The notes below the pieces were generated by a model. It saw nothing but the letters and a program-made list of their open reading frames with translations, was not told where the DNA came from and ran no database searches. Below, in pieces: positions 1-64,000 of a DNA stretch of 64,000 nt (position 1 is the first letter of the stretch; each line of letters begins with the position of its first letter). Location of the stretch: assembly GCA_043806035.1 (NCBI GenBank), contig JAZDHK010000001.1, positions 70,138 through 134,137 on the forward strand, in the 5' to 3' direction. The translations under genes were made by a program, and so were the position numbers. Origin of the DNA: an archaeon (GTDB lineage: Archaea > Nanobdellota > Nanobdellia > Woesearchaeales > UBA9642).

Positions 1-1097
1 ACATCAAGATCTTGTCTGATGAAGATGTCTCGCGCACTTAATGCCTCAACGTGCGGTCGCTTGTCAAGAGGATGTTTGAAGGGAATTCTCTTTTGGTAAA
101 TGCTGCCTTCAGCATGCATTCTGTCGACAGGGCAGCCGCCGCCGCAGCTCGGATATTCCACACACACCGTACATGCTTTGTCTAGAGGGAGGCTTCCTTT
201 GTAGGTAAATAGCTTAGTGAGTATGTCATCGAAAGAATCGGTGAAGATGCTGCCGAAACTGCCGTCATTTATCATGGTGCAGAATCGCACGTCTCCGTCT
301 AAGGTAACTACTGTATCGCTCTCTGGCGGCGTGCATCGGCTAGTGATAAAGAAATATTTTTGAGGATCTTTGATGAGACAGAGCGTATATGGTCGTACAG
401 AGAATACACTCATGCCGTGCCGTTCATGCAATAGGAGCAGCTGGTCCATGACCTCAAGAATCTCTTTGGGCTGTAGTGCAAAGGCATTCTGCTCGTGTGA
501 CGTCGGTGTTATGGGAGAAGCGCCAAAGTTATTTACTCCACACTCTTTGTGCAGGAATTCTCCCGTCGTGTACACCTGGTTTTTGTTTTGTTGCACTGCT
601 ACCATGTTCACTTCTAATTTCAACGGCGATGCGACAATGTGAGGAAGGAGTGCAGTGAGCGCAGCGTATTCTTGTGCAGTCGCTCCCATGATGCTTGTGA
701 AGGTTACGGGATCTGAAGACGCATAGGATGCAAGAATGGATTCTAACCCGGCATCCGCGAATGCAGAAATATCTTCTTGCGTGACGTGCTTTAAATTGGT
801 ATTGAGTGATGGCTTGAGATTGTTCTTTCTTGCTTCGCGTATGCCGAAGAGGAGCAATTCTTTTTGTAGTGTGGGCTCTCCTCCAGTATACGTCACTTCT
901 TTAAAACCTATGCTGTGAAATCGTTCTAGAATTTTTCGCAAGTTCTCTTTTTTCGTCTCGAGTGATGTTAAAAGCATCCATTTCTGATAGGGAGTCAATT
1001 CCTTCCGTGGCGCATTGCGCTCAACATTGAAACAATAAATACATGCATTAGAACATTCTGGCGTAAGTTCTATCTTTGCAAGGTATGGTTTTAGCAT
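1..1097 (-). CDS. Radical SAM protein with SPASM domain (runs off the left edge; absent from the ORF track)
   Basis: Partial manual translation from ATG at 1097: MLKPYLAKIELTPECSNACIYC (CxxxCxxC), TYTGGEP, and a C-terminal CTVCVEYPSCGGGCP SPASM cluster; GGTGG SD-like site upstream. Confidence 0.85.
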   Translation of the reverse strand, partial: MLKPYLAKIELTPECSNACIYCFNVERNAPRKELTPYQKWMLLTSLETKKENLRKILERFHSIGFKEVTYTGGEPTLQKELLLFGIREARKNNLKPSLNTNLKHVTQEDISAFADAGLESILASYASSDPVTFTSIMGATAQEYAALTALLPHIVASPLKLEVNMVAVQQNKNQVYTTGEFLHKECGVNNFGASPITPTSHEQNAFALQPKEILEVMDQLLLLHERHGMSVFSVRPYTLCLIKDPQKYFFITSRCTPPESDTVVTLDGDVRFCTMINDGSFGSIFTDSFDDILTKLFTYKGSLPLDKACTVCVEYPSCGGGCPVDRMHAEGSIYQKRIPFKHPLDKRPHVEALSARDIFIRQDLD

Positions 1098-1200
1098 ACT
1101 TTCCACCAACGTCCCCCACCAAAGAGAGAAATACTCTGCATTATATAAACGTTGTGTGTTGTTTTAAAAGAAGAACAGAACATCCAGTGGAGATGACTCG

Positions 1201-1803
1201 TCAGTGTACGATATTGACATACGTTCCCAAAGGAACCTGCTCGTACAGGTCGATGATGTCCTTGTTGCTTGCACGTATACACCCGTCGGAGTGCGGCTGT
1301 CCCAACGACCATTCAAGATTCGTGCCGTGAATGTAAATGCCTCTTTTTGCCGTTCCTTCGTTCTGTTCTTCCACACCGCAAATTTGTAGAAGCCTGGTGA
1401 TGACTACGGGCTTTGCTTTGTTTTTCTCTGTGTAGACAGGAACTGATTCGTCACAGAGCTTGGCCTTCCTGAGCACGCGTCCTACCGATGCATCATCTCC
1501 TGCTTTGGTGCAGATCATGTGAATGCCAGGAGGTGTTTTGTGACTGGCGACGCCATTACCGATCCCGTTTCTGCCCGTCGAGACCTGCACTTCTTTGTCG
1601 ATAATGATGCTGTCCTGTTCTGCATGGACGAGATACAATTTTTGTTCCTTGCCAAGGATGATGATTGCAGGATCGCCTTCAGGTATGGAAACTGCTGCAT
1701 CGATGGTTGTATACGCTGCCTTGATGCGAGCATAGGCTGTTTCTTGTCCTGACAGCTTTCCTGGATAGAGCATGAGTGCAGCAAGGAGCAGTTCACGAAG
1801 CAT
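1201..1803 (-). CDS. Secreted YkuD-family L,D-transpeptidase-like protein
   Basis: N-terminal hydrophobic signal; VSTG, KTPPG and catalytic IHGT...HSDGCIR motifs. Confidence 0.85.
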   Translation of the reverse strand: MLRELLLAALMLYPGKLSGQETAYARIKAAYTTIDAAVSIPEGDPAIIILGKEQKLYLVHAEQDSIIIDKEVQVSTGRNGIGNGVASHKTPPGIHMICTKAGDDASVGRVLRKAKLCDESVPVYTEKNKAKPVVITRLLQICGVEEQNEGTAKRGIYIHGTNLEWSLGQPHSDGCIRASNKDIIDLYEQVPLGTYVNIVH

Positions 1804-1934
1804 GCGTGCATGAACTGCTTTCTCCTTTTAAATTTGTTGCTCTCTCTTTTTTGCTTGTCTGTGTTTTGTCGGCAATCTCTCATGACTGCTTATAGCAAGG
1901 TTTAAATATCACTCTGCGATAACAACAAACAGAG

Positions 1935-3038
1935 GTGAGGGGGGATGGTGTGGAGGATTTGCATAGCGCCTACGTGCTCCTGATTAAGGCAAAATCTCCC
2001 GAAGACATTTTCGGGACGCTCGCAGAAAAAAACGATCAGGAAAAGAAGGATGCGCTTAAAGACCGTTATCGTGATTTAGCCATGCGTGTGCATCCAGACA
2101 GGTATGCCAAGGATCCAAAAAGCCTTCACGAAGCGGAAGAGGCAATCAAAGCACTCAACGACCTGCATGCCTGGGCCGAACAGGCGATCGATGCAGGCAC
2201 GTACGGAACGAGACAACGACCTCCTTCCCCTAACAATGTCATCGCAACGTTCGAGCATAACGGCGATCTCTATCGCCTCTTCTCTAACAGCATAGAAGGT
2301 GATTTCGGCATCATTTCATTCGGAGAACGCATCCGCAACGGTGACGTTGAAGACATCTGCCTCAAGACGGCAAAAGAACAAGAAGACAATGATTTGCTGA
2401 AAAACGAACAGCGCATCCTCAAAGAAATCCAGCACAAATCACTGCCTCTCTATCTCGATGCCATCCTCCTCGAAGATGGAACTCCCGCAACGGTGCTGCG
2501 AAAGATAAGCAACAGCTATGACCTCCTGACGGTCAAGGAGCACTTCCCGCAAGGACTGCCCCAAGAGCATGCCGTGTGGGTGCTTGATAGGTTGCTGAGC
2601 GTTCTTGGATACTTGCACATCAACAATACCATCCACGGGGCAATAGAGCCAGGCAACATCATGATCACGCCGTACAACCATAATGGTTTGCTTATCGACT
2701 ACTTGCTTGCCGTCCCTGACGCGCACACAGCTGGTGCAGCCTACAAAGGGCTGAACGAGTACAGCGCACCAGAACTCACGAAACGAGCACGGCCACATCC
2801 CGCAGCAGACATGTACGCTCTGGGAAAAACAATGGTGTTCTTGCTCGGCGGGCAAGACACCGACCTGCCAGACCAGGTTAATCCGCACATTCAATCGTTC
2901 ATCAAAAAATTCCTAGTCAAAGATCCTGCGCGACGAGAAAGTGATGCGTGGCAGGCATGGCATGAACTCAAAAATCTCAGGCAAGAGGTTTTCGGAGCGC
3001 CAAGCCAATTTTTGACATTAACTATAGGAGGGAGATAA
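1935..3038 (+). CDS. J-domain (HPD) fused to an atypical Ser/Thr kinase-like domain
   Basis: RYRDLAMRVHPDRY J-domain motif; kinase motifs ICLK, HGAIEPGN (catalytic Asp replaced), LIDY, YSAPE, DMYALG; start uncertain. Confidence 0.8.
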   Translation: MRGDGVEDLHSAYVLLIKAKSPEDIFGTLAEKNDQEKKDALKDRYRDLAMRVHPDRYAKDPKSLHEAEEAIKALNDLHAWAEQAIDAGTYGTRQRPPSPNNVIATFEHNGDLYRLFSNSIEGDFGIISFGERIRNGDVEDICLKTAKEQEDNDLLKNEQRILKEIQHKSLPLYLDAILLEDGTPATVLRKISNSYDLLTVKEHFPQGLPQEHAVWVLDRLLSVLGYLHINNTIHGAIEPGNIMITPYNHNGLLIDYLLAVPDAHTAGAAYKGLNEYSAPELTKRARPHPAADMYALGKTMVFLLGGQDTDLPDQVNPHIQSFIKKFLVKDPARRESDAWQAWHELKNLRQEVFGAPSQFLTLTIGGR

Positions 3039-4012
3039 TGGGTGGATCGAGCTATGATCGGGACGTTGGCAGATCGTCATCGTCAGGAAGTTTTTGCAGA
3101 GGCAGCACATCGAGCAATACGGCAAAGTCAGCAATGAGCAGCAGCACGGCAACAAAAGACACAGATCCGAAGTTCAAGCGGGTTGAGTCAAAGAAAAAAA
3201 GCCCCATCGTCTTTGCCTTGGACGTTACGGGCTCGAACATAGAGTTTGCGCGCATCGTGTACGACAAAGCGCCGATGCTGCACGGCCAGATCGAGAAGCA
3301 AGGCTACCTGAAAGACTTTGACATCTGCTTTGCCGCAGTCGGTGATGCATACAGTGACCATTATCCCTTGCAAGTGTGCGACTTCAAGCACGGCATCGCT
3401 CTCGATGAACAGCTGAAGAAACTTTACTTGGAAGGAAACGGCGGGGGCCAGCAGACTGAGTCTTATGAAGTTGCAGCCCACTATTTCAGCGAGCGATGCT
3501 CCATGCCGAATGCGGAGATGCCGTTCTTTTTCTTCATCGGCGATGAAGCACCATACCCTTCACTTGATGCGGCTATTGCTAAGAAGACATTAGGCTTGAA
3601 TTTGAAGCAGGACATCCCTTCAAAAGAAGTCTTTGACAGCCTGTTCGAGAAGTTCAAGAACAACGTGTACTTCCTGCAGAACCCCTATTGTGGTAGGAGG
3701 TCTGAAGATGGCTACACGAGAAGCATCCGTACTGCATGGCAGACCTTCTTTAACCCATATGTGCAAAACATCCTTCCCGTGCATGAAGAGAAAGCAGTTA
3801 TCGATATTATCTTGGGGGCTATCGCCATAACTTCCAAGAGCAGAGATCTCGAAGCATACTTGAAGGATATGCAGGACAGGGAACAGACGGCAAAACGCAT
3901 AGCTACCGTTGGCAAAAGTCTCACTGACTTAAGCAAGGCACTGGTTCCTGTCTCGCACGCAAAGCCCACAGTAGCGAAAAGCAAGAAGAATAGTGGAGGC
4001 AAGAGGTTCTGA
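3038..4012 (+). CDS. vWA-domain protein
   Basis: MIDAS-like DVTGS, GGGQQTESYE, FFIGDE; Ser/Gly-rich N-terminus; TAATG overlap with upstream gene. Confidence 0.8.
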   Translation: MGGSSYDRDVGRSSSSGSFCRGSTSSNTAKSAMSSSTATKDTDPKFKRVESKKKSPIVFALDVTGSNIEFARIVYDKAPMLHGQIEKQGYLKDFDICFAAVGDAYSDHYPLQVCDFKHGIALDEQLKKLYLEGNGGGQQTESYEVAAHYFSERCSMPNAEMPFFFFIGDEAPYPSLDAAIAKKTLGLNLKQDIPSKEVFDSLFEKFKNNVYFLQNPYCGRRSEDGYTRSIRTAWQTFFNPYVQNILPVHEEKAVIDIILGAIAITSKSRDLEAYLKDMQDREQTAKRIATVGKSLTDLSKALVPVSHAKPTVAKSKKNSGGKRF

Positions 4013-4926
4013 TGCTCATAGCAACCCTTCCTTCAGCAAGCAAGACGAGCCTCATCGAGAGGATGTATAGTCATCCTCTCCTTGACGGTGCGCGATACAA
4101 TGTGGGCATGCGTGAAACGCATTCAACGGAGGAAATCGTGCAGCATCTGAAAGAAATTGCTGAGCAGCACAAGAAGAAACTCTGGATGGATCTCAAAGGC
4201 AGGCAATTGCGCATCACCAAATGGGCAGACCCCACGTACGGGGATATTGAGCTAAGCCACGAAATTGCTGTCGACCTTCCCGCAACCATCGTCTTCAGGG
4301 GCAGCGACCAATCACGTATCGTCAGCATCGCAGAGAACAGGATTGTCGTCGATCCCGACCCAAAATACGCGCTCGGCGCGGGACAGGCAGTGAACATCCT
4401 TGGCAAGAATTTTTCTATCAAGGGCAGCTATCTTACCGAGCATGACAAGCACTTCATCCTCGCGGCAAAGAAAGAAGGCATCCATGACTACATGCTTTCC
4501 TTCGTCGAACGCAACGAGGACATTGCTGAAGTACTTGCGTTGGACCCTGAAGCGCGGTGCGTGCTGAAGATAGAAAGCCTACCGGGACTTGCGTATGTTA
4601 GGGAAAAGTACACATTTGCTGATGGTCAGCTCATGGCAGCCAGAGATGATCTGCTCGTGCACATCGGCGAGAACAAATCAGCAATGCTTCCCGCACTCGA
4701 CCTCATCATCCGCAAGGATCCTGAGGCGATTGCAGCATCGCAACTCTTCACGTCACTATTGGAAGGAAGATTGTCCATGCCTGACGTTGCGGACGTCAAG
4801 CTCTTGCACGAAATGAGATACAAGCACTTCATGCTGAGCGATGAAGTCTCCCACAAATGCTTTACTGAAGCAATGACTGCCTGGCAGGACTTCCAGAACG
4901 TCTATGCAAAGGTCCACCATGACTGA
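4012..4926 (+). CDS. Divergent pyruvate kinase-like protein (barrel and B domain, no C-terminal regulatory domain)
   Basis: DLKGRQLR, SFVE, LKIES, AARDDL, ASQLFTS and MLSDE align with PK motifs DLxGPKIR, SFV, KIE, VARGDL, ATQMLES and MLSGE; TGATG overlap. Confidence 0.75.
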   Translation: MLIATLPSASKTSLIERMYSHPLLDGARYNVGMRETHSTEEIVQHLKEIAEQHKKKLWMDLKGRQLRITKWADPTYGDIELSHEIAVDLPATIVFRGSDQSRIVSIAENRIVVDPDPKYALGAGQAVNILGKNFSIKGSYLTEHDKHFILAAKKEGIHDYMLSFVERNEDIAEVLALDPEARCVLKIESLPGLAYVREKYTFADGQLMAARDDLLVHIGENKSAMLPALDLIIRKDPEAIAASQLFTSLLEGRLSMPDVADVKLLHEMRYKHFMLSDEVSHKCFTEAMTAWQDFQNVYAKVHHD

Positions 4927-6202
4927 CGCATACGTCGTTGTAGGTCTGGGCTTTGGCGATGAGGGTAAAGGCAGTGTTGTTGATTATCTTGCTGCAGAGC
5001 ACAGTGCGGGATGCGTCGTGCGGTATAACGGCGGCCCGCAGGCAGCACACCATGTCATGCATGAAGGGAAGGTACATTGCTTCAGCCAGTTCGGGTCTGG
5101 GACGTTTGCAGGATCAAAAACTCACCTCTCGCAATACATGCTCGTCGAGCCCTTCGCGCTATTAGTAGAGGAAGAAGCACTACGCACGTTCAAAATCCCT
5201 TTTGATCTTCCTTCCTTGCACTCTGACTGTGCCATCATCACACCGTTCCAAAAATTGGCGGGACGGATGCGAGAACTCCTTCACCGATACAGTAGTTGCG
5301 GACTTGGCGTCGGAGAAGCTGTCAAGGACAAGGCAAACGGCATTGTCCTGCATGCAAAAGATCTTTTTGATGAAGCACTACTCCGGCACCAACTCACCTA
5401 CATTCGTCAAGTAAAACTTGACCAGGCAGAGCAGCTTCTTGAAGAAAAAAACACGCTGGCCGTTGCTACAGAACTCAACAAAACATACGCGAGCATGAGA
5501 ACGCTCTCACTTGACGAGCTCACGCGGCAGTATCAAGCATTCGCTGCTCGTGCAACTCTTTGCGATGCAATTCCCGACGACACGTTAATCTTCGAGGGAG
5601 CGCAAGGTGTGCTGCTCGACAGAACACACGGCTTTCCACCCTTTGTAACGAAAATGACGACCACTGCTGACCTTGCAAAGCGTTTGTCAACGAAGGAACA
5701 GATACGCATCGGCGTTTTGCGTGCCTACCTAACGAGACACGGCAACGGTCCTTTCCCGACAGAAGACGCAACACTTGGAGAATGCATTCCTGATTTGCAT
5801 AATGGCACACACCCCTGGCAAGGCACGTTCAGGATAGGCTGGCCTGACTTGGTACTGTTCCGTTACGCGCAGCAACTCGCCAAGGTAGATGTCCTTGCAC
5901 TAACCAATATCGACCGCCTGCCAGAGAAGATACGTGTGTGCAACGCCTATGTGTATTCGGGAAAGGAAAGCCTTGCAGGATACATGGAAGGAGAGAAGCA
6001 AGGCGGGAGCATGATTATCCATACACTCCTTCCGCAGCCGGAAACGAGAAGGCAAGAGCAGCTCACGAAATTACTGTTCCAGTGTGAACCGGTATATACC
6101 TCGCTTTCTGTCGACGACTATCTTGCGCAGCTCGACCAGCTATGCCCAATTAGCATCATCTCGACAGGACCTGAACGAAAAGACAAATGTAGGTATGCAT
6201 AG
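4919..6202 (+). CDS. Divergent adenylosuccinate synthetase (PurA)-like protein
   Basis: GDEGKG, GGPQAAH, EGAQGVLLD, YLTRHGNGPFPTE and STGP motifs; Asp-binding TTGRxR loop absent. Confidence 0.85.
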   Translation: MTDAYVVVGLGFGDEGKGSVVDYLAAEHSAGCVVRYNGGPQAAHHVMHEGKVHCFSQFGSGTFAGSKTHLSQYMLVEPFALLVEEEALRTFKIPFDLPSLHSDCAIITPFQKLAGRMRELLHRYSSCGLGVGEAVKDKANGIVLHAKDLFDEALLRHQLTYIRQVKLDQAEQLLEEKNTLAVATELNKTYASMRTLSLDELTRQYQAFAARATLCDAIPDDTLIFEGAQGVLLDRTHGFPPFVTKMTTTADLAKRLSTKEQIRIGVLRAYLTRHGNGPFPTEDATLGECIPDLHNGTHPWQGTFRIGWPDLVLFRYAQQLAKVDVLALTNIDRLPEKIRVCNAYVYSGKESLAGYMEGEKQGGSMIIHTLLPQPETRRQEQLTKLLFQCEPVYTSLSVDDYLAQLDQLCPISIISTGPERKDKCRYA

Positions 6203-6252
6203 CCCCGCCCGGGGGCTGAGGGTACCGCCTATCTGAAGGGACTCGATAATTG

Positions 6253-6990
6253 CTATTTATCCGTTTTGTGAGATTTCTGCCAAAGCTGATCGAAGATTTG
6301 TCGCATGACGTTGCTGAATTCTACATCTTGGACTATGACACCGTGAGGATCCGTGTAGTTGACGAAACCCACTTTGTCATGATAGATGAAGGTGGAACTA
6401 TCGATGAACGCTGTTCCTGGCAAGGTGCGTACTTCTGAATTGGTCGCTTTGTCGCTCTTCGCAAATGCCTTCTCTGAAGGCACATCGGAGAGCAAGGTGC
6501 GAGAGAAGACCTTGTTTTCTTTTTTCTTGCGATAGTAAATGGAGATGTATGGCTGGGAGAATTCGAGCCACTTTTGACCGCCTCCTAGGATGCGGATGTC
6601 CTCGTTCGGCTTAGCTATGATGTCGTTGTGGACGACCTCTATTGCGCGTCTACCTTCATAGAATTCGACGTTCCTAGCGGGCTGTTGCATCATGGTGAGC
6701 TTGTTGAGTTCTGGGATAATGAGTGCGAGCCGGTCTCGTTTCTGCTCCATGAGATTGAGAAGATCTTGGGGCTGCAAGGCTTGGAACGTTTTCTCTCCTT
6801 TTCGTTGGGTTTTGGACACTAGGCCCTTGCTCATGAGTGAGTCGAGGATGCTGTAGACGGTGGTCCTGATGATGCCTGTTCTCTGAGCAATTTCTTTGAC
6901 GGTGCTGCCTTCTTTCTTGAGGCATTCGAGGAAGACGGTGACCTCGCTGTCGTACAAACCGAGCTCCTGTAGGGCGCTGAAGTCATTCAT
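6253..6990 (-). CDS. TrmB-family transcriptional regulator
   Basis: LQELGL...E..VF, EIAQRTGIIRTTVYSILDSLMSKGLV HTH, VEFYEG linker, C-terminal effector domain ending FDQLW. Confidence 0.85.
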   Translation of the reverse strand: MNDFSALQELGLYDSEVTVFLECLKKEGSTVKEIAQRTGIIRTTVYSILDSLMSKGLVSKTQRKGEKTFQALQPQDLLNLMEQKRDRLALIIPELNKLTMMQQPARNVEFYEGRRAIEVVHNDIIAKPNEDIRILGGGQKWLEFSQPYISIYYRKKKENKVFSRTLLSDVPSEKAFAKSDKATNSEVRTLPGTAFIDSSTFIYHDKVGFVNYTDPHGVIVQDVEFSNVMRQIFDQLWQKSHKTDK

Positions 6991-7055
6991 GGCGTTTTCT
7001 AGGGGCATCCCTTTATATATTTGACGAAAATCGACGAATAATATTTATATATTTT

Positions 7056-7073
7056 AACTACTATTAAGTATTA
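7056..7073. promoter_or_regulatory. Copy of recurring 18-bp palindrome (consensus about AACYACT-N4-AGTRGTT)
   Basis: AACTACT-ATTA-AGTATTA between the divergent trmB-like gene and the 7094 gene. Confidence 0.5.
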
Positions 7074-7093
7074 ACAAAAAGAGGTGATTCAAA

Positions 7094-8020
7094 ATGACTG
7101 CATACGAAACGATGAAATCAAGATTGCAGAACACAGTATCGTACTTGATGACTAAGCAGGAAAGTTCAATTACATACGACCAGAAACGTGTCGAAGAGCA
7201 ACGCACTAGACTAAAAAGGTCTATTCATGAGGGTATTTTGCCTTTGCCTTCAATAGGTGCCGCTCTTGAACTACGTAGAAATAAGAATGTGATGTCAGAA
7301 GACGTGCGGTATAAGGAACAGCTTGAAGGTTTGCTGCATGATATCGCCGCTGCAAGCACAGAAGAGGAACTGCGTGCCAAGATACAGAGTGGCACTCCCG
7401 CTCTGAAAGAGTATCAGTCTAGAACGCTGGAAAGAAGTGTGCAACTCTATACGGAATTCGTACCGCGGTTGGAACGTATGACTGACGAAGAAATTGTCAA
7501 TTCAGATGAAGTCAAGTTCCTGAGTACTAATGGCGGTGGCAACAAGCTGTCATACGATGAGCATGAAACTGCCAGGTTTGAAGCACTGCATCCGGAAATT
7601 TCCGGCTTAGTGATGAGAAAACTGGGGGAGATTTACTTGCGTGATGCAAAAAGAGAGAAAAGAACGGCAACAAGCCTCATGTACATGTTACCGAAAGGTA
7701 AATGCAGACCAGGTTGGGGTGCAGTGGAAGATCCTTACCCGTCAACAGTTGCAAGTGATGCTCTGAATGCGATAAAAAGTATCGGAAAGACACTAGGATT
7801 TGATACTACCAACGTTTATGCAGCTGCAGGAATGAACAGCGAAGAGGTCGAACAATTAGAGCGAAAAGACGCAGACCAAAGAAAACAATGGTTCGACAAC
7901 TGTGTGGCAATGGGAATTAATCCTCACGAATTAAGAGAGCAGGAGTTCAGCCGTGAGCCAAAAATGTCCACAAGAATCCTGCGCACGCTTTACGACACGA
8001 GACTCTTGGAGAAGCGTTAA
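7094..8020 (+). CDS. Hypothetical protein (helical, charged)
   Basis: 308-aa ORF with GAGGTGA SD, upstream TATA and T-rich tract after the stop. Confidence 0.75.
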   Translation: MTAYETMKSRLQNTVSYLMTKQESSITYDQKRVEEQRTRLKRSIHEGILPLPSIGAALELRRNKNVMSEDVRYKEQLEGLLHDIAAASTEEELRAKIQSGTPALKEYQSRTLERSVQLYTEFVPRLERMTDEEIVNSDEVKFLSTNGGGNKLSYDEHETARFEALHPEISGLVMRKLGEIYLRDAKREKRTATSLMYMLPKGKCRPGWGAVEDPYPSTVASDALNAIKSIGKTLGFDTTNVYAAAGMNSEEVEQLERKDADQRKQWFDNCVAMGINPHELREQEFSREPKMSTRILRTLYDTRLLEKR

Positions 8021-8035
8021 TTTTTTCTTTTTTTA
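8021..8035 (+). terminator. Archaeal oligo-T terminator
   Basis: TTTTTTCTTTTTTT directly after the TAA. Confidence 0.5.
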
Positions 8036-8259
8036 ACTTCATTCAGCGAAGTCTACCAAACCATTCAACAAGTGATCACTCTCCTAGAAAAAGCCCTCAC
8101 AGAAAGTTCGAGTACTCTCAGATAGGCGCTACCCCAATAGCCCCGCCCGGACTTCTATTTAAACGAATCTAGGATTTCGATATGGAAAACAGCACGATAA
8201 CCGAAAGGTATATATAATAATTATATCCGTTATAATGAATATAATCAGAGGTGATACCA

Positions 8260-8463
8260 ATGAACACCACCATTGCTGTTTCAGAAGACATTCGAGATCA
8301 GATAAAGGAGTTCGGCATGAAAGGAGAAACCTACCAGGATATCCTTGCAAGGCTTTTGCGCAGCGCGAAAGAGCGACAATTACACGACATCCTCATGGAC
8401 ACCACAAATTGCATTCCTATAGAACAAGCGCTCGCAGAGGCAAGGAAAAAGTGGCCAAAGTAG
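8260..8463 (+). CDS. Putative antitoxin (RHH-like, archaeal type II TA)
   Basis: MNTTIAVSEDIRDQIKEFGMKGETYQDILARL pattern; GAGGTGA SD; overlaps the downstream toxin-like gene. Confidence 0.65.
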   Translation: MNTTIAVSEDIRDQIKEFGMKGETYQDILARLLRSAKERQLHDILMDTTNCIPIEQALAEARKKWPK

Positions 8464-8789
8464 TTATCACACCTCTGCTCAGAGATGAAATCGAGAAACG
8501 ATTCAAAGCAGAAGCAGTCAAGATATTCTCACTGCTTGATTCTCTGCGAAATAATCCAAAAAAAGGACAAACCATCGGCGCGGTCGGCAACATCATCATC
8601 AAAGAACTCAAGTACAAAAAGTTCAGGTTCTATTTTCTGGCAGATCGCTACAAAATTGTCTTCCGCAAGATCGAGGAACTCAAAGATCTCCTCATAAAAG
8701 TAGTGCGCATGTCAGAGAAGAACAACCAGCAGAAAACGATTGACGAAATAAAAAATATTTTACGAGCGCTTGGAGAAGCAGGATTCTAA
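8451..8789 (+). CDS. Putative RelE/ParE-like toxin
   Basis: GTG start overlapping the antitoxin end; basic 112-aa protein with LRNNPKKG...IKELKYKKFRFYF pattern. Confidence 0.6.
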   Translation: MAKVVITPLLRDEIEKRFKAEAVKIFSLLDSLRNNPKKGQTIGAVGNIIIKELKYKKFRFYFLADRYKIVFRKIEELKDLLIKVVRMSEKNNQQKTIDEIKNILRALGEAGF

Positions 8790-8897
8790 AAATAGACCCT
8801 GCGATACAACGCAGTTATATAATGTCCCGTCCGGATATAGTACTGTAGGAGTGAGCTTGCACGCAAAGTTTTTAAATGCCTCTCTGCTCATCATCGT

Positions 8898-9317
8898 ATG
8901 CAGCCGTACGAGTTTTTCGACCACACAGCAGACACGCTGTTCAAGGCGCACGGCAAGAATCTCGAGGAAGCGTTCGCCAACGCAGCACGAGCACTCACCT
9001 CACTCATGGTGGATCCCACACAGGTCAAGGAAGTCGAACGCAGAACGATCAACGTGCAAGGCTACGACCTTAAAGCACTGCTCTACAATTTTCTCGAGCA
9101 CTTCCTGATACTTGTCGACGCGGAAGGATTCATCATGCACGATCTTGAACATGTGGCCATCAAGCGCGGCAAGACTTTCGAACTGATCGCCTCAGTGACC
9201 GGTGATACTGTACGTAACTACGCTCCTGAAATGCATATCAAAGCCATAACATACAACGACATGCATATTGATGAGAACGAACAACAGGCAACCGTCCAGG
9301 TCGTTGTGGATTTGTAA
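8898..9317 (+). CDS. Archease
   Basis: YEFFDHTAD N-terminus, IKAITY, C-terminal VVVDL; adjacent to rtcB. Confidence 0.95.
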   Translation: MQPYEFFDHTADTLFKAHGKNLEEAFANAARALTSLMVDPTQVKEVERRTINVQGYDLKALLYNFLEHFLILVDAEGFIMHDLEHVAIKRGKTFELIASVTGDTVRNYAPEMHIKAITYNDMHIDENEQQATVQVVVDL

Positions 9318-9333
9318 TGCTCTGTGTGAGAAC

Positions 9334-12174
9334 ATGACCGACACAAACAGAATCAACTCCTACACGGTAGAATTGCCGCAGCACGACAAGATGCACGTCC
9401 CAGGCATAGTCTTTGCCAGCCCCATCCTTTTTGAGAAAATCCAGCAGGACAAGACTCTGGAACAGGTGCGGAACGTCGCCTGTCTGCCGGGCATCATCAA
9501 GTGGAGCATCGCCATGCCCGATGCCCATCAAGGCTATGGCTTTCCCATCGGTGGCGTGGCCGCGTTTGATTATGACACAGGCATCATTTCTCCAGGAGGT
9601 GTCGGATATGATATTAATTGTCTTCTTCCAGGAACCAACGTCTTGTGCGAACTTGGATACACTACACCCATAGAGCAGATAGGGAACGCATTGCCTGTCG
9701 AAATCACCTCGAACGGTTTCGGGCTTGCATTTGTCCACAGCGGCATCTGTGTGCGCACACTGGGTGCAGAAGCTGCAAAACCTGTCGCTGCGTTCATGAA
9801 AAAGAAATCGGACAGACGCGTTTTTGAAGTGAAGACCAGAACTGGATTGCAGCTTGCGTGCTCGGAAGACCACCCTATTTTCACCTCGCAGGGCATGATT
9901 GAAGCAGGACTGCTTGTTCCTGGAACAAACGTCGCAGTGTCTTATTTTGAGGGCATTCCCTATCAAAAAAGCGAGTGGAAAGACGAGACGGATATGGGAA
10001 TTGTGGCGAAAGTTTTCGGCTACATGCTCGGTGATGGCAGCCTCACAAGATGGCGGAACAAGTATTGCATCCGTGTTTATGGCAAAGAAACGGACATGGC
10101 ACGAATGCAGAAGGATCTTGCCAGAATAGGCATCAACTCACGCTACACAAAGATATCGCGCAATCATCGCATAACAACACAATATGGCGAGAAGACGTTC
10201 AGAGGAACCACTACTGAGCTCAGGATCTACTCCAAGAAATTTGCTGAACGGCTGCTCACATTAGGATTTCCTTTGGGAAACAAGACAGATAAACCATACA
10301 GGATTCCTGCCTGGGTTGTGGATGCTCCATTGTGGATTGTACGACTTTTCCTGGCAGGCTTTTTCGGAGCAGAATTGAGCTCGCCTTCAACACATAGCAA
10401 GACAGGGTTCTATGCACCAATACTGAGCCAGAACAAAAGTGCGCGACTTGAGGAGGTGGGTAGAGAGTTCTTGATAGATATCATGCAGCTTCTCGAGAGA
10501 TTCGGAGTGAAGGTGACCACCATTGCAAGCAGACAGGAGCATCCGAACAAACAAGGAAAGGTGATTCGGCTACGCCTTGAACTTGGCGCAGAAGAGGAGA
10601 ACCTGCTCGCTCTATGGCGCAAGATAGGATTTGAGTACAATGCGGAGCGTAGCTTATGCGCAGAGATTGCCTGCAAGTACATACTGCAGAAAAAACGACT
10701 GCAGTCAACTCGGGCAATGATCTCGTTTCGTGTGCGGGAACTCAAAAAGCAGGGCTTGCGGTTGGCCGAGGTGCAACGGCTTTTGGTGCGGCAAGGCGTG
10801 GCGAACGCAAGATTCATTGAGCGACAGTATTATGAGTGTGCTGGTCAGAGAATAACCCTCGATTTCCCATCGTTTGCAGCATTCGCAAAGGAGCAAGCAG
10901 AACGTTATGCCGTTGCAGGAACGCTCTTTGATGTCATTGAGTCTGTAAACATCATGAACTATGAGGGAGATGTCTACGACATTACCGTGGACACGACGCA
11001 TAATTTCTTTGCCAACGGCTTTGTGGTGTCCAACTGCGGCGTTCGTCTGCTCAGCACGCCTTTCACAACAAAAGACCTCGAGGGGAAAAAGCAGCAATTG
11101 CTCGATCGGCTCTTCAACTATGTGCCTCCTGGCGTGGGCAGAGACAGTCACGTCAAACTCACCAAAGAAGACCTAAAAGAAGTGCTCAATACGGGCATCA
11201 CGTGGTGCATCGCGCACGGCTACGCGACGAAAGAAGACGCGCAGCGTATCGAAGAACAGGGCAGCATGAGTTCTGCCAATGCGGAAATGGTGTCTGACAC
11301 GGCATTGTCGCGAGGCATCAAGCAATTGGGGACGCTCGGTAGCGGCAACCACTTCCTCGAACTGCAGCTCGTCGACAAAATACTGGACAAGAACACGGCC
11401 AATGCTTTCGGTATACGTCATGAAGGACAAGTCGTCATCATGATTCACTGCGGCTCACGAGGCCTGGGGCATCAGGTGTGCAGTGACTACCTCAAAAAAA
11501 TGGAACAAGAATACGGGACGAGCCACCTGCCCGACAGGGAATTGACGAATGCACCATTCCATTCCGTGCTGGGCCAGCAGTACTACAAGGCCATGTGCGC
11601 AGCAATGAATTTTGCGTTCTGCAACCGGCAGCTCATCACGCATTTCGTCAGAAAGGCTTGCAAGGATGTCCTCGGCAGCGATGAAAACATTGACATCGTG
11701 TATGATGTCTGCCACAACATCGCCAAAGTCGAACAACATCTCATCGACGGCGTGCAGAGAAAAGTCATCGTCCACCGCAAGGGCGCGACGAGAAGCTTCG
11801 GTCCAGGCAGGGAGGAAATTCCTGCTGTGTATCGTGCTCTCGGCCAGCCTATCCTGATCCCTGGCAGCATGGGGACGGCAAGCTACGTCCTTGTCGGGAC
11901 GGCAAAGGCAGAGGCATTGAGTTTTGGCAGCACGGCGCACGGTGCAGGCAGGGTCGCATCACGTACGTACGCACGCGCCACCGTTACTGGCGAAGAAGTG
12001 ACGAGAGAGCTTGCCGCGAAAGGCATACTCATCAAAGGGGCGTCGAAGAAAGGCATCGCGGAAGAAGCCCCTGCATTCTATAAGGATGTCGATGAAGTCG
12101 TCCGAGTCAGTCATGAGGCAGGCATTGGCAATATCGTTGCACGATTGATCCCTGTTGGTGTCGTGAAAGGGTAG
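9334..12174 (+). CDS. rtcB: RtcB tRNA-splicing ligase containing an intein
   Basis: MPDAHQGYGFPIGG, GYDIN/CGVR, GTLGSGNHFLE, HCGSRG, HRKGAT, PGSMG, HGAGR and final KG motifs. Confidence 0.95.
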   Translation: MTDTNRINSYTVELPQHDKMHVPGIVFASPILFEKIQQDKTLEQVRNVACLPGIIKWSIAMPDAHQGYGFPIGGVAAFDYDTGIISPGGVGYDINCLLPGTNVLCELGYTTPIEQIGNALPVEITSNGFGLAFVHSGICVRTLGAEAAKPVAAFMKKKSDRRVFEVKTRTGLQLACSEDHPIFTSQGMIEAGLLVPGTNVAVSYFEGIPYQKSEWKDETDMGIVAKVFGYMLGDGSLTRWRNKYCIRVYGKETDMARMQKDLARIGINSRYTKISRNHRITTQYGEKTFRGTTTELRIYSKKFAERLLTLGFPLGNKTDKPYRIPAWVVDAPLWIVRLFLAGFFGAELSSPSTHSKTGFYAPILSQNKSARLEEVGREFLIDIMQLLERFGVKVTTIASRQEHPNKQGKVIRLRLELGAEEENLLALWRKIGFEYNAERSLCAEIACKYILQKKRLQSTRAMISFRVRELKKQGLRLAEVQRLLVRQGVANARFIERQYYECAGQRITLDFPSFAAFAKEQAERYAVAGTLFDVIESVNIMNYEGDVYDITVDTTHNFFANGFVVSNCGVRLLSTPFTTKDLEGKKQQLLDRLFNYVPPGVGRDSHVKLTKEDLKEVLNTGITWCIAHGYATKEDAQRIEEQGSMSSANAEMVSDTALSRGIKQLGTLGSGNHFLELQLVDKILDKNTANAFGIRHEGQVVIMIHCGSRGLGHQVCSDYLKKMEQEYGTSHLPDRELTNAPFHSVLGQQYYKAMCAAMNFAFCNRQLITHFVRKACKDVLGSDENIDIVYDVCHNIAKVEQHLIDGVQRKVIVHRKGATRSFGPGREEIPAVYRALGQPILIPGSMGTASYVLVGTAKAEALSFGSTAHGAGRVASRTYARATVTGEEVTRELAAKGILIKGASKKGIAEEAPAFYKDVDEVVRVSHEAGIGNIVARLIPVGVVKG
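9619..11034 (+). mobile_element. Intein (472 aa) with LAGLIDADG-type homing endonuclease in rtcB
   Basis: Starts CLLPGT, block B CSEDHPI, endonuclease blocks FGYMLGDGS and FLAGFFGAE, ends HNFFANGFVVSN followed by extein Cys. Confidence 0.92.
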
Positions 12175-12246
12175 TGCATTGTTTTTTTGTTCTTTTACTT
12201 TTTTGTTTGCCCCTGTTTTAGCACGCACCAATGTATCACATTATAA

Positions 12247-12262
12247 AGTATACTAGTATACT
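12247..12262. promoter_or_regulatory. Perfect 16-bp palindrome, possible operator
   Basis: AGTATACTAGTATACT upstream of the TATA of the 12325 gene. Confidence 0.35.
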
Positions 12263-12324
12263 ATTTTATATATTAGCATACGTAAATAGAAAATTTTATA
12301 TAGTTCGACATCTTAACAGAGTGC

Positions 12325-12648
12325 ATGTCACTCACTACCTTACTGAGAAGAAGCAGCTACGAGGCAGGCAACACACTCGAGCTGCACCGTAAGTACACCT
12401 TCCTCGAGGACGTCGCTGTCGTGACAGAGAAGAAAAAAGAAAGTACTGACTGTTCCTTCGTCTTTTCAGGAAAACACACGTGGGAGGTATATGATAAAAC
12501 GACCGCGTACAACGTCGGCGATAAAGTACGCGTCCTGTATGCTCTTGCCCGGCATTACATCAAAGATTATCTCCCTCCTGATTTCACAGAGAAAAAAACA
12601 ATACGGGACATGACCGACAGATTCTACATCAACATCATCAAATGCTAA
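12325..12648 (+). CDS. Hypothetical protein (possible OB-like fold)
   Basis: 107-aa ORF after BRE/TATA (GAAAATTTTATATA); YNVGDKVRVLY motif. Confidence 0.6.
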   Translation: MSLTTLLRRSSYEAGNTLELHRKYTFLEDVAVVTEKKKESTDCSFVFSGKHTWEVYDKTTAYNVGDKVRVLYALARHYIKDYLPPDFTEKKTIRDMTDRFYINIIKC

Positions 12649-12670
12649 CGCACTATACATGTGTTTCTTA

Positions 12671-13273
12671 CTAGAACTCAAGGATTCTTCCGTGCCTGCC
12701 GACATTGATGACCTTTGTCTTGCCCACCTTCTCCTCAATGCCTTCTGCCTCATGCACGTGGCTACAGAGCAAAATATCGGGCTTGAACTGCTCAACCGCC
12801 TTGCGCACGCCCGTGCTGCCCTTGAAAAAATTCGTGAACTTCTCCATTGTCGTCTCGGTAGGATGCACGTGCGTCACCATGATCTTCGTCTTCATGCTCT
12901 TGATCTTCTCAAATCCTTCCTTCAACAGTCCATAGATTTCCTTCTCATTCAACTGATGAATGCCCAGATTCACACCAGAGCAACCAAAAAAACCAACGTC
13001 CTTATGCTTTATTGCATAGCCGTGCAGATTCACTGCACCATACACTTCCGCAAGAAAATCAACCGTCGCTATGCTCTCATGATTTCCCGGCACCATGATG
13101 ACCTTCTTCTTCCTCTTTACAAATGGGCCGATGATGTTCTTCGTATCCTGCTCTCTTTCCGTGAGATCACCACACAAAATGACCAAGTCGACATTCTCCT
13201 TCTCGGCACGAAGGGCCAGCTTCTCTGATATGCTACTGTCTCCCTGAATGTCCCCTGCTGCAAGAATTTTCAT
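12671..13273 (-). CDS. Calcineurin-like metallophosphoesterase
   Basis: GDIQG, CGDLT, PGNHE, THVHP and SHVHE motifs; start at MKILAAGD. Confidence 0.9.
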   Translation of the reverse strand: MKILAAGDIQGDSSISEKLALRAEKENVDLVILCGDLTEREQDTKNIIGPFVKRKKKVIMVPGNHESIATVDFLAEVYGAVNLHGYAIKHKDVGFFGCSGVNLGIHQLNEKEIYGLLKEGFEKIKSMKTKIMVTHVHPTETTMEKFTNFFKGSTGVRKAVEQFKPDILLCSHVHEAEGIEEKVGKTKVINVGRHGRILEF

Positions 13274-13839
13274 TATCTCTCCTTGATCTGGACCTTTTCC
13301 TTCTCCAAATGTACGAGCGTCGATGGTTTGCCGATGAGCTTGCCCTCGTTGATGACGAAATGAACGTATTCTTTGAGGCGTGGATCGAGATCCTCGATGC
13401 ACGTCATGATATCATCTCCTGTTGCATTCGCGCTGGTCGTGATGAACGGGACATTCGCTTCCTCGACGAGTTTGCTGATCCAGTGTTTAGGAATCCTGAC
13501 ACCAATGGTGGGTAGTCCGTTGTTCACATTGCTCGCGACAGCGTCTTTGTTTTTGAGTGGCAGAATCAGCGTGAACGAGCCCGGCAATTGCTTCAGCCAT
13601 GCCTCTGCTTCGGGGCTGAGCGTGCAGTTCTCCTTAATCCAATGTTTGGATGGTGCAATAATCGAGAACGGCTGTACATTGCTCTTCTTCGCTTCTCTGA
13701 TTCTTGCCACGAGTTTCTTGTCGAGTGCGTTGCAACCTATGCCATAGATAGTATCTGTGGGGTAGATGAAGATGCTTTTTGTCAGTTCTTTCCTGAACTT
13801 GCGTTGCTCCACTTCTTCTTTCGAGAGAATCCTGCACAT
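13273..13839 (-). CDS. sua5: Threonylcarbamoyl-AMP synthase (Sua5/YrdC/TsaC domain)
   Basis: YPTDTIYGIGC, LPGSFTLIL, IGVRIP, TTSAN and PSTLV motifs. Confidence 0.92.
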   Translation of the reverse strand: MCRILSKEEVEQRKFRKELTKSIFIYPTDTIYGIGCNALDKKLVARIREAKKSNVQPFSIIAPSKHWIKENCTLSPEAEAWLKQLPGSFTLILPLKNKDAVASNVNNGLPTIGVRIPKHWISKLVEEANVPFITTSANATGDDIMTCIEDLDPRLKEYVHFVINEGKLIGKPSTLVHLEKEKVQIKER

Positions 13840-13911
13840 ACGTTCGGGCAATGCGGTGTTCTTTAAAAATCTAGTGCTAACATTTAAAAATGCAAGGTCA
13901 TTCCGTGGAAT

Positions 13912-14916
13912 GTGACACATGTATCCAAAGGACGGGAACCAATACGCTTTCCCACCGAAAGTGTGAAAGAGAAGCAATGTACGGGCTATGTGCTCACTGC
14001 AGAGAACGCATCCAACGCAAGCAAACATCCACTTGTCATCTATGTACACGGGTTAGGGGGAAACGCTGCTGCAGAAGCGACAAGACAGTTTACTGATTAT
14101 TTTCGTGTGCACGCCATAACGAGCTTGGCGTTGAACCTGCCGGGGCATGGTGAACCTGCATTCATGAGTGCAGGCAGTAAGGAATCAGCGCTCCGTCTCG
14201 ACGCAAATGTTGCCTGCGTTAAGAAAGCAATAGAGTATGCGGCCTCTCGACAAGATATCCTTCTCGAAAAAATATATTTGTATGGAACGGGTTCTGGAGG
14301 TCCCATTGCACTCGCCACTGCAGTTCAGGATGAACGTATCAAAGCAGTAGCCACGAGATCATGCCTGCTCGACGTCCTGAACAATACTGCTGTGCACAAG
14401 ATGATTCACGGCATGTTTGATCCTCGTGGAACAAAACACCTTTCTAACCCACACTTCACGGCAGACATCATCCATGACATGCTCCCCCCTGCGGCTGATG
14501 GAGAATTCTCCTACATTACGCAGTGCGCAAAACAGCTCAAGGAACGACACCTGCCAGTCATGTATTGTTTCAGCACGTACGATCAATACATCCCTCTCGA
14601 ACACCAACTGCGACTCGCACAAGATCTCTGCATTCCCACAGCGTATCTCGAGGCAATGATTGAAGTCATGCAGAACCATTCTCGAAACCAGTCTGATGAT
14701 GATATTCTTAGACGAGAGGAGCTGCTCATGAACAAAGGCGTCTCTCTCGCGAACGGCATCATGGACCTCAACCCCTATCATGACACGATCATTTGGAGGG
14801 AGTATTTTGGTGCTGACAATCCTATGGACAATAAAATAAGCAAAAAAAGAAATTACTTCGAGAATGTCATAAAGAACGTCACCGCATTCTTCATCAAGCA
14901 AATAGAAAACATTTAG
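13912..14916 (+). CDS. Alpha/beta-hydrolase-fold protein
   Basis: IYVHGLGG, NLPGHG, elbow LYGTGSGG, DQYIP. Confidence 0.7.
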   Translation: MTHVSKGREPIRFPTESVKEKQCTGYVLTAENASNASKHPLVIYVHGLGGNAAAEATRQFTDYFRVHAITSLALNLPGHGEPAFMSAGSKESALRLDANVACVKKAIEYAASRQDILLEKIYLYGTGSGGPIALATAVQDERIKAVATRSCLLDVLNNTAVHKMIHGMFDPRGTKHLSNPHFTADIIHDMLPPAADGEFSYITQCAKQLKERHLPVMYCFSTYDQYIPLEHQLRLAQDLCIPTAYLEAMIEVMQNHSRNQSDDDILRREELLMNKGVSLANGIMDLNPYHDTIIWREYFGADNPMDNKISKKRNYFENVIKNVTAFFIKQIENI

Positions 14917-15020
14917 GCGATCTCTGCAAGGTATTTTTGGTATTCTCGTTCCTCTCCAGGCAAGATGAGCCGTTTTTCTTGCAGTATTTTGAGGACGTCT
15001 CTCGTGTAGCTCTCTTTCAT
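14913..15020 (-). CDS. Micro-ORF, 35 aa (MKESYTRDVLKILQEKRLILPGEEREYQKYLAEIA)
   Basis: ATGA overlap with upstream micro-ORF; GGGTGAG SD-like site. Confidence 0.5.
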   Translation of the reverse strand: MKESYTRDVLKILQEKRLILPGEEREYQKYLAEIA

Positions 15021-15148
15021 GGTCTCACCCATTGGTCGCTGAACTGATAGTCAAAGGACTTGTGCCAGTCCTTTCCTTTCACGCTCAGCTGTCGCAGCTG
15101 CTGGAAGCAGAGCTGTTCGATGAATGCGGTATTTTCATGAGGTTGCAT
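15017..15148 (-). CDS. Micro-ORF, 43 aa (MQPHENTAFIEQLCFQQLRQLSVKGKDWHKSFDYQFSDQWVRP)
   Basis: AAGGTGA SD a few nt upstream; follows a structured leader and TATA. Confidence 0.5.
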   Translation of the reverse strand: MQPHENTAFIEQLCFQQLRQLSVKGKDWHKSFDYQFSDQWVRP

Positions 15149-15160
15149 AGTTTCACCTTT

Positions 15161-15250
15161 GGGATCAAACCGCCGGAACGGGCACGTGGCATGCTGGAAG
15201 ACTGGGCTTCTTACGCTCTGGGGAAAGCGCCATTCCGGCTTTGACCATCC
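15161..15250 (-). ncRNA. Putative structured leader RNA (four-way junction)
   Basis: GGAT..GTCAAA/TTTGATCC and GCCGGAATGG/CCGTTCCGGC stems enclosing three short hairpins; begins about 22 nt downstream of TATA-like ATATAAATAC. Confidence 0.45.
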
Positions 15251-15501
15251 TAGTACAATCAGGGTGAGTTGTATTTATATGCGCTGCGCGAGGTTGTCCA
15301 GTGGTTTTTCCGCCGTGTTGCACTGTCTAGAACTACAAGGAAACAGGAAATCAACAGAAATTTGGCTTCGTGTCCAGTGCTAGAAAACCTGCAATTAACA
15401 ACTTATGTGAACTAGATTCTGTGCACATACCTAATTTATAGGGAGACAATTTCCAGAGATATCTTGCTTTTTTACACACTGAAAATCGTTGACTTCACGC
15501 T

Positions 15502-16281
15502 CTAGCCGAACGCGCCGTTCAAATAATCTTTTGTGAGCTTGTCTTTTGGTTTGCTGAAAAGCTGTTTCGTTGGTCCGTACTCGACCAGCTTGCCGTGCAG
15601 CAAGTACGCGGTGTAATCGCTGATGCGTCTCGCCTGGTGCATGTTGTGCGTCACGATGATGATGGTCTTCTCTTCCTTCAGTTTAATCAGCAACCTCTCT
15701 ATTTTTGCCGTCGCGATAGGGTCGAGTGCGGAACACGGCTCATCCAGCAGAATGACATCGGGCTGTATGGCCAGAGCGCGGGCAATGCAAAGACGCTGCT
15801 GCTGGCCACCAGAAAGCTTGAATGCAGACACGTGCAGCTTATCCTTGACCTCCTCCCAAAGGTCTGCCTTCTCGAGGCTCTGCCGCACTATTCTTTCAAT
15901 ATAGTCTTTGCTTGCGTGCTGCAATCGTACACCATATGCGACATTCTCGAAAACACTCATGGGAAAAGGATTGGGTTTCTGAAATACCATGCCGATATTC
16001 CTGCGTAATTCCACCACATCTGTTGTGGGTAGCAAGATGTTCTTGCGCCGGTAGAGAATGTTTCCCCTGACTTTTGCCGAGAGGACGAGATCGTTCATGC
16101 GATTGAGGCAGCGAAGCAATGTGGATTTGCCGCAGCCTGACGGGCCGATGAGTGCAGTGATCTTCTTTTTTGGGATGACCATGCTGACCTCGTACAGGAT
16201 CTGTTTCTCGTCATACCACACACTTACCTTGTGCAGTAGGAGGCGCTGCTGAGCGAGTGGGTCGAGCAATGCATCTACCAT
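15502..16281 (-). CDS. pstB: Phosphate ABC transporter ATPase
   Basis: GPSGCGKST, FQKPNPFP, LSGGQQQRLCIARAL, DEPCSALDP. Confidence 0.97.
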   Translation of the reverse strand: MVDALLDPLAQQRLLLHKVSVWYDEKQILYEVSMVIPKKKITALIGPSGCGKSTLLRCLNRMNDLVLSAKVRGNILYRRKNILLPTTDVVELRRNIGMVFQKPNPFPMSVFENVAYGVRLQHASKDYIERIVRQSLEKADLWEEVKDKLHVSAFKLSGGQQQRLCIARALAIQPDVILLDEPCSALDPIATAKIERLLIKLKEEKTIIIVTHNMHQARRISDYTAYLLHGKLVEYGPTKQLFSKPKDKLTKDYLNGAFG

Positions 16282-16285
16282 GTGA

Positions 16286-17164
16286 TCACCATTCTTTTTT
16301 CTTTCGTAACCTGTGCCTGATGAGGAATGCGCCTATGTTGAGCAAGGAGGTGAGCAGGATGAGCACGAGCGCCGTGCCGAGCGCGTACTGCATGGCTGAT
16401 GCATCTGCATGCTGCGTTGCAAGGATGAACGCATGATAGGGCAGAGCCATGAACTTGTCCAATGGAGAGAATGAAATGTAACCCATGTAGAACGTTGCTC
16501 CTACTATGATAATGGGTGCAGTCTCCCCCATCGCGCGGGACATGCCGAGGATACCTCCCGTGAGCATGCCTCCGCTCGCATGCGGCAATACATTTTTGTG
16601 TATCGTCTGCCACTGCGTCGCTCCAAGAGCAAGGCTGCCTTCCCTAAATCCTGCAGGAACTGTCTTGAGCGCCTCCTCGCTTGCCGTGATGATCCAAGGC
16701 AGTGTCATGCAGCTGAGCGTGAGAATTGCAGCGAGCAACGACGTCCCCAAATGAAGAGAAAGCACAAAAAATGCGAGGCCGAACACGCCGTAGATAACGC
16801 TCGGCACACCAGCCAAATTTCTTACAGAAAGCGCAATGATTCTGCGGAACAGCGTATCCTTGGCGTACTCGTTGAGATAGATCGCTGTTGCCATGCCTAT
16901 CGGCAGAGTAACCACGACGACGCCAATGCAGAGGAAGACCGTGCCGATGATTGCCTGGATGATGCCTCCCTTGGCAATATTTTGATGTGACCAGATATTT
17001 GTGAGGAAGTGCCAGCTCATCACTGAAGATCCCTTGATGAGAAGATAGGCGAGCACGAGCAGCAGGATGATTAATGAGAGGAATGCAGCTGCGCGAAAGA
17101 GAAAAAAATAGATGCGTTGTCGTGCTTGTTCGTCGATGAAAGGATGCACTGCACTGCCTTTCAT
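16286..17164 (-). CDS. pstA: Phosphate ABC transporter permease
   Basis: AIYLNEY, LAGVPSVIYG, EGSLALGAT, RAMGETAP. Confidence 0.95.
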   Translation of the reverse strand: MKGSAVHPFIDEQARQRIYFFLFRAAAFLSLIILLLVLAYLLIKGSSVMSWHFLTNIWSHQNIAKGGIIQAIIGTVFLCIGVVVVTLPIGMATAIYLNEYAKDTLFRRIIALSVRNLAGVPSVIYGVFGLAFFVLSLHLGTSLLAAILTLSCMTLPWIITASEEALKTVPAGFREGSLALGATQWQTIHKNVLPHASGGMLTGGILGMSRAMGETAPIIIVGATFYMGYISFSPLDKFMALPYHAFILATQHADASAMQYALGTALVLILLTSLLNIGAFLIRHRLRKKKEW

Positions 17165-17174
17165 GCGAGCACAC

Positions 17175-18074
17175 TCACCATTTGTGCCTCCTGATCTGCC
17201 GATCAAGAATAAGATCTGCTATGAGATTGACAAGGAACGTCATGAGGAAGAGCACGATGGCGATGGCGAACAACGCCTGATAGTGCAGGCTTCCCTGGAC
17301 GACTTCCTTGATCTCGATGGCGATGTTTGCCGTCATAGGACGAACGGCGTCGAAAAACGAATGCGGAAAGGCAAGCGCGTTGCCCGCGAGCATGAGCACT
17401 GCCATGGTCTCTCCTACTGCCCTGCCGAGGCCGAGCATGACTGCGGCGATGATGCCCGAGCTTGCAGCTGGCAGCAAGGTCATGCGTATGGTCTGCCAAT
17501 GGCTCGCACCAAGAGCGAGGCTAGCTTCCTTGAACTCATTTGGGAGGGCAGTGAGGACGTCCTCGCTTATGCTGATGATGGTGGGCAGGACCATGATGGA
17601 CACAATGATGCTGGCGGTGAGCGCGTTCAATCCTGATGATAAGCCGAAGAGTGCAGCAATTGCAGGAGCGAGCACGATCAAGCCGAGCAGGCCAAGCACA
17701 ACAGAGGGTATGCCTGCAATCATCTCAATGACTGGCTTGATGACCTCTCGTGTTTTTGGAGAGGCAATCTCTGCAAGGTAGATTGCGCTTGCAATGCCCA
17801 AGGGTATGGCAAATGCCATCGCACCTATCGTCGTCAGCAGCGTTCCTACAATCATACCGGTGATGCCCCAGCCCTTATCATACCCATCAGGATTCCATTT
17901 TGTGCCGAAGAACTCTCCTAACGGAATGTGCTGGAATGCCTGTATTCCTGTTGTGAAGAGAAAAATAAAGATGCCGCATAGCACCAGCAACGCTGAAATG
18001 CTGACGACGGCAAAAAAAAGTCTTACCTTATCCAAGACTCTCGACCACGGCGACATTCTTGCGGATATCTTCAT
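17175..18074 (-). CDS. pstC: Phosphate ABC transporter permease
   Basis: AIYLAE, AGIPSVVLG, EASLALGAS, GRAVGETMAV; start may be 18056. Confidence 0.95.
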   Translation of the reverse strand: MKISARMSPWSRVLDKVRLFFAVVSISALLVLCGIFIFLFTTGIQAFQHIPLGEFFGTKWNPDGYDKGWGITGMIVGTLLTTIGAMAFAIPLGIASAIYLAEIASPKTREVIKPVIEMIAGIPSVVLGLLGLIVLAPAIAALFGLSSGLNALTASIIVSIMVLPTIISISEDVLTALPNEFKEASLALGASHWQTIRMTLLPAASSGIIAAVMLGLGRAVGETMAVLMLAGNALAFPHSFFDAVRPMTANIAIEIKEVVQGSLHYQALFAIAIVLFLMTFLVNLIADLILDRQIRRHKW

Positions 18075-18987
18075 GGCTGAGTGGGATGAAGCCCGCTTTC
18101 TGTGCTATCTGCTGGCCTTCCGCACTGAGCGAGAACAGCAAGAATGCTTTTGCCGCGTCCTTTGTCACGTACAGATTGAGTGACCGCGAGACAGGATACG
18201 TGTCATGCTTTGTTGGATCAAGCGGGCTCAGATACGGGTCCGTGCTCGTTTTTGCTACCTTGATGACATGGATGCCTGACACTTGCTGGCCATTCTCATC
18301 TGCTGCATATCCTAACCCCACGTAGCCAATGCCTGTCGTGTCTTGGCGCACTGCGTCGACGATTGCCTGGTTGCCTTCCATATTTCTCATGTTTTGGCTG
18401 TAATCGCTTTTTACCACATCTTCCATGAAGAATGCATACGTGCCTGAACTGCTCTGTCTGCCATAGAGCGTTATTTTCTTGTCCATGCCACCAACGGCCT
18501 TCCAGTTAGTGATATCTCCCTTGTAGATCTTGCTAATCTGATCCATGGTGAGCTGCTGGACGGGATTGTCTTTATGGACTATGACAGAGAGCATATCCCG
18601 TGCAATCATGACTTGGCTGATGCTTATTCCCTTCTGCTTAGCAGTAGCGTATTCTTCATCTTTCATGAGCCGAGAGCTCGTCGCTATGCGAATCTCGTCG
18701 TTCAGCAAGGCCGCGATGCCCGTCCCCGACCCTCCTCCAGTGACGCTAATCTTCACTAATGGATCCTTTGCAGAATAGGCTTCAGCAAGGTTGCTGACAA
18801 GCTGTAGTAACGTATCTGACCCCTTAATGGTTATTTCTGTTGTGGCATGCTTTTGTATCTGAGCAACAGGCTGTGCGGCCGGCGTTTTTACGACGACTTG
18901 CCCTGTGGTTGCTGGTTGTGTTGTGCATGCAAGCAGACCTGCAGAAAGGACAACCAGTACAATAACAAACATGGCAGTACATTTCAT
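18028..18987 (-). CDS. pstS: Phosphate-binding protein (lipoprotein-like)
   Basis: LLAC lipobox-like motif, KGSDT, GGGSGTG, GRQSSSGT, GIGYV. Confidence 0.95.
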   Translation of the reverse strand: MKCTAMFVIVLVVLSAGLLACTTQPATTGQVVVKTPAAQPVAQIQKHATTEITIKGSDTLLQLVSNLAEAYSAKDPLVKISVTGGGSGTGIAALLNDEIRIATSSRLMKDEEYATAKQKGISISQVMIARDMLSVIVHKDNPVQQLTMDQISKIYKGDITNWKAVGGMDKKITLYGRQSSSGTYAFFMEDVVKSDYSQNMRNMEGNQAIVDAVRQDTTGIGYVGLGYAADENGQQVSGIHVIKVAKTSTDPYLSPLDPTKHDTYPVSRSLNLYVTKDAAKAFLLFSLSAEGQQIAQKAGFIPLSHEDIRKNVAVVESLG

Positions 18988-19118
18988 ACATCTCACCTCT
19001 GACACGTTGTGTCTGATGAAGTGGCCGTATTGGATTATATATTGCTATTCTACATAAACTATATAGTCAACAAAAAATTTATATATGACTGGTGTTGGAC
19101 AAAGCCAAGAGGTGTAAC

Positions 19119-20054
19119 GTGAACCGTAGACGCATTCAACTCATAGCCGGCACAACATACACGCTGTCCTTGCCGAAAGAATGGGTGAGACGCAACAAGC
19201 TCAAGGAGCAAGATGAGATTCTCATCGACGAGCGTGGTGACGGAACGCTCGTGCTCTTGCCGCACAGCAAGGAGAAGAGAACAGGAACAGATATCACGTT
19301 CCAAATCGATGATTTCCTGGATAGCATAGAGCAAGTCCTGTTCAGTTTCTACCATCTTGGCTTCGAAACAATCACACTCTGGTCAAAAAAAGAGATGCCC
19401 AAAGCAACACGTGCACTTATCCGAAAGTCCATAACCTACATGAGCGGAACGGAAATTGTCCACGAAGACGAGAAGAAAATCATTATCAAGATTCTCCTTG
19501 ATAAAAATCGCATCGATTTGACGCAAGTGCTCTATCGAATGGGACTCATCCTGCAGAACAGCGCAGCGCAACTTATTGGAGAGATTGCTATTGCCGACAT
19601 CAGGATTGGCGAGCAGGAAATCGATAGACTCTATCATCTGAACGCCAAAGTCCTCAGCCTTGCGCTTCAGGACAATACACTGCTGAGCACGGCGCGCATC
19701 CAGCATCTCGGGCTCATCCTTCTCTACAGCCTCATCAACAAGAAGCTGGAGAATATCGGTGATGTAATCAGTAGGCTTGCAGAATATCTTCACGACCACA
19801 AACTGCATCTTGAACAAAAAAAGGACGTGCAGTTTATAATGGCAGAATTGGACAGGTCACTCAAGCACGTACATAGTCCATTCCTCATGATGAGCAAGGA
19901 TGTTATTTTGGGATTGAAAGAAAAGCTGCCGGAGTGCAAAGACACAACAATCCGATACCATCTCTCGACGCTGCTAAGATATGTCATTGATGTCCAGGAA
20001 GAGATGGTCAGCGTCAGTTTCCACCAAAAGCTTATTCATGAAAAGATCATTTGA
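19119..20054 (+). CDS. phoU: Archaeal AbrB-PhoU phosphate uptake regulator
   Basis: RRIQLIAGTTYTLSLPKEWV AbrB domain; EIDRLY and LENIGD PhoU motifs; divergent from pstS. Confidence 0.85.
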   Translation: MNRRRIQLIAGTTYTLSLPKEWVRRNKLKEQDEILIDERGDGTLVLLPHSKEKRTGTDITFQIDDFLDSIEQVLFSFYHLGFETITLWSKKEMPKATRALIRKSITYMSGTEIVHEDEKKIIIKILLDKNRIDLTQVLYRMGLILQNSAAQLIGEIAIADIRIGEQEIDRLYHLNAKVLSLALQDNTLLSTARIQHLGLILLYSLINKKLENIGDVISRLAEYLHDHKLHLEQKKDVQFIMAELDRSLKHVHSPFLMMSKDVILGLKEKLPECKDTTIRYHLSTLLRYVIDVQEEMVSVSFHQKLIHEKII

Positions 20055-20062
20055 TGCCAAAA

Positions 20063-20080
20063 AGTTACTTTTTAGTGGTG
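20063..20080. promoter_or_regulatory. Recurring 18-bp palindrome upstream of the Rhs-core gene promoter
   Basis: AGTTACT-TTTT-AGTGGTG, 14 bp before TTTATA. Confidence 0.55.
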
Positions 20081-20140
20081 AAAACAAAAACCTTTTTATA
20101 GCTGCAGTGCATATCCTTCCTTTGCGGGGGAAGTGATGGA

Positions 20141-22294
20141 GTGAGAAACTCTACAAGAAACGTGCTGCTGTCATTTATTCTAGGTATGCTGCTTCTCTCC
20201 ACACTCGTCCTTGCGGCGAAAGAAAAAACCACACCTTCCAAGCAAGATCTTGATGTATCACTTCAAGAAAAAAACATCATCGCTGAACTCCCTACTGATA
20301 TCGTCGCGCCCACGATTAATTGCAGCAACATAACCAACAATCCTGCTGCCAATGAGACGACAAACACGACCAACTGCACTGCACTCGCTCCTGACACCTC
20401 AGAAAACAATACCGCCTTGCCCGATCCAGAATGGGAAATGACTGTAGACGATGATGCGACTGCTCCTGCAGCAAGCACAGAATCAGTTGCAGACATCGCT
20501 CTTGCTGTTGAAGAACTTCCTGAAGAGAACAGCACTCCAGAACCAACGCTCTCTGATGCCATTCTTCCAGAACCTGCACTGTTAACTGTTCCTGAAGAAA
20601 CAATCCTGGCTGAGAACACATCAGAGAATATGACCGAGGCCACGACGGAGAATATAACGGAGGATACAGTGCAAGAACCCGCGATTATCATGAGTGTGCC
20701 GCATCCTCTCTCTCTGCAAGGAGAGCGCCAAGAACTCGAGATTGTCTTCACGTTCGCTAATGTGCTCAACAGAACCGATACCTTCATGTCCGGACCGTAC
20801 ACCATTCCGGGCGATGCCGTGCAGAGGAATATAGGGCCCGTGCCGCTACCCTTAGCAAAAGAAAATCCTGCAATCGAAGAGTCTGCAGCAACTGATTTGA
20901 AGGCGGGTGCAACATCCGAACCACAGGCAACTGCACAACAAGTTGATATGCGTGCACGTCGCAACATAGGCCCCAGGACAATCATGCTCAGCACGTACGA
21001 CGTCCAGCGCGCACTGCCAGAACAGCCAGAAACCTTCACCAGATATCTCGTCAACATCACCTGTGCCCCTGACGTGTGCAGCTTCAGCGTCCCGGTGAGC
21101 GAGAACGGCATCTTCAAAGTCCTAGCATACGATGCGCAAGGCATGCTCCTTCTCGAGGACTCCTTCTCAGTCGAGATAGGACTGCAACGTACAAAACAAT
21201 ATCTTGCCTACGGCAACAACCGCATTATCGCAGAAGACAATCAGGGCACAGTCCAGTATCATCACCAGGACAATCTCGGCAGCACCGTGCTCATCACCAA
21301 TGCTTCAGGAGAAATGGTTGCCGAGTTCAGCTACGGCCCGTTCGGCGAGCCGCTCGTCGACCCTGCGCAATTCGCGTATACGGAGAAGGAATATGACGCT
21401 TCAGGACTCTTCTATTATGGTGCTCGCTACTACGATGCGGACATTGGCAGGTTCACGACGGCGGATACGTTCAAGGGAAGGACGACAGAGCCAGCCAGCC
21501 TCAATAGGTATGTCTACGTGCAGAATAATCCGCTTGTGCTCTCGGATCCTACCGGGCATGAAGGTGAGCATACGACGCAACAGCCGGTAAGCACGCGTGT
21601 TGATACGTCAGTTGATTATGCGCGGATGCAGCGACTGGCAGAGAAGCAGCTCAAGAAGCTGCAGCAACAGGCGTATGAGAATGCACTGGCACTGGCGCAG
21701 CAGACGCCGACAGGAGTGAGATTCGTCCCCAATGAAGAGGGATTGGTACAGGAGACTATTATTGAGGATGCCATTGCAGCGTTTGCCACCGGAGGAGGAT
21801 CCGTGGCTGGAAAGGGTATACTGGGTGCCAGCATCAAATCGACGGGGCGGGCAGGACTGTCTAAGACAATCTATGAAAAAGGACCTCTCCTGGCGAAATA
21901 TGGCAGAGGGGGCTTCAAAGTGCAAGCCACGACGAGGAGTGGGTTCGAAACGGCCCTTACCTTGGGCAATGACGTCTCTCTTGGTTTATCCCAACGGATT
22001 TCTATTCCTCTCTCTTCCACGAAGAGTTTGGAACTACGGGAGAGCGTCAGCGTACCAGTCTGGTCCTCATCGACAAATAGGCCTAGTGGAACGTACTACA
22101 CGCTGAAGTCGGACATTGCTATTGTGCCGGGCTTGTCTCTTGAGCAGTATGCACAGGTTACGCAAGAACTGCAGCAGGCGCAACAACAACAGTTCATCAA
22201 GGAAATGGACGCTCGCGTGCAACAATACAAATGGGCAGCTCCGTCGACAGGGGGGTACAACCCACCCGCACCTGTTCCGCGTTGGCACTTGTGA
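20141..22294 (+). CDS. Secreted protein: acidic stalk, Rhs-associated core with DPxG, and C-terminal payload domain
   Basis: Signal peptide; Glu/Pro/Thr-rich region with many N-x-S/T sequons; YHHQDNLGS, YGPFGE, YYGARYYDADIGRF, NNPLVLSDPTG. Confidence 0.9.
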   Translation: MRNSTRNVLLSFILGMLLLSTLVLAAKEKTTPSKQDLDVSLQEKNIIAELPTDIVAPTINCSNITNNPAANETTNTTNCTALAPDTSENNTALPDPEWEMTVDDDATAPAASTESVADIALAVEELPEENSTPEPTLSDAILPEPALLTVPEETILAENTSENMTEATTENITEDTVQEPAIIMSVPHPLSLQGERQELEIVFTFANVLNRTDTFMSGPYTIPGDAVQRNIGPVPLPLAKENPAIEESAATDLKAGATSEPQATAQQVDMRARRNIGPRTIMLSTYDVQRALPEQPETFTRYLVNITCAPDVCSFSVPVSENGIFKVLAYDAQGMLLLEDSFSVEIGLQRTKQYLAYGNNRIIAEDNQGTVQYHHQDNLGSTVLITNASGEMVAEFSYGPFGEPLVDPAQFAYTEKEYDASGLFYYGARYYDADIGRFTTADTFKGRTTEPASLNRYVYVQNNPLVLSDPTGHEGEHTTQQPVSTRVDTSVDYARMQRLAEKQLKKLQQQAYENALALAQQTPTGVRFVPNEEGLVQETIIEDAIAAFATGGGSVAGKGILGASIKSTGRAGLSKTIYEKGPLLAKYGRGGFKVQATTRSGFETALTLGNDVSLGLSQRISIPLSSTKSLELRESVSVPVWSSSTNRPSGTYYTLKSDIAIVPGLSLEQYAQVTQELQQAQQQQFIKEMDARVQQYKWAAPSTGGYNPPAPVPRWHL

Positions 22295-22382
22295 TAGCAG
22301 TTTACTTGTAGACAGCAATCGTTCAAGCGGAGTCTACCGTCTGTGTTGGCAGGTAACTTTATGATATAGAATTTTATAGAAT

Positions 22383-23276
22383 TTATTTGTAGAACTTGTC
22401 TACCCTGCTTTCTAAGCCAAACTGTCCTAGCTCGTTGATCTGACTGATGACGTCGAGCGTCGGCCGATGCGGCGTCTTTGCTCGTTCCATATCGTCCAAG
22501 AAGTAGGAAAGCGTATTCCTGAGCATATCGGCACCTGTTGTGTCATAGAAGTTCAGTCCTGCGACAGCGACGTTCAAATCCGCTAGGTATTGCGGGATAC
22601 TCTCGTATGGATTGGAGAGTTGCTTCTTTTCTCTCGACCAGAGGTCGAGGAATCGCTGGTTGCCTGCAAACAAGTGATCAATGCTCGTCTGGGATGGATT
22701 CGGATAGAGTGGGAGGTGGTTCTGCTCGGCGAGTGATTGCACGTACGGCAGCCAGCGTTGGTTGAGTTCTTGGTCATAGACATCGCTTTCATGTGGGTTG
22801 GCGAGCCATGCCTTGAACGCGCTGTCGGAAAGCGAGATGATAGGTTTTCTCTGTTCTTGTGTTATCCATTGTTCTAGCGTTTGATTGAGATAGTTTTCGT
22901 TGCGAGATTCGATGTCATATCTGAATTCCTTCGTGCTGAGCAACAGTTCCTTAAGCTGGCTAAGATAGTGTGTGCTGGCGTCTGCTCCTTTGATGGCGTT
23001 CGAGGCGCTAGCGTATCGTGCAAGCAACTGTTCGATGTGGTTGTTCTCCTGTACCGATCGCGCATAACCCGTCGTGTCTGGCCTGATTGTCGTGTCAAGC
23101 GTACTCGTATCCTGCCGCGTATGACCTGTCATGTCCGATGTGATTTCTGTTTCTTGCTTTGCAGATGTGTGTGGAGTGGCAGAGCAACTCGAATAGAAGA
23201 GAGGAATTAACGCAGCAAGTATCGTTGGCTTGAGTAGTATTTTGCCAAGCAATCGTAACCCATCTGATGCGGTCAT
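22383..23276 (-). CDS. Hypothetical exported or lipoprotein-like protein (candidate immunity or accessory factor)
   Basis: Hydrophobic N-terminus ending SSC; own BRE/TATA; lies inside the Rhs locus. Confidence 0.65.
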   Translation of the reverse strand: MTASDGLRLLGKILLKPTILAALIPLFYSSCSATPHTSAKQETEITSDMTGHTRQDTSTLDTTIRPDTTGYARSVQENNHIEQLLARYASASNAIKGADASTHYLSQLKELLLSTKEFRYDIESRNENYLNQTLEQWITQEQRKPIISLSDSAFKAWLANPHESDVYDQELNQRWLPYVQSLAEQNHLPLYPNPSQTSIDHLFAGNQRFLDLWSREKKQLSNPYESIPQYLADLNVAVAGLNFYDTTGADMLRNTLSYFLDDMERAKTPHRPTLDVISQINELGQFGLESRVDKFYK

Positions 23277-23318
23277 GATGTGGAGGATGCCTTTCTGATT
23301 TATAAATGTTTCTATCAT

Positions 23319-23336
23319 TACTACTCAAAAATGGTT
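23319..23336. promoter_or_regulatory. Recurring 18-bp palindrome
   Basis: TACTACT-CAAA-AATGGTT, 12 bp upstream of minus-strand TTTATA. Confidence 0.55.
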
Positions 23337-23506
23337 AATTATTTTATTGCTGCAAACGGCATGCAAAAACAAGATCTTGCCAATTTCTCGACGATAAAAT
23401 GAACCTGAAGAAGATGCACATCACAAAACGGAACAAGAATACAGATTCGTTTTGCAAATATTTAAATACGTAGCAGCTATTTTCTCCTCGGGGGAAGGTG
23501 TAGGCA

Positions 23507-26500
23507 GTGACGAACAAAACGAACATTGCAATAACCTATATGCTCACTATATTGATTCTTATTCTCCTGCCCTCCGCTCTCGCTGAAGGCGAATATCATC
23601 AAACTATCAACTTGCAGCAACAGTTCGGCGACCAGAGCAAAGCAGCCACCGCATATGGTGTGGTAAGCGATGATGTCGACCTCTTCACGGGCGACGTGCG
23701 CTTCAGCATGCCAATCATCTCCTTGCCAGGCAGGAATGGCATGGACCTCGGTTTCAGCGTGGCGTATAGCTCGAACGTCGATACCACCAGATCGAACGCC
23801 GAATCCCCGACGGGTGTCCTTGGCCTGGGATGGAGTCTTCCCCTCTCCACTATCACCGTAGACACCAAGGGAACAGGCTCCAACACGGATGATACGTTCT
23901 ACTGGAACGGCCAAGAATTGATTCCCTTCCCCAATCAAGGCGCGTATCCGACCACGTTCTACACATCGAGAGACTACACGTACAAGGTCATCACTGCAGT
24001 CTGGTCTGAACCCAAGATCGACCACTGGATCATCACGAACGAGGACGGCAGCAAGGAATATTATGGCAGCACGGACAACTCACGCTGGATAGCACTCGGC
24101 GAAGACAACGTGATCGGCGTCGGCGACACGAACTACTACACGGGCTGGTATCTCGACAAGCGCGAGGACACGTTCGGCAATAGGATAACCTACGACTACC
24201 GGAAGTATGAGACAGAATATCCCTCCCATCCAAATGTGGCGAACGCGAATGGCTACGCCCTGTACGGCAGCAGCCAGCGCTACACCAAGGCGATGTACCT
24301 CTATCACATCAATGACAGCGTCGGAAGAACAGTCACGTTTACCTACGCGCTCAAGAACCCGACAGAGTACTATGACCCCGACTCGACGTATACGACAATC
24401 GGCGATACCGTTGTCCACCACCGCATGAAGCGCTTCGAGCGACTGTATCTCGACTATATAGATGTACAGACGACCGATGGCTCTCTGCTCAACAGGTATG
24501 ATTTTGGCTATAACGAGGACGTCAACGGACTTGCACAACATATCGCTCAAGACACACAGCTCGAGAAACGTCTGCTCACCTCGGTCACCATCTATGATGA
24601 TAGCCTCAGCACCCATCTCAATCCGACAAAGTTCCAGTATGTCACGGACATGACATTCTTCCGCGTCGGCGTGTTCGGCAAGATACAGAAAGTCCTGTAT
24701 CCGAGCGGCGGCATGGTCGAGTACACATATGACAGAAATGACATGAACTATGACATGCGCCAGTATATGATAAGTTATGGTACGCAGATGACGTACGTCG
24801 GCAACGACTTCATCGTGAACAAGGACGTGGATGCGATGAGCATCCGCATCAAAGACTTCAAGGGGGACACGTGGAAGGATGCACCTCTCGATACGTGGTT
24901 CGACTTCGGATCGTATCCCTATACGAACCAACCCCAGCAATATCGGACGGAAGTCATGGATATTTCAACAGGTAAGGATTATGTTGCAGTCGCGTACGGA
25001 AACACCCTCCGCAACCAGCCAGCTTCTGACAACAGACAGTACGATCCGAAGAGAGACAAGCTCAAGATCATCCAACGCGGGCTCGATGGCGTGTGGCGAG
25101 TTGCTCTGTCCAATACATTTACCGTTGATAACACACCGACAGGAACGGGCGCCATCCAGGTCTTTCCGCTCACGGACGAAGTGCTCGTGCTCTCAGGTTC
25201 TGATTCCTCGAAGACGCTCAAGGTCTTTAGGAGAAACAGCCAACTTTCCTGGTCACAGGCGCAGCAGATCACTGGACTGCCGTCGGACATCAAGAGTATC
25301 CAGGTCAGAGACTCATATATTTTCATCATAGGAGCACCATTCCCAGGATCCGATTACAACGTCTACTTCTACCAGAAAGACGAATCGGGAACGTGGAACC
25401 AGCTCAGTTGCGGATCTACAGGACCAGTCTATCAGTACAATCATTTCAATTATGGCACTGGCGGATACACTGCAGGATGTTATTTCCAGAATCCACAAAG
25501 CCAAGGCTTTGAAGATTTCTCCGTTGTGGCCAACGACAATTATGTCGCAGTCTTGGTGTCGCATCGCATCCAGTCAATGACAGGACTGGCAGCACGTCTC
25601 TATAGATTCCCTGCAGGATGGACGACTCATGCGAATCTTGTCGTCTGGAGGAGAGTAGGAAACGAATGGCAGGTGCAAGTCAATCCGACCAGCGAAAGCC
25701 AGCTGCGGCAGCCGCTCTCTGGAAGGTCAGACTATGCATCGGCAGTCACATTCCAAGGCTACTTCATGGCGGGCGATGACACCCAACTCTTCATCGGCAA
25801 CAAGATCATGTACAACGCCGCCCAGCGATTGCTGCGATACACGCCGCAATGCAATGCGAACGGACAATGCACAGGATGGACATCTGCTACCATCCCTCTC
25901 AGTTCCAACACCTGCGATGGAGGGACGGGCGACTGCGCATACCTCAATGATTTGACAGTGACTCCTGACGCTGTCGGTCTTGTCACGGAAGAACGCTCAG
26001 GCCTCGGCAATGCCACCATCGGCCTACAGATTTTCGGGCGGGATGAGTATGGCACGGGCGGCTGGGATTTCATCAACGGGCCGATTGACGGCTATCTTAT
26101 CTGGAACAACGTCCCCTCGCCTGATCCAGCGAACAATCCCGTGCAGATTGACATGCTCACCCTGCAGAGCACGAACTTACGCATTGGCGATGGCATCTTG
26201 ACCGTCAAGGCATATAGTCCGATTAATCTTGGATCTGGCCGGACGTACGAGATCATGCTCAAAGAATTCATAGACTATGATTCGTATCCTTCCTTCTGGG
26301 CACGGCCAAGCTGGGAACTCGGAGATTATAAACAAGAAGCGACCGTGACGAGTCAAAATATTGATTATCTCTACTTCTGGCATACCAAGGACACGAACCA
26401 GATGAGCAACAACATAGCATCGTTCCAGCACTATTTTGGACCAGGTGCGGATAATCCCCAATTTGGGAGGGGAGCGTTGAGCATGGTCAAATACGGGCAA

Positions 26501-28387
26501 ATACGAGGACTGATGTTCCACTATCCCGTCACGAAGAAAACAGTCAGAGACGATTACGACAATGTCATCACGACCACGTACACGTACAAGAACGGCAAGT
26601 TCGACAAGAGTCTAGGTAGCGCCCAGTACAACTATGTCGAAACCAGCGTGCAGGATGTGCTCAATCCAGACTTCAATGCAGGAAAGACCGTCTACAGATT
26701 TTACAATGGCCTCTCTCCAGGAGATGACGCCTGCGATGTCGACTGCCCAGATATGTCTTCCTTCACGTATCCTGATGAGATGAACAGCTTGCTCTACTAT
26801 CAGGCGATGTATGACAGCGACAACCAGCTCGTCCAGGAAACCAACACCACGTGGGAAGTGACGTCGAAACAGCTGAAATCGTTCGAGAAGCACCAGACGC
26901 AAACCACGACGATACGGGATCATATTGCCTCGAGCACGATTATCACGTACAACAGCCAGAACGGCATGGTCGAATCTACGCGTAATGAGAATGGCGACAA
27001 CACGGTGAAGACGTGCACGCTCTACGCGTTCCAGCACGATCCTCTACATGCAGACATCCTTGCCGCGAACATGCTGGGCTTGGTGAGCTACTCCTTCATG
27101 GGCAACCAATGGATGACCTGCGACTCGCCAGAGAATAACAAACCCAATGTCGCGAGCATGACCAAGATGACCTACCGTCATATCGACGACGAGGACTATG
27201 AACCTATCGTTCCTAGTGCTGTGCTCACATGGGCAGACCTTAACCACGATGGCAATGTTACCGGCAGCGATTTCATCACCTCGCAGATCATGCATGCGTT
27301 CGATAGCTTTGGTAACGTGCTGGACACCAGCGACGCCCTCGGCCAGCATACTTACATTTATTATGGTGACGGTGACAGCAGTGCCAGGCGCAGAAGCAAC
27401 AATCCCTCCTACAACAATTACCGGCACGCGTATCCCACTGCCGTCAAGAACGCACTCAATCACTGGGTGGAGGCGACGTACGATGTGCGCGGGAACATCC
27501 TGCAGCTGTTTGAGACGACACGTCAGGAAAATGTCCTGCAGCAGAACGTCTACGATGGCTTCAGCAGGCTCGTCAAGATCATCAAGCCAGGAGATACGCT
27601 AGATAATCCGACCATGCAGTATACGTATCACGATTGGCAGCAAGGAACAGGTCTCGAGAGCCTCCAATGGGTTCGTGTTTCGACAAAGATTGATGGCTCT
27701 ACACACGCGACCGCCACCACCTATTCCGACGGCCTGGGCAGGGAAGTTGCTGTTGTGCAAGACAACGCGTGGGAAGGCAATCAGGTTATCACGACGAAGA
27801 CGTACAACAGCATGGGTCAGGAGTTCAGCGCAACACTCCCCTCCATCATCGGCCAGACCATCCCTCCAACAGTAACGTATCTGTTCTACACGTCTGATCC
27901 TCTCCAGCGAGTGAGCATGCAACGTGTGCTCGGCTATGACGAAACGAGCTATAGCAGCCACGACATCACCATCCCCGGAGGGAGGATAATGTTCGGCACC
28001 GACAGCTGCGTCGGTTCTGTCGATCCCATCTACGGCGTGGAGGCGACGGGCAAGCTCAAGGAATACTTCTGTGACGACGTCTTCCTCAAGAGTGAGATTC
28101 ACGAGTGTGGTGACGGCCTGATGTGCGCTGAAGGGCAGTGCGTGAGCAGCATGCAGTGTACGGACAGCGACGGGACGAACTACTACACGCAAGGAGAGGT
28201 GCGGAGCGGCTTCGCCGGCCACGTCCCCAACGTCTATACGGACATCTGCAACTCACGTGGAGAGCTCGTGGAATACCGGTGCGACGGCCAGAACGTGGCG
28301 ACGACAGTAGTGAACTGCCACGAATATCCCTGCACTCACGCCGGCGAGCTTGATTTCTGCTATTGCGGAGGTGGACGATGCATATAA
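23507..28387 (+). CDS. Large secreted SpvB/TcB-like YD-repeat protein with Cys-rich C-terminus
   Basis: Signal peptide (SALA-EG); VDLFTG...LPGRNG...GLGWSL N-terminal motif; YD repeats (FDSFGNV, YDVRGNI, YDGFSRL, DGLGRE); CTDSDG Cys-rich repeats; no DPxG core. Confidence 0.85.
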   Translation: MTNKTNIAITYMLTILILILLPSALAEGEYHQTINLQQQFGDQSKAATAYGVVSDDVDLFTGDVRFSMPIISLPGRNGMDLGFSVAYSSNVDTTRSNAESPTGVLGLGWSLPLSTITVDTKGTGSNTDDTFYWNGQELIPFPNQGAYPTTFYTSRDYTYKVITAVWSEPKIDHWIITNEDGSKEYYGSTDNSRWIALGEDNVIGVGDTNYYTGWYLDKREDTFGNRITYDYRKYETEYPSHPNVANANGYALYGSSQRYTKAMYLYHINDSVGRTVTFTYALKNPTEYYDPDSTYTTIGDTVVHHRMKRFERLYLDYIDVQTTDGSLLNRYDFGYNEDVNGLAQHIAQDTQLEKRLLTSVTIYDDSLSTHLNPTKFQYVTDMTFFRVGVFGKIQKVLYPSGGMVEYTYDRNDMNYDMRQYMISYGTQMTYVGNDFIVNKDVDAMSIRIKDFKGDTWKDAPLDTWFDFGSYPYTNQPQQYRTEVMDISTGKDYVAVAYGNTLRNQPASDNRQYDPKRDKLKIIQRGLDGVWRVALSNTFTVDNTPTGTGAIQVFPLTDEVLVLSGSDSSKTLKVFRRNSQLSWSQAQQITGLPSDIKSIQVRDSYIFIIGAPFPGSDYNVYFYQKDESGTWNQLSCGSTGPVYQYNHFNYGTGGYTAGCYFQNPQSQGFEDFSVVANDNYVAVLVSHRIQSMTGLAARLYRFPAGWTTHANLVVWRRVGNEWQVQVNPTSESQLRQPLSGRSDYASAVTFQGYFMAGDDTQLFIGNKIMYNAAQRLLRYTPQCNANGQCTGWTSATIPLSSNTCDGGTGDCAYLNDLTVTPDAVGLVTEERSGLGNATIGLQIFGRDEYGTGGWDFINGPIDGYLIWNNVPSPDPANNPVQIDMLTLQSTNLRIGDGILTVKAYSPINLGSGRTYEIMLKEFIDYDSYPSFWARPSWELGDYKQEATVTSQNIDYLYFWHTKDTNQMSNNIASFQHYFGPGADNPQFGRGALSMVKYGQIRGLMFHYPVTKKTVRDDYDNVITTTYTYKNGKFDKSLGSAQYNYVETSVQDVLNPDFNAGKTVYRFYNGLSPGDDACDVDCPDMSSFTYPDEMNSLLYYQAMYDSDNQLVQETNTTWEVTSKQLKSFEKHQTQTTTIRDHIASSTIITYNSQNGMVESTRNENGDNTVKTCTLYAFQHDPLHADILAANMLGLVSYSFMGNQWMTCDSPENNKPNVASMTKMTYRHIDDEDYEPIVPSAVLTWADLNHDGNVTGSDFITSQIMHAFDSFGNVLDTSDALGQHTYIYYGDGDSSARRRSNNPSYNNYRHAYPTAVKNALNHWVEATYDVRGNILQLFETTRQENVLQQNVYDGFSRLVKIIKPGDTLDNPTMQYTYHDWQQGTGLESLQWVRVSTKIDGSTHATATTYSDGLGREVAVVQDNAWEGNQVITTKTYNSMGQEFSATLPSIIGQTIPPTVTYLFYTSDPLQRVSMQRVLGYDETSYSSHDITIPGGRIMFGTDSCVGSVDPIYGVEATGKLKEYFCDDVFLKSEIHECGDGLMCAEGQCVSSMQCTDSDGTNYYTQGEVRSGFAGHVPNVYTDICNSRGELVEYRCDGQNVATTVVNCHEYPCTHAGELDFCYCGGGRCI

Positions 28388-30792
28388 CGCTCCGCCTGCA
28401 GCTGCGCGTGCTACTCTTCCTGACAGTGCTCTTGCTGTTCTCATTCCAGGTGATGGCCACGGAAGTACATTGCAACAATCTCGACCGCGGTATGAACCGT
28501 TTTGGCTTCGCTATCGATGGCGTGCCCTTTGAGGAGCAGTTCTACGCAAAAGAAGGAGACTACTGCTCTGGCGATGTACTGTATGAACATCGTTGCAGTG
28601 AGGAGAGCGGTACACAGGATATCTATCCTCCCGGATGGGGTCCGGGCGGAACACCCGTGTATGATGATTATTGGATAGAGATTGATTGCAGCATGTTCGA
28701 TACGGATCAAGTACAGTTCCATTGTGTTCAGTATGCGTTTGAAAAAATGCAAATCGGCACGGGAGCAATAAGAGAGGCTATTGCCGCTCGTTGCGAACCG
28801 AATGTTGCCGCCTGCATCGATACAGAAGTCGGTCGAGATCCGACATTCCCAGGAACGGTGACCGGCTACGCTCCCGCCACCACGGCATACAGTCAAGGAG
28901 TGACCACAGGCACGCTGTTTACGAACCAGCAAGATTTTTGCGGCGGCGTCCAGAACGATAACTTGATGGAGCTCTCGTGTGACGATGAGTATATCAGCCC
29001 CGTCCCTAGTGCGTGGAGAGTGGTCAGTGGACAGGATGTTCCCCCAACGGGCATGGTCAATGCGTCACATCATTATAGCGAGGCACAGCAAGGCTACGTT
29101 TTGGAGCCGGACAGCTGCCTTGGCATATCTGACTTTTATGGCGCGTGCCAGGACGGTGCCTGCACGTACTTCGGCGACCGCTGCGTCGACATGGATTCTG
29201 GCCACGTGTACGGGACGAAAGCGACGGCGATGGGCATTGTCATCTCCCCTGCTCAGCAAATGGAGGATGAAGAACCTCTCGATGATTGGACAGCAGCGAC
29301 TGACACGTTCGTCTACTACCACTACAAAGGATCAATCGACAATACGTACATGACCGAAGTAACTGACGAGAACAATCATACCACTACCTCGTATACAGAT
29401 AGGGCGGGCAACCTGGTGAAAGTGAGGGATGCCCTGGGCAACGTGTGGAGCTACCAGTACGATCTCATGAACAGGCTCATTCGCATACTCCCTCCAGAAA
29501 ATGCGGCGCAGACAACGTATTCCTACGAGCCAAGAGGGCTGCTCTGGCGCGAGCACGATCCAGAAAAAGAAGTGTTCAACGCCGACGAGGGCTACACGGA
29601 TACAGACGCGTACGAATATGATGCCAACGGCAGACTGATCACGTACACGACCAAGCTGGGAGTCAAGCAATTCTCCTATGATACGCTCAACCGCATAGTA
29701 CAGGTCATGTTCGACCGGGACAATCAAGGGTATGGCGATCCCAACGGTCCAGACCCGAACCTAGTCGTGCTGCGCTACTATTACGATGGTGATGACACGG
29801 GCAAGCTCTGTCTTAACAACAACCAGTACAGCGTGGGCAAGCTCTGCGCAGTCATCCGTTACGCATATCACAATACCTCTCCCGCAATCGACATTGTCCA
29901 GTACGCAAGATCCTTCGGCTATGATCCGCGAGGAAGAATCATCAGCGAATACATAACCATCAGAAACCCGGACAACAGCTACTCTACGCACAACATTTCG
30001 TATACGTACAATGGGATCGACAAAGTAATTGAAGAAGTTGTCGATGGTCAGGAGACCTACACGTATGCATACAACGACCGCGGCCTGCTCGACACGGTGC
30101 AGCTTGATGGTTCGTACCTTGCAGCGTTCACGTATACCCCGAGTGGAGCGGTCAGAGACATCTGGTATGGCAACGAAATTGTCACGAACTACACGTACAC
30201 GCCGAGACAATGGCTGCGTACCATCGATATCGCCGGCTCTCAGAACCTGTTCAGTAGATACTATGTCTATGATAAAGTGGGCAACATGCTCACCATGAAG
30301 GCGGGGCCAGATCAGCATGACCCGCTCCTGGCAACCTACACGTATGACCCGCTCTACCGCCTCACAGAGGTCATCGATCATGAGTATTATGGCAACAGCT
30401 ATGTCTTCACCTATGATGCGCTGGGCAATCGCCTTACGGAGAATCTCGTCGGGCAGTACACGCGGACATTCACCTACGCCACTGCAGAGAACAATCAACT
30501 CATTTCACTACAGCAAGGCCTCCATCTTGATTCCCTGACAGAATTTGCGTATGATGCAGCAGGTTCTCTCATTACCATGACCGGGGGAAATATGCCAACC
30601 CAGTACACGTATGATCCGTATGATAACATGCTCATCGCTGCTGACTTGCAGCAGGATGGAAGTGCGGATATGACCTTCACATATGACGATCAAGGAAGAA
30701 GGATAACAAAGCAAGAATCCGATGGCTACAGCACGTACCTGTATGATGCGTTCGGCAATACCGTTCTTGTGGACACGCTCCGCTGGTTATAG
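28378..30792 (+). CDS. Secreted Cys-rich and YD-repeat (Rhs middle segment) protein
   Basis: GGAGGTGG SD; signal peptide; Cys-rich N-terminal third; YDLMNRL, YDANGRL, YDKVGNM, YDPLYRL, YDALGNR, YDDQGRR; ends YDAFGN without a core. Confidence 0.85.
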   Translation: MHITLRLQLRVLLFLTVLLLFSFQVMATEVHCNNLDRGMNRFGFAIDGVPFEEQFYAKEGDYCSGDVLYEHRCSEESGTQDIYPPGWGPGGTPVYDDYWIEIDCSMFDTDQVQFHCVQYAFEKMQIGTGAIREAIAARCEPNVAACIDTEVGRDPTFPGTVTGYAPATTAYSQGVTTGTLFTNQQDFCGGVQNDNLMELSCDDEYISPVPSAWRVVSGQDVPPTGMVNASHHYSEAQQGYVLEPDSCLGISDFYGACQDGACTYFGDRCVDMDSGHVYGTKATAMGIVISPAQQMEDEEPLDDWTAATDTFVYYHYKGSIDNTYMTEVTDENNHTTTSYTDRAGNLVKVRDALGNVWSYQYDLMNRLIRILPPENAAQTTYSYEPRGLLWREHDPEKEVFNADEGYTDTDAYEYDANGRLITYTTKLGVKQFSYDTLNRIVQVMFDRDNQGYGDPNGPDPNLVVLRYYYDGDDTGKLCLNNNQYSVGKLCAVIRYAYHNTSPAIDIVQYARSFGYDPRGRIISEYITIRNPDNSYSTHNISYTYNGIDKVIEEVVDGQETYTYAYNDRGLLDTVQLDGSYLAAFTYTPSGAVRDIWYGNEIVTNYTYTPRQWLRTIDIAGSQNLFSRYYVYDKVGNMLTMKAGPDQHDPLLATYTYDPLYRLTEVIDHEYYGNSYVFTYDALGNRLTENLVGQYTRTFTYATAENNQLISLQQGLHLDSLTEFAYDAAGSLITMTGGNMPTQYTYDPYDNMLIAADLQQDGSADMTFTYDDQGRRITKQESDGYSTYLYDAFGNTVLVDTLRWL

Positions 30793-30904
30793 AGCTGCAG
30801 CACCCATTTTAGACCTCTCTTGTCGCCGATGGTGGTTGTATTCCTGCAGTAGTTCTTGATTTTTTCGAGCGTGATGGCATGTGCGTATCTTATCGTGTTC
30901 AGCG

Positions 30905-31597
30905 TCATTGGTTACAAAGAGTCTTTGGTGCAGAAACAGATGATTGGTAGCTTTCGCCGATGATGAGTACAGGCGTTCTTGTTTTTGTCTGCGTAAAGAG
31001 GTCCTGCATGGCATCGTAGGGGATGGCAATGCATCCGTACGTCCAATCCTTGCAGGTTGCGCACACTTTTCCCACAAGGTCGTGCGGGATGGTGTGGATA
31101 CCTATCTCTCCGCCAAGACCAGTATACCAATCGTACGAACCTTCTACGAGTTTCTTCTTGATGCGATCTGCTTCCTTCTTGGTGATGACGCCTTCTTGCA
31201 AGCCACGTTCTGCATCTTCAGCGTTGGGGTAGCTGATGCCGAGGAACCAACTGTATTCACTCTTGTCGTTTTTTGTGCAAATAAAATATTCTCCTTCTGG
31301 CGTGCGCAGATCCCCTTGCCGTTCCTTGCACCCCTCATTGATGCCAAAGACCGCAGGGACGGGATATCCTTCAACGAGTGCTCCTTGTTTATAGAAGTAC
31401 AGTTCACGTCCTTGCTTGTCGATGACGATGGCAGTTCTGTTCTTATTTTTTTCCTTGAAGTCTTCGCGGAGCTTGTCTGCAAGATTTTCAGTTGTGACTG
31501 TTGTTTCTTGGTTGTCTGACAGAGCAGTTGGTGGCATTGTCTCTATTTCTGCGCATAGTGCTACAGTTGCCAGAAGTATGCTCAGCATTCTTTTCAT
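30905..31597 (-). CDS. Secreted YkuD-family L,D-transpeptidase-like protein (DpaA/YafK-like)
   Basis: Signal peptide; KERQGDLRTPEG, ISYPN, GGEIGIH...WTYGCIA. Confidence 0.85.
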   Translation of the reverse strand: MKRMLSILLATVALCAEIETMPPTALSDNQETTVTTENLADKLREDFKEKNKNRTAIVIDKQGRELYFYKQGALVEGYPVPAVFGINEGCKERQGDLRTPEGEYFICTKNDKSEYSWFLGISYPNAEDAERGLQEGVITKKEADRIKKKLVEGSYDWYTGLGGEIGIHTIPHDLVGKVCATCKDWTYGCIAIPYDAMQDLFTQTKTRTPVLIIGESYQSSVSAPKTLCNQ

Positions 31598-31640
31598 GCA
31601 CTGCAGTGGTTAGGCTCGTTTATAAATGTTTCCTTTTTGT

Positions 31641-31658
31641 AACTACTATTAAATGACT
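31641..31658. promoter_or_regulatory. Recurring 18-bp palindrome
   Basis: AACTACT-ATTA-AATGACT, 14 bp upstream of minus-strand TTTATA. Confidence 0.55.
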
Positions 31659-31663
31659 ACAAA

Positions 31664-32728
31664 TTAAAATTCACCGAGTTTTCGATCCACAATAGTCGTG
31701 TTGCCGCCATACCCTTTGCTCTTTTCGAGCGTGATGAACTTGTCCTCGTCGAGCTTTGCCAGCTTCCGCTGGAAGGTCTTGTAACTCACGTGCCCTCCTG
31801 CGGTCTGGTAACGCTTGTACAATTCCCCTATTTTCTGCCCTGCATTCTTCTTGATGATGTCAAGGATTTTCTGCGTTTCCTCCTCCAGCGCTTCCTTGCT
31901 CTTAATCGTGAATTCGTTGAGTTTTGTTATCGCCTGCCGTGCATGGTCTGCCGTTATTTTCCGCGATGCATGCTCCTCGGCAATGATGCCCGTTTCCTTC
32001 AGTAGGAAGAGCCCCGAACGTATGTCCTTGAGCTGTGCAGTCTTCTGGGCAATGCTCACGAATGCATGCTCTTCCCAAACGTTATCGATAAATGCATAGT
32101 TCATGCGCTGCCTGAGTATTCCTGTCGTCTCTGTCTCATCATACTCGTTGAATGCAATGAGCGTGGGCGTGATCCTGCTCTTGATTCTGTCGTCCAGTTC
32201 GAGTAGCCAGCTCTTGTAATTCGTGATGAGAAGTATGCTCTTCTTGAAGATGTCCTCTGACAGTGTGTAGAGGAAGTCCGTCTCCTCTGCCTTGTCCACT
32301 TCGTCGATGATGAAGATGACCTGTTTCTTGTTCGCAATGTTGGCGAAGATGGAGAAGAGTTCATCCGTCTTCTTGTTCTGCGTGAACATGTACCCTGCCT
32401 GCTCGCATACGTCGACGGCCACCTTGAATGAGGTGTTTTTCTGCCAGCAGTTCACGTACAGCAGGAGCAGCTTGTCCGCGTATTCATCGTGCTCGTCTAG
32501 CTCGCGGAGCAAGTGCTTGCATGCCGCCGTCTTTCCTATGCCTGGCGCGCCATGAATGAGCGCATTCCTGCCATTGTGCCCGGCAAGCAACGGCCTGATG
32601 CAGTTGGCGATCGCCTCCTGTTCCTTCTTCCGATAGGGGATGATCTTGGGAATGAATGAGTAGTCCAGCGAGTACTCATCTTTGAAGAGACTCTCATTAT
32701 TGTGCAGCATATTGTCAAAAATCCCCAT
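31664..32728 (-). CDS. cdc6: Cdc6/Orc1-family AAA+ ATPase
   Basis: YIP..IPYR-like N-terminus, GAPGIGKT Walker A, YVNC, IIDEVD Walker B, LDDRIKSR, DIR sensor. Confidence 0.9.
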   Translation of the reverse strand: MGIFDNMLHNNESLFKDEYSLDYSFIPKIIPYRKKEQEAIANCIRPLLAGHNGRNALIHGAPGIGKTAACKHLLRELDEHDEYADKLLLLYVNCWQKNTSFKVAVDVCEQAGYMFTQNKKTDELFSIFANIANKKQVIFIIDEVDKAEETDFLYTLSEDIFKKSILLITNYKSWLLELDDRIKSRITPTLIAFNEYDETETTGILRQRMNYAFIDNVWEEHAFVSIAQKTAQLKDIRSGLFLLKETGIIAEEHASRKITADHARQAITKLNEFTIKSKEALEEETQKILDIIKKNAGQKIGELYKRYQTAGGHVSYKTFQRKLAKLDEDKFITLEKSKGYGGNTTIVDRKLGEF

Positions 32729-32786
32729 GCTGCGATGCAGGCAGGCCATCTTTAAATAAGTTGTGCTCGCACGGGCTCATACATCA

Positions 32787-33461
32787 TCAGTTTTCCTTGC
32801 GTTTCATGTAATAATAAATCACCATGGACATGATGACGACAGCGACGAAATGTCCGATGAATGAGATGATGATGGAAAGGATTTTTGCTAGACCCATCGG
32901 GCAGATGTCCCCATATCCTACAGAAAAGAAGGTCACGGCAGAGAAATAAAAGTAGTCGTTGCTGATCTGCGGGTCAGTATGTATTCTCTGCGCGTCGAAA
33001 TGGTCATTGCAGGTGCTGTAGGTCAAGTAGCCTTTGTCAACATCAGTGACGATGCTGAAGGAGATGCTGAACAGAAGCAGTAGGCAGAAGATGAACAACG
33101 CATAGCTCGAGAAGAGCACGAACATGTTTCTGGCGTTGAACATGCGCTTGAACGAGTGCGTTGTCGTGTGGATGATGAGCAGTACGAGATAGATGCCCAG
33201 AACGAACGTGAAGATGAATGCCAACAGGCTCGTGGTGCTTGCTGCCTCGGGTAGTGTGCTGCCGAGTGCGATGGTTGCAACGATGAGCCCTATGATGCAG
33301 ATTATTTTGGTGAGCGGCTTGTGGAAGAGAAAATCGCTGATGCGCGTCAGCAATTCCTTATGGTGACGCTTCACATTTATTTTCTTGATGAGTTCTTTGT
33401 GCACTCTCTTAACTTCTCCCTGGATTTCTTCGTGCACGGGAATGATCCTTCGCTTTGCCAT
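32787..33461 (-). CDS. Potassium channel-family protein
   Basis: YFSAVTFFSVGYGDICP pore and selectivity filter flanked by TM helices. Confidence 0.88.
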   Translation of the reverse strand: MAKRRIIPVHEEIQGEVKRVHKELIKKINVKRHHKELLTRISDFLFHKPLTKIICIIGLIVATIALGSTLPEAASTTSLLAFIFTFVLGIYLVLLIIHTTTHSFKRMFNARNMFVLFSSYALFIFCLLLLFSISFSIVTDVDKGYLTYSTCNDHFDAQRIHTDPQISNDYFYFSAVTFFSVGYGDICPMGLAKILSIIISFIGHFVAVVIMSMVIYYYMKRKEN

Positions 33462-33582
33462 GTGCGGATAAGCACGGCAGAGATTTATAAACTTTGCGTA
33501 CGAAAAAATGGTGGGTGAGAACAGCGTATTCATGAAGAATAGTCTAGCAATGCTTATAAATGCAGCTGCATTCTTCTCGACT

Positions 33583-34596
33583 ATGAATGACATCAGCTTT
33601 GGCACGGGCAGCCTGGGGAGGAATGCACTCTTAGAGGAAGTATTGCGGAAGAGCTTGCAGGGCATCTGTCCTGAAGAGATCCTGGATTATGGCGATCCCT
33701 TGGGGTTGCCTGTGTTGCGAGCATATGTTGCAAACGTGCACGGCACTACTCTGGATCATGTGCTTATTGCCAGTTCTGCCCAGCAGGCGCTCAACATGAT
33801 CATGCAGGCGGAAATGCCCCGCAAACTGCTTATCCAGGAACCTGCATTCTTTGGTTTGCTCCGGATCGCCAAAAAAACATATGGCACCACCGTTCCTAGT
33901 ACTATGGATCATCTTGTGGAGAAGCTCATGGTACAGCCGGATCTCGTCTATATCAACAGCAATTTTTACGCACCCTCGGGCGTAAGCGTCCCACAGAAAA
34001 TAAAGGACGCGCTCGCCAAATCAGGAGCGCTCATCGTAGAGGATAATCCGCAAGACCAGTTGTATTATGAACAAAAGCCAACGACCATCTTTGACAAGAA
34101 CAAGCATGGCTATTACGTCAGCGGATTCTCGAAAACACTCAGCCCAGGTCTCAGAATTGCATACATACTTTCCTCGCCGGAACGCATCAGCAGACTGAAA
34201 TCGACAAAAATAACCGAAGACATCTTCACCAGCACACTTGCCCAGAACGTCTGCCTCAACGCACTCCACCAAGACTATCTCGGGGCACTCCGTCATGCAT
34301 TCAGGGAAAAACGCGACCTAGCCATGCAGCTGTTCCACACGGCATTTCCCGAGAATGCATTTCACATCGTCCTTCCCGAGGGAGGCATTTTTCTCGCATT
34401 GCAGCATACGCGCATGAAGGATATTATCGCAGCAGCCAAAGACTATGGGCTACTGCTCGAAGATGACCGCTTCACCTATCTGGATGGGAAGAGCAGGAAC
34501 GTCACTCGCATCAATTTTGTCCAGAACAGCGACGCCGTCCTTGAAGAGGGCGTGCGACGCCTCAAACAGGCGTATGAACACGTCCTGCGGAAGTGA
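33583..34596 (+). CDS. PLP-dependent aminotransferase class I/II (MocR/LysN-like catalytic domain)
   Basis: YGDPLGLPVLR, SSAQQAL, IVEDNP, SGFSKTLSPGLRIA, PEGGIF, RINF. Confidence 0.88.
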   Translation: MNDISFGTGSLGRNALLEEVLRKSLQGICPEEILDYGDPLGLPVLRAYVANVHGTTLDHVLIASSAQQALNMIMQAEMPRKLLIQEPAFFGLLRIAKKTYGTTVPSTMDHLVEKLMVQPDLVYINSNFYAPSGVSVPQKIKDALAKSGALIVEDNPQDQLYYEQKPTTIFDKNKHGYYVSGFSKTLSPGLRIAYILSSPERISRLKSTKITEDIFTSTLAQNVCLNALHQDYLGALRHAFREKRDLAMQLFHTAFPENAFHIVLPEGGIFLALQHTRMKDIIAAAKDYGLLLEDDRFTYLDGKSRNVTRINFVQNSDAVLEEGVRRLKQAYEHVLRK

Positions 34597-34602
34597 GCAC
34601 AC

Positions 34603-36510
34603 ATGCAAGCCATCATCACGAGCGGAGGGACGATTGCGCGTATCGACGACGTGCGCCATCTTGCCAATTTCAGCTCGGGAACGACAGGAGCGCTCATTGC
34701 AGAAGCATTCCTTGCCCAAAACTGGGATGTGCACTACGTGCATGCGCGGCAGGCAAAACGGCCATTCAGGCATAGGCTCGTTCTCAATCCAGACCTGCCA
34801 CTCGATGAGGAACTGGACAGACTAGCAACAACAAAAGCGGTTCTGGTGCGCTACCAGGACAGACTGCACGAGCACGTTTTTGATACGGTCGAAGACTACA
34901 TTGCACAGCTCAAGGAACTCGTTCCTGCAGCGGACGCCGTCATCCTCGCCGCAGCAGTCTCCGACTACAGCCCAGAAACCGTACAGGGCAAGATAAACTC
35001 CGATGCTGACGAGCTTTTGCTGCGCTTGCACAAAAACCAGAAGGTCATCTCGTTCATCAAAGGATGGAATGCGCGCATTTTCCAAGTGGGATTCAAGCTG
35101 ACGAGCAACGCTGGCATCGACACGCTCATCGACACTGCATACAGGCACGGCATCGCCAATCATTCCAACCTCACCGTCGCCAATGACCTTGTTGGTGATG
35201 ATTTTGGGAAAAGAACAACACTTATCATCACACCGGAGAAAGGACTCTATCCCGTCTCTTCTCACGAACTTCCCGCAACACTTACGCAACTTGTCATGCG
35301 AAGAATGTCTAACCAGCACTACACGACCATCCAGACCGAGCAGAAACCAACAATCCCTGACACATTCAAGGACATAACACAAGAGCTCTACCTGCATAAT
35401 TATTTTGAACCCTATTATTACCAAGCCCCTTTCCAGTTCGGCTTTGTCGCCCAACGATATGCAGATGGATTCTTGATAACGGCACGGGCGAGCGACAAGA
35501 AAACCATGCCATCTGAGGACGTGACGTACGTTCGCAACGTTGATCTGGTGAAGAGGCGAGTGGTCAGCAGCGTCGGAAAGAAGCCGAGCCTGAATGCGAA
35601 TGTTGCCGGCGCCATCTTCCAAAAAAGGCCAGACATACACCTGATCGTGCACGCCCATATCTTCCCTGGTCTCGAGAACAAGACGGCAACAGAGTATGCG
35701 CCGGGAACGCAGGAGGACGTGCTGGAAATTGTTCCACGGCTGCTCCACGAGAACGGCGTCGAGCTTCCTCGGCACGGCATCATCGTCCTCGGCAACGACG
35801 TACAGGACATCCTTGCGGAAGTCAAGACAGACAACGTCTACACCACCTTTCCTGCATGGTATGACCTGCTGTACAAGCGATTCTCCGACGACAAGTTCTT
35901 AGCGTACATCAAGAGCCATCTCTCTCCGCAAGCGAGCATCCTCGACCTCGCTGCAGGCACGGGACTGCTGGCAAAGCAGCTCTGGGAGCACGGGTATAGA
36001 AATCTCAGCCTGGCAGACAAGCAGCCTGCCATGCTCGAGCGAGCAAACATCCCCTGTGAGAAATGTATTGTCGACCTGCGCGACGTACACCTTCCTAAGA
36101 GATATGATGCCATCGTGGTTCGCCAAGCAATGAACTATGTCTTGGATGAGCAGCATCTTGTTTCGGCATGCAATGCCCTGTACAAACAGCTCAACGACAA
36201 CGGCGTGCTTATCTTCAATGCGCCAAACTATTATCCGAGAAAGGTTTATCCCGAACGGACACACACGTACGAGAGCGATGGCTATCAGATTACTATAACA
36301 GAAATGAACTATGTGCGGGGAAGAACGCTGACGCACACCCAACGCTGCACCCTGCTGGGAAAGACGGACGTGCAGAAGTTCTATGACTGCAACAGGTTCG
36401 GGCTGTTCACGAAGGACGAGTTCGTTTCTGCATTGCGCGGAGCAGGATTCTCTGTTGCTATCGATGAGACAAGCAAGTCGCTGCTGTTCGTGGCACGTGC
36501 CAAGCGTTGA
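34603..36510 (+). CDS. Fusion of CoaB-like ligase, class II aldolase-like domain and class I SAM methyltransferase
   Basis: ITSGGT...IDDVRHLANFSSG, AAAVSDY, VGFKL; KPSLN...HAH...RHG; ILDLAAGTG. Confidence 0.8.
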   Translation: MQAIITSGGTIARIDDVRHLANFSSGTTGALIAEAFLAQNWDVHYVHARQAKRPFRHRLVLNPDLPLDEELDRLATTKAVLVRYQDRLHEHVFDTVEDYIAQLKELVPAADAVILAAAVSDYSPETVQGKINSDADELLLRLHKNQKVISFIKGWNARIFQVGFKLTSNAGIDTLIDTAYRHGIANHSNLTVANDLVGDDFGKRTTLIITPEKGLYPVSSHELPATLTQLVMRRMSNQHYTTIQTEQKPTIPDTFKDITQELYLHNYFEPYYYQAPFQFGFVAQRYADGFLITARASDKKTMPSEDVTYVRNVDLVKRRVVSSVGKKPSLNANVAGAIFQKRPDIHLIVHAHIFPGLENKTATEYAPGTQEDVLEIVPRLLHENGVELPRHGIIVLGNDVQDILAEVKTDNVYTTFPAWYDLLYKRFSDDKFLAYIKSHLSPQASILDLAAGTGLLAKQLWEHGYRNLSLADKQPAMLERANIPCEKCIVDLRDVHLPKRYDAIVVRQAMNYVLDEQHLVSACNALYKQLNDNGVLIFNAPNYYPRKVYPERTHTYESDGYQITITEMNYVRGRTLTHTQRCTLLGKTDVQKFYDCNRFGLFTKDEFVSALRGAGFSVAIDETSKSLLFVARAKR

Positions 36511-36598
36511 GCATCTCGGAAAGGCGTCTCATCAAGATCCTTCTTAAAATCACCCCTGCACAGTAACATATTTAAATGCGAGTGCATTTTCGGCAGGC

Positions 36599-36982
36599 AT
36601 GACTTCGTTTTTTGAAAGGCGACTTGAACGAAAAATACAGAAGGGGTATGAGCGGGAACAGGAGGAGCTTCGGAAGAAACAGGAGCGGGAAGAACATGAG
36701 AAAATGCTCGACTATTTCTCCAAGGTCACGTTGTATTTTCAGGACAAGGAAGAGTATGAGCAGATGGTCGGTCATACCGTCACTACTCTTGATCTTCCTA
36801 CACAATGCAAATGGGTACACTTTGAACGATGGAATAGGAGTCTGTGGTGCTGTGCAGAGCCGACAGAACTGCAACAGTTTCTGATGGAAAACGGGCTCGA
36901 GGCATTGGTGGCATGCAGAGTTGACGGCAATTATGCCCGTGGCGTGCCTGTCGTTCCGCTACCTGACAAACAAGAAACGTGA
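36599..36982 (+). CDS. Hypothetical protein
   Basis: 127-aa ORF after a TATA box; charged coiled N-terminus. Confidence 0.55.
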   Translation: MTSFFERRLERKIQKGYEREQEELRKKQEREEHEKMLDYFSKVTLYFQDKEEYEQMVGHTVTTLDLPTQCKWVHFERWNRSLWCCAEPTELQQFLMENGLEALVACRVDGNYARGVPVVPLPDKQET

Positions 36983-36984
36983 GC

Positions 36985-37413
36985 TTATTTTAGCATACGA
37001 GATTCGAGCAGTCGCGCATTCTTGAGCGCTGCAGCATACACGTCCTGTGCAGGGATGGGACTGCCGAACATCGTGAACTCATAACTGGGAAAGAAGGAAT
37101 ACTGTTCGCTGTCGGATTCGAACAAGCCATAATCCTCATTGTCAAAAAGACCATTACGGTCAAAATCAACAAAACCAATTAAGTTTTCACCAAGGTTTCC
37201 AGTGAGGACATTGTAGTTTTCCGTCTCCGTGAGCATGAAGCAGTCAACGCTCCGTTCCAAGCGGGATTGTGCCAACTCTTTTTTGTATTGCTTGAAGCGA
37301 GGAGTCTCCCCTTGCTGCATGCTTCCCGAAAAGTAGCTGATGGTCACGATGCCTGCCCCGACGAGAGCTGCCACGCCGAGAATACGTGCGCACTTTTTGA
37401 GCTTTTCTTTCAT
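36985..37413 (-). CDS. Hypothetical membrane-anchored protein
   Basis: N-terminal TM; DFDRNGLFD Ca-binding-like motif. Confidence 0.6.
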   Translation of the reverse strand: MKEKLKKCARILGVAALVGAGIVTISYFSGSMQQGETPRFKQYKKELAQSRLERSVDCFMLTETENYNVLTGNLGENLIGFVDFDRNGLFDNEDYGLFESDSEQYSFFPSYEFTMFGSPIPAQDVYAAALKNARLLESRMLK

Positions 37414-37459
37414 GAAGAGAAGAATGCAGAACGCTATTTAAGTTTTTTCCTTGCAATGA

Positions 37460-38590
37460 CTATTTGACCTTCAGGTCATAGAGTATCTTTTCAAAGAGTG
37501 CTATCTTGTCCGCTTCTGCACTGCCGTCGTTGTTCTCCAGTGTCCAGAGCGTGCCGTGCCCGTGCTGTGCAATCGCCTCGTCAATGCAAGACTTTTTCTT
37601 TGCGCTATCATACTGGCTTTCGAGCCGCCGCCGAATTTGCTCATCAGTCAAGCCTCGTTCTTTCATTCTGCGGAGCTGGCTTGCCTTATCAGCGCATACG
37701 AGAATGACGTTATTGTTGCAGAGACTCGTGAGTTGTGATTCTGCAAGCAATGCCGCGTTGAGGAGGATGATGCCTTTCTTGTTTCTGAGTTCGTCACTCA
37801 TACCGGTCTGGAGAGGCTGGTACATGATCCTGTCGAGTTTTTCCCGTTCTGCTGGGCTGTCGAAGACTATCTCACCGAGAGCCTTCCTATTAATGCTTCC
37901 GTCAAGCAACACTGTTCCAGGGAACATTGCCGCAATTTTTTTTCTGATATCTTCGTAATCGTCAGTCGGTGTACTGCTCAGGATGGCATGTCCTATGTCA
38001 TCGACTTCAATATTGTGTATCTGTATGCCTCGTTGGTTGCCGAGCGTGACTAATTTCTGGGCGACGTATGATTTGCCACAGCCGATCTCTCCCGTAATGC
38101 CGACAATGTACTGGCCGAGCATCTTCTCTTCGAGACGCTGCTTCACGTACAGAGGAACGTACTCCTGCACGAAACCCTGTTCTTTGAGGATTGCTTTTGC
38201 CATGCTCGAACTGACGTGTGTCTGGGTGGACTTTGCAAAGAGAAGCACTGTTTTTACTTCTGGGTTGATTCTCTTGCCGGCCCGATAGAGCTTTAGTTCG
38301 TATTCAAAATCGGCACTGTCCCTTATCCCTTTTACGATGACGTTGATGCCCCGCTTGCACGCGTAGTCTACCAACAAGCCTTGAAACGAGGTAACCGTGA
38401 CGTTCGGAATGTGCTCGAGGGAATGCGTTGCCATGTCCGTCCTTTCCTCGAGTGTGAAGAGATACTTCTTGTCTGGATTGACGCCTATTGCAACGGTGAC
38501 GTGTTCGAACAGTTCTGCAGCCTCTTCGACGACATTTATGTGGCCGTACGTGATGGGATCTCCCGAGAATGCGTACAGTGCTTTTGTCAT
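37460..38590 (-). CDS. coaD: Bacterial-type phosphopantetheine adenylyltransferase fused to dephospho-CoA kinase (CoaD-CoaE)
   Basis: FSGDPITYGH, NPDKKYLF, KGIRDSADFEYE, VSSS; then GITGEIGCGKS, INRKALGEIVF, AALLAE. Confidence 0.9.
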   Translation of the reverse strand: MTKALYAFSGDPITYGHINVVEEAAELFEHVTVAIGVNPDKKYLFTLEERTDMATHSLEHIPNVTVTSFQGLLVDYACKRGINVIVKGIRDSADFEYELKLYRAGKRINPEVKTVLLFAKSTQTHVSSSMAKAILKEQGFVQEYVPLYVKQRLEEKMLGQYIVGITGEIGCGKSYVAQKLVTLGNQRGIQIHNIEVDDIGHAILSSTPTDDYEDIRKKIAAMFPGTVLLDGSINRKALGEIVFDSPAEREKLDRIMYQPLQTGMSDELRNKKGIILLNAALLAESQLTSLCNNNVILVCADKASQLRRMKERGLTDEQIRRRLESQYDSAKKKSCIDEAIAQHGHGTLWTLENNDGSAEADKIALFEKILYDLKVK

Positions 38591-38632
38591 GTCTTTCAGA
38601 AATGCATCTTCGTTTATAAACTTTAGTATATG

Positions 38633-38650
38633 ATTCACTAAATAGTAGTT
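38633..38650. promoter_or_regulatory. Recurring 18-bp palindrome between divergent genes
   Basis: ATTCACT-AAAT-AGTAGTT, 12 bp upstream of minus-strand TTTATA. Confidence 0.55.
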
Positions 38651-38683
38651 AAAAATATAAATGCGGTGGGTTTTCTTCTGTAC

Positions 38684-39238
38684 ATGATCGTTGCCATAGA
38701 CCAGAGCGATATCGTCCTCGACAAGAAATTGCAGCACATGTGCAAGAAACCCTTCTACGGGCACCCGCACGGCTGCCCTAACTATGGCAAGAAGAAAGGC
38801 TGCCCACCGCAACCGCTCCTTGATAGGATGTTCGATTTTGACAGGCAGCTCTACGTCATCTACACTGCTTTTCCTGTCGGGAAATTTGCGGAACGCATGC
38901 ACAAACGACATGCTGACTGGACGGACAGGCAATGCTACAACCCGAGACTATGGCAGGGCACGGCACGAAAACAACACGATGCAGACGTGCAGCAATTTCT
39001 CAAGCAGTATGTGGGCTGCGCCATCATCAAAAGCCCTGAAGCGCACGGGGTCAATGTCAGCGGGCTCATGCAATCCCTTGGCGTTATCCTCGACTGGCAC
39101 TGGCCACCAAAACATAGTTTGGAAAATGTCGTCTATCAAGTGTCCCTGGGCGGCCATCCTGCCAAGAAAAACGAGAACGCAAGAATTGCCGAAGATGCTT
39201 GCATGCATAGAGCGAGTTCTTTTGGGAACAACACCTGA
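38684..39238 (+). CDS. DUF2284-like predicted metal-binding protein
   Basis: C...GCPNYGKKKGCPP and SPEAHGVNV motifs. Confidence 0.7.
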   Translation: MIVAIDQSDIVLDKKLQHMCKKPFYGHPHGCPNYGKKKGCPPQPLLDRMFDFDRQLYVIYTAFPVGKFAERMHKRHADWTDRQCYNPRLWQGTARKQHDADVQQFLKQYVGCAIIKSPEAHGVNVSGLMQSLGVILDWHWPPKHSLENVVYQVSLGGHPAKKNENARIAEDACMHRASSFGNNT

Positions 39239-39311
39239 CTTTTTCACATACGTCCATCCAGAATCCGACTGGGGCAAGAACAGACCACCCTTTCTTGGAG
39301 AAACCATTCCC

Positions 39312-40136
39312 TTATACGAGTAAGTACGCGAGTACGGAAAGGACAAAGCCGAGGAGCATCACCAAAAGAAAACTCCTTGCCAGCTTCTCCTCGGGAAAGA
39401 CGGCAGTAATGATCGCGAGCAATGCGCAGAAGGACACGTAGATCTTGTTGAGCAGCGAGAACTTCCCGAACAGGATAATCAGTACAAGGAGGAGCATTGC
39501 ACAAATCGCAGCAGCCCGTTTGCCGAACACAACAGAGAACGTCCTCTGTCCAGCATGCTTGTCTGCAGTGTAGTCCATGATGGTGCTGTATGCGTGAATG
39601 CCAATTACTCCTAACGTGACGAGAAAGAACTTCAGCGGCATGCTCCAAAGAGACGTGCCAAAACTCATCCCCAACGCGAACGGTCCGAGAAAATAGAAAC
39701 CATTGGCGATACTGTCGAGCGGAGGGCGGTTCTTGAGGCGAAGTGGCGGTGCGGAATAGGCGAACGCCACAAAAAGACAGATGACCATGGCAACGACATT
39801 CTCCGTGTTATTGGTGAGCAATGCGCTCAGCAATAGTAACGCCGAAAAGAAGAATGCAGTCCACATCACCAACCGATGCTGTTTCTTCTCGAGCAGCATG
39901 CCATCAGCCTTTCTTTTCCTCGGATTTTTCCTGTCCGCATCATGGTCGTAGACATCATTGATACCATACATGATCAACGAGAACGGAAACGAAAGCAGCA
40001 CGATCTGCAGGATTGCCTGCCAGGAAAATGGTGCTTGAGCGACGCGTAGCCCTATGAGGAAGACGAGCGGCTGGAGCAGCCAGAGCAGCGGCCTGCTGAC
40101 CATAAGCAAGGTCAGGATGGGCGAACGAGCACGCAT
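39312..40136 (-). CDS. UbiA-family prenyltransferase
   Basis: SRP, YGINDVYDHDAD, YSAPPLRLK, DYTADK motifs; multiple TMs. Confidence 0.9.
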   Translation of the reverse strand: MRARSPILTLLMVSRPLLWLLQPLVFLIGLRVAQAPFSWQAILQIVLLSFPFSLIMYGINDVYDHDADRKNPRKRKADGMLLEKKQHRLVMWTAFFFSALLLLSALLTNNTENVVAMVICLFVAFAYSAPPLRLKNRPPLDSIANGFYFLGPFALGMSFGTSLWSMPLKFFLVTLGVIGIHAYSTIMDYTADKHAGQRTFSVVFGKRAAAICAMLLLVLIILFGKFSLLNKIYVSFCALLAIITAVFPEEKLARSFLLVMLLGFVLSVLAYLLV

Positions 40137-40191
40137 GGCAAAGGCATGGTGAAAAAAGTTTATATGTGTTTGCATGTGTGGTTAACAATCA

Positions 40192-41037
40192 CTACACCAA
40201 ACACTTGTAGAGTCTCGTGAGCTTCGTACCGAGCGCAGTATCCCGCCAAGCACGTTTCGAAAAGCCATATCTTTTGAGCGCTATCTCTGTAATTCCGGGA
40301 ACGCAGAGGACGGTCATGTGCGTGAACTGCTTGCTTTTGAGATACTGCTCCACTGTGGTGTACAGCAGGCCCATGTTCGTCACCGTGTCAAGACCTTTGC
40401 TCTCCTCCGCGTTGATGAATTGCAAATAAAATGTGCCTTTTTTGCGGGGATAGCCTTGGATGCTCGTCACCACTCTCTGCTCTTTTTCGAGCGTGAACTT
40501 CCACACTACAGGATGGTTTGCAATGCGGAGCAGCACGCGTCCTCTTTCCGTTTCTGCAAGGAGGGATGGCTCACCGTACTTTGTGCGTATCCTGGTCATG
40601 ACCGTTGTCAAGAAGCTGCGATAGGATTTTGTGTTTTCCTCCACGAATGCATGCACATGCTGAGCGGTAGTCTGGAGTTGCTGCAGGATTTTCTCTTCCT
40701 CCTGCACGAGCGTCCAGAATTGTCCTTTTCCTCTCCATTCAGAGAACAGCTGAAGATTCTTCTCAAGAAAGTATATCTGTTGTTCTTGGAGTACAGAGGT
40801 GAGCTGCTGCATATCTTCCTGAATGGTCGGCTGATACGTTGCTAATCCGTCAGCGGGTAGCTTGCGTATGCTTTTCAGCAGCAGTCGTGATTGTTCTGCA
40901 CAGGTAGCAAGCAATACCTTCAGCTGACGTTCCCGTAGCGTGCTCCATTGTCCGAGGAGCGTGTTGAGGGCTTGTCTCTTTGCAACACTCGCGTGAAGCA
41001 TTGCCTGCAATTGCCTGTCCGCCCCTTTCCAGTTCAC
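40192..41037 (-). CDS. Hypothetical protein (coiled N-terminus, possible GNAT-like C-terminus)
   Basis: 281-aa ORF; C-terminal KRYGF pattern weakly GNAT-like. Confidence 0.55.
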   Translation of the reverse strand: MNWKGADRQLQAMLHASVAKRQALNTLLGQWSTLRERQLKVLLATCAEQSRLLLKSIRKLPADGLATYQPTIQEDMQQLTSVLQEQQIYFLEKNLQLFSEWRGKGQFWTLVQEEEKILQQLQTTAQHVHAFVEENTKSYRSFLTTVMTRIRTKYGEPSLLAETERGRVLLRIANHPVVWKFTLEKEQRVVTSIQGYPRKKGTFYLQFINAEESKGLDTVTNMGLLYTTVEQYLKSKQFTHMTVLCVPGITEIALKRYGFSKRAWRDTALGTKLTRLYKCLV

Positions 41038-41198
41038 GCCTTCTCCGAACAGTTTGAATTTAAATTACTTCTGTTCCCTGCCTTTTTGGAATGCACAATC
41101 CTTGCTCCGGATGACGTGTGGGTGTACGTATCGAGGGCAATCGCAACAGAGCCCATATCCTGAAAACATTTAAATACAGCGGACGTTCGCATATGTGC

Positions 41199-42128
41199 AT
41201 GGTGGGTGTGACATCTCAGAACAGCAGCGAACCGAGTAACCTGGGAGAACTGTACAAAACTATTGTGGACACTGCGCAAGTCATCATTCTCATATTGACC
41301 AAGGACGGCAAGATAGACTATTTCAACCAGTACATGCAAACGATGACCGGTTACTCCTTAGAGGAAGTGCGAGGGAAGGACTGGTTTGACACCTTCCTGC
41401 CTGCAAAAGATCACGAGAGGATACGAGCGCTATTCAAAACAGCCATTCAAGGCATACTAACGAAAGGCAACAGCAACGCTATACTCACCAAAGATAAAAG
41501 AGAACGCTTGATCGAATGGTATGACAAAACTCTCAAAGATGCAGACGGCAGCATCATTGGCGTGCTCGCCACAGGCCAGGACATCACCGAGAGCAAGGCA
41601 GCAGAACAGAAACTACAGGAGAGCGAGGAAAAATTCAGGCTCCTTTTCGAGACATCACGCGACGCCATCATGACGCTAGAACCTCCCACCTGGAAGTTCA
41701 CGGACTGCAATCGAGCGACTATCGATATGTTCAAAGCAAAAGACAAGAACGAATTCATCTCAGTGGGGCCCTGGGACGTATCTCCTGCAAAGCAGCCCGA
41801 TGGCAGAGACTCGTTGGAGAAAGCACCCGTGATGATTGGCAATGCCATTCGTGACGGCAGTGCCTTTTTCGAGTGGACGCACAAACGCATCAATGGGGAT
41901 GATTTTCCCGCAACAGTCCTTCTAACTAAGATGGAACGAAAAGGAAAAATAGTGGTGCAGGCGACGGTCAGAGACATCACTGAAATGAAGAAAGCAGAGC
42001 AGACACTGCGTGCAAAAAATGAGGAATTAGAACGCTTCAACAAGTTGACCGTGGGGAGAGAATTGAAAATGGTCGAGCTGAAGAACAAAATAGCCGCACT
42101 AGAAGAGCAACTGCACAAAAAACAATAA
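41199..42128 (+). CDS. Tandem PAS/PAC sensor protein without output domain
   Basis: Two PAS domains ending DITE, followed by a coiled coil VGRELKMVELK. Confidence 0.85.
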   Translation: MVGVTSQNSSEPSNLGELYKTIVDTAQVIILILTKDGKIDYFNQYMQTMTGYSLEEVRGKDWFDTFLPAKDHERIRALFKTAIQGILTKGNSNAILTKDKRERLIEWYDKTLKDADGSIIGVLATGQDITESKAAEQKLQESEEKFRLLFETSRDAIMTLEPPTWKFTDCNRATIDMFKAKDKNEFISVGPWDVSPAKQPDGRDSLEKAPVMIGNAIRDGSAFFEWTHKRINGDDFPATVLLTKMERKGKIVVQATVRDITEMKKAEQTLRAKNEELERFNKLTVGRELKMVELKNKIAALEEQLHKKQ

Positions 42129-42143
42129 AAAAATTCTGTTTCA

Positions 42144-42329
42144 TCAAAAAAACATTTTTTTGAAAAGAGGTACGAGCAGAACAATCGTTATGATGAGATA
42201 CCAGTACCACGCAATGCCTAGCACGACGTCCCTGAACCCTGCCCACGCCGTCATCAGGAAAAGCGTGGTAAAAAACACAGCCAACTTTATCAACGAGACG
42301 TCATACCACTTCATGTTCTTAAGCAACGT
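42144..42329 (-). CDS. Small two-TM membrane protein
   Basis: Hydrophobic ~60-aa ORF with GAGGTGA SD, downstream of the MFS-like gene; exact start uncertain (about 42330-42341). Confidence 0.5.
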   Translation of the reverse strand, partial: TLLKNMKWYDVSLIKLAVFFTTLFLMTAWAGFRDVVLGIAWYWYLIITIVLLVPLFKKMFF

Positions 42330-42347
42330 ATTCATGTTCATTTTTCT

Positions 42348-42929
42348 TCACCTCGTGTTTAACTGTCTTCTGAATCGTATTGCAAGAAACGTGCTGATGA
42401 ACGACAGTACAATCATGACGGCAAACAATGCATTGAATCCGAAACGTTGCACGATAGCCGCACCGATGAATGCTGCCGCTCCCATGATGAACGAGTTTAT
42501 CGCCTGATTCATTCCCCATTCAGACGCAAATTTTGTCTTATCCAAATACCAAGAGAACAATGAATTGTATGATGGCGTACCGAATGCTTCGCCCAATGCC
42601 AGAAACAGCTGGATTGCATAGATGTGCCATAATGAACTTGCGAACAGGTATCCTGTCCATCCGACGACCCGCATAAGAAAGCCGGCAACCAAGAAATAAT
42701 CCGCATACTTGAGATGGTTCTCGTACCTGCTGATAAAAAACACGAAAACGCCAGAGCAAATGATGTACACCGCCCAGATAAGGCCGACATGGATGACATC
42801 AGTAGATAGTTTCTGTATGAACAATGCGTACAACGGTGCAAACATGTTTATGGCAAAAACAAAAAAGCCATTGATAAAAATCAGGTCCTTGATTTGCTTG
42901 TGCACGATGCTGTTCTTCTGTTTAGACAT
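42348..42929 (-). CDS. Half-size (6-TM) MFS-like membrane protein
   Basis: 193 aa with MFS-like helices (GEAFGTPSY, GAAAFIGAAIVQRFGF). Confidence 0.7.
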   Translation of the reverse strand: MSKQKNSIVHKQIKDLIFINGFFVFAINMFAPLYALFIQKLSTDVIHVGLIWAVYIICSGVFVFFISRYENHLKYADYFLVAGFLMRVVGWTGYLFASSLWHIYAIQLFLALGEAFGTPSYNSLFSWYLDKTKFASEWGMNQAINSFIMGAAAFIGAAIVQRFGFNALFAVMIVLSFISTFLAIRFRRQLNTR

Positions 42930-43185
42930 TAATAAATGTTGTGCTGTGCTTTATTCAGTTGCTGAACGGCATTGTCCTGAATACTGCTTTTTTCGATAAA
43001 TTTGATCTGAACAATTGATGACAGAGGATGGGCAACTGGCTCCACAGCGGAAAAATAGAAGCATTTAAAAAGGAATACACCCCTCTCCGTGTATCAGAAC
43101 TTATTAACTGTTTGTCACTTAAACCTTTTGTTTAACAAATGTGTTATGCTGATTCTGAGACACAAGAGTAAGTGAGGTAGAAAAA

Positions 43186-43476
43186 ATGAATGGAAAAGTA
43201 AAGTTTTTCAATGAAATGAAAGGATTCGGATTCATCGCTGGTGAAGACGGGAAAGAAATCTTCGTACACCAATCAGCAGTAGAAGCAGGCGTCACGCTGC
43301 ACGAGAATGATGCAGTCACGTTCGACGTGGAGCAAGGCGACAGAGGACCAAAAGCCGCCCATGTGAAGAAAGGAACTGCAGAAGCCAAAGCGCCAAAAGC
43401 AGCCAAGGTAGAAGAACAGCCTGCCGACGAAGAGCAATCTGATGACGAAGAATCAAGTGAAGACGAAGAGAAGTAA
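43186..43476 (+). CDS. cspA: Cold-shock protein with acidic tail
   Basis: GKVKFFNEMKGFGFI (RNP1), IFVHQS (RNP2), GDRGPKA. Confidence 0.95.
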   Translation: MNGKVKFFNEMKGFGFIAGEDGKEIFVHQSAVEAGVTLHENDAVTFDVEQGDRGPKAAHVKKGTAEAKAPKAAKVEEQPADEEQSDDEESSEDEEK

Positions 43477-43575
43477 TTGCTAAAACATTTTTCTTTTTTT
43501 TCCTATTTTCTCAACGTGTAGATATAACTGATAATAAGAAAGTTTAAAAAAGGGCACTCCGGATAAGATGCTGTT

Positions 43576-44190
43576 ATGTTCAATATGACTGAAGTGGCTG
43601 CTGCCAGCATTTCAATAACGGAAATACAGTCGTCAATACAGCCATTACTCCTTTTCATTTTCGGCGTTGTCGTCTATTCCATATTCATCTTCAAATTTTA
43701 CCGATTCCTGGCAAGAAAAGATATTTTCAAGCTCTCCCTCCACAAATACAACAAGACTTTTCTCGGTGTGATGAAGGCAATATTCGGTGTAGTCCTCTAC
43801 ATACTCGAGTATTTGATCATATTCCCCATCTTCATCCTGTTCTGGTTCGGGGTTATCTCACTCATACTGATTGTGCTGTCTACCACGGTTGATGTGAGCC
43901 AGATCTTGTTAGTAGCCATGGCGCTCGTTGCGTCCATACGCATAACGGCATTCTACAATGAAGACCTCTCAAAAGATCTGGCAAAAATGTTCCCCTTCGC
44001 ACTCCTCGCTGTCTTCCTCCTCGACATAACCGTATTCTCCTATTCTACCTTCCTTGCCCGATTGAGTATCATACCTGGATTGTGGAAGCAGATGCTCTAC
44101 TACCTCATGTTTACCATCGTGCTCGAACTCATCTTACGTGTGGGCTATAGCATCTTGAAACCCCGTGTTTCTAAGCATGAAGAAGGCTAG
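43576..44190 (+). CDS. Hypothetical polytopic membrane protein
   Basis: About five TM segments; TATA upstream. Confidence 0.75.
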   Translation: MFNMTEVAAASISITEIQSSIQPLLLFIFGVVVYSIFIFKFYRFLARKDIFKLSLHKYNKTFLGVMKAIFGVVLYILEYLIIFPIFILFWFGVISLILIVLSTTVDVSQILLVAMALVASIRITAFYNEDLSKDLAKMFPFALLAVFLLDITVFSYSTFLARLSIIPGLWKQMLYYLMFTIVLELILRVGYSILKPRVSKHEEG

Positions 44191-44193
44191 CTC

Positions 44194-44523
44194 ATGACTG
44201 ATTGGATTGTGAAGGACGGATATGAAACGAAAACTCTTGCAGACAGCAAAGACCTCAATCAAGAAGAAACACAAATTCAGCTCGTCAGATTTCATAAGGG
44301 CAAATATGCACATCATCACAAGATAAAGACTGAATTCTTTTACTTTCTGAAAGGAAAAGGCAAAGCGGTTGTGGATGAAAAGATGATTTCTTTGTCTGCA
44401 GGTGTGACAGTGCTCGTACGGCCAAACACCATGCATACGTTCATAAATGAATCAGACGAGCCACTTGAGGCAATCATGTTCAAGACGAAACACACAAAAG
44501 AAGATACCTTCACCTCTAAATAA
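44194..44523 (+). CDS. Cupin-domain protein
   Basis: HHHK..TEFFYFLKGKG and PNTMHTFIN cupin motifs. Confidence 0.88.
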   Translation: MTDWIVKDGYETKTLADSKDLNQEETQIQLVRFHKGKYAHHHKIKTEFFYFLKGKGKAVVDEKMISLSAGVTVLVRPNTMHTFINESDEPLEAIMFKTKHTKEDTFTSK

Positions 44524-44742
44524 TAGAAATCTCGAATACAGTTGCACAACGTCATCTGTGCTGGCCTTCATCCTGAATCTCTTTCGCATCCCGCTCCGCA
44601 AGACATTATAGACAGCTGCCGTATACGAGTCTTCACGCAATGGAATTGTTTGTTGATTGCTCCGCTCGGGGATGCACGAGACGCTCAGGATGAAGCCTAT
44701 TGCACATAAACATATATAAATGAGGAATAGTTTTGAGATGGC

Positions 44743-46515
44743 ATGCACTATCTCTCTTTGGTCGAACTCTACGAGCAGCTCGAGAAGACAACGAGCAGGC
44801 TAGAAAAGACGACGCTCATCGCCAAATTTCTCATGCACGTTTCTGAAGAGAGCCTGCCTGAGGTGCTGCCTTTGCTGCAGGGCAAGGTCTTCCCCGATCA
44901 TGATGAACGCAAGATAGGCGTTGCGGCACGGATCATCATCAAAGCGCTCGCTATCGCGACAGGCTATACTACTGAAAAGGTAGAGGCGCACTGGAAAAGG
45001 CAAGGGGATCTAGGCAAGGCGGCAGAATTGCTGATTGGTAAAAAGAGTCAGAACACACTCTTTTCCTCCTCTTTGACCGTCAGCAAGGTCATGGCGAACA
45101 CGCACAAGCTCGCCAGCATGGAAGGTGCAGGAACAGTCGACAATAAGGTGAAGCTCATCGCCGAGCTCCTCACCTCCGCCCAGCAACTTGAAGCGAAATA
45201 CATTGTTCGGCTGCTGCTTGAGGAATTGCGCATCGGCCTAGGAGAGGGAACGTTGCGTGACGCCATCGTCTATGCGTATCTCGTCAAAGGAGAGCCCGTC
45301 TATGACAAGGCGAGCAAGAGCATCATCCTTGCTGATGAGGAAAGAGAAAAATATGCAGCGTATGCTGCTGCCGTGCAGACTGCGCTGGATCTTACGAATG
45401 ACGTCGTTGCTGTCGCCCTTGCAGCAAAGGATGGTGTGCAAGCGCTCGGCAAGCTCAGCATGAAACCTGGCATTCCCGTCAAGGTGATGCTCGCCCAGAA
45501 AGTAGGCACGATGGAAGAAGGACTTGCTGCAGTTGGAATTCCTGCAGCACTCGAATACAAGTATGACGGGTTCAGGATGCAAATCCACAAAGTGGGCAAG
45601 CAGGTGAAGCTCTTCACGAGACGACTTGAAGAGGTAACAAAGCAATTTCCCGAGGTAGTCAAGGCGATCGAAGAACACGTTAAGGGAGACACGTTCATCC
45701 TTGACGGAGAGGCAGTCGGCATAAAAGACGGCAAGTACAGGCCCTTCCAAGAGGTCAGCCAGCGCATCAAGCGAAAGTATGACATTGCCGAGATAGCCAG
45801 AGCGTTTCCTGTCGAACTGAACATTTTCGACATACTCTACAATGGAGAGACCTTGCTCAACGTACCTTTTGAAAAAAGGAGAGCGTTGTTGGAAGGCATG
45901 GTTTCTGAAAAGAAAGGGTTCATCTGCCTGGCAAAGCAAGTGCGCACTGATTCTGAGCGAAAGGCTGAAGACTTCTACAAGCAGAGCTTGGCTGCAGGCA
46001 ATGAGGGAATCATGCTTAAGAACATCAATGGCGTGTACAAGCCAGGAAGCAGGGTTGGTTACATGGTGAAGCTCAAACCGGTCATGGAAACGCTCGATCT
46101 TGCCATCGTTGGTGCTGAATGGGGTGAAGGAAAGCGGGGCAAGTGGCTTGCGTCCTTTGTTCTTGCTTGCTTTGATGAGGAATCAGGGCAGTTCAAGGAA
46201 CTAGGCAAGGTGGGCACGGGTATAAAGGAGCTTGAGGCAGAGGAGCTGTCTGATGATCATGTCACTTTTGCCCAGCTTACCGAGCTGCTCAAGCCGTTCA
46301 TTGTGCAGGATAAGGGAAAGGAGGTCTCCGTCCAGCCAAGCATAGTCATTGAGGTCAACTATGAGGAAATACAGGCAAGCCCTACATACACGTCAGGATT
46401 CGCGCTCAGGTTTCCACGAGTCATCAGATTACGATCAGATAGGGATGCGAGGGACATTTCGACGTTGTCTTTTGTCAGGGAACTCTATGAAAAACAAAGG
46501 CACAGAAGAAACTGA
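44743..46515 (+). CDS. lig: ATP-dependent DNA ligase
   Basis: EYKYDGFRMQIH (motif I), LDGEAV, FDIL, EGIMLK, KLKP, ALRFPR. Confidence 0.97.
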   Translation: MHYLSLVELYEQLEKTTSRLEKTTLIAKFLMHVSEESLPEVLPLLQGKVFPDHDERKIGVAARIIIKALAIATGYTTEKVEAHWKRQGDLGKAAELLIGKKSQNTLFSSSLTVSKVMANTHKLASMEGAGTVDNKVKLIAELLTSAQQLEAKYIVRLLLEELRIGLGEGTLRDAIVYAYLVKGEPVYDKASKSIILADEEREKYAAYAAAVQTALDLTNDVVAVALAAKDGVQALGKLSMKPGIPVKVMLAQKVGTMEEGLAAVGIPAALEYKYDGFRMQIHKVGKQVKLFTRRLEEVTKQFPEVVKAIEEHVKGDTFILDGEAVGIKDGKYRPFQEVSQRIKRKYDIAEIARAFPVELNIFDILYNGETLLNVPFEKRRALLEGMVSEKKGFICLAKQVRTDSERKAEDFYKQSLAAGNEGIMLKNINGVYKPGSRVGYMVKLKPVMETLDLAIVGAEWGEGKRGKWLASFVLACFDEESGQFKELGKVGTGIKELEAEELSDDHVTFAQLTELLKPFIVQDKGKEVSVQPSIVIEVNYEEIQASPTYTSGFALRFPRVIRLRSDRDARDISTLSFVRELYEKQRHRRN

Positions 46516-46881
46516 TAAAAAATATTTTTTCTGAACTATTCTTTTCATAACATATTTTGTCGTATGTTCTTCTTTCGTAAAACGTTCATGCTTTTGTCGT
46601 CGTATTTGATGAGAATTCGTACATTCTGTAGACTATATTCTAAAATATATTTTTTGTAAAATGTTTTGTTTGTTTCTCGCATAGTTGCTGCAGCTGCAGT
46701 CAGAGAACACATTTTTTTCATAAGCTATCCTCCCTCATAGAAAATGAATAATTCTTTGGCGAAAGACTGTTGCCTTGTTTTTTCTTCACTCGTGGCTTTC
46801 ATTAAAAAAATTCTATTTCAAAAATGAAACAATGTTTCAAAAATGAAAAAATTTAAATAGGAGCTTGTAGATAGCAAATTC

Positions 46882-47421
46882 GTGGATCAGATAAAATTGC
46901 TGGAAAGCATGTTTGACAGGAAGGCAATAGTCATCCTGCGCCTTTTCCTGAACAATCCCGATAAGCAATATTACGTTAGAGAGGTGGCAAAAGCGACAAA
47001 ACAGCCCATAGCCACCACGTTCAGGGCACTCCAGAAATATTTGGGAATGGGCATTATTGCCCAAACGAAGATCAAGCATCTCAAGATTTATCAACTGCAA
47101 AAAAACGACAACACCTCTTTTCTCCAGCAGCTCTTCGAGGAAAAGAAATCGATCCTGCAAAGCTTCATCGACCAAGTATCGACGATAGAAGGCGTTTCAG
47201 AGCTCTTGTTGCATGGCAAGGAGGAAAAGGAGAAGGCGAATATAGTGATTATTGGCAAGTCAATTGATGACATGCGCGTTAGAGAGATCGTTGTTGCAAT
47301 CAAGAACGAATACAATTTCACTATAAGCCATCTCATCCTGAGCCAGGAACAATTTGCGCAGATGGAAGCCATGGGATTATTCCCTGGCAAGAAGACCGCT
47401 CTCTTTGAACGAAAACAGTAA
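46882..47421 (+). CDS. wHTH protein with degenerate nucleotidyltransferase-like domain
   Basis: ILRLF..NP...YVREVAK HTH; LLLHGK...ANIVIIG resembles an MNT lacking the GS/DxD residues. Confidence 0.65.
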   Translation: MDQIKLLESMFDRKAIVILRLFLNNPDKQYYVREVAKATKQPIATTFRALQKYLGMGIIAQTKIKHLKIYQLQKNDNTSFLQQLFEEKKSILQSFIDQVSTIEGVSELLLHGKEEKEKANIVIIGKSIDDMRVREIVVAIKNEYNFTISHLILSQEQFAQMEAMGLFPGKKTALFERKQ

Positions 47422-47491
47422 AACATATCTTGAAATGATATTCTTACAGAACAGTAATATTTAAATATTAGTTATTTGATGAAAAAGGCAG

Positions 47492-47517
47492 AAATGATGT
47501 TAACATTAACATCATTT
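47492..47517. promoter_or_regulatory. Perfect 12-2-12 inverted repeat at the putative ftsZ transcription start
   Basis: AAATGATGTTAA-CA-TTAACATCATTT about 25 nt downstream of TATA-like ATATTTAAATA. Confidence 0.5.
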
Positions 47518-47700
47518 ACAAACGAGTATACGTTTGACATCAACTCCACATCCGGTGTTGGTGTTTAGCAAAGAAAAAATTGTCGCTCATTTGAGTGCTG
47601 GGAAGAATAATAGTACTTTGCTAGCGTAAGCTCTCCCGTTCGAGGGAACAGAAACTAGAGGACGACAGTGAAAACACACACCTTTCGGGGGTAGAGAAAC

Positions 47701-48771
47701 ATGGACTTCGTGGCAAGCAGTGCAAAGAAACCAACCCAAGACGAAATAGCTACCAACTTGGTTGGACAGGCAAACATTAAGGTTATCGGCAGTGGTGGCG
47801 CGGGCAACAACATGGTCAATTGGCTCTATAAAAAGGGCATCAAAGGAGCCGAGATTATAGCATGCAATACCGATCAGCAGCATCTCAATATCATTGAGGC
47901 GGACAAAAAGTTCCTCCTGGGAAAAGACGTGACGAGAGGACTTGGGTGCGGCGGATTCCCCGAAAAGGGACAGGAAGCTGCCCAAGAATCCTTGCAAGAG
48001 ATCAAGGAGGCCATGCGCGGATCCGACATGGTGTTCATTTGCGCAGGCATGGGTGGCGGAACAGGAACTGGTTCTTCACCCGTCGTCTCGCAAGTGGCGA
48101 AAGACGCAGGAGCGATCGTCATCGGCACAGTGACTATGCCGTTCAAGATCGAACGCGCAAGAGTGGACAAGGCAGAATTCGGCTTGATGCAGCTCAGGCA
48201 GGTCTGTGACACCGTCATCGTCATTGACAACAACAGACTGGTGCAGATTGCAGGAAACCTCCCTGTGCAACAGGCGTTCGCCGTGGCAAATGAGCTCGTG
48301 GCAACCATGATCAAGGGCATCGTGGAGACCATTGCTATCCCAAGCTTAGTGAACTTGGACTATGCTGATGTCAAAGCAATCATGAGCGATGGTGGCGTTG
48401 CCGCTATCGGTGTCGGCGCATCTGACACGAACAACAGGGTCGAGGAAGCTGTCAAAGGCGCACTCAGCAATCCCCTGCTGGACATCTCCTACGAAGGTGC
48501 TACAGGAGCGATTATCCACGTCTCCGGTGGACCTGACATGACGCTGGACGAAATTAGCAAAGTCGGTGAATTAGTGACAGAGACCATGGACGACGACGCG
48601 AACGTCATCTGGGGCGCAAGGGTCAGTGAGGGCATGAAAGGTAAGCTCACCGTCATGACCATCATCACCGGTGTGAAGAGCCCTTGGATCCTTGGCAAAC
48701 AAAGCCACAAACAGATGTCGCAAGCACGGCAGCGCATGTCAGACGACCTCGGTATCGAGTTAGTCAGATAA
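47701..48771 (+). CDS. ftsZ: Cell division GTPase FtsZ
   Basis: GSGGAGNN, NTD, GMGGGTGTG tubulin signature, NLDYAD. Confidence 0.98.
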   Translation: MDFVASSAKKPTQDEIATNLVGQANIKVIGSGGAGNNMVNWLYKKGIKGAEIIACNTDQQHLNIIEADKKFLLGKDVTRGLGCGGFPEKGQEAAQESLQEIKEAMRGSDMVFICAGMGGGTGTGSSPVVSQVAKDAGAIVIGTVTMPFKIERARVDKAEFGLMQLRQVCDTVIVIDNNRLVQIAGNLPVQQAFAVANELVATMIKGIVETIAIPSLVNLDYADVKAIMSDGGVAAIGVGASDTNNRVEEAVKGALSNPLLDISYEGATGAIIHVSGGPDMTLDEISKVGELVTETMDDDANVIWGARVSEGMKGKLTVMTIITGVKSPWILGKQSHKQMSQARQRMSDDLGIELVR

Positions 48772-49004
48772 GGCTGCACAACAACGACAACAGTGACGAC
48801 AGCAACCCAATTTTTTATTTTTTTTCAATCTTTTTGGAGACAATTAGGTGTGTTATAGTCCTTCGGGATACCTTCTTGCCTTCGCTCTTAATCACCCCCA
48901 ACGACCAAAAGCGAAGGCAGATTCTCACATTCAGGCAGGGCGCTGCCTGATTCTTTCTCAACGTGGCGTCTGTAGCAGAGACAAGGACTAATTGACTTAA
49001 TTTT

Positions 49005-49022
49005 AGTCACTCGTTAGTAGTT
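49005..49022. promoter_or_regulatory. Recurring 18-bp palindrome
   Basis: AGTCACT-CGTT-AGTAGTT, 14 bp before TTTAAA. Confidence 0.55.
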
Positions 49023-49080
49023 AAAATATCGAAACATTTAAATACTTCCTCCTCTTTTTCAGATAAAAAAAGGTGATATC

Positions 49081-49416
49081 ATGATGGCAGAAGGATACGC
49101 AGCAACAGTTTTCCTTAATAATTACTTCAGTCAGACCACAGGAGCTAAAAAGCAGTTCAGCATAGGAGACAAGATAGACATAGGCGCTTCTCTGTTGATG
49201 GGTATTGATGTTATCATCACGCCTGCATTGTCGGGAGGAAGAACACTGCACGAAATAGCGGGGCTTTCTATGCCCGCAGCGACGGAAACCTTTGTACAGT
49301 ACGGCGAGCTAGCCGTTGCAAGTCTTGGCCAAATCTATCATGCGCTAAGAAACTTCCAAATCATAGCTCAAGACAAAAAAGAGCCCGCAACTGTAACAAT
49401 TGAGAAAAGAAGGTGA
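49081..49416 (+). CDS. Hypothetical protein
   Basis: AAGGTGATATC-ATG SD; first of three small co-oriented ORFs. Confidence 0.6.
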   Translation: MMAEGYAATVFLNNYFSQTTGAKKQFSIGDKIDIGASLLMGIDVIITPALSGGRTLHEIAGLSMPAATETFVQYGELAVASLGQIYHALRNFQIIAQDKKEPATVTIEKRR

Positions 49417-49420
49417 TATC

Positions 49421-49606
49421 ATGAATGATAAAGAACAATATACTACAGTAACCACTGAAGAAGTAGGCCAACTTGCCAAGGGACTAGTTACTCATTTTGA
49501 AGGATTAATGCGCTTCTACAATCGTATCCAAAATGAGCAAGAACAGCATGCGAGATACCAAAGCGAGCAATTCCAACGACACGTCCTTGTTAATCCTCGC
49601 GTGTAG
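49421..49606 (+). CDS. Small hypothetical protein (61 aa)
   Basis: Same AAGGTGATATCATGA SD/start context as the previous gene. Confidence 0.55.
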   Translation: MNDKEQYTTVTTEEVGQLAKGLVTHFEGLMRFYNRIQNEQEQHARYQSEQFQRHVLVNPRV

Positions 49607-49627
49607 ATTAGAAAAGAAGGCACTGCT

Positions 49628-49789
49628 ATGGCAATTGACACTCCTTTGACAAGAGCGCAGATAAGCGCGATGAGAGAACGGCTGAAGTCGCTGCAGGAAT
49701 ACATCCTGGCTAATCCGACCACCTCTGCTCATTTCGCAGAAAATGTCGAACAACTCATTGTAGAAGTCAAAGCGACCATTCAAAAGTAA
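49628..49789 (+). CDS. Small hypothetical protein (53 aa, MAIDTPLTRAQISAMRERLKS...)
   Basis: Below the ORF-track cutoff; GAAGG SD; amphipathic helices. Confidence 0.5.
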   Translation: MAIDTPLTRAQISAMRERLKSLQEYILANPTTSAHFAENVEQLIVEVKATIQK

Positions 49790-49833
49790 ACCTTTTTAAT
49801 TTCTTCCTTTTTCCTTTTGTTCAGGGTGGTGTC

Positions 49834-50160
49834 ATGGACATGAATTCGTATCAGCAGCAGGCAAAGTCAACAGCGGTCTATCCTGCTCTCGAGTATGGTT
49901 TCCTGTATCCTGCACTTGGGCTTACAGGAGAGGTCGGCGAGATCACGAACAAGCTCAAGAAGGTCATCCGTGACAGCAGGCCACAGGATGAGTCATTTCG
50001 TGCAGACATGAAATCAGAGTTAGGAGATGTGCTGTGGTATATTGCAGTCCTTGCTAGCGAGCTTGGCCTTGACTTAGAGGATATTGCCCTGTCCAATCTG
50101 GAAAAATTGCAGTCAAGAAAGCAGCGAGGAACTATTCTTGGCTCGGGAGACGAGCGCTAG
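49834..50160 (+). CDS. MazG-like NTP pyrophosphohydrolase
   Basis: YPALGLTGEVGE...KK..RD, SELGDVLWY, NLEKL.SR. Confidence 0.92.
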   Translation: MDMNSYQQQAKSTAVYPALEYGFLYPALGLTGEVGEITNKLKKVIRDSRPQDESFRADMKSELGDVLWYIAVLASELGLDLEDIALSNLEKLQSRKQRGTILGSGDER

Positions 50161-51230
50161 ACCAGTTCCATGCGCATCAGAGGATATCCTATTCTTTCTC
50201 GCTTATCCTGTGCCGCTTTAGGTGGAGAAACTGGCTTTACGCCAAAGGATAACCAATAGCCAGCAACAGGACCATTCCCCTCGAATTCTGCAATAGACCA
50301 TTTAGTTTGGGCATTGAACCTGTCCCTAAGTTCGGCCATTAATGCCTGATATTCTCCGGGAGTCAATCGTTCCCTTCCTTGAACTGTGGACTGTGGACAA
50401 TCAACGATGCCGCTGAAAAGGTCATCTATTCTGACCGCATTGTCTTGATAGGGTCTATAATTCTGTTCGGGCCATTCGAGCAAGCGTTTTTCCAATTCGG
50501 GAAGATACTTTTTCTTTCGGGCCTCATCGATGTGCACGATGCCTGTCTTTCCAAGATCTGATGTGCTGAATTGAAAGTAGGGTGGATATTCGTAACCGAT
50601 ATCTGAGTAATACTCTCTCGCATCCCAACCGTACTCTTCCTTGAGTTCGCTTTTCAGAGCTTCCATCAACACATATAACTCTGCATACGTCAACGAATGA
50701 GAAGGCAGATGTGCGTTGTCTCTGCCGAGCGTTAACAGAGGAGGTGCTGCTATGTTCTCTAAAATAACCCTTTTGACATCAATAAGATTTCGCTCTGTAG
50801 TGGGATCGTAGTTTCTCCTCAGATAATCGACGGTGTGCTGTTTGAGCTCCGGCAGCAATCCCTCTTTTTTCTTTGGATCGATGGTAAGATATCCTGCCTT
50901 TTCTTCGTTGACTTCTTCGAACCTGATGAACGGGGGATATTTGTAACCAAAATCTGGATAGTATGGTTCGGCTTCAAAACCGCCTTGCTGCGTGAACATG
51001 TCCGCAGTTGCGTCGATAAGTGCATGATATTCTATGAGCGTCAGGGAACCTTCACTATTGTCAGGAGGAGCGACTATGCCGCTCATCAATTTTCTTGTAT
51101 CTATTAAGTTATATTTTTTGTAGGGATTGAATTGTTCACGGATAATAGTGTCTGCTTTTTCGGCGATTTTTGGCAGAAGTGCTGCGATACGTTGCTTGGA
51201 TGCCTCTGAAAGTTTTGGTGTAGTTGGCAT
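50157..51230 (-). CDS. Hypothetical protein with three ~110-aa tandem domains
   Basis: Repeated LLP.L...Y.P...N.I, LT..E..AL and YY.D.GY.YPP patterns. Confidence 0.75.
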   Translation of the reverse strand: MPTTPKLSEASKQRIAALLPKIAEKADTIIREQFNPYKKYNLIDTRKLMSGIVAPPDNSEGSLTLIEYHALIDATADMFTQQGGFEAEPYYPDFGYKYPPFIRFEEVNEEKAGYLTIDPKKKEGLLPELKQHTVDYLRRNYDPTTERNLIDVKRVILENIAAPPLLTLGRDNAHLPSHSLTYAELYVLMEALKSELKEEYGWDAREYYSDIGYEYPPYFQFSTSDLGKTGIVHIDEARKKKYLPELEKRLLEWPEQNYRPYQDNAVRIDDLFSGIVDCPQSTVQGRERLTPGEYQALMAELRDRFNAQTKWSIAEFEGNGPVAGYWLSFGVKPVSPPKAAQDKRERIGYPLMRMELV

Positions 51231-51308
51231 GGTTTTTCCCCGATTTTGCTTTTACAGCGTATTGATATAAGAAGAAATGCACTACTATTTAAAAATATGT
51301 TGTTTTGT

Positions 51309-51326
51309 AACCATTAGTTAGTGACT
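51309..51326. promoter_or_regulatory. Recurring 18-bp palindrome
   Basis: AACCATT-AGTT-AGTGACT, 13-15 bp upstream of the minus-strand TATA. Confidence 0.5.
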
Positions 51327-51412
51327 AAAACACATTTTTTCGTCGGGTGTGTTCGACATCCTCTCAATCCGAGAACTCTCTCTTGCGAATAATTCTTTTT
51401 GGAGAAAACGCT

Positions 51413-51718
51413 TCACTTTTTTTCTTCTTTCTTTTCCTCGGCAAGGAGTCCGTGTCTCTTGAGCATTGCTTTCGTTGCAAGCTTCTGGAACGTTTCTACA
51501 TTCTCGAACACGTATGCGGTGACGAGCGCGGACTGCTCACCGTACTTCGGCTGGATCTTCCTGATCAAGACAAGGTCCTCTTTCGCCTTTGCAGATTCTG
51601 CCACTGCTTTCCTGACGTTCTTTCGTGACGGGATTGCTCCCTCGAAAGAGAGCTTTGCTTTGATTTCCTGCCTAGATAGCAGTTGATTCTCGTTCTTGCT
51701 TAGTATGCTCACATCCAT
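51413..51718 (-). CDS. rps24e: 30S ribosomal protein S24e
   Basis: NQLLSRQEI, GAIPSR, IQPKYG; conserved position after spt4. Confidence 0.9.
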   Translation of the reverse strand: MDVSILSKNENQLLSRQEIKAKLSFEGAIPSRKNVRKAVAESAKAKEDLVLIRKIQPKYGEQSALVTAYVFENVETFQKLATKAMLKRHGLLAEEKKEEKK

Positions 51719-51723
51719 AGTTC

Positions 51724-51912
51724 TCACTTGACCTTGATGGCGTATTCCCCTGCAGTCTCCACCGACATCTTGTGGGCGATCACCGACTTGTCGGGATTCA
51801 GGAAGTAGACCCTGCCCTGCCAGCTGTTGCTGAAATTCTCTCGCTTGCAGACAGGACATTGGTGCCCCTCATCAACAAGCATCCTGCAGTTCTTGCATGC
51901 TCTCTTTTTCAT
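51724..51912 (-). CDS. spt4: Transcription elongation factor Spt4 (RpoE'')
   Basis: ACKNC...CPVC Zn ribbon, WQG, GEYAIKV. Confidence 0.95.
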   Translation of the reverse strand: MKKRACKNCRMLVDEGHQCPVCKRENFSNSWQGRVYFLNPDKSVIAHKMSVETAGEYAIKVK

Positions 51913-51924
51913 GAACCATCACCA

Positions 51925-52497
51925 TCATTTTTTCTTGTCATTACCCTTCTTCTCTTCCTTGGGCTTCTCTTCAGATTCCTTCCAGTCATCCTTGCCCAGT
52001 CCTGCTTTTCGCATGGTCAGGCCAAGTTTTGGATTGAGGACATCCTTATAGGAAATGGCAATGATGCGGGCCTTGACGATATCGCCTACCTTGAGGACGT
52101 TCTTGGTGTCCTTGCCCGTAAGGACCTTTTCTTTCGTGAATGAGACGAAGTCGTTCATGGTCTGGCTGATGTGGATCATGCCCTCGATAGGACCCAAGCT
52201 GATGAACGCGCCGAAATCAGCAATGTCCCTGATGTTCCCCCAGAGAATCTCCTGCATCTCCGGCTTAAAGGTGATGATGGAGAAAACGGTTTCGTAATAG
52301 GTAGCTCCATCCCCTGGGATGATGGTGCCGTCCTTGACGTCCTCGACAGCGATGATGTCAATAACGAGTCCGAGGTCCTTGTTGATATAGCCACTGTACT
52401 TCTTCTTCGCCTCGAGGATGACGCTCTTGTTGAGGTCGTCGCTGAACGAGCTTGGGCTGACGCGGATGTAGTCTTTGAGCTTGACTTGATAAAACAT
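51925..52497 (-). CDS. rpoE1: RNA polymerase subunit E' (Rpo7)
   Basis: IIPGDGATY, FGAFISLGPIEGMIHISQ, LTMRKAGLGK. Confidence 0.97.
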   Translation of the reverse strand: MFYQVKLKDYIRVSPSSFSDDLNKSVILEAKKKYSGYINKDLGLVIDIIAVEDVKDGTIIPGDGATYYETVFSIITFKPEMQEILWGNIRDIADFGAFISLGPIEGMIHISQTMNDFVSFTKEKVLTGKDTKNVLKVGDIVKARIIAISYKDVLNPKLGLTMRKAGLGKDDWKESEEKPKEEKKGNDKKK

Positions 52498-52503
52498 GTG
52501 TGT

Positions 52504-52887
52504 TCACCCTACAATGATATGGTCCTTGTTTCTTATTGCCAGGACGCCGACACCCTTTCCTTTAAGCCTTGCTTTCAGTTCCTTGTCCTGGGTGAGAACG
52601 TAATCTTCCTTTCCCGCTCTTGCCAGGATGGCATCATCGGCGCTTTTCTTGGGAAAACCGCGAAGCCTTTTTAAGTTTTGTTGTTTTATAAGGATTATGG
52701 CGAGCTTTGCAGCTTGCCGAATGGCCAGTTTCTCTCCTTTTTCTGCCAAATGTGTAAGTTCTTGCAGGGTCTCCTCCACGACGAATAATTCTGCCTTCCC
52801 AGGCACGACCCGTTTGGCTTCGGTGAAGATGTCGAGCCTGCGCTCAAAGCAGAGCATGAGACTGTTCGTGTCGAGGAAGACGCGCAT
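52504..52887 (-). CDS. PIN-domain protein (Fcf1/Utp24-like)
   Basis: FLDTN, EL, ADD, TQDKEL; conserved position upstream of rpoE1. Confidence 0.9.
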   Translation of the reverse strand: MRVFLDTNSLMLCFERRLDIFTEAKRVVPGKAELFVVEETLQELTHLAEKGEKLAIRQAAKLAIILIKQQNLKRLRGFPKKSADDAILARAGKEDYVLTQDKELKARLKGKGVGVLAIRNKDHIIVG

Positions 52888-52980
52888 GCTCGTGAGAGAG
52901 TGCTTTTTTTTAAATGATTATCGGTCGTGTCGTGCGATAAAGCCGATAATCATAAAAAGAGAAAACATCCTTAATGGACT

Positions 52981-53451
52981 ATGACTGCACTATTGCCCTA
53001 TATTGCTGTTGTCCTCCTCATCTGGCTCAGCCCAGGCATAGGCGCGCTTCTCGCGCTTCTCGCAAAGGAGGAGCTCAAGCCAGGAAAGAACATTCTCGAA
53101 TGGACGCAGTTACTCGTCCTGCTTGCCATGCTCGTGCTTCCCGTCCTCTTCATCACGAGCTGGCTCTACGTAGCATTGAGCATAGGTGTGCTGCTCATCC
53201 TACTCTTTCATAGAGAATTCAGCAGATATCATTTCAGCCTGCTCGGCCTCTGGCTGTACGCAGCATCCTTCAACAGCACGTTCTTGCTCGACTTGAGCGC
53301 ATTGCTCTTCCTCTACGGCATGCTAGAAGGTATACGCTGCTCACCAACAGCACGACGGAAGAACTACGCGCAAAGCACACTTACCTTTTTGAGATACTGG
53401 CTGTTTCCCGTGCTTGCCTGTATTCCTTTGCTTCTTGCCGCACTAGTCTGA
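52981..53451 (+). CDS. Hypothetical membrane protein
   Basis: Highly hydrophobic, with KEELKPGK motif. Confidence 0.7.
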   Translation: MTALLPYIAVVLLIWLSPGIGALLALLAKEELKPGKNILEWTQLLVLLAMLVLPVLFITSWLYVALSIGVLLILLFHREFSRYHFSLLGLWLYAASFNSTFLLDLSALLFLYGMLEGIRCSPTARRKNYAQSTLTFLRYWLFPVLACIPLLLAALV

Positions 53452-54499
53452 GGTAGTTGTCTTTCTCAGCCCTCGACAAGCCCCATGCTGCCTCAATGCT
53501 GTTTTCGATAACCCTGTCAACAAAATCAGGGCCGTGCAGTTGCTGCATCGCGTAGAGGTTGTCATGCGTGCTGCAGTCAGGAATGAAAGCAGGATCGTCA
53601 GGATTAATCGTGACGAGCACACCTTGTCGTAAGAGTTCGTCAAGATGCAGCTCTTCAAGATCCACGTTGAAGAAGAATTTGTTGCAAATAGGATTTGATT
53701 CGAGACGGATTCCCTGTTCGGCCATGCGTTTTATCAAGGGAGGGTACTTGTACAGCTGCAGTGCATGTGCTATGCCGTCAGCGCGAAGTACTGCTATTGC
53801 ATTGCACATGTTCAGTGCATTTATGCTTTCCGTGCACATCTCTCCCGCATGAACAGTCCTTTTCAGTGGCGTGTCGAACGTTTCCCTGAATGCAGCATAA
53901 TGCTTTTCAGGAGGATTGGTGTTTTCTTCACACGCCAGATCAATCCCAAGAATCATCAAAGGATAGCGCTTGTTTGCAGCAACTGCTGCTCGTGCAATGC
54001 CCACTCCCACGTCAGGGCTCGACGCCCGGTCGATGCTGATGATGAGCCGCACATCAACACCCGTTTGTTCCTTGCCAGCAAGAAATGCATCCGCAGCGAC
54101 GGAGGGCACGTCCTCAAGAGACAGCTGGCTCGTATGGTATTGCGGGGCAAAACGCACTTCCGCATACGGCACATGTTGCTCCTGCAGGTAAGCACAGAGG
54201 CCGAACGCTGCCTCATGCAATGCATCAGGAGACTGCATCAGCCCAATAGGAATGCCAAAGACGTCCATCATAGCATACTTGCGTAACTCATACAAGACCT
54301 GCTGGAGCTGGATAGGTGAGGAGATCATTCTTTCTTCTTCTGACGCATACGCTAGGGGTCTTCCTTCGCTGTCTTTCTCGGGCAGCAAGAGTTTCTTGTG
54401 TTGACGTTGTGCCTGTGCAAATAATGCCTCTGCAGGAATGCTGCCATCCCAGTGCAGATGCAGAGGAAACACGGACCTTTTCCTGAATGCCTCATCCAT
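53381..54499 (-). CDS. add: Adenosine/adenine deaminase family protein
   Basis: LHLHWDGS, YAEVRFAP, GIDLA, TVHAGE, TINPDDP. Confidence 0.9.
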   Translation of the reverse strand: MDEAFRKRSVFPLHLHWDGSIPAEALFAQAQRQHKKLLLPEKDSEGRPLAYASEEERMISSPIQLQQVLYELRKYAMMDVFGIPIGLMQSPDALHEAAFGLCAYLQEQHVPYAEVRFAPQYHTSQLSLEDVPSVAADAFLAGKEQTGVDVRLIISIDRASSPDVGVGIARAAVAANKRYPLMILGIDLACEENTNPPEKHYAAFRETFDTPLKRTVHAGEMCTESINALNMCNAIAVLRADGIAHALQLYKYPPLIKRMAEQGIRLESNPICNKFFFNVDLEELHLDELLRQGVLVTINPDDPAFIPDCSTHDNLYAMQQLHGPDFVDRVIENSIEAAWGLSRAEKDNYLRLVRQEAKEYRQARETASISKR

Positions 54500-54572
54500 A
54501 CAAGGAAGAAATGCACGCGAATATTTAAGAGTGCGTGAAAAAGCTTAAAAAGGAGCGCTGCAGCACACCCAT

Positions 54573-55196
54573 ATGCATAAGCAACCGTTCATCTTGCGCA
54601 CATCGCAGACAGAACTGCAGCACATCCTCATCGCCTGGCTGTGCATCAGTGTCTGCTTTGCATTCGTACGCGTGGATGTGCTCCAGCACATTGCCTCGCT
54701 CTTCTCCTTGCAGTTCATCATGTATTTGTTCCTCGCAGGGCTCACGGGAGGCGTTGGTTTCCTGTTGCACGAGTTGGCACATAAGATCGTCGCGCAAAAG
54801 TACGGTTGCCTTGCAGAATTCCGCGCTGACTTCCGCATGCTCCTTCTCGGATTAGTCATCAGCATTTTCGGGTTTGTCATCGCAGCGCCCGGCGCCGTCT
54901 TCATTTTCGGCAAGGTGACACGAAGAGAGAACGGCATCATCGCTGTCTGGGGACCGCTTGTCAATATCATCCTCGCATTCTTCTTCCTGCCTTTTATTTT
55001 CGCGGGAGCCGGATTTCTGTACGAGCTGGGCAAGTTCGGCATGCTCATCAACGCCTGGCTGGCCTTATTTAATATGCTGCCCATTTCCGTACTCGATGGG
55101 AAGAAGGTCTGGGACTGGAACAAGCTCGTGTTCTTCGCAACAATCACCGTCGCTGCAGTGCTCGTGTTCTTCTCGTTCGCGATATTCATGAAATGA
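54573..55196 (+). CDS. Site-2 protease (M50 family)
   Basis: HELAH, GPLVN and FNMLPISVLDG motifs. Confidence 0.92.
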   Translation: MHKQPFILRTSQTELQHILIAWLCISVCFAFVRVDVLQHIASLFSLQFIMYLFLAGLTGGVGFLLHELAHKIVAQKYGCLAEFRADFRMLLLGLVISIFGFVIAAPGAVFIFGKVTRRENGIIAVWGPLVNIILAFFFLPFIFAGAGFLYELGKFGMLINAWLALFNMLPISVLDGKKVWDWNKLVFFATITVAAVLVFFSFAIFMK

Positions 55197-55232
55197 GCAA
55201 AGCTTATAAGTTCTCAAGCATTCTCGAACTGC

Positions 55233-55604
55233 ATGGACGGACCGAATACGCGCATACCGCTCGACGAACTGACAGACCAGCATTTGGTCGATATCATAAC
55301 GCTCTACACGTCATTGGGATTTCCCTGCACGGCAGACCTCCTGCATGGCGTGAATGCAGAGCGTGTCCGCCAAGAAATACGGCAGCACGGTTCGTTGGAA
55401 TTGCGCCCTGCCGCCATGATGGACAGCCACCTGTGGTTCGAGGAAAAGACAGACTATGCTGAAGGAAAACGGTATTTCAGCGTCGGCATCAATGCGGACA
55501 GACGATTTCGCGCCGTCTACAAGATGACTGAAGAGCAATTCAACAATGCATCATCTTTTTTTGATAGTGCAATGCGAGAACGTTTCATACAGAAAACTAT
55601 TTGA
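55233..55604 (+). CDS. Hypothetical protein
   Basis: 123-aa ORF following TATA-like CTTATAAG. Confidence 0.55.
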   Translation: MDGPNTRIPLDELTDQHLVDIITLYTSLGFPCTADLLHGVNAERVRQEIRQHGSLELRPAAMMDSHLWFEEKTDYAEGKRYFSVGINADRRFRAVYKMTEEQFNNASSFFDSAMRERFIQKTI

Positions 55605-55626
55605 ATACATCATTTCTTACGAAGAC

Positions 55627-56199
55627 ATGGACGACCTGCTCAAGTTCACGCTCATCAACAAGCTCAAGTCAGTCTATCGTTCGAACCATGTGCAAGAACG
55701 ACACGAGAGTTCTGCAGAACACACGTGGAGCACCATGATGCTCGCAGACTATTTTCTGGAAAAAATCAAACACCAGCTCAACCGGCAGCGTGTCCTCGAA
55801 CTGCTGCTCTATCACGATCTCGTCGAGATAGAGGCGGGAGACCTTTCTTTGGAGGACGAAGAGGCGCGCAAGAAGAAACAGAAGACAGAACTCGCTGCGG
55901 CAAAAAAATTGCGCAAGGAATTGCCGCGAGAGCTCGGCGAAAAATTTTGGGACTGTTTTGTGGAGTTTGAAGAGCAGATGACGAGCGAAGCGAAATTCGC
56001 AAAAGCAATGGACATCATCGATGCCCAACTGCATGAGATCGACTACAAGGAAGACTGGGAGGGATGGACAAGAGCGTTTCTGGAGAGAAGAAACACGGAA
56101 GAAAACAGGGATGCCGCGCTGAACGAATTTCCTGAAATTGCAGCAGCATTCACGGACATCCTCGACTGGCTCGAGCAGGAAGGGTATTTCTCGCAATAA
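55627..56199 (+). CDS. HD-domain hydrolase (YfbR/HDDC2-like 5'-deoxynucleotidase)
   Basis: LK.V.R, ESSAEHTW, YHDLVEIEAGD, EAKFAKAMD. Confidence 0.88.
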   Translation: MDDLLKFTLINKLKSVYRSNHVQERHESSAEHTWSTMMLADYFLEKIKHQLNRQRVLELLLYHDLVEIEAGDLSLEDEEARKKKQKTELAAAKKLRKELPRELGEKFWDCFVEFEEQMTSEAKFAKAMDIIDAQLHEIDYKEDWEGWTRAFLERRNTEENRDAALNEFPEIAAAFTDILDWLEQEGYFSQ

Positions 56200-56225
56200 T
56201 GCTGGGTTTTTTTTGGCCATAACCG

Positions 56226-56576
56226 TTATTCTCTAGGCAGGTCTCCCAACAATTTTTCCATCACATCAATAAAATTAGTTCCGTCAATGAACACAAGATT
56301 CTCATGCTCGCCGATGTATTCTTTACGCTCCGGGGAACCATACGCGAAGACGTAGAATTGCTTTTCCCGATTATGCAAGACGACATCGCGAATCTTGTCC
56401 CAGCAGCCATACGTGTTGGTCGTCGAGGGATGGATGACAATGACATCCTCAGAATAGCACTTACCATATCTACAGACGCAATCATGTGAACGCACGGCAT
56501 GACCATTCCTCTCTAATTCACGGTGCATGAGACTGACGAGACAATTTAGACCGTTATCATAAAGACCCACTTTCAC
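56226..56576 (-). CDS. Hypothetical protein, degenerate receiver-like fold
   Basis: GTG start after GGGTGG SD; KVGLYDN...LERNGHAV...DVIVI pattern. Confidence 0.5.
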   Translation of the reverse strand: MKVGLYDNGLNCLVSLMHRELERNGHAVRSHDCVCRYGKCYSEDVIVIHPSTTNTYGCWDKIRDVVLHNREKQFYVFAYGSPERKEYIGEHENLVFIDGTNFIDVMEKLLGDLPRE

Positions 56577-56815
56577 ACGACCACCCCTCAGCAGAAATAC
56601 AAGGTAATTATTAAACGTATGGGAAAAAGCATATAAACCAAAGCGTGCCTGTCTTTCACATGAACTGTACTCTCTGCGGAAAAAAGGTAGAGGAGACATT
56701 CCTCAAGAAGATTCTCGGCACGTACGTGCGCAACGCTGCGGGAAAGAAAAAGGTCGTCTGCCAAAACTGTCAGAAGCAGCATGGCATGGCCGAGATAAAA
56801 AGCAAGTTGTGAATC

Positions 56816-57142
56816 ATGAAGCCGCTGCTCGAATACAGGAAAACAGGAGGATTTGCCGGCCTGAATCACACGCTCAGGATTTATGATGACGGCAGCACCG
56901 AATTCTTTGCAGGAAAAAACAAGCAATCCCTTCCCCTCATTCCTCAAGAACGTATCGCTGCCATCACCGACATGCTCAACCACGCATTCCCGAACTGGAA
57001 TGCACGATACGAGAACAGAAATGTTGTCGACGGTTTCACCTATGAAATAACGTACAACGGACGAACTGTCAAGGCGCAGACTGGCGCGTGCCCAGCAGCA
57101 CTTTCAGCAGTGACGGACGCGCTCGACAAACTGCTCAAATAG
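56816..57142 (+). CDS. Emfourin-like (protealysin inhibitor M4in family) protein
   Basis: YRKTGGFAGL and DGFTYEITY motifs; ~108 aa. Confidence 0.6.
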   Translation: MKPLLEYRKTGGFAGLNHTLRIYDDGSTEFFAGKNKQSLPLIPQERIAAITDMLNHAFPNWNARYENRNVVDGFTYEITYNGRTVKAQTGACPAALSAVTDALDKLLK

Positions 57143-57204
57143 CCACAGTCATTACAGAGAACGTGAAGCAAAAAATATATATAGTTGTATTCGATGATGA
57201 GAAC

Positions 57205-57387
57205 ATGAGTGCAGAGAGATATAATCTTCGGAATGAAAAAAAAATAACGGAAAATCCTGAGAGAAAGAACTTGTATATTGGAAAGGATGGCAGAGATTAT
57301 CCTACGTTCGAGGCGCTGCGACGGGCCGATGAGGAATATATGCGGATACATTTTCCTAAGATTCCTCCCCGTCATCATGAGCGATGA
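57205..57387 (+). CDS. Small hypothetical protein (60 aa)
   Basis: ATG about 25 nt downstream of TATA-like AAATATATATA; YIGKDGRDY hairpin-like motif. Confidence 0.45.
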   Translation: MSAERYNLRNEKKITENPERKNLYIGKDGRDYPTFEALRRADEEYMRIHFPKIPPRHHER

Positions 57388-57446
57388 TGTGCTTTTGTTG
57401 ATAATTCTGAAATATTTATAAACCCCTGCCTGTTCCATGGCTGCGT

Positions 57447-57546
57447 GCCTCCGTAGCATAGTAGCTATTGCGTCTGCCTCGTACAATCATGTACGAACAT
57501 GGTGAGAGCAAGCAGAAGGTCGCGAGTGCAACTCTCGCCGGAGGCT
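57447..57546 (+). tRNA. tRNA-Thr(CGT) with 27-nt intron at 37/38 (57484-57510)
   Basis: Acceptor GCCTCCG/CGGAGGC plus T73; anticodon stem TCTGC/GCAGA; T-arm GCGAG-TGCAACT-CTCGC; intron hairpin; TATA upstream; CCA not encoded. Confidence 0.9.
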
Positions 57547-57606
57547 TAAGTGCAAACGTTGTTCTTCATTATGCGAAATGATGCAGGATAGGAACGAAGA
57601 AACAAC

Positions 57607-58992
57607 CTATTCCACGACTGCTATCTGCATCGTGTCTGTCGTTCCTGTCTTTGTCCCTGACACGACGACGACTTGCGTTTCTTTCGGAATGAGATTATTC
57701 GCAGATACATACTGCAACGATTCTTTGACGAGAGAAGACCTATTGAGCTCTGCATGATACGCTTGCACGCCCCACACGGCGTTCAGTTGTCGTGCGATAA
57801 CCTCGTCGGGAGTTAACGCGATGATGGGAACGTCAAGCCTGAATCTCGCCACGCGTTGTGTCGTGTATCCTGATGTCGTCGGAGTGATGATGGCTCCGAT
57901 GCCATTCGTACGAACTGCAGCATCCACTGCGCCGCTTACGACATCTTCAGGAGTGTTGCCAAGATAAGGAATGATTCTATCTGCCAGTTCTCGTGACCTG
58001 CCCGAATTCTTGAAATACAGCTCTGCTCGTTCTAGCGTCTTGTTCATGACGTCTATTGCTTCAACAGGATATTGTCCGACGCTCGTTTCTCCCGAAAGCA
58101 TGACTACGTCAGTCCCGTCGAGAACGGCGTTGAATATGTCGCTCACTTCTGCCCGTTTTGGTTCGAGGCCATTCATCATGCTCTCGAGCATCTGCGTCGC
58201 AGTTATCACCATTTTCCCTGCACGGTTGCATTTGCTGATCATCATTTTCTGCTGTTCAGGGACGTATATCGGCCCTATCTCCATTCCTAAATCCCCCCGT
58301 GCAACCATGACCGCATCCGTGTATTCCAAGATTGCATCGAAGTTCTTCAATCCTTCAGGATTCTCGATTTTTGCGATGATTTTTATCTTGCTGTCTCCCA
58401 TGTGTGTGCGCAGTTCCTTGAGATTGTCCGCGTTTTGGGTGAATGATGCGGAGACATAATCGACTCCTTGCTGTACTAAGAAATCCAGATTTGCCTTATC
58501 TTTTGCTGATAGGAACTGCATGGGCACGTATGCTTCGGGGATATTCACTCCTTTTCGTGATTCCAACTGCATGCCGAACAGTACATTCGTGTAGATGATC
58601 TTGTCCTTGATATCTGTTACTTGCAGTCCTACTGCGCCATCATTAATCAAGAGCATGTTGCCTGGCGCTACATGCTTATAGACGTGCTCCACTTGAATGG
58701 GAACACATCCTTCCGGGCATTCGCTTTGCGGGGCTATCTTCACTCCTTGCCCTTTCTCGATGGGCAGCGGTTGTGCTAGTGTGCCGAGCCTGATTTTTGG
58801 ACCTTCAAGGTCTGCGGCAATGAACGCGTACGGCGCCTTTTTCCGTATGTCAGAAATCAGTTTTGCTGCAGGACCATACTCCTTGACGTGGCTCATGTTT
58901 ATCCTGAACCCGTCAAGTCCTGCACGGATCATGTCCTCAAGCTTATCCCAGGAGGCAGGACCGAGCGTTGCCAGGATTTTTGTCTTTGCCAT
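57607..58992 (-). CDS. pyk: Pyruvate kinase
   Basis: TKILATLGPAS, RINMSH, DLEGPKIR, KIEN, MVARGDLG, TATQMLESM, MLSGETS, plus C-terminal domain. Confidence 0.97.
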   Translation of the reverse strand: MAKTKILATLGPASWDKLEDMIRAGLDGFRINMSHVKEYGPAAKLISDIRKKAPYAFIAADLEGPKIRLGTLAQPLPIEKGQGVKIAPQSECPEGCVPIQVEHVYKHVAPGNMLLINDGAVGLQVTDIKDKIIYTNVLFGMQLESRKGVNIPEAYVPMQFLSAKDKANLDFLVQQGVDYVSASFTQNADNLKELRTHMGDSKIKIIAKIENPEGLKNFDAILEYTDAVMVARGDLGMEIGPIYVPEQQKMMISKCNRAGKMVITATQMLESMMNGLEPKRAEVSDIFNAVLDGTDVVMLSGETSVGQYPVEAIDVMNKTLERAELYFKNSGRSRELADRIIPYLGNTPEDVVSGAVDAAVRTNGIGAIITPTTSGYTTQRVARFRLDVPIIALTPDEVIARQLNAVWGVQAYHAELNRSSLVKESLQYVSANNLIPKETQVVVVSGTKTGTTDTMQIAVVE

Positions 58993-59035
58993 GCCCAGAG
59001 GATATCTGTCACGTTTATAAATATTGCGTTTGATT

Positions 59036-59053
59036 AACCACTAAAAAGTAGTA
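59036..59053. promoter_or_regulatory. Recurring 18-bp palindrome between divergent pyk and the methyltransferase gene
   Basis: AACCACT-AAAA-AGTAGTA, 14 bp before TTTATA. Confidence 0.55.
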
Positions 59054-59100
59054 TCAAAAACGAAACTTTTATAAATGATTGCGCTTCAGTACATACAATC

Positions 59101-59928
59101 ATGTTACGTATAGGACTCAATAGAGCGGAAAACGAAAAGTATGAGACGTACTACAGACAGCTGGCTGACCGCACGGAAAAACTTGGTTTGCCGCCTGAGC
59201 GAACGTCGGAGCTGCTCAACGAAGCAAGCCTAGCCATTCTTCGAGATATTCAAGCGCAACGACTTCCACCGAATGTCAGAGTTCCCTCGAGAAAACACGT
59301 ACTAAACTATCTACGAACGATGTACGAGGCTACAGGCGATCCTTTCATTTCAGCACTTTCTCTAGTCCAGCCAGGAAGCTGGACCTCGAGCGGAGGAAGC
59401 TTCAAGCTCGCAGAACTTGCAGGCTACGATATTCCCGAAGAACTCATGCGCGTACAGCAAGAAAAAGGACAGGCACGGTATCTGGAGATAGGTGCGGGAT
59501 ACGCGGGATTCAAATTCGACGAGCCGAAAGGCGTAGCGGCAATTGCTGCACGAGCAGGATACCAGCTCGGAAAGACAATACACGCCGATTTCACGAATGT
59601 CACGAAATGGCATGACTCTCTGCCTGCAGGAATCCATGAACATCCAGGATATTTTGCACGAGATGTCTCTTCACTATTCAATGCACTGCCCCCTGTCGAC
59701 ATCATCTACTCACAAGCGGCTGCGTATTTTGAGCAGATGCTCGAATCATACTTGCACGGAACATTCAGCAATCTGAATCCTGGAGGATTGCTGCTCTTCA
59801 ACGCAAAACCACAAAAAGACGATCTTGTCGTGTGGACTGCGAAGCAGAACGGGATGCAACTCGAGAAGAAACTGGAGCTCGGGCAGGAGAACGGCAACGT
59901 CTATGCATTGCGAAAAGGTGCAGCATGA
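59101..59928 (+). CDS. Class I SAM-dependent methyltransferase-like protein
   Basis: YLEIGAG, DIIYS and LNPGGLLLF motifs. Confidence 0.75.
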   Translation: MLRIGLNRAENEKYETYYRQLADRTEKLGLPPERTSELLNEASLAILRDIQAQRLPPNVRVPSRKHVLNYLRTMYEATGDPFISALSLVQPGSWTSSGGSFKLAELAGYDIPEELMRVQQEKGQARYLEIGAGYAGFKFDEPKGVAAIAARAGYQLGKTIHADFTNVTKWHDSLPAGIHEHPGYFARDVSSLFNALPPVDIIYSQAAAYFEQMLESYLHGTFSNLNPGGLLLFNAKPQKDDLVVWTAKQNGMQLEKKLELGQENGNVYALRKGAA

Positions 59929-60641
59929 AAGCACGACACATTCTTGGCGGAGGGCTCGTGGCCCTGCTCGTAGCAGGAGGCATTGTCGGAAAACACCTCT
60001 ACGATTATCACCTGCCTACCTATTATGTGCTGAAAGATGTCGCTGAAGAGCAACGCACAGAAATTGATGGAGAAAAAAATTTCAAAACCGTCTTCTCCCA
60101 AAAAACCGTTGACGAAATCCGCAAGGAATTCTCAGAATTCTATGGAAAGAGACATGCTGCCGCTCCTGACACGAGCATCGTGACTGATGATGATCTTATC
60201 GAGTTCGGTGTGCAGTATGTCGATGAAAAACTCTCGTTCAGATATCCTGTCATCTGGCCTTCCAAGATCGTCACTGCAGTGCGCATGATCCCCTTCATTG
60301 GTGGTGATCTCGCTCCGAGAAAAGAGAATGAGTATTTTGAGAAAATGTATTATGTCGACATTGCAGGACAGAACGAACGCCTCACGGACTGCTGGGATTA
60401 CAGCCAATTGTTCAAGATGACATTCAACATCCTCGCTAAAGACTTCGAAACAGGATCAACCTGTCACCGAGTCTGTGCGGATGGTCATTTTGCCTATGCG
60501 GGCATGGACAAGAAGCTCGAGGAGCACGATTTCAATCTTATCATTGACAAAGAAGGCAACAAGAGATATATTGACAGCAATGGCGCTGACACGTTCTGGG
60601 TCACCAATCCCGTCGACATTACATTCAAAATCAGGGAATGA
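59925..60641 (+). CDS. Membrane-anchored transglutaminase-like (Cys-His-Asp) protein
   Basis: N-terminal TM; TDCWDYS, EHDFN and YIDS triad pattern; ATGA overlap. Confidence 0.65.
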   Translation: MKARHILGGGLVALLVAGGIVGKHLYDYHLPTYYVLKDVAEEQRTEIDGEKNFKTVFSQKTVDEIRKEFSEFYGKRHAAAPDTSIVTDDDLIEFGVQYVDEKLSFRYPVIWPSKIVTAVRMIPFIGGDLAPRKENEYFEKMYYVDIAGQNERLTDCWDYSQLFKMTFNILAKDFETGSTCHRVCADGHFAYAGMDKKLEEHDFNLIIDKEGNKRYIDSNGADTFWVTNPVDITFKIRE

Positions 60642-60678
60642 CTAAAAACTTATAAACTCAGAGGTGTTTCTGCACGGC

Positions 60679-61476
60679 ATGAAAATGCTGAAAATCCTCG
60701 TCGGCTGCCCCACGTCTGAACACAAGGCGTACTGCCTCAAAGACTATGCTGACGCGGTCAAGCGGCTCGACTATCCGAACTTTGACATCCTTCTTGTCGA
60801 CAATTCAGAACATGATGCGTACATGAAAGCCATCCACGATGCCGAACTGTCGGTCATCAAAGGACCGTACAGCAAGCATGTCATGCAACGTATCGTCGAC
60901 AGCAGAAATCTGTTGGTGAAGATGGCCATCGACGGCAACTATGATTGCCTGTTCAGCCTCGAACAGGATGTCATCCCTCCGCGAGACGCGCTCAAGCAAT
61001 TGCTTGCCGCAGGCAAGGATGTCGTCACGGGCGTGTATTGCAAGCCGTGGACGATGGCAGTGGGCGAGCAGGCGACGATCATGCCGCTCGTCTGGGACTA
61101 TCTTACCGAGCAAGATTATACCGCGTTGCTGAAGCATGTGCAGCTCAAGGAAAAAAATCCTGAACTGTATGCGCTGTTGCACACGGCAAAAGACTATGCT
61201 GAGGCACGGCAACGTGTACGCAAGCCTATCACATTGGCGCAGGTGCAAAAGCCAGAGTTGCGTCAGGTGAAATCAGCAGGCGTAGGCTGTATGCTCATCA
61301 GTAGGGACGTGCTGAAAAAAATCAAGTTCAGAACAAACTCGAACGGTTTTGATGACATGACTTTTTGCGAGGATTTGGAGAAGGCAGGCATCCCCCTCTT
61401 CCTCAGCACGGCAGTGAAGTGCGATCATCTCGTGAAGATGGGCCAATGGGAAAGCATCATGAAGGAGCAGAAATAA
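60679..61476 (+). CDS. GT-A fold glycosyltransferase (GT2-like)
   Basis: ILLVDNS, SRN, SLEQDV, GVGCMLISRDV, DDMTFC. Confidence 0.85.
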   Translation: MKMLKILVGCPTSEHKAYCLKDYADAVKRLDYPNFDILLVDNSEHDAYMKAIHDAELSVIKGPYSKHVMQRIVDSRNLLVKMAIDGNYDCLFSLEQDVIPPRDALKQLLAAGKDVVTGVYCKPWTMAVGEQATIMPLVWDYLTEQDYTALLKHVQLKEKNPELYALLHTAKDYAEARQRVRKPITLAQVQKPELRQVKSAGVGCMLISRDVLKKIKFRTNSNGFDDMTFCEDLEKAGIPLFLSTAVKCDHLVKMGQWESIMKEQK

Positions 61477-61504
61477 ACATGCAAGAAAAGCACCGTTATG
61501 CACC

Positions 61505-61795
61505 ATGAACATCGTCGAAGTAACGGAAGAGAATCTTAAGCGCTGCTTTGCTATAACGCAGGAAGCGTTGGCTGCAGTCAGGGCTGCAGAGCATGATCGG
61601 ACAAGGAAAAAGATTGCTGACGACTATCTGGACATGGCACAGCGGTATTTTGATGATGCACAGCATTTCTTCACGCAGGGTAATTTCGTCCTCGCCTATG
61701 GTGCATTGCATTACGCGCATGCCTGGCTTGACGCGGGAGCACGGATTGGCTTATTCAAGGTTAGTGATAGCAGATTGTTTACGGTCGACGACTAA
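61505..61795 (+). CDS. DUF357-family protein
   Basis: MAQRYFDDAQHF and YAHAWLDAGARIG motifs. Confidence 0.85.
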   Translation: MNIVEVTEENLKRCFAITQEALAAVRAAEHDRTRKKIADDYLDMAQRYFDDAQHFFTQGNFVLAYGALHYAHAWLDAGARIGLFKVSDSRLFTVDD

Positions 61796-62619
61796 GGATC
61801 TAATGTCATCACTTCCTGCGGTTGTATACGCAAGAGCCATTCTGCTGAGTTATAGAGCGCCAACACACGTGCCGTGGCTTTCTTCAATGTTCCACCCCAC
61901 ATGTACGCACAAGTATGATCGTTATTAGGCACCTTGACATAATCTGTGGCAAGTCGTATTTCATTGAATCGTTCTTTGAGGCAGTCAGGAGGCACTCTTA
62001 CGAACAGGTCGTGCACGTGTCTGAACAAGTGCACATTATCACTATTGACATAATGTGCGTGCTCGAACACTCTATAGGTAGATGCGCCTCCTCGTTTATA
62101 ATAGAACGTTTCGCAGTGCTTTTTTTTACGGACTAACACCCTGAGCTCTTCCAATTCGTTGTCAATGGTTTCCCATTCCGTGAACATGAGTTCTTTTGCA
62201 GGCTCAAAGATACCTGACTTGACGTCGGGCTCGTTCTCCACGTGGCTCGGGACATCGACGCCTTTGAGATGAGCTTCCATGAGATAACCATTCCGTTTGA
62301 GCACGAGCTTATCGCCTACCAGATGTTCTTGGATAGACTCGTAGGAAGTGGCAGCTTGGCCAGTAAACCATTCCGGAAAATAAATGTTCACAGTGTATTC
62401 AATGTCTTTTTCCGGGCCAAAGATCTCGCGCAAAGTTCTGATCTTTGTCTTCTCTCTCGTCCGCGCGAGCTTTGCTGATATATCGCCAGATTCCTGCCGT
62501 CCTGCTGCGTACCCTGCATCAATAGCTGCACGCAAGAGCAATCGTTCTCTGTCCGTCACGAATTCAAGATTTTTATCGAGTATGTCAAGAGCAGTTTCCG
62601 GATTTATCGGGTCGATCAT
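61792..62619 (-). CDS. Hypothetical protein
   Basis: 275-aa ORF with strong GGAGGAGG SD. Confidence 0.7.
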   Translation of the reverse strand: MIDPINPETALDILDKNLEFVTDRERLLLRAAIDAGYAAGRQESGDISAKLARTREKTKIRTLREIFGPEKDIEYTVNIYFPEWFTGQAATSYESIQEHLVGDKLVLKRNGYLMEAHLKGVDVPSHVENEPDVKSGIFEPAKELMFTEWETIDNELEELRVLVRKKKHCETFYYKRGGASTYRVFEHAHYVNSDNVHLFRHVHDLFVRVPPDCLKERFNEIRLATDYVKVPNNDHTCAYMWGGTLKKATARVLALYNSAEWLLRIQPQEVMTLDP

Positions 62620-62720
62620 GTGTTCCTCCTCCCACCTCTCTGATGGAGAATGTGAAATTCTTTATATTGCTTGCGGGCACATGCTCATTAGAAACATTAG
62701 AAAAATTGGGCACTGTCTTA

Positions 62721-63248
62721 TTATGAATACTTTAATTTAACATGCAAAAAGTTTCCCCACGTCCAGACTTTTGTTGCCTGACGCTCGAGAATTGATGGCG
62801 TCAGTTTTTCATGCAGTTCGTGCATGAAATTCCAATGAAATTGGAATAGCGCAAATGCGTCGCTTATCGCGTATCTGTTTTTTGCGTGGCATTGACTTTT
62901 TCGCACCATTCTTGATATCCTGTTTCTGAAAACGCTGTTGACGCATTCCGCTGCGTTCGTGTCTATATCGTCGATATTCGGGTTTCCGAATATCTTCCTT
63001 TTGATTGCTGGGAAAATCTTTTTTCCATCTATTGTCTTGATCTTTTGACCGTAGCGCAACACGTCAGTGTTGTAATATTCAGGCAATACTGACGTGTAAT
63101 CATCATTACCGTCGCTGTAAATGACCAATTTATGTTTGTAGTCAGGTTGCCTTACGTGATTTTCAAACTTGTTGAATAAGAGCCTCAGCAAATTTTTGTC
63201 CCAATTGCCAATGCTGAACGCTACCAAGAATAATGATTCTCTTTTCAC
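62721..63248 (-). CDS. insB: IS1 transposase catalytic part (InsB-like), likely reached by -1 frameshift
   Basis: YSDG and TNAAEC acidic motifs; frame open upstream to the A-tracts at 63305-63322. Confidence 0.8.
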   Translation of the reverse strand: MKRESLFLVAFSIGNWDKNLLRLLFNKFENHVRQPDYKHKLVIYSDGNDDYTSVLPEYYNTDVLRYGQKIKTIDGKKIFPAIKRKIFGNPNIDDIDTNAAECVNSVFRNRISRMVRKSQCHAKNRYAISDAFALFQFHWNFMHELHEKLTPSILERQATKVWTWGNFLHVKLKYS

Positions 63249-63715
63249 GCATGTTGCAATTGCCGTCTGGCTTGGTCGAGGGAACGCATCTGTTTCTGAC
63301 TTAAGTTTTTTTTGTTTTTTTTAACCACCGTCAATATTTCATCAACTTCGTACGTCTCTAATCTTAAATCGTGCACGAGATAATTCGTCATGCTCATTGC
63401 ATGATCTGCTAAGTCAGAGAGCAAACTGCAAACTGTGTTCTTGTTCACATGAAGTGTTCGAGAGATTGCTCGAACACCTTTTTTCTCAACGAGTTCTTTG
63501 CAGATTTCTTTGATTTTTCTCTCGCTGAGTTTTTTTTGATAGAGAGGAGTGCCTTTTGTCTCGACGAGATATTTATTGCAATGATTGCAATAATATCTTT
63601 GGTGTCCGGCGGTGTTTTGTCCTCGCTTTACAATATCCTTTCCTGTTTCTCGACGATAGAAATCACAATCTGGATTTTGACAAACTGCCTTGTTCTTTGT
63701 ACGTGGACGAGCCAT
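63245..63715 (-). CDS. insA: IS1 InsA-like protein (Zn ribbon and HTH)
   Basis: CQNPDC...RYYCNHC, GVRAISRTLHVNKNTV HTH, EVDE motif before the A-tracts. Confidence 0.85.
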   Translation of the reverse strand: MARPRTKNKAVCQNPDCDFYRRETGKDIVKRGQNTAGHQRYYCNHCNKYLVETKGTPLYQKKLSERKIKEICKELVEKKGVRAISRTLHVNKNTVCSLLSDLADHAMSMTNYLVHDLRLETYEVDEILTVVKKNKKNLSQKQMRSLDQARRQLQHA

Positions 63716-64000
63716 AATTAATCACCTCTTACGAGGTTGGAGTATATGAGAACTACTATATTAAAGTATCTATTTCAATACAGTGCCGAACTCCTGCATT
63801 GATTTTTCTCTACACCACACAGTAGAGAATTCTACGACCTAACCCTATCGGAGATACTGCGTGCAATTACTTCTTGCCCGTTATGTGTTTGCGCAATGCC
63901 TGCGGGATTGCGTTCGGGGAAGGGAGGTTGATGTCGTGAGTGGTCTTCTTTATTTTTTTGAAGCCAGGGATTCTCGGCACGACGAGCGCATAGCCCAACC

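What the first reader, a model, noticed from the sequence alone, without database searches (positions are those of the whole stretch)
1935..6202. Coupled four-gene operon: J-domain atypical kinase, vWA, pyruvate-kinase paralogue and rewired PurA
Seen: four genes with overlapping stops and starts (TAATG, TGATG, 8-nt overlap), so a co-translated unit. The three enzymes are altered at catalytic or substrate positions, and a canonical pyk exists elsewhere in the window (57607), so the PK paralogue is unlikely to be glycolytic. Established: vWA plus Ser/Thr kinase modules occur in Ter-associated stress and conflict systems (TerY-P triad), and PurA paralogues have been repurposed for modified nucleotides (PurZ). 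Inference: a sensor/chaperone arm (J-HPD recruiting DnaK, vWA, kinase) is linked to a nucleotide arm in which the PurA-like enzyme makes a non-canonical C6-substituted purine and the PK-like enzyme phosphorylates it or regenerates GTP from PEP. This could be an uncharacterised nucleotide-based defence or stress system.
Basis: partly seen in the sequence, partly recalled or inferred. Interest (0 to 1): 0.88.

Follow-up and report, generated by a model that had tools for sequence, protein, structure and literature searches.

The report
Widespread vWA-pseudokinase nucleotide-enzyme gene module
Four tightly coupled genes (a chaperone-recruiting dead kinase, a vWA adaptor, a mini pyruvate-kinase-like enzyme and a rewired PurA-like enzyme) form an apparently undescribed module that recurs in many bacteria, archaea and large phages, often inside NAD-salvage operons.

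Summary
Four same-strand ORFs (1935-6202) are joined by TAATG, TGATG and an 8-nt overlap. They encode a J-domain plus pseudokinase, an integrin-beta-like vWA protein, a 304-aa pyruvate-kinase A/B-domain protein (PKL), and a PurA paralogue (PURAL). PURAL keeps the GTP and catalytic residues but has lost the aspartate loop.

The set is strongly conserved. Of the 80 best of 361 genome loci, 54 carry all four genes together, across Woesearchaeota, CPR, Acidobacteria, Bacillota, Leptospiraceae and others. Ten further loci replace the J-pseudokinase with an AAA ATPase. Kinase-vWA-PurA-like trios are also common in phages: 297 viral contigs and about 200 Bxz1-like mycobacteriophage records.

The only recurrent neighbours are NAD-salvage genes (NadE-NMNAT, NrtR, PncA, PncB) and a uridine-kinase-like gene. 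Defence genes are not enriched. There is no PP2C or Ter gene, and PURAL is not PurZ.

Best reading: a vWA adaptor with an ATP-driven remodeller controls two nucleotide enzymes that feed adenylate or NAD pools. The chemistry is unknown. Interest is high.

The parts
1901..1908 (+). TTTAAATA, an archaeal TATA-box-like motif 27 nt upstream of GTG 1935
   Evidence: Read directly. Its role is inferred and was not tested.
1935..3038 (+). KIN: J-domain (about aa 20-90) fused to a Hanks-type pseudokinase (about aa 113-354). An alternative in-frame GTG start lies at 1950.
   Evidence: Pkinase 1.6e-13; J-domain profile E 7.9e-10, HPD nearly invariant; K144 and E158 invariant; the HRD Asp is Ala here and Asn in most four-gene loci.
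3038..4012 (+). VWA: integrin-beta-I-like vWA domain protein. It has a disordered N-terminal motif MGGSSYDRDV, a MIDAS-like D62xT64G65S66, and a basic C-terminal tail.
   Evidence: PHROG 2971, E 6e-34.
4012..4926 (+). PKL: minimal pyruvate-kinase A+B-domain protein with no C-terminal domain.
   Evidence: Invariant R28, N30, D60, K62, R67, K186, E188, D213.
4919..6202 (+). PURAL: PurA paralogue with GTP and catalytic residues kept and the aspartate loop replaced. The ORF is also open from ATG 4904.
   Evidence: PHROG 1211, E 8.5e-63.
6200..6218 (+). GC-rich hairpin overlapping the PURAL stop codon, in the convergent gap to the TrmB-like gene. It may be a terminator.
   Evidence: 7-bp GC stem, MFE -25.4 kcal/mol, z -1.79, 13 of 200 shuffles fold as well. 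This is weak.

Best explanation
This is one copy of a widespread, mobile, so far undescribed gene module.

Its constant core is a vWA/MIDAS adaptor protein preceded by an ATP-driven remodelling partner. That partner is either a J-domain fused to a catalytically dead kinase domain, which would recruit the cell's Hsp70, or in other lineages a classical AAA ATPase. The core is wired to one or two nucleotide-handling enzymes.

PKL is a stripped-down pyruvate-kinase barrel that keeps the PEP/Mg catalytic core, so it most likely transfers phosphate from PEP. The acceptor could be a nucleoside diphosphate, giving NTP or GTP regeneration, or a related nucleotide.

PURAL is a PurA-type enzyme that most likely still uses GTP to phosphorylate an oxo group of a purine-like nucleotide. 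It then displaces the phosphate with an amine other than aspartate.

In many lineages the module, often with a uridine-kinase-like nucleoside kinase, sits inside NAD-salvage operons controlled by an NrtR-type regulator. Its most likely role is therefore to make or restore an adenine or pyridine nucleotide pool (adenylate or NAD supply), with the vWA and remodeller pair switching or assembling the enzymes. A defence role is less likely.

Shown: the gene anatomy, residue conservation, co-location, the NAD neighbourhood and the phage distribution. Inferred: protein-protein regulation, the PEP and GTP chemistry, and the link to nucleotide pools. Unknown: the substrates and the product.
For: Conservation.
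- The PKL pattern scan found 361 relatives in one-genome-per-species contigs, and the best 80 were kept.
- Of these 80, 54 have KIN, VWA and PURAL on the PKL strand within 6.5 kb. A further 15 have VWA and PURAL without KIN.
- Gene orders: KIN-VWA-PKL-PURAL 29, PKL-PURAL-KIN-VWA 24, VWA-PKL-PURAL 13.
- Ten of the loci that lack KIN have a full-length ~660-aa AAA ATPase directly upstream of VWA. Only 1 locus has both.
- The 9 loci with neither include L103 and L107, where PURAL is also not found. Six of the 9 have under 1.7 kb held upstream, and L052 is cut 1.1 kb downstream of PKL, where KIN and VWA lie in that gene order. L069 and L107 have 8 kb held upstream.

Core and partners.
- KIN-VWA-PKL without PURAL occurs twice more in the window's own genome and in relatives. 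PKL matches stronger than E 1e-20 occur in 11 of 61 genomes searched.
- KIN-VWA-PURAL without PKL dominates in viruses. Of the best 80 of 297 viral loci: 35 KIN-VWA-PURAL, 29 VWA-PURAL, 9 KIN-VWA-PKL, 1 with all four, 2 preceded by NMNAT and Nudix.
- Annotated phages show kinase, vWA-like and PurA-like genes in a row: LinStu gp257, gp258 and gp260, and Vibrio phage phiKT1024.

Residues.
- J-domain profile E 7.9e-10, with HPD kept. The genome has one Hsp70.
- The HRD Asp is Ala, Ser or Asn in the four-gene type.
- PKL keeps the DxKGxQxR, KIE and ARxDL motifs.
- PURAL keeps GDEGKG, the residues aligned to H41 and Q224, the guanine Asp, and S-x-GP. It loses T129 and R131, and the loop T300, T301, R303, R305 becomes N.WQG.F.

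NAD link.
- Neighbour families over the 80 loci: Udk-like 33, NadE-NMNAT fusion 23, NrtR 11, PncA-like 9, PncB 5. At least one of the last four occurs in 28 of 80 loci; by tblastn the figure is 30 of 80.
- In a random 150 of 206 flanking ORFs, the top Pfam families were NMNAT-type 9, NUDIX 8, PRK 8, NAD synthase 6 and NrtR_WHD 6.
- The three-gene paralogues in the Woesearchaeota-like relatives sit between NadE, Nudix, NMNAT and an NAD-kinase-like gene.

Not a replacement PurA. Large genomes have canonical PurA plus PURAL. Three small genomes have PURAL only, and two of those have no PurB above the cut-off.
Against: - The window copy itself has no NAD gene next to it. Its neighbours are YkuD and radical-SAM genes upstream and a TrmB-like gene downstream.
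- Only 28 to 30 of 80 loci have unambiguous NAD genes, and related genomes are not independent counts.
- The 80 loci are the ones most like the window's PKL, so the four-gene type is over-represented.
- Of the 80 viral loci only 2 have NAD-type neighbours. Viral KIN-VWA-PKL loci sit beside translation and replication genes.
- One relative's vWA-PKL pair is followed by Ham1/ITPase, thymidylate-synthase-like and QueC-like genes. That points to nucleotide modification in general rather than to NAD.
- The Udk-like kinase is closer to uridine kinase (8e-36) than to NR kinase (1.7e-14).
- The PykF B-domain Lys of the K-G-V-N-L-P-G motif aligns with Gln or Glu in PKL (the role of that Lys is recalled). 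ADP or GDP may therefore not be the acceptor.
- There is no biochemical, expression or interaction evidence of any kind.
Confidence: 0.45

Rival explanations
1. Anti-phage defence or stress system. The kinase and vWA pair senses infection, and the PurA-like and PK-like enzymes make a toxic or signalling nucleotide, or deplete a pool.
For: - The kinase domain resembles PD-T4-6, MkoA and MADS6 kinase models (E 2e-15 to 1.6e-13).
- Distribution is patchy across phyla: strong PKL matches in 11 of 61 relatives and 361 loci among about 185,000 species genomes.
- Viral and cellular PURAL sequences interleave in a rough tree.
- AAA, vWA and kinase parts are common in conflict systems (recalled).
Against: - Three of the four proteins have no PADLOC hit.
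- Flanks are not enriched in defence genes. Of 150 flanking proteins there were 4 IetA hits (the module's own AAA variant), 3 DpdF-type helicase hits, and no other family above 2.
- The recurrent neighbours are NAD-salvage genes.
- The module is carried by hundreds of phage contigs and by cultured lytic phages.
- The kinase is predicted to be dead in the four-gene type.
- There is no recognisable toxin-type effector.
Confidence: 0.13
2. NAD+ (or ADP-ribose to NAD+) reconstitution pathway. PURAL and PKL rebuild NAD+ after it is consumed, for example by NAD-depleting immunity. Phages would use this as counter-defence and reduced-genome symbionts as salvage. It would be a functional analogue of the NARP pathways with unrelated enzymes.
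For: - The module is embedded between NadE-NMNAT and PncA/PncB, or sits behind NrtR, an ADP-ribose-responsive repressor family.
- Two viral loci have NMNAT and Nudix upstream.
- A NADAR gene lies near the Vibrio-phage copy.
- The module is abundant in phages.
- The PURAL nucleophile loop is aromatic (W-Q-G-x-F), which could suit a pyridine base (inference only).
Against: - No component resembles known NAD-forming enzymes.
- PurA chemistry acts on an aromatic C6-oxo group, not on an anomeric carbon.
- Most viral loci (78 of 80) and the window itself lack NAD neighbours.
- PncA, PncB, NMNAT and NadE in the same operons already make a complete salvage route.
Confidence: 0.15
3. Pathway for a modified purine nucleotide destined for DNA or RNA (an N6-substituted adenine or similar), analogous to PurZ. 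The Udk-like kinase would supply the monophosphate, PURAL would install the substituent, and PKL would raise the product to the triphosphate.
For: - There is a PurZ precedent for a repurposed phage PurA (PMC12884076, passages seen).
- PURAL matches PHROG 1211 better than it matches canonical models.
- The distribution is phage-dominated.
- A vWA-PKL pair sits beside Ham1/ITPase, thymidylate-synthase-like and QueC-like genes in one relative.
- The aspartate loop has been replaced.
Against: - Cellular copies sit in NAD operons of organisms not known to have modified genomes.
- No dedicated dNTPase or polymerase partner recurs in the flanks.
- No NMP kinase is present in the module.
- The need for a vWA adaptor and a J-domain or AAA partner is unexplained.
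Confidence: 0.1
4. Ordinary housekeeping isozymes. A spare PurA and a spare PK happen to lie next to an unrelated kinase and vWA pair.
For: Both enzymes score above Pfam thresholds for their families. In three small genomes PURAL is the only PurA homologue.
Against: - All four genes co-occur in 54 of 80 loci from many phyla, in two conserved orders.
- Both enzymes score far below the NCBIfam equivalog cut-offs: 184 against 402, and 59 against 432.
- The Asp loop is lost and the PK C-domain is absent.
- The genome already has canonical PurA and two canonical PKs.
- Two of the PURAL-only genomes lack PurB above the cut-off.
Confidence: 0.05

Closest known systems
TerY-P triad (vWA TerY + PP2C phosphatase + Ser/Thr kinase; Anantharaman, Iyer and Aravind 2012, recalled and not read here)
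   Same: A vWA/MIDAS protein is genetically coupled to a Hanks-type kinase-fold protein. The unit is mobile and patchily distributed.
   Different: There is no PP2C phosphatase and no Ter genes. The kinase is predicted to be dead and carries a J-domain, or is replaced by an AAA ATPase. The module is always tied to PK-like and/or PurA-like enzymes.
PurZ / PurZ0 (phage 2-aminoadenine pathway) and canonical PurA
   Same: The fold, the P-loop and the GTP-type phosphoryl activation machinery are shared. It is a phage-borne repurposed PurA.
   Different: PURAL keeps Asp13 whereas PurZ has Ser (PMC12884076, passages seen). It scores 30 against 300 bits on the PurZ model. The aspartate loop T300/T301/R303/R305 is replaced by N.WQG.F. 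The partners are vWA and kinase, not DatZ, MazZ or DpoZ.
Pyruvate kinase
   Same: PKL has the A-domain TIM barrel with an inserted B-domain and the conserved Arg/Asn, DxKG..R, K-I-E and A-R-x-D-L motifs.
   Different: PKL is 304 aa with no C-terminal allosteric domain. It scores 59 against 432 bits. One B-domain Lys is Gln or Glu. It is always paired with the vWA gene, and the genome has two ordinary PKs.
AAA+/vWA enzyme-activase pairs (MoxR-vWA such as CbbQ-CbbO, NorQ-NorD; Midasin; recalled)
   Same: A vWA/MIDAS adaptor is encoded next to an ATP-driven remodeller and a client enzyme. Ten loci really do have an AAA ATPase in that position.
   Different: The ATPase is of the classical CDC48/FtsH/PAN type, not MoxR. 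In most loci it is replaced by a J-domain pseudokinase that would borrow Hsp70. The clients are nucleotide enzymes. No interaction has been shown.
Phage NAD+ reconstitution pathways NARP1/NARP2 (Osterman et al. 2024, recalled and not read here)
   Same: Both are phage-borne and cell-borne enzyme sets tied to NAD metabolism. NMNAT and Nudix genes lie beside two viral copies.
   Different: None of the four proteins belongs to the Prs-like, NAMPT-like or NadV families. NAD formation is hypothetical here.

Membership tests
Pyruvate kinase (functional PK, NCBIfam TIGR01064 / PRK05826) | Score above the curated equivalog/subfamily cut-off | tested here: not met
   59.1 bits against 432, and 48.1 against 306.4. 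Pfam PF00224 is passed, 43 against 30 bits, over part of the barrel only.
Pyruvate kinase | Catalytic-core motifs of the A domain (Arg/Asn, DxKGxxxR, K-I-E, A-R-G-D-L) | tested here: met
   R28, N30, D60, K62, R67, K186, E188 and D213 are invariant in 20 sequences. The profile aligns to PykF residues 6-334. The residue roles are recalled.
Pyruvate kinase | C-terminal (allosteric/tetramer) domain | tested here: not met
   The protein ends at 304 aa, just after the barrel. Near-length homologues listed are 207-351 aa. No longer or fused form was found, which is weak evidence.
Adenylosuccinate synthetase PurA | Family fold and P-loop GDEGKG, with the residues aligned to H41, Q224, the guanine-specifying Asp and S-x-GP | tested here: met
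   PF00709, 204.7 bits. These residues are invariant or nearly so in 22 sequences. The family aligns to solved PurA structures at E 6.4e-77.
Adenylosuccinate synthetase PurA | Equivalog score and aspartate-binding loop (T300, T301, R303, R305) plus IMP 5'-phosphate ligands (N38, T129, R143') | tested here: not met
   184 bits against 402. The loop reads N.WQG.F-R. TTGRGIGP becomes SCGLGVGE, and N38 becomes Q. The residue roles are recalled.
PurZ (2-aminoadenylosuccinate synthase) | Catalytic Asp13 replaced by Ser, and the PurZ model cut-off | tested here: not met
   Asp is kept (GDEGKG). NF038379 scores 30.4 against 300 bits. The Ser criterion comes from PMC12884076 (passages seen).
Active Hanks-type Ser/Thr kinase | Catalytic-loop Asp (HRD), together with the VAIK Lys, the alphaC Glu and the DFG Asp | tested here: not met
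   K144 and E158 are invariant, but the HRD Asp is Ala in the window (HGAIEPGN), Ser in several of the archaeal-type loci, and Asn in most of the other four-gene loci. The DFG Asp is lost in several Clostridia loci. The three-gene paralogues mostly keep H-G-D, with H-C-D and H-S-D variants.
J-domain (Hsp40 co-chaperone) | J-domain helices with the HPD motif, and an Hsp70 in the genome | tested here: met
   Pfam DnaJ is sub-threshold, 24.9 against 27.8 bits. A profile of 21 N-termini hits 81 solved J-domains, best E 7.9e-10, with H53, P54 and D55 invariant or nearly invariant. One Hsp70 scores 760 bits.
vWA / MIDAS domain | Rossmann-like vWA fold with a DxSxS-type metal site | tested here: met
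   AF2 model pLDDT 85.6, pTM 0.85. Foldseek gives integrin beta-I and I-domains, best E 5.8e-6, probability 1.00. D62xT64G65S66, D103 and D169 are invariant. No sequence-family model matches.
TerY-P triad / Ter stress system | Adjacent PP2C phosphatase and association with Ter genes | tested here: not met
   No PP2C_2 and no TerD match in the own genome, which is 93.7% complete. Neither family is among the 25 most frequent in 150 flanking proteins.
Known anti-phage defence systems (PADLOC-DB 2.0) | Component models match and defence genes cluster around the module | tested here: not met
   Only generic kinase models hit KIN. VWA, PKL and PURAL have no hit. The flanks give 4 IetA-type AAA hits, 3 DpdF-type hits and no other family above 2, out of 150 proteins.
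NrtR-controlled NAD salvage regulon | Co-operonic with NAD-salvage genes or with an NrtR regulator | tested here: inconclusive
   Met in 28-30 of 80 loci and in the own genome's C26 paralogue. It is not met at the window locus itself. NrtR operator sites were not searched.

The most novel reading that the evidence does not exclude
PURAL is a new enzyme activity in the PurA fold. It could be a GTP-driven ligase or aminase that rebuilds an adenine or pyridine nucleotide in one step, for example IMP to AMP without PurB, or a hypoxanthine-, nicotinate- or ADP-ribose-type precursor to NAD. It would be fuelled by a PEP-dependent mini pyruvate kinase and switched by a vWA adaptor that Hsp70 (via the J-pseudokinase) or an AAA ATPase remodels. 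Together these would form a third, unrelated nucleotide/NAD+ reconstitution system. Reduced-genome symbionts would use it for salvage, and hundreds of large phages, including Bxz1-like mycobacteriophages, would use it to keep host pools up during infection or against pool-depleting immunity.
Probability: 0.2. Interest if true: 0.92.

Novelty: categorically new. Interest (0 to 1): 0.82.

Why it matters
If this is right, a gene module found in several hundred species across both prokaryotic domains, and in hundreds of phage genomes, has gone unnoticed. Its parts are annotated separately as 'pyruvate kinase', 'adenylosuccinate synthetase', 'kinase' and 'hypothetical'.

It would add a third functional clade to the PurA family, beside PurA and PurZ. 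It would define a minimal PK-like phosphotransferase family. It would also give a first case in which a J-domain pseudokinase and an AAA ATPase are interchangeable partners of a vWA adaptor for metabolic enzymes.

The NAD-operon context bears on metabolic reconstructions of CPR and DPANN organisms, where these genes are currently counted as glycolytic PK and purine PurA.

The phage copies bear on the question of how phages manage nucleotide and NAD pools. They are directly testable in cultured, non-pathogenic systems, such as cluster C1 mycobacteriophages on M. smegmatis.

Tried and rejected
- Complex prediction, PKL with VWA (alignments A1 and A3; collected): no verdict, score 0.00 in both runs. 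This is evidence neither for nor against binding.
- The look-up of sequencing runs: no RNA holder listed. The only holders were DNA contigs from one study, so read laying was not used and nothing can be said about expression.
- The search for homologous proteins with 'longer' lengths for PKL: no fused form at E<=1e-10 among 5157 candidates. The tool itself calls this weak evidence.
- PDB sequence search with the VWA profile: only a chance-level DksA hit (E 0.14). The fold search was needed instead.
- The 436-aa ORF after PKL in L026, tested as a hidden PurA-like protein: hhalign probability 0.2%, so rejected.
- TerY-P/Ter membership: rejected.
- PurZ membership: rejected.
- Defence-island enrichment: not seen.
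- Hairpin after the operon: weak, z -1.79.
- Literature: seven searches found no paper describing a kinase, vWA, PurA-like and/or PK-like module.
  - Passages only were read from PMC7824862 (its vWA mentions concern MoxR-vWA and TerF), PMC9476963 (lists a Ser/Thr kinase and a PurA-like gene among C1-specific phams) and PMC12884076 (481 phage PurA homologues; the PurZ group is defined by Ser at Asp13).
Supplementary Fig. S8 of PMC12884076 may show the non-PurA, non-PurZ clade and could bear on the claim that this clade is undescribed.
  - 'Not in print' therefore means only 'not found by these searches'.
- The PURAL tree is FastTree with a single outgroup and many weak nodes. It is used only to say that viral and cellular sequences interleave.

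Rows dropped.
- The flank survey left out L095, L098-L103 and L105-L107, because my simple ORF caller fails in high-GC DNA. It used a random 150 of 206 flanking ORFs.
- The tree kept ORFs of 380-540 aa (cellular) and 340-540 aa (viral), 123 distinct sequences in all.
- The 80 genome loci and the 80 viral loci are the best-scoring of 361 and 297. The rest were not seen.

Full report
**What is in the window.** One search lists four same-strand ORFs at 1935-3038, 3038-4012, 4012-4926 and 4904-6202. One search shows that stop and start share one base at the first two junctions (TAATG, TGATG). GGAGG-like motifs precede the second and third starts. A TTTAAATA box lies at 1901-1908. A GC-rich hairpin covers the last stop codon, but it is statistically weak (z -1.79). 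The flanking genes are on the other strand: a YkuD-domain ORF and a radical-SAM/SPASM ORF upstream, and a TrmB-like regulator downstream. The four genes therefore look like one transcription and translation unit. No expression data could be found.

**The four proteins.**

- **KIN.** This protein has a protein-kinase domain (Pfam E 1.6e-13). Its N-terminus is a true J-domain: Pfam is just below threshold, but a profile of 21 N-termini hits 81 solved J-domains (best E 7.9e-10) with the HPD tripeptide kept. The genome has one Hsp70. In the alignment of 26 relatives the VAIK Lys and the alphaC Glu are invariant. The catalytic-loop Asp, however, is Ala in the window and Ser or Asn in other four-gene loci, and several Clostridia copies also lose the DFG Asp. 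KIN is therefore predicted to be a pseudokinase.
- **VWA.** This protein matches no Pfam, NCBIfam or PDB sequence model. A confident AF2 model (pLDDT 85.6) matches integrin beta-I and other vWA domains (159 chains at E<=1e-3). A MIDAS-like D-x-T-G-S is invariant. Its disordered N-terminus carries a conserved acidic motif, MGG(G/S)xYD(R/G)DV.
- **PKL.** This is a 304-aa protein that aligns with the A and B domains of pyruvate kinase (PykF residues 6-334, E 1.3e-19). It keeps the core motifs but has no C-terminal domain, and one B-domain Lys is changed.
- **PURAL.** This is clearly a PurA homologue (E 2.7e-60), but it scores 184 bits against an equivalog cut-off of 402. Against solved PurA structures it keeps the P-loop GDEGKG, the residues aligned to H41 and Q224, the guanine-specifying Asp and the S-x-GP motif. 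TTGRGIGP becomes SCGLGVGE, and the aspartate loop (T300, T301, R303, R305) becomes N.WQG.F. The residue roles are recalled from the PurA literature.

The genome also has a canonical PurA (431 bits) and two canonical pyruvate kinases, one of them in the window. Neither PKL nor PURAL is needed for the housekeeping role.

**Conservation.**

- A pattern scan of one genome per species found 361 PKL relatives. The best 80 were fetched. These are the ones most like the window's PKL, so they over-represent its type.
- By tblastn, 54 of the 80 have KIN, VWA and PURAL on the PKL strand within 6.5 kb. Another 15 have VWA and PURAL without KIN.
- The gene orders are KIN-VWA-PKL-PURAL (29), PKL-PURAL-KIN-VWA (24) and VWA-PKL-PURAL (13).
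- The record titles span Woesearchaeota and other archaeal MAGs, many CPR groups, Acidobacteria, Clostridia, Bacilli and Tenericutes, Leptospiraceae, Ignavibacteriales, Gammaproteobacteria, Myxococcales and Planctomycetes.
- Ten loci without KIN have a ~660-aa classical AAA ATPase directly upstream of VWA. Only one locus has both.
- Nine loci have neither. In L103 and L107 PURAL is also not found. Six of the nine have under 1.7 kb held upstream. L052 is cut 1.1 kb downstream of PKL, where KIN and VWA lie in that gene order. L069 and L107 have 8 kb held upstream.
- Two CPR loci carry two vWA genes, one before PKL and one before PURAL.

**The core is kinase plus vWA.**

- The window's own genome has two more KIN-VWA-PKL sets without PURAL, on contigs C26 and C23. 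Such triads occur in relatives of the same order: PKL matches stronger than 1e-20 in 11 of 61 genomes. Their kinases keep the catalytic Asp.
- In viruses the opposite partner dominates. A scan with the vWA alignment found 297 viral loci. Of the best 80, 35 are KIN-VWA-PURAL, 29 VWA-PURAL, 9 KIN-VWA-PKL, 1 has all four and 2 are preceded by NMNAT and Nudix genes. Clustering finds a kinase in 53 of the 80.
- In deposited phage genomes the vWA protein matches 213 records, 200 of them Mycobacterium phages.
- Phage LinStu has 'kinase' gp257, vWA-like gp258, a small gp259 and an 'adenylosuccinate synthetase' gp260. A 191-kb Vibrio phage has the same vWA and PurA-like pair near a NADAR gene.
- The phage PurA-likes share the PURAL signatures SCG.G, TRHG and WQG.F.
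- PHROGs holds matching families for three of the four proteins: 3043 'kinase', 2971 unknown, and 1211.
- A rough tree shows viral and cellular PURAL interleaved.

**Neighbourhood.**

- Clustering all ORFs of the 80 genome loci gives only a few recurrent extra families:
  - a uridine-kinase-like gene directly upstream of KIN (33 loci);
  - a NadE-NMNAT fusion (23);
  - NrtR (11);
  - a PncA-like isochorismatase (9);
  - PncB (5).
- At least one unambiguous NAD gene occurs in 28 of 80 loci (30 by tblastn). These loci come from CPR, Acidobacteria, Gammaproteobacteria and Bacillota.
- An unbiased scan of 150 of 206 flanking ORFs gave NMNAT-type, NUDIX, PRK, NAD synthase and NrtR domains as the top families. 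There were almost no defence models.
- The three-gene paralogues in Woesearchaeota-like genomes, including the own genome's C26 copy, lie between NadE, Nudix, NMNAT and an NAD-kinase-like gene.

Against a strict NAD reading:

- The window copy has no NAD neighbour.
- One relative's vWA-PKL pair is followed by Ham1/ITPase, thymidylate-synthase-like and QueC-like genes.
- The viral loci mostly sit among replication and translation genes.

**PurA replacement.** Among five other genomes, the two large ones have canonical PurA plus PURAL. The three small ones (0.9-1.8 Mb) have PURAL only. Two of those have no PurB above the cut-off, and their completeness is unknown. This fits a PURAL product that does not need PurB, but the evidence is weak.

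**Interpretation.** The best-supported reading has four parts.

1. The vWA protein is an adaptor.
2. Its upstream partner supplies ATP-driven remodelling, either by recruiting Hsp70 through the J-domain or directly as an AAA ATPase. The near-exclusive swap between the two is the main argument for this.
3. PKL and PURAL are client or effector enzymes acting on nucleotides. PKL is probably PEP-dependent. PURAL is probably GTP-dependent and uses a nucleophile other than aspartate.
4. The physiological theme is adenine or pyridine nucleotide supply, given the NAD-salvage context.

Only the anatomy and the distributions are shown. The rest is inference. I put 0.45 on this reading as stated. The rivals are:

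- a defence system (0.13);
- a dedicated NAD+ reconstitution route (0.15);
- a base-modification pathway (0.10);
- ordinary isozymes (0.05).

**Comparison with known systems.**

- It is not a TerY-P triad: there is no PP2C and there are no Ter genes.
- It is not PurZ: Asp13 is kept, and it scores 30 against 300 bits.
- It is not a functional PK or PurA by the curated thresholds.
- It is not in PADLOC.
- It works most like an AAA/vWA enzyme-activase pair joined to repurposed core-metabolism enzymes.
- Seven literature searches found no description of it. Supplements could not be opened.

At the level of the system I rate it categorically new, although every part is a known fold.

**Verdict.** Interest is 0.82.

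Noticed in passing
window 9268-12174 (+), with 8898-9317 (+): The RtcB ORF is 968 aa and reads ...GYDIN|CLLPGTN ... FVVSN|CGVRLL..., which looks like an intein-sized insertion in the RNA ligase. A small archease-like ORF lies just upstream and overlaps its start.
   Followed up: no
window 1201-1803 (-): A YkuD L,D-transpeptidase domain protein (E 5.8e-16) occurs in a genome that otherwise looks archaeal (TrmB, RtcB/archease; the closest module relatives are titled Woesearchaeota).
   Followed up: no
own genome C26 about 9800-12500 (= L015 5832-8543, minus strand) and C23 about 14200-17300 (= L016 3710-6816): There are two further KIN-VWA-PKL modules in the same 1.5-Mb genome, without PURAL and with kinases that keep the catalytic Asp. 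The C26 copy sits between NadE, Nudix and NMNAT genes and an NAD-kinase-like gene. The C23 copy is followed by an alpha/beta hydrolase.
   Followed up: partly
L083, L087, L088, L091, L095, L098-L101, L105: A ~660-aa classical AAA ATPase (CDC48/FtsH/PAN-like, with a coiled-coil-like N-terminal half) takes the place of the J-domain pseudokinase directly upstream of the vWA gene. Only L079 has both.
   Followed up: partly
L022 6086-13544: The vWA-PKL pair is followed co-directionally by Ham1/ITPase, thymidylate-synthase-like and QueC-like genes, two unknown ORFs and an AAA_5 protein. This looks like a nucleotide-modification cluster.
   Followed up: no
VWA N-termini across all loci (window 3038-3067): vWA proteins encoded next to PURAL start with MGG(G/S)xYD(R/G)DV, including the phage versions (MGSGAW.., MGGATW..). 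Those of the PURAL-less triads start with MSESGDYDPGPW or MYxWG. The motif is acidic and resembles an integrin ligand. This may be clade history rather than function.
   Followed up: partly
L132, L136, L138, L146 (viral contigs): Viral KIN-VWA-PKL loci lie beside an EF-G-like gene, an R2K ATP-grasp gene and Pol III alpha genes (one with an intein fragment). These are typical of very large phage genomes.
   Followed up: no
window 2001-6500 against the flanks: GC is about 0.49-0.52 across the module, against 0.43-0.47 on the immediate flanks. The difference is modest and on its own is not evidence of transfer.
   Followed up: no

Follow-up and report, generated by a model that had tools for sequence, protein, structure and literature searches.

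A locus of three genes in an archaeon of the order Woesearchaeales probably encodes a single Rhs/Tc-BC-type polymorphic toxin, whose cocoon would be divided over three separately translated chains that each carry a Sec-type signal. The genes lie in a 64,000-nucleotide stretch of DNA (the window) and are all on the + strand: C at 20141-22294, A at 23507-28387 and B at 28378-30792. An earlier note on this DNA described these three open reading frames, and all are present as described. Each opens with a single hydrophobic signal-like segment, signal peptides being deduced here from hydrophobicity and alignment. Read as A, B and C, the domain order is that of a single-chain Rhs protein, i.e., an SpvB-like start with early shell, a YD shell, and a core with an orphan payload; shell and core are spread over three reading frames rather than forming a cocoon closed by one polypeptide. 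The breakpoints are complementary and conserved, as are the core residues, and the tails are polymorphic. This split variant of Rhs/Tc-BC polymorphic toxins is widespread in Nanoarchaeia and is new, no description of it having been found in the searchable literature.

An opposite-strand gene, encoding protein P0124, separates C from A and places C outside the A-B operon. In the archaeon's own genome (1.5 Mb, 93.7% complete), C holds the only Rhs core, and RHS repeats are confined to B.

Shell subunits A and B

The A subunit, P0002 (1626 aa; 23507..28387, + strand), consists of a signal-like segment, an SpvB/TcB-like start, an unassigned middle, an early YD shell and a Cys-rich tail. The SpvB-like N-terminal shell domain (aa 61-263; 23687..24295, +) matches PF03534 with an E value of 1.3e-8 and a score of 34.8 bits, where the cut-off is 22, and is of the type found in Tc B-C subunits. 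The start of P0002 is 28-33% identical to the starts of G060-A from a related genome, of P0126 and of bacterial Rhs proteins of 2600-2800 aa. The early shell part, aa 998-1500 (26498..28006, +), is covered by alignments of aa 998-1177 to G060-A 1014-1184, aa 1231-1500 to G060-B 142-417 and aa 1118-1449 to G447-A 883-1204; a weak DUF6443 match lies at 1395-1449. Used alone, P0002 matched no solved structure.

The B subunit, P0003 (28378..30792, +), has 804 aa from the ATG at 28378 and comprises a signal-like segment, a Cys-rich module and the YD shell; its residue numbers are counted from a TTG at 28363 (809 aa). The ATG, which the earlier note had chosen, is the better start, with the Shine-Dalgarno-like motif GGAGGTG (28368..28374, +; identified by reading the sequence) 4-10 nt upstream and a 10-nt overlap with the end of A, including its TAA. 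YD repeats are found in P0003 by RHS_repeat PF05593 (E 4.8e-22) and TIGR01643 (E 6.7e-18). The YD-repeat shell, aa 328-809 (29344..30789, +), corresponds to positions 41-493 of a shell-end profile that covers residues 328-798; it ends with YLYDAFGN and 10 further aa, one hairpin short of the core. It is 33% identical, end to end, to G060-B 416-836.

Cys-rich modules flank the A/B break. That of A has 13 Cys in aa 1501-1625 (28007..28384, +), no Pfam match, and weak matches of 36-40% in other proteins from the same order. That of B has 13 Cys in aa 37-274 (28471..29184, +) and occupies a place equivalent to Cys-rich modules in G060-B and G447-B, the latter matching Pfam Cu-binding_MopE. The Cys-rich repeats reported earlier at both ends are present, but what they have in common is limited to a short C-x(12-15)-C motif, and their BLAST similarity is not significant.

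Core and payload subunit C

The C subunit, P0001 (717 aa; 20141..22294, +), is made up of a signal-like segment, an acidic stalk, a beta-rich region, the Rhs core and the payload. The signal-like hydrophobic N-terminal segment (aa 1-28; 20141..20224, +), whose lone hydrophobic 19-mer stretch is aa 5-28, aligns with the same segment in 20 other C subunits. A sequon-rich acidic stalk with an Ig-like segment had been proposed ahead of the core. The stalk is confirmed: aa 31-190 (20231..20710, +) are rich in Pro and Thr, with 10 N-x-S/T sequons and 20% D+E, and show no Pfam match. Similar stalked C subunits are found at G104:C45 and G343:C16. The putative Ig-like part, aa 191-360 (20711..21220, +), has no assignment and no Pfam match.

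The Rhs-associated core spans aa 361-473 (21221..21559, +; profile positions 518-631) and terminates in NNPLVLSDPTG, which includes the cleavage-type motif DPTG and is followed by a 244-aa tail. TIGR03696 (Rhs_assc_core) matches aa 398-473 with E 2.8e-18, and aa 369-473 align with the final ~110 residues of the conserved portion in the solved structures of TccC3 and YenC2. The core also matches teneurin YD shells. Among 21 aligned C subunits, all with the N-terminal hydrophobic segment and conserved core residues, D442 is invariant and D419 is at least 90% conserved; in TccC3 the counterparts of D419 and D442 are at the KErD and ssDP positions. P0001 has both the DPxG motif and the two aspartates, whose catalytic role we take from the Tc literature and which is predicted for C.

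The C-terminal payload, aa 474-717 (21560..22291, +), is an orphan sequence with no Pfam family, and a search of 1.84 billion representative proteins returned only itself and one 30-aa stretch. An Atlas search with the payload gave weak leads only. The sole neighbour of C, convergent to it, is P0124 (311 aa; 22383..23318, - strand), a candidate immunity or partner protein with a lipoprotein-like start (hydrophobic aa 23-45, Cys45). Lipoprotein-like open reading frames of 215-343 aa come after class II C genes in four genomes (G060, G137, G104 and G343); P0124 shows no similarity to those of G060 and G137 in pairwise BLAST and no match at E<=1e-3 to any open reading frame of the G104 and G343 loci. 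It is a candidate for the immunity protein to the payload.

Collinearity and breakpoints

The three chains fall in order on the single-chain homologue P0127, where P0002 49-1193, P0003 366-794 and P0001 373-473 align to residues 30-1108, 1857-2295 and 2341-2442, respectively. Against the unbroken shell protein G060-B, A reaches residue 417 and B takes over from 416, so that the two are contiguous. On the 632-position shell-end profile B stops at ~493-504 and C starts at ~518 or slightly earlier, and the A3 consensus places the B/C break between two adjacent hairpins. The fragments fit a full-length Rhs protein, as the earlier note had proposed; this fit, the recurrence of the breakpoints elsewhere and the contigs of a public run described below are three checks suggested in that note, and each favours its reading.

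The breakpoints recur in other DPANN genomes. G447, from another order of the same class, has its A/B and B/C breaks at the same places; its signal-bearing A (1244 aa) is overlapped by 4 nt by a signal-bearing, Cys-rich B (835 aa), and there are two signal-bearing C genes, with an opposite-strand gene separating C from B. G060 has the B/C break of the window with a shifted A/B break, and likewise has a signal-bearing, Cys-rich B and two signal-bearing C genes. The three-gene split is, as judged from these sequence comparisons, a conserved design in related genomes and not a pseudogene or misjoin.

The shell end is complementary to the neighbouring core start in 19 of the 21 related loci with both ends readable, six breaking at the position seen in the window and 13 about 90 positions earlier. 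These two breakpoint classes coincide with two shell clades in a quick tree, so the complementarity perhaps represents two ancestral splits with linked inheritance and not 19 independent events. The gene order, formerly regarded as permuted, proves to be the common one, since in 15 of the 21 loci the core gene precedes the shell. C adjoins the shell gene in all 21, a count biased by the choice of loci holding both.

Distribution and proposed payload exchange

Among the 401 genomes from the order, 75 have an Rhs core, 58 of them together with RHS repeats and 17 without; seven have RHS repeats alone and 319 have neither. Most of the cores are in open reading frames of <700 aa, which are too short to hold the shell as well. 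Up to DPxG, paralogous C subunits share 66% (G060) or 75% (G447) identity; past this motif they are unrelated. Divergence exactly at this motif supports the exchangeable core/payload subunit that had been suggested, identity followed by unrelated tails being what exchangeable payloads would look like. Small immunity-like open reading frames follow the C genes in most related loci.

Proposed mechanism and alternatives

Export, assembly, cleavage, encapsulation and target of the three-chain toxin are predicted from sequence. A would open the cocoon with its SpvB-like start, follow this with a large middle domain and form the first turns of the shell; B would add the rest of the YD shell, and C would bring the last hairpins, an aspartyl-protease core with the DPxG site, the 244-aa payload and a long stalk of glycosylated type. 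All three would leave the cell unfolded. Outside it, A and B would join edge to edge, aided by the disulfide-rich modules exactly at the A/B break, and strands of C would be added to the last strand of B to cap the open end. Cleavage by the core after DPTG would then release the payload, either within the cocoon or at it, for use on neighbouring cells, with P0124 as the candidate immunity protein. As C is a separate gene, one shell could accept different payload subunits.

It can be tentatively proposed, at somewhat less than even odds, that Woesearchaeales and sister orders of Nanoarchaeia have a modular extracellular toxin platform. In it a Sec-exported open YD shell of one or two pieces would be capped after export by one of several core-payload subunits that leave the cell separately, the payload being chosen at the protein level rather than by DNA recombination; encapsulation would follow translocation and take place outside the cell, and the disulfide-rich A/B modules would act as a clasp.

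A less likely explanation, to which perhaps one chance in several may be given, is that C acts on its own as an exported or surface-anchored toxin and never joins A-B, its core serving only as a self-cleaving release module, with A and B forming a separate surface structure (an adhesin or unloaded shell). RHS_repeat was not detected at E<=0.01 in three genomes rich in core genes, G156 (13 core genes, 92% complete), G414 (14, 99%) and G503 (11, 93%), so proteins with signal peptide, core and toxin can exist shell-free; those of G156 are scattered amid housekeeping genes. C also has its own long stalk, and an opposite-strand gene parts it from A in the window and from B in G447. However, A-B stops precisely one hairpin before a core would begin, the genome has no other source of such a core, and the fit of shell end to core start, the adjacency of the two genes (with the bias given above) and the RHS repeats in 58 of the 75 core-positive genomes all argue against this explanation.

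It is improbable that uncleaved signal-anchors keep A, B and C in the membrane as a teneurin-like displayed YD shell, chiefly for host-cell attachment rather than toxin delivery. The host-attached life of DPANN archaea, a sequon stalk typical of archaeal surface proteins and the core's match to teneurin YD shells are consistent with such a role, but the conserved catalytic-type Asp residues and DPxG motif, the hypervariable tails between paralogues and the immunity-like small open reading frames after C genes are marks of polymorphic toxins. A decaying Rhs gene or assembly artefact, the breaks being frameshifts, stops or misjoins in a metagenome-assembled genome, is very improbable, as every piece has its own signal-like segment, B has a Shine-Dalgarno-like motif and a start overlapping the stop of A, G447 and G060 share the architecture, and contigs from a public run, probably of the same sample as the source, cross the A/B junction with no change, indel or joint, at low depth (about 3-6).

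Relation to known systems

The proposed three-chain toxin resembles the Tc TcB-TcC cocoon (e.g., TcdB2-TccC3, YenB-YenC2) in its multi-polypeptide shell, its SpvB-type start, and an Rhs core whose DPxG motif, the predicted place of self-cleavage, precedes a hypervariable payload; TcdB_toxin_midN and FG-GAP also occur in class I shells from this archaeal order (e.g., G094). It differs in its archaeal host, in having three chains instead of two, a signal-like segment on every chain and Cys-rich modules at the A/B break, and in the position of the break, which leaves only ~115 residues ahead of the predicted cleavage site; TcC, by comparison, contributes ~680 residues to the shell. P0002 also has no TcdB mid-domain match: PF12256, PF12255 and FG-GAP are absent at E<=0.01, and from aa 401-1000 at E<=1. 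The TcA partner family PF18276 was unmatched in the archaeon's own genome and likewise in control genomes. The Tc B and C subunits characterized so far are cytoplasmic products and as a rule have to come from one and the same cell, which by analogy would count against extracellular three-chain assembly.

WapA of Gram-positive bacteria is a Sec-exported single polypeptide with signal peptide, YD shell, core and polymorphic C-terminal toxin, next to an immunity gene. The archaeal locus shares the signal, YD shell and core, has a putative toxin tail and a candidate immunity gene, and would share intercellular use without a T6SS, but shell and core-toxin are separate genes with their own signals. 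The nearest sequence relatives of the start of A, at 26-33% identity, are DUF6443-bearing Rhs proteins of 2600-2800 aa from bacteria, together with SGS1/SGS4 of mosquitoes (8fjp, 9on3), which are collinear with A+B+C but are single chains with ~400 extra mid residues; a profile including these relatives matches SGS1 with E 3.4e-172. Bacterial orphan rhs core/toxin cassettes, like the archaeal C genes with their immunity-like neighbours, form arrays of core and tail modules, similarity stopping at DPxG; the bacterial arrays include immunity genes. The bacterial cassettes usually have no start or export signal and act by recombining into the main gene, whereas the archaeal modules are complete open reading frames with a signal-like N-terminus, mostly upstream of the shell.

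In the current view, Rhs/Tc cocoons fold in the cytoplasm, as one or two chains, around the payload that they enclose. If the three-chain reading is true, a detachable cap-and-payload subunit and separate export would mean that export can come before a YD cocoon is loaded and closed, and the locus would offer a tractable system for in vitro reconstruction of cocoon loading. A 2012 survey described polymorphic toxins as rare in archaea (PMC3482391). In the sister orders, episymbiont genomes of 0.6-0.7 Mb carry up to 15 core-toxin genes, a large investment in secreted toxins.

Three reading frames and their junctions

The window carries, as described in an earlier note, three separate open reading frames, here termed A, B and C. 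The product of frame C (P0001, positions 20141-22294) opens with a single hydrophobic segment, continues through an acidic, Pro/Thr-rich stretch in which 10 sequons lie (aa 31-190) and a region before the core, and ends with the Rhs core (TIGR03696, E 2.8e-18 at aa 398-473) and a 244-aa tail; the core and payload that the note placed here are both found. Frame A (P0002, 23507-28387) displays a hydrophobic N-terminus, the expected SpvB-like start (PF03534, aa 61-263, E 1.3e-8), a long middle, an early shell segment with a weak DUF6443 match and a Cys-rich tail with 13 Cys in the last 126 residues. Frame B (P0003, residues counted from TTG 28363) is hydrophobic at its N-terminus, carries 13 Cys in aa 37-274 and, from there to its end, has the resumed RHS repeats. 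Cys-rich regions are thus present at the end of A and the start of B as proposed, and the two have no significant similarity to each other; the B head also has none to the B heads of related loci in genomes G060 and G447. Pfam matches are absent from both Cys-rich modules, from the stalk, pre-core region and payload of C, from residues 401-1000 of P0002 and from the neighboring open reading frame P0124. A similarity search with P0001 190-480 gave matches confined to the core, and no further Rhs core or RHS repeats were found elsewhere in the window's genome.

The preferred start of B, ATG 28378, has the sequence GGAGGTG 4-10 nt before it and overlaps the A stop by 10 nt. The junction therefore has the look of coupled translation rather than of a frameshift. 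Misassembly, for which a read check had been proposed, finds no support in the contigs of a public run that probably derives from the source sample: no indels or joints are listed there. These contigs cover 29 of the 30 bins of 20000-31000 at a depth of about 3-6, one of 1160 nt crosses 28136-29295 unchanged, and position 21367 shows one G>A difference; the pieces are short and give no independent confirmation of the C-A link.

The pieces align consecutively to a single-chain shell

Alignment to full-length Rhs proteins places A, B and C one after the other, with no overlap, on the single-chain homologue P0127: A 49-1193 corresponds to 30-1108, B 366-794 to 1857-2295 and C 373-473 to 2341-2442. 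On a second homologue, P0129, B residue 791 falls at 2322 and C residue 338 at 2337. G060 offers the best reference, a shell protein that is unbroken: A 1231-1500 matches its residues 142-417 and B 335-809 its residues 416-836. A shell-end profile of 632 positions was made from the last ∼600 residues plus the core of 20 full-length Rhs proteins; on it, B, up to residue 798 of its 809, occupies positions 41-493, and C, from residue 361 on, occupies 518-631. The end of B (FTYDDQGRRITK...YLYDAFGN) and the start of C (YLAYGNNRIIAE...YHHQDNLGS) are adjacent hairpins in the consensus of 40 Rhs proteins. C 369-473 aligns to the Tc toxin protein TccC3 over the final stretch of its conserved part, which leads up to the cleavage site.

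The A start has its closest relatives among bacterial proteins that are single chains of 2600-2800 aa. A profile of P0002 and these relatives (alignment A4) matches mosquito SGS1 (E 3.4e-172) and SGS4 (E 1e-160); judged by sequence, the bacterial proteins are closely related to the insect genes for these salivary gland surface proteins.

Recurrence of the breakpoints

The search for the same breakpoints in other DPANN genomes was fruitful: G447 shares both the A|B and the B|C break, and G060 shares B|C. G060 belongs to the same order and a different family, and has four adjacent genes, C1, A, B and C2. C1 encodes a signal-like segment, a Cys-rich module, a core and a tail. The B protein (836 aa) consists of a signal-like segment, a Cys-rich module and shell, and terminates in YVYDMGGN plus 7 aa, which is the window's break; the A|B break lies ∼275 residues earlier than the window's. 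A is 1229 aa in length. A signal-like segment without an ATG, GTG or TTG codon is found in frame upstream of its first GTG (locus L016, 8734-8928), and this gene may use a non-standard start codon.

G447, a 0.6 Mb genome of a different order in the same class, has A, B, an opposite-strand IMP-dehydrogenase-like gene and two C genes. Its A protein (1244 aa) shows SpvB (E 1.4e-5) and, near the end, DUF6443. B overlaps A by 4 nt and encodes 835 aa, with a signal-like segment, 28 Cys with a MopE-type motif and shell positions 76-485; each C has a signal-like segment and a core from profile position 524. The A|B break is the window's, as P0002 1118-1449 aligns to G447-A 883-1204 and the G447-B shell begins near residue 333. 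No A homologue was detected in the 18 same-family genomes searched and no A-like locus in a metagenome scan; a scan of genome contigs gave the G060 record as the sole match.

Distribution in the order

The order comprises >130 families of small genomes. Of 401 genomes in the order, the unpublished G330 and G199 among them, 75 have the Rhs core and 65 have RHS repeats; both are found in 58, the core only in 17, repeats only in 7 and neither in 319, and relatedness makes these genomes non-independent data points. Repeats lie mostly in frames of 1500-2500 aa. Of the 150 core matches listed (from 216), 134 are in frames <700 aa, 10 in frames of 700-999 and 6 in frames >=1000. The A-type start, present in 23 of the 401, mostly heads long shell open reading frames, and A and B are therefore fused elsewhere.

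Sixteen loci with core and repeat matches on one contig (chosen, not random), four added later and G060 make 21 related loci. One of them, L161, has lost its shell end at a contig end, so that 20 plus the window have both ends readable. In 19 of these 21 the shell end coincides with the start of a neighboring C. Six (the window, G060, G137, G447, G545 and G104) break at the window's position, their shells ending at 485-501 and their C subunits starting at 497-524. The other 13 break ∼90 positions earlier (shell ends 388-450, C starts 411-426). The exceptions are L063 (409 versus 497) and L061, which has a masked stretch. A hydrophobic N-terminus is present in every one of the 21 C subunits aligned; beyond these, L061 and L063 are without one from the first start codon. 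The permuted gene order stands, with C upstream of the shell in the window, but it is not unusual: among the 21 related loci, 15 place C upstream and 5 downstream, and G060 has a C on either side.

In a quick tree the two break classes form two clades (SH-aLRT 99 each), and thus the complementarity of shell ends and C starts may reflect as few as two ancient splits. Three-gene loci do not resolve as a group in this tree, which does not distinguish one A|B split from several. Class I shells carry TcdB_toxin_midN and FG-GAP; one in G094 (L048, 4890-11237) displays TcdB_toxin_midN at E 1.2e-25 together with FG-GAP repeats. Such shells are TcB-like proteins of archaea, and their partners are short genes for core-toxin proteins that are predicted to be exported separately. 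A TcA search gave no match, and control genomes were equally without one.

Payloads and adjoining reading frames

An exchangeable core/payload subunit had been suggested, and paralogous C proteins do prove alike up to the DPxG cleavage-type motif and unlike beyond it. The two G060 subunits are 66% identical over 228 residues and the two of G447 75% over 219, nearly identical to the motif; similarity ends at DPxG in both pairs. A 328-aa core-plus-tail frame in G361 (L058, 12201-13187), downstream of a complete C gene, starts exactly at the core (profile position 522) without a signal-like segment and looks like a bacterial orphan cassette. The window payload has no relatives in a representative-protein search, and Atlas offered weak leads alone (feature score 0.76; TM <= 0.35 to beta-barrel proteins).

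Small same-strand open reading frames follow the C genes in most loci. Lipoprotein-like frames of 215-343 aa are found after class II C genes in the window (P0124, 22383-23318, minus strand, convergent), G060, G137, G104 and G343. Pairwise BLAST detects no similarity between P0124 and the lipoprotein-like frames of G060 and G137, and no open reading frame at the G104 or G343 locus resembles it at E<=1e-3.

Proposed assembly outside the cell or autonomous toxins

The locus belongs to the Rhs/Tc-BC polymorphic toxins as a split variant that is genuine and conserved across orders; the three-gene form in the window is the rarer form of the split. Extracellular assembly with exchangeable caps is predicted; it is the best-supported mechanism and is held with moderate confidence. 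The main rival is that C acts as an autonomous toxin. In its favor, G156, G414 and G503 have many short core genes (13, 14 and 11, respectively) with no RHS repeat detectable at E<=0.01, and those of G156 are interspersed with housekeeping genes. As far as sequence comparison of such genomes indicates, some lineages evidently have signal-core-toxin proteins that can act on their own; alternatively, the shells there are unrecognizable or unassembled. Phylum-wide, cores occur in 47 of 301 genomes, and 0.6-Mb genomes hold up to 15 matches. G414, G503 and G545 (same class, 0.6-0.7 Mb) have 11-15 Rhs-core matches each, mostly in 350-490-aa frames, a toxin load that is very high for such small genomes. 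No description of split, signal-bearing core subunits was found in the literature searched; the work of Makarova et al. on archaeal polymorphic toxins (mBio, 2019) may affect how new this architecture is.

Other genes in the window

The window spans positions 70138-134137 of contig 1 in an assembly of 1.5 Mb (42 contigs, 93.7% complete). The neighboring genes are archaeal and comprise Orc1/Cdc6, a pst transporter, CoA genes and an intein-bearing RtcB. Homologues closest to Orc1/Cdc6, at 46-58% identity, come nearly all from records of Candidatus Woesearchaeota, Nanoarchaeota or Nanoarchaeia, others being labeled 'uncultured Methanosarcinales', probably a generic name; the source is taken to be a Woesearchaeales-type DPANN archaeon. 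At 9268-12174 (plus strand), the RtcB tRNA ligase hosts its intein, which contains a LAGLIDADG endonuclease domain. At 19092-20054 (plus strand), a MazE/AbrB-type DNA-binding domain is fused to a PhoU domain and adjoins the pst phosphate transporter genes. A 635-aa frame (34603-36510, plus strand) displays an unusual fusion of DFP (CoaB/C-type), class II aldolase and methyltransferase domains. Directly downstream of B (30905-31597, minus strand) lies a gene whose product has a signal-like N-terminus and an L,D-transpeptidase domain of the YkuD type (PF03734, E 1.6e-13). This peptidoglycan-acting enzyme is unexpected in a murein-less archaeon and might have bacterial neighbors as its target.
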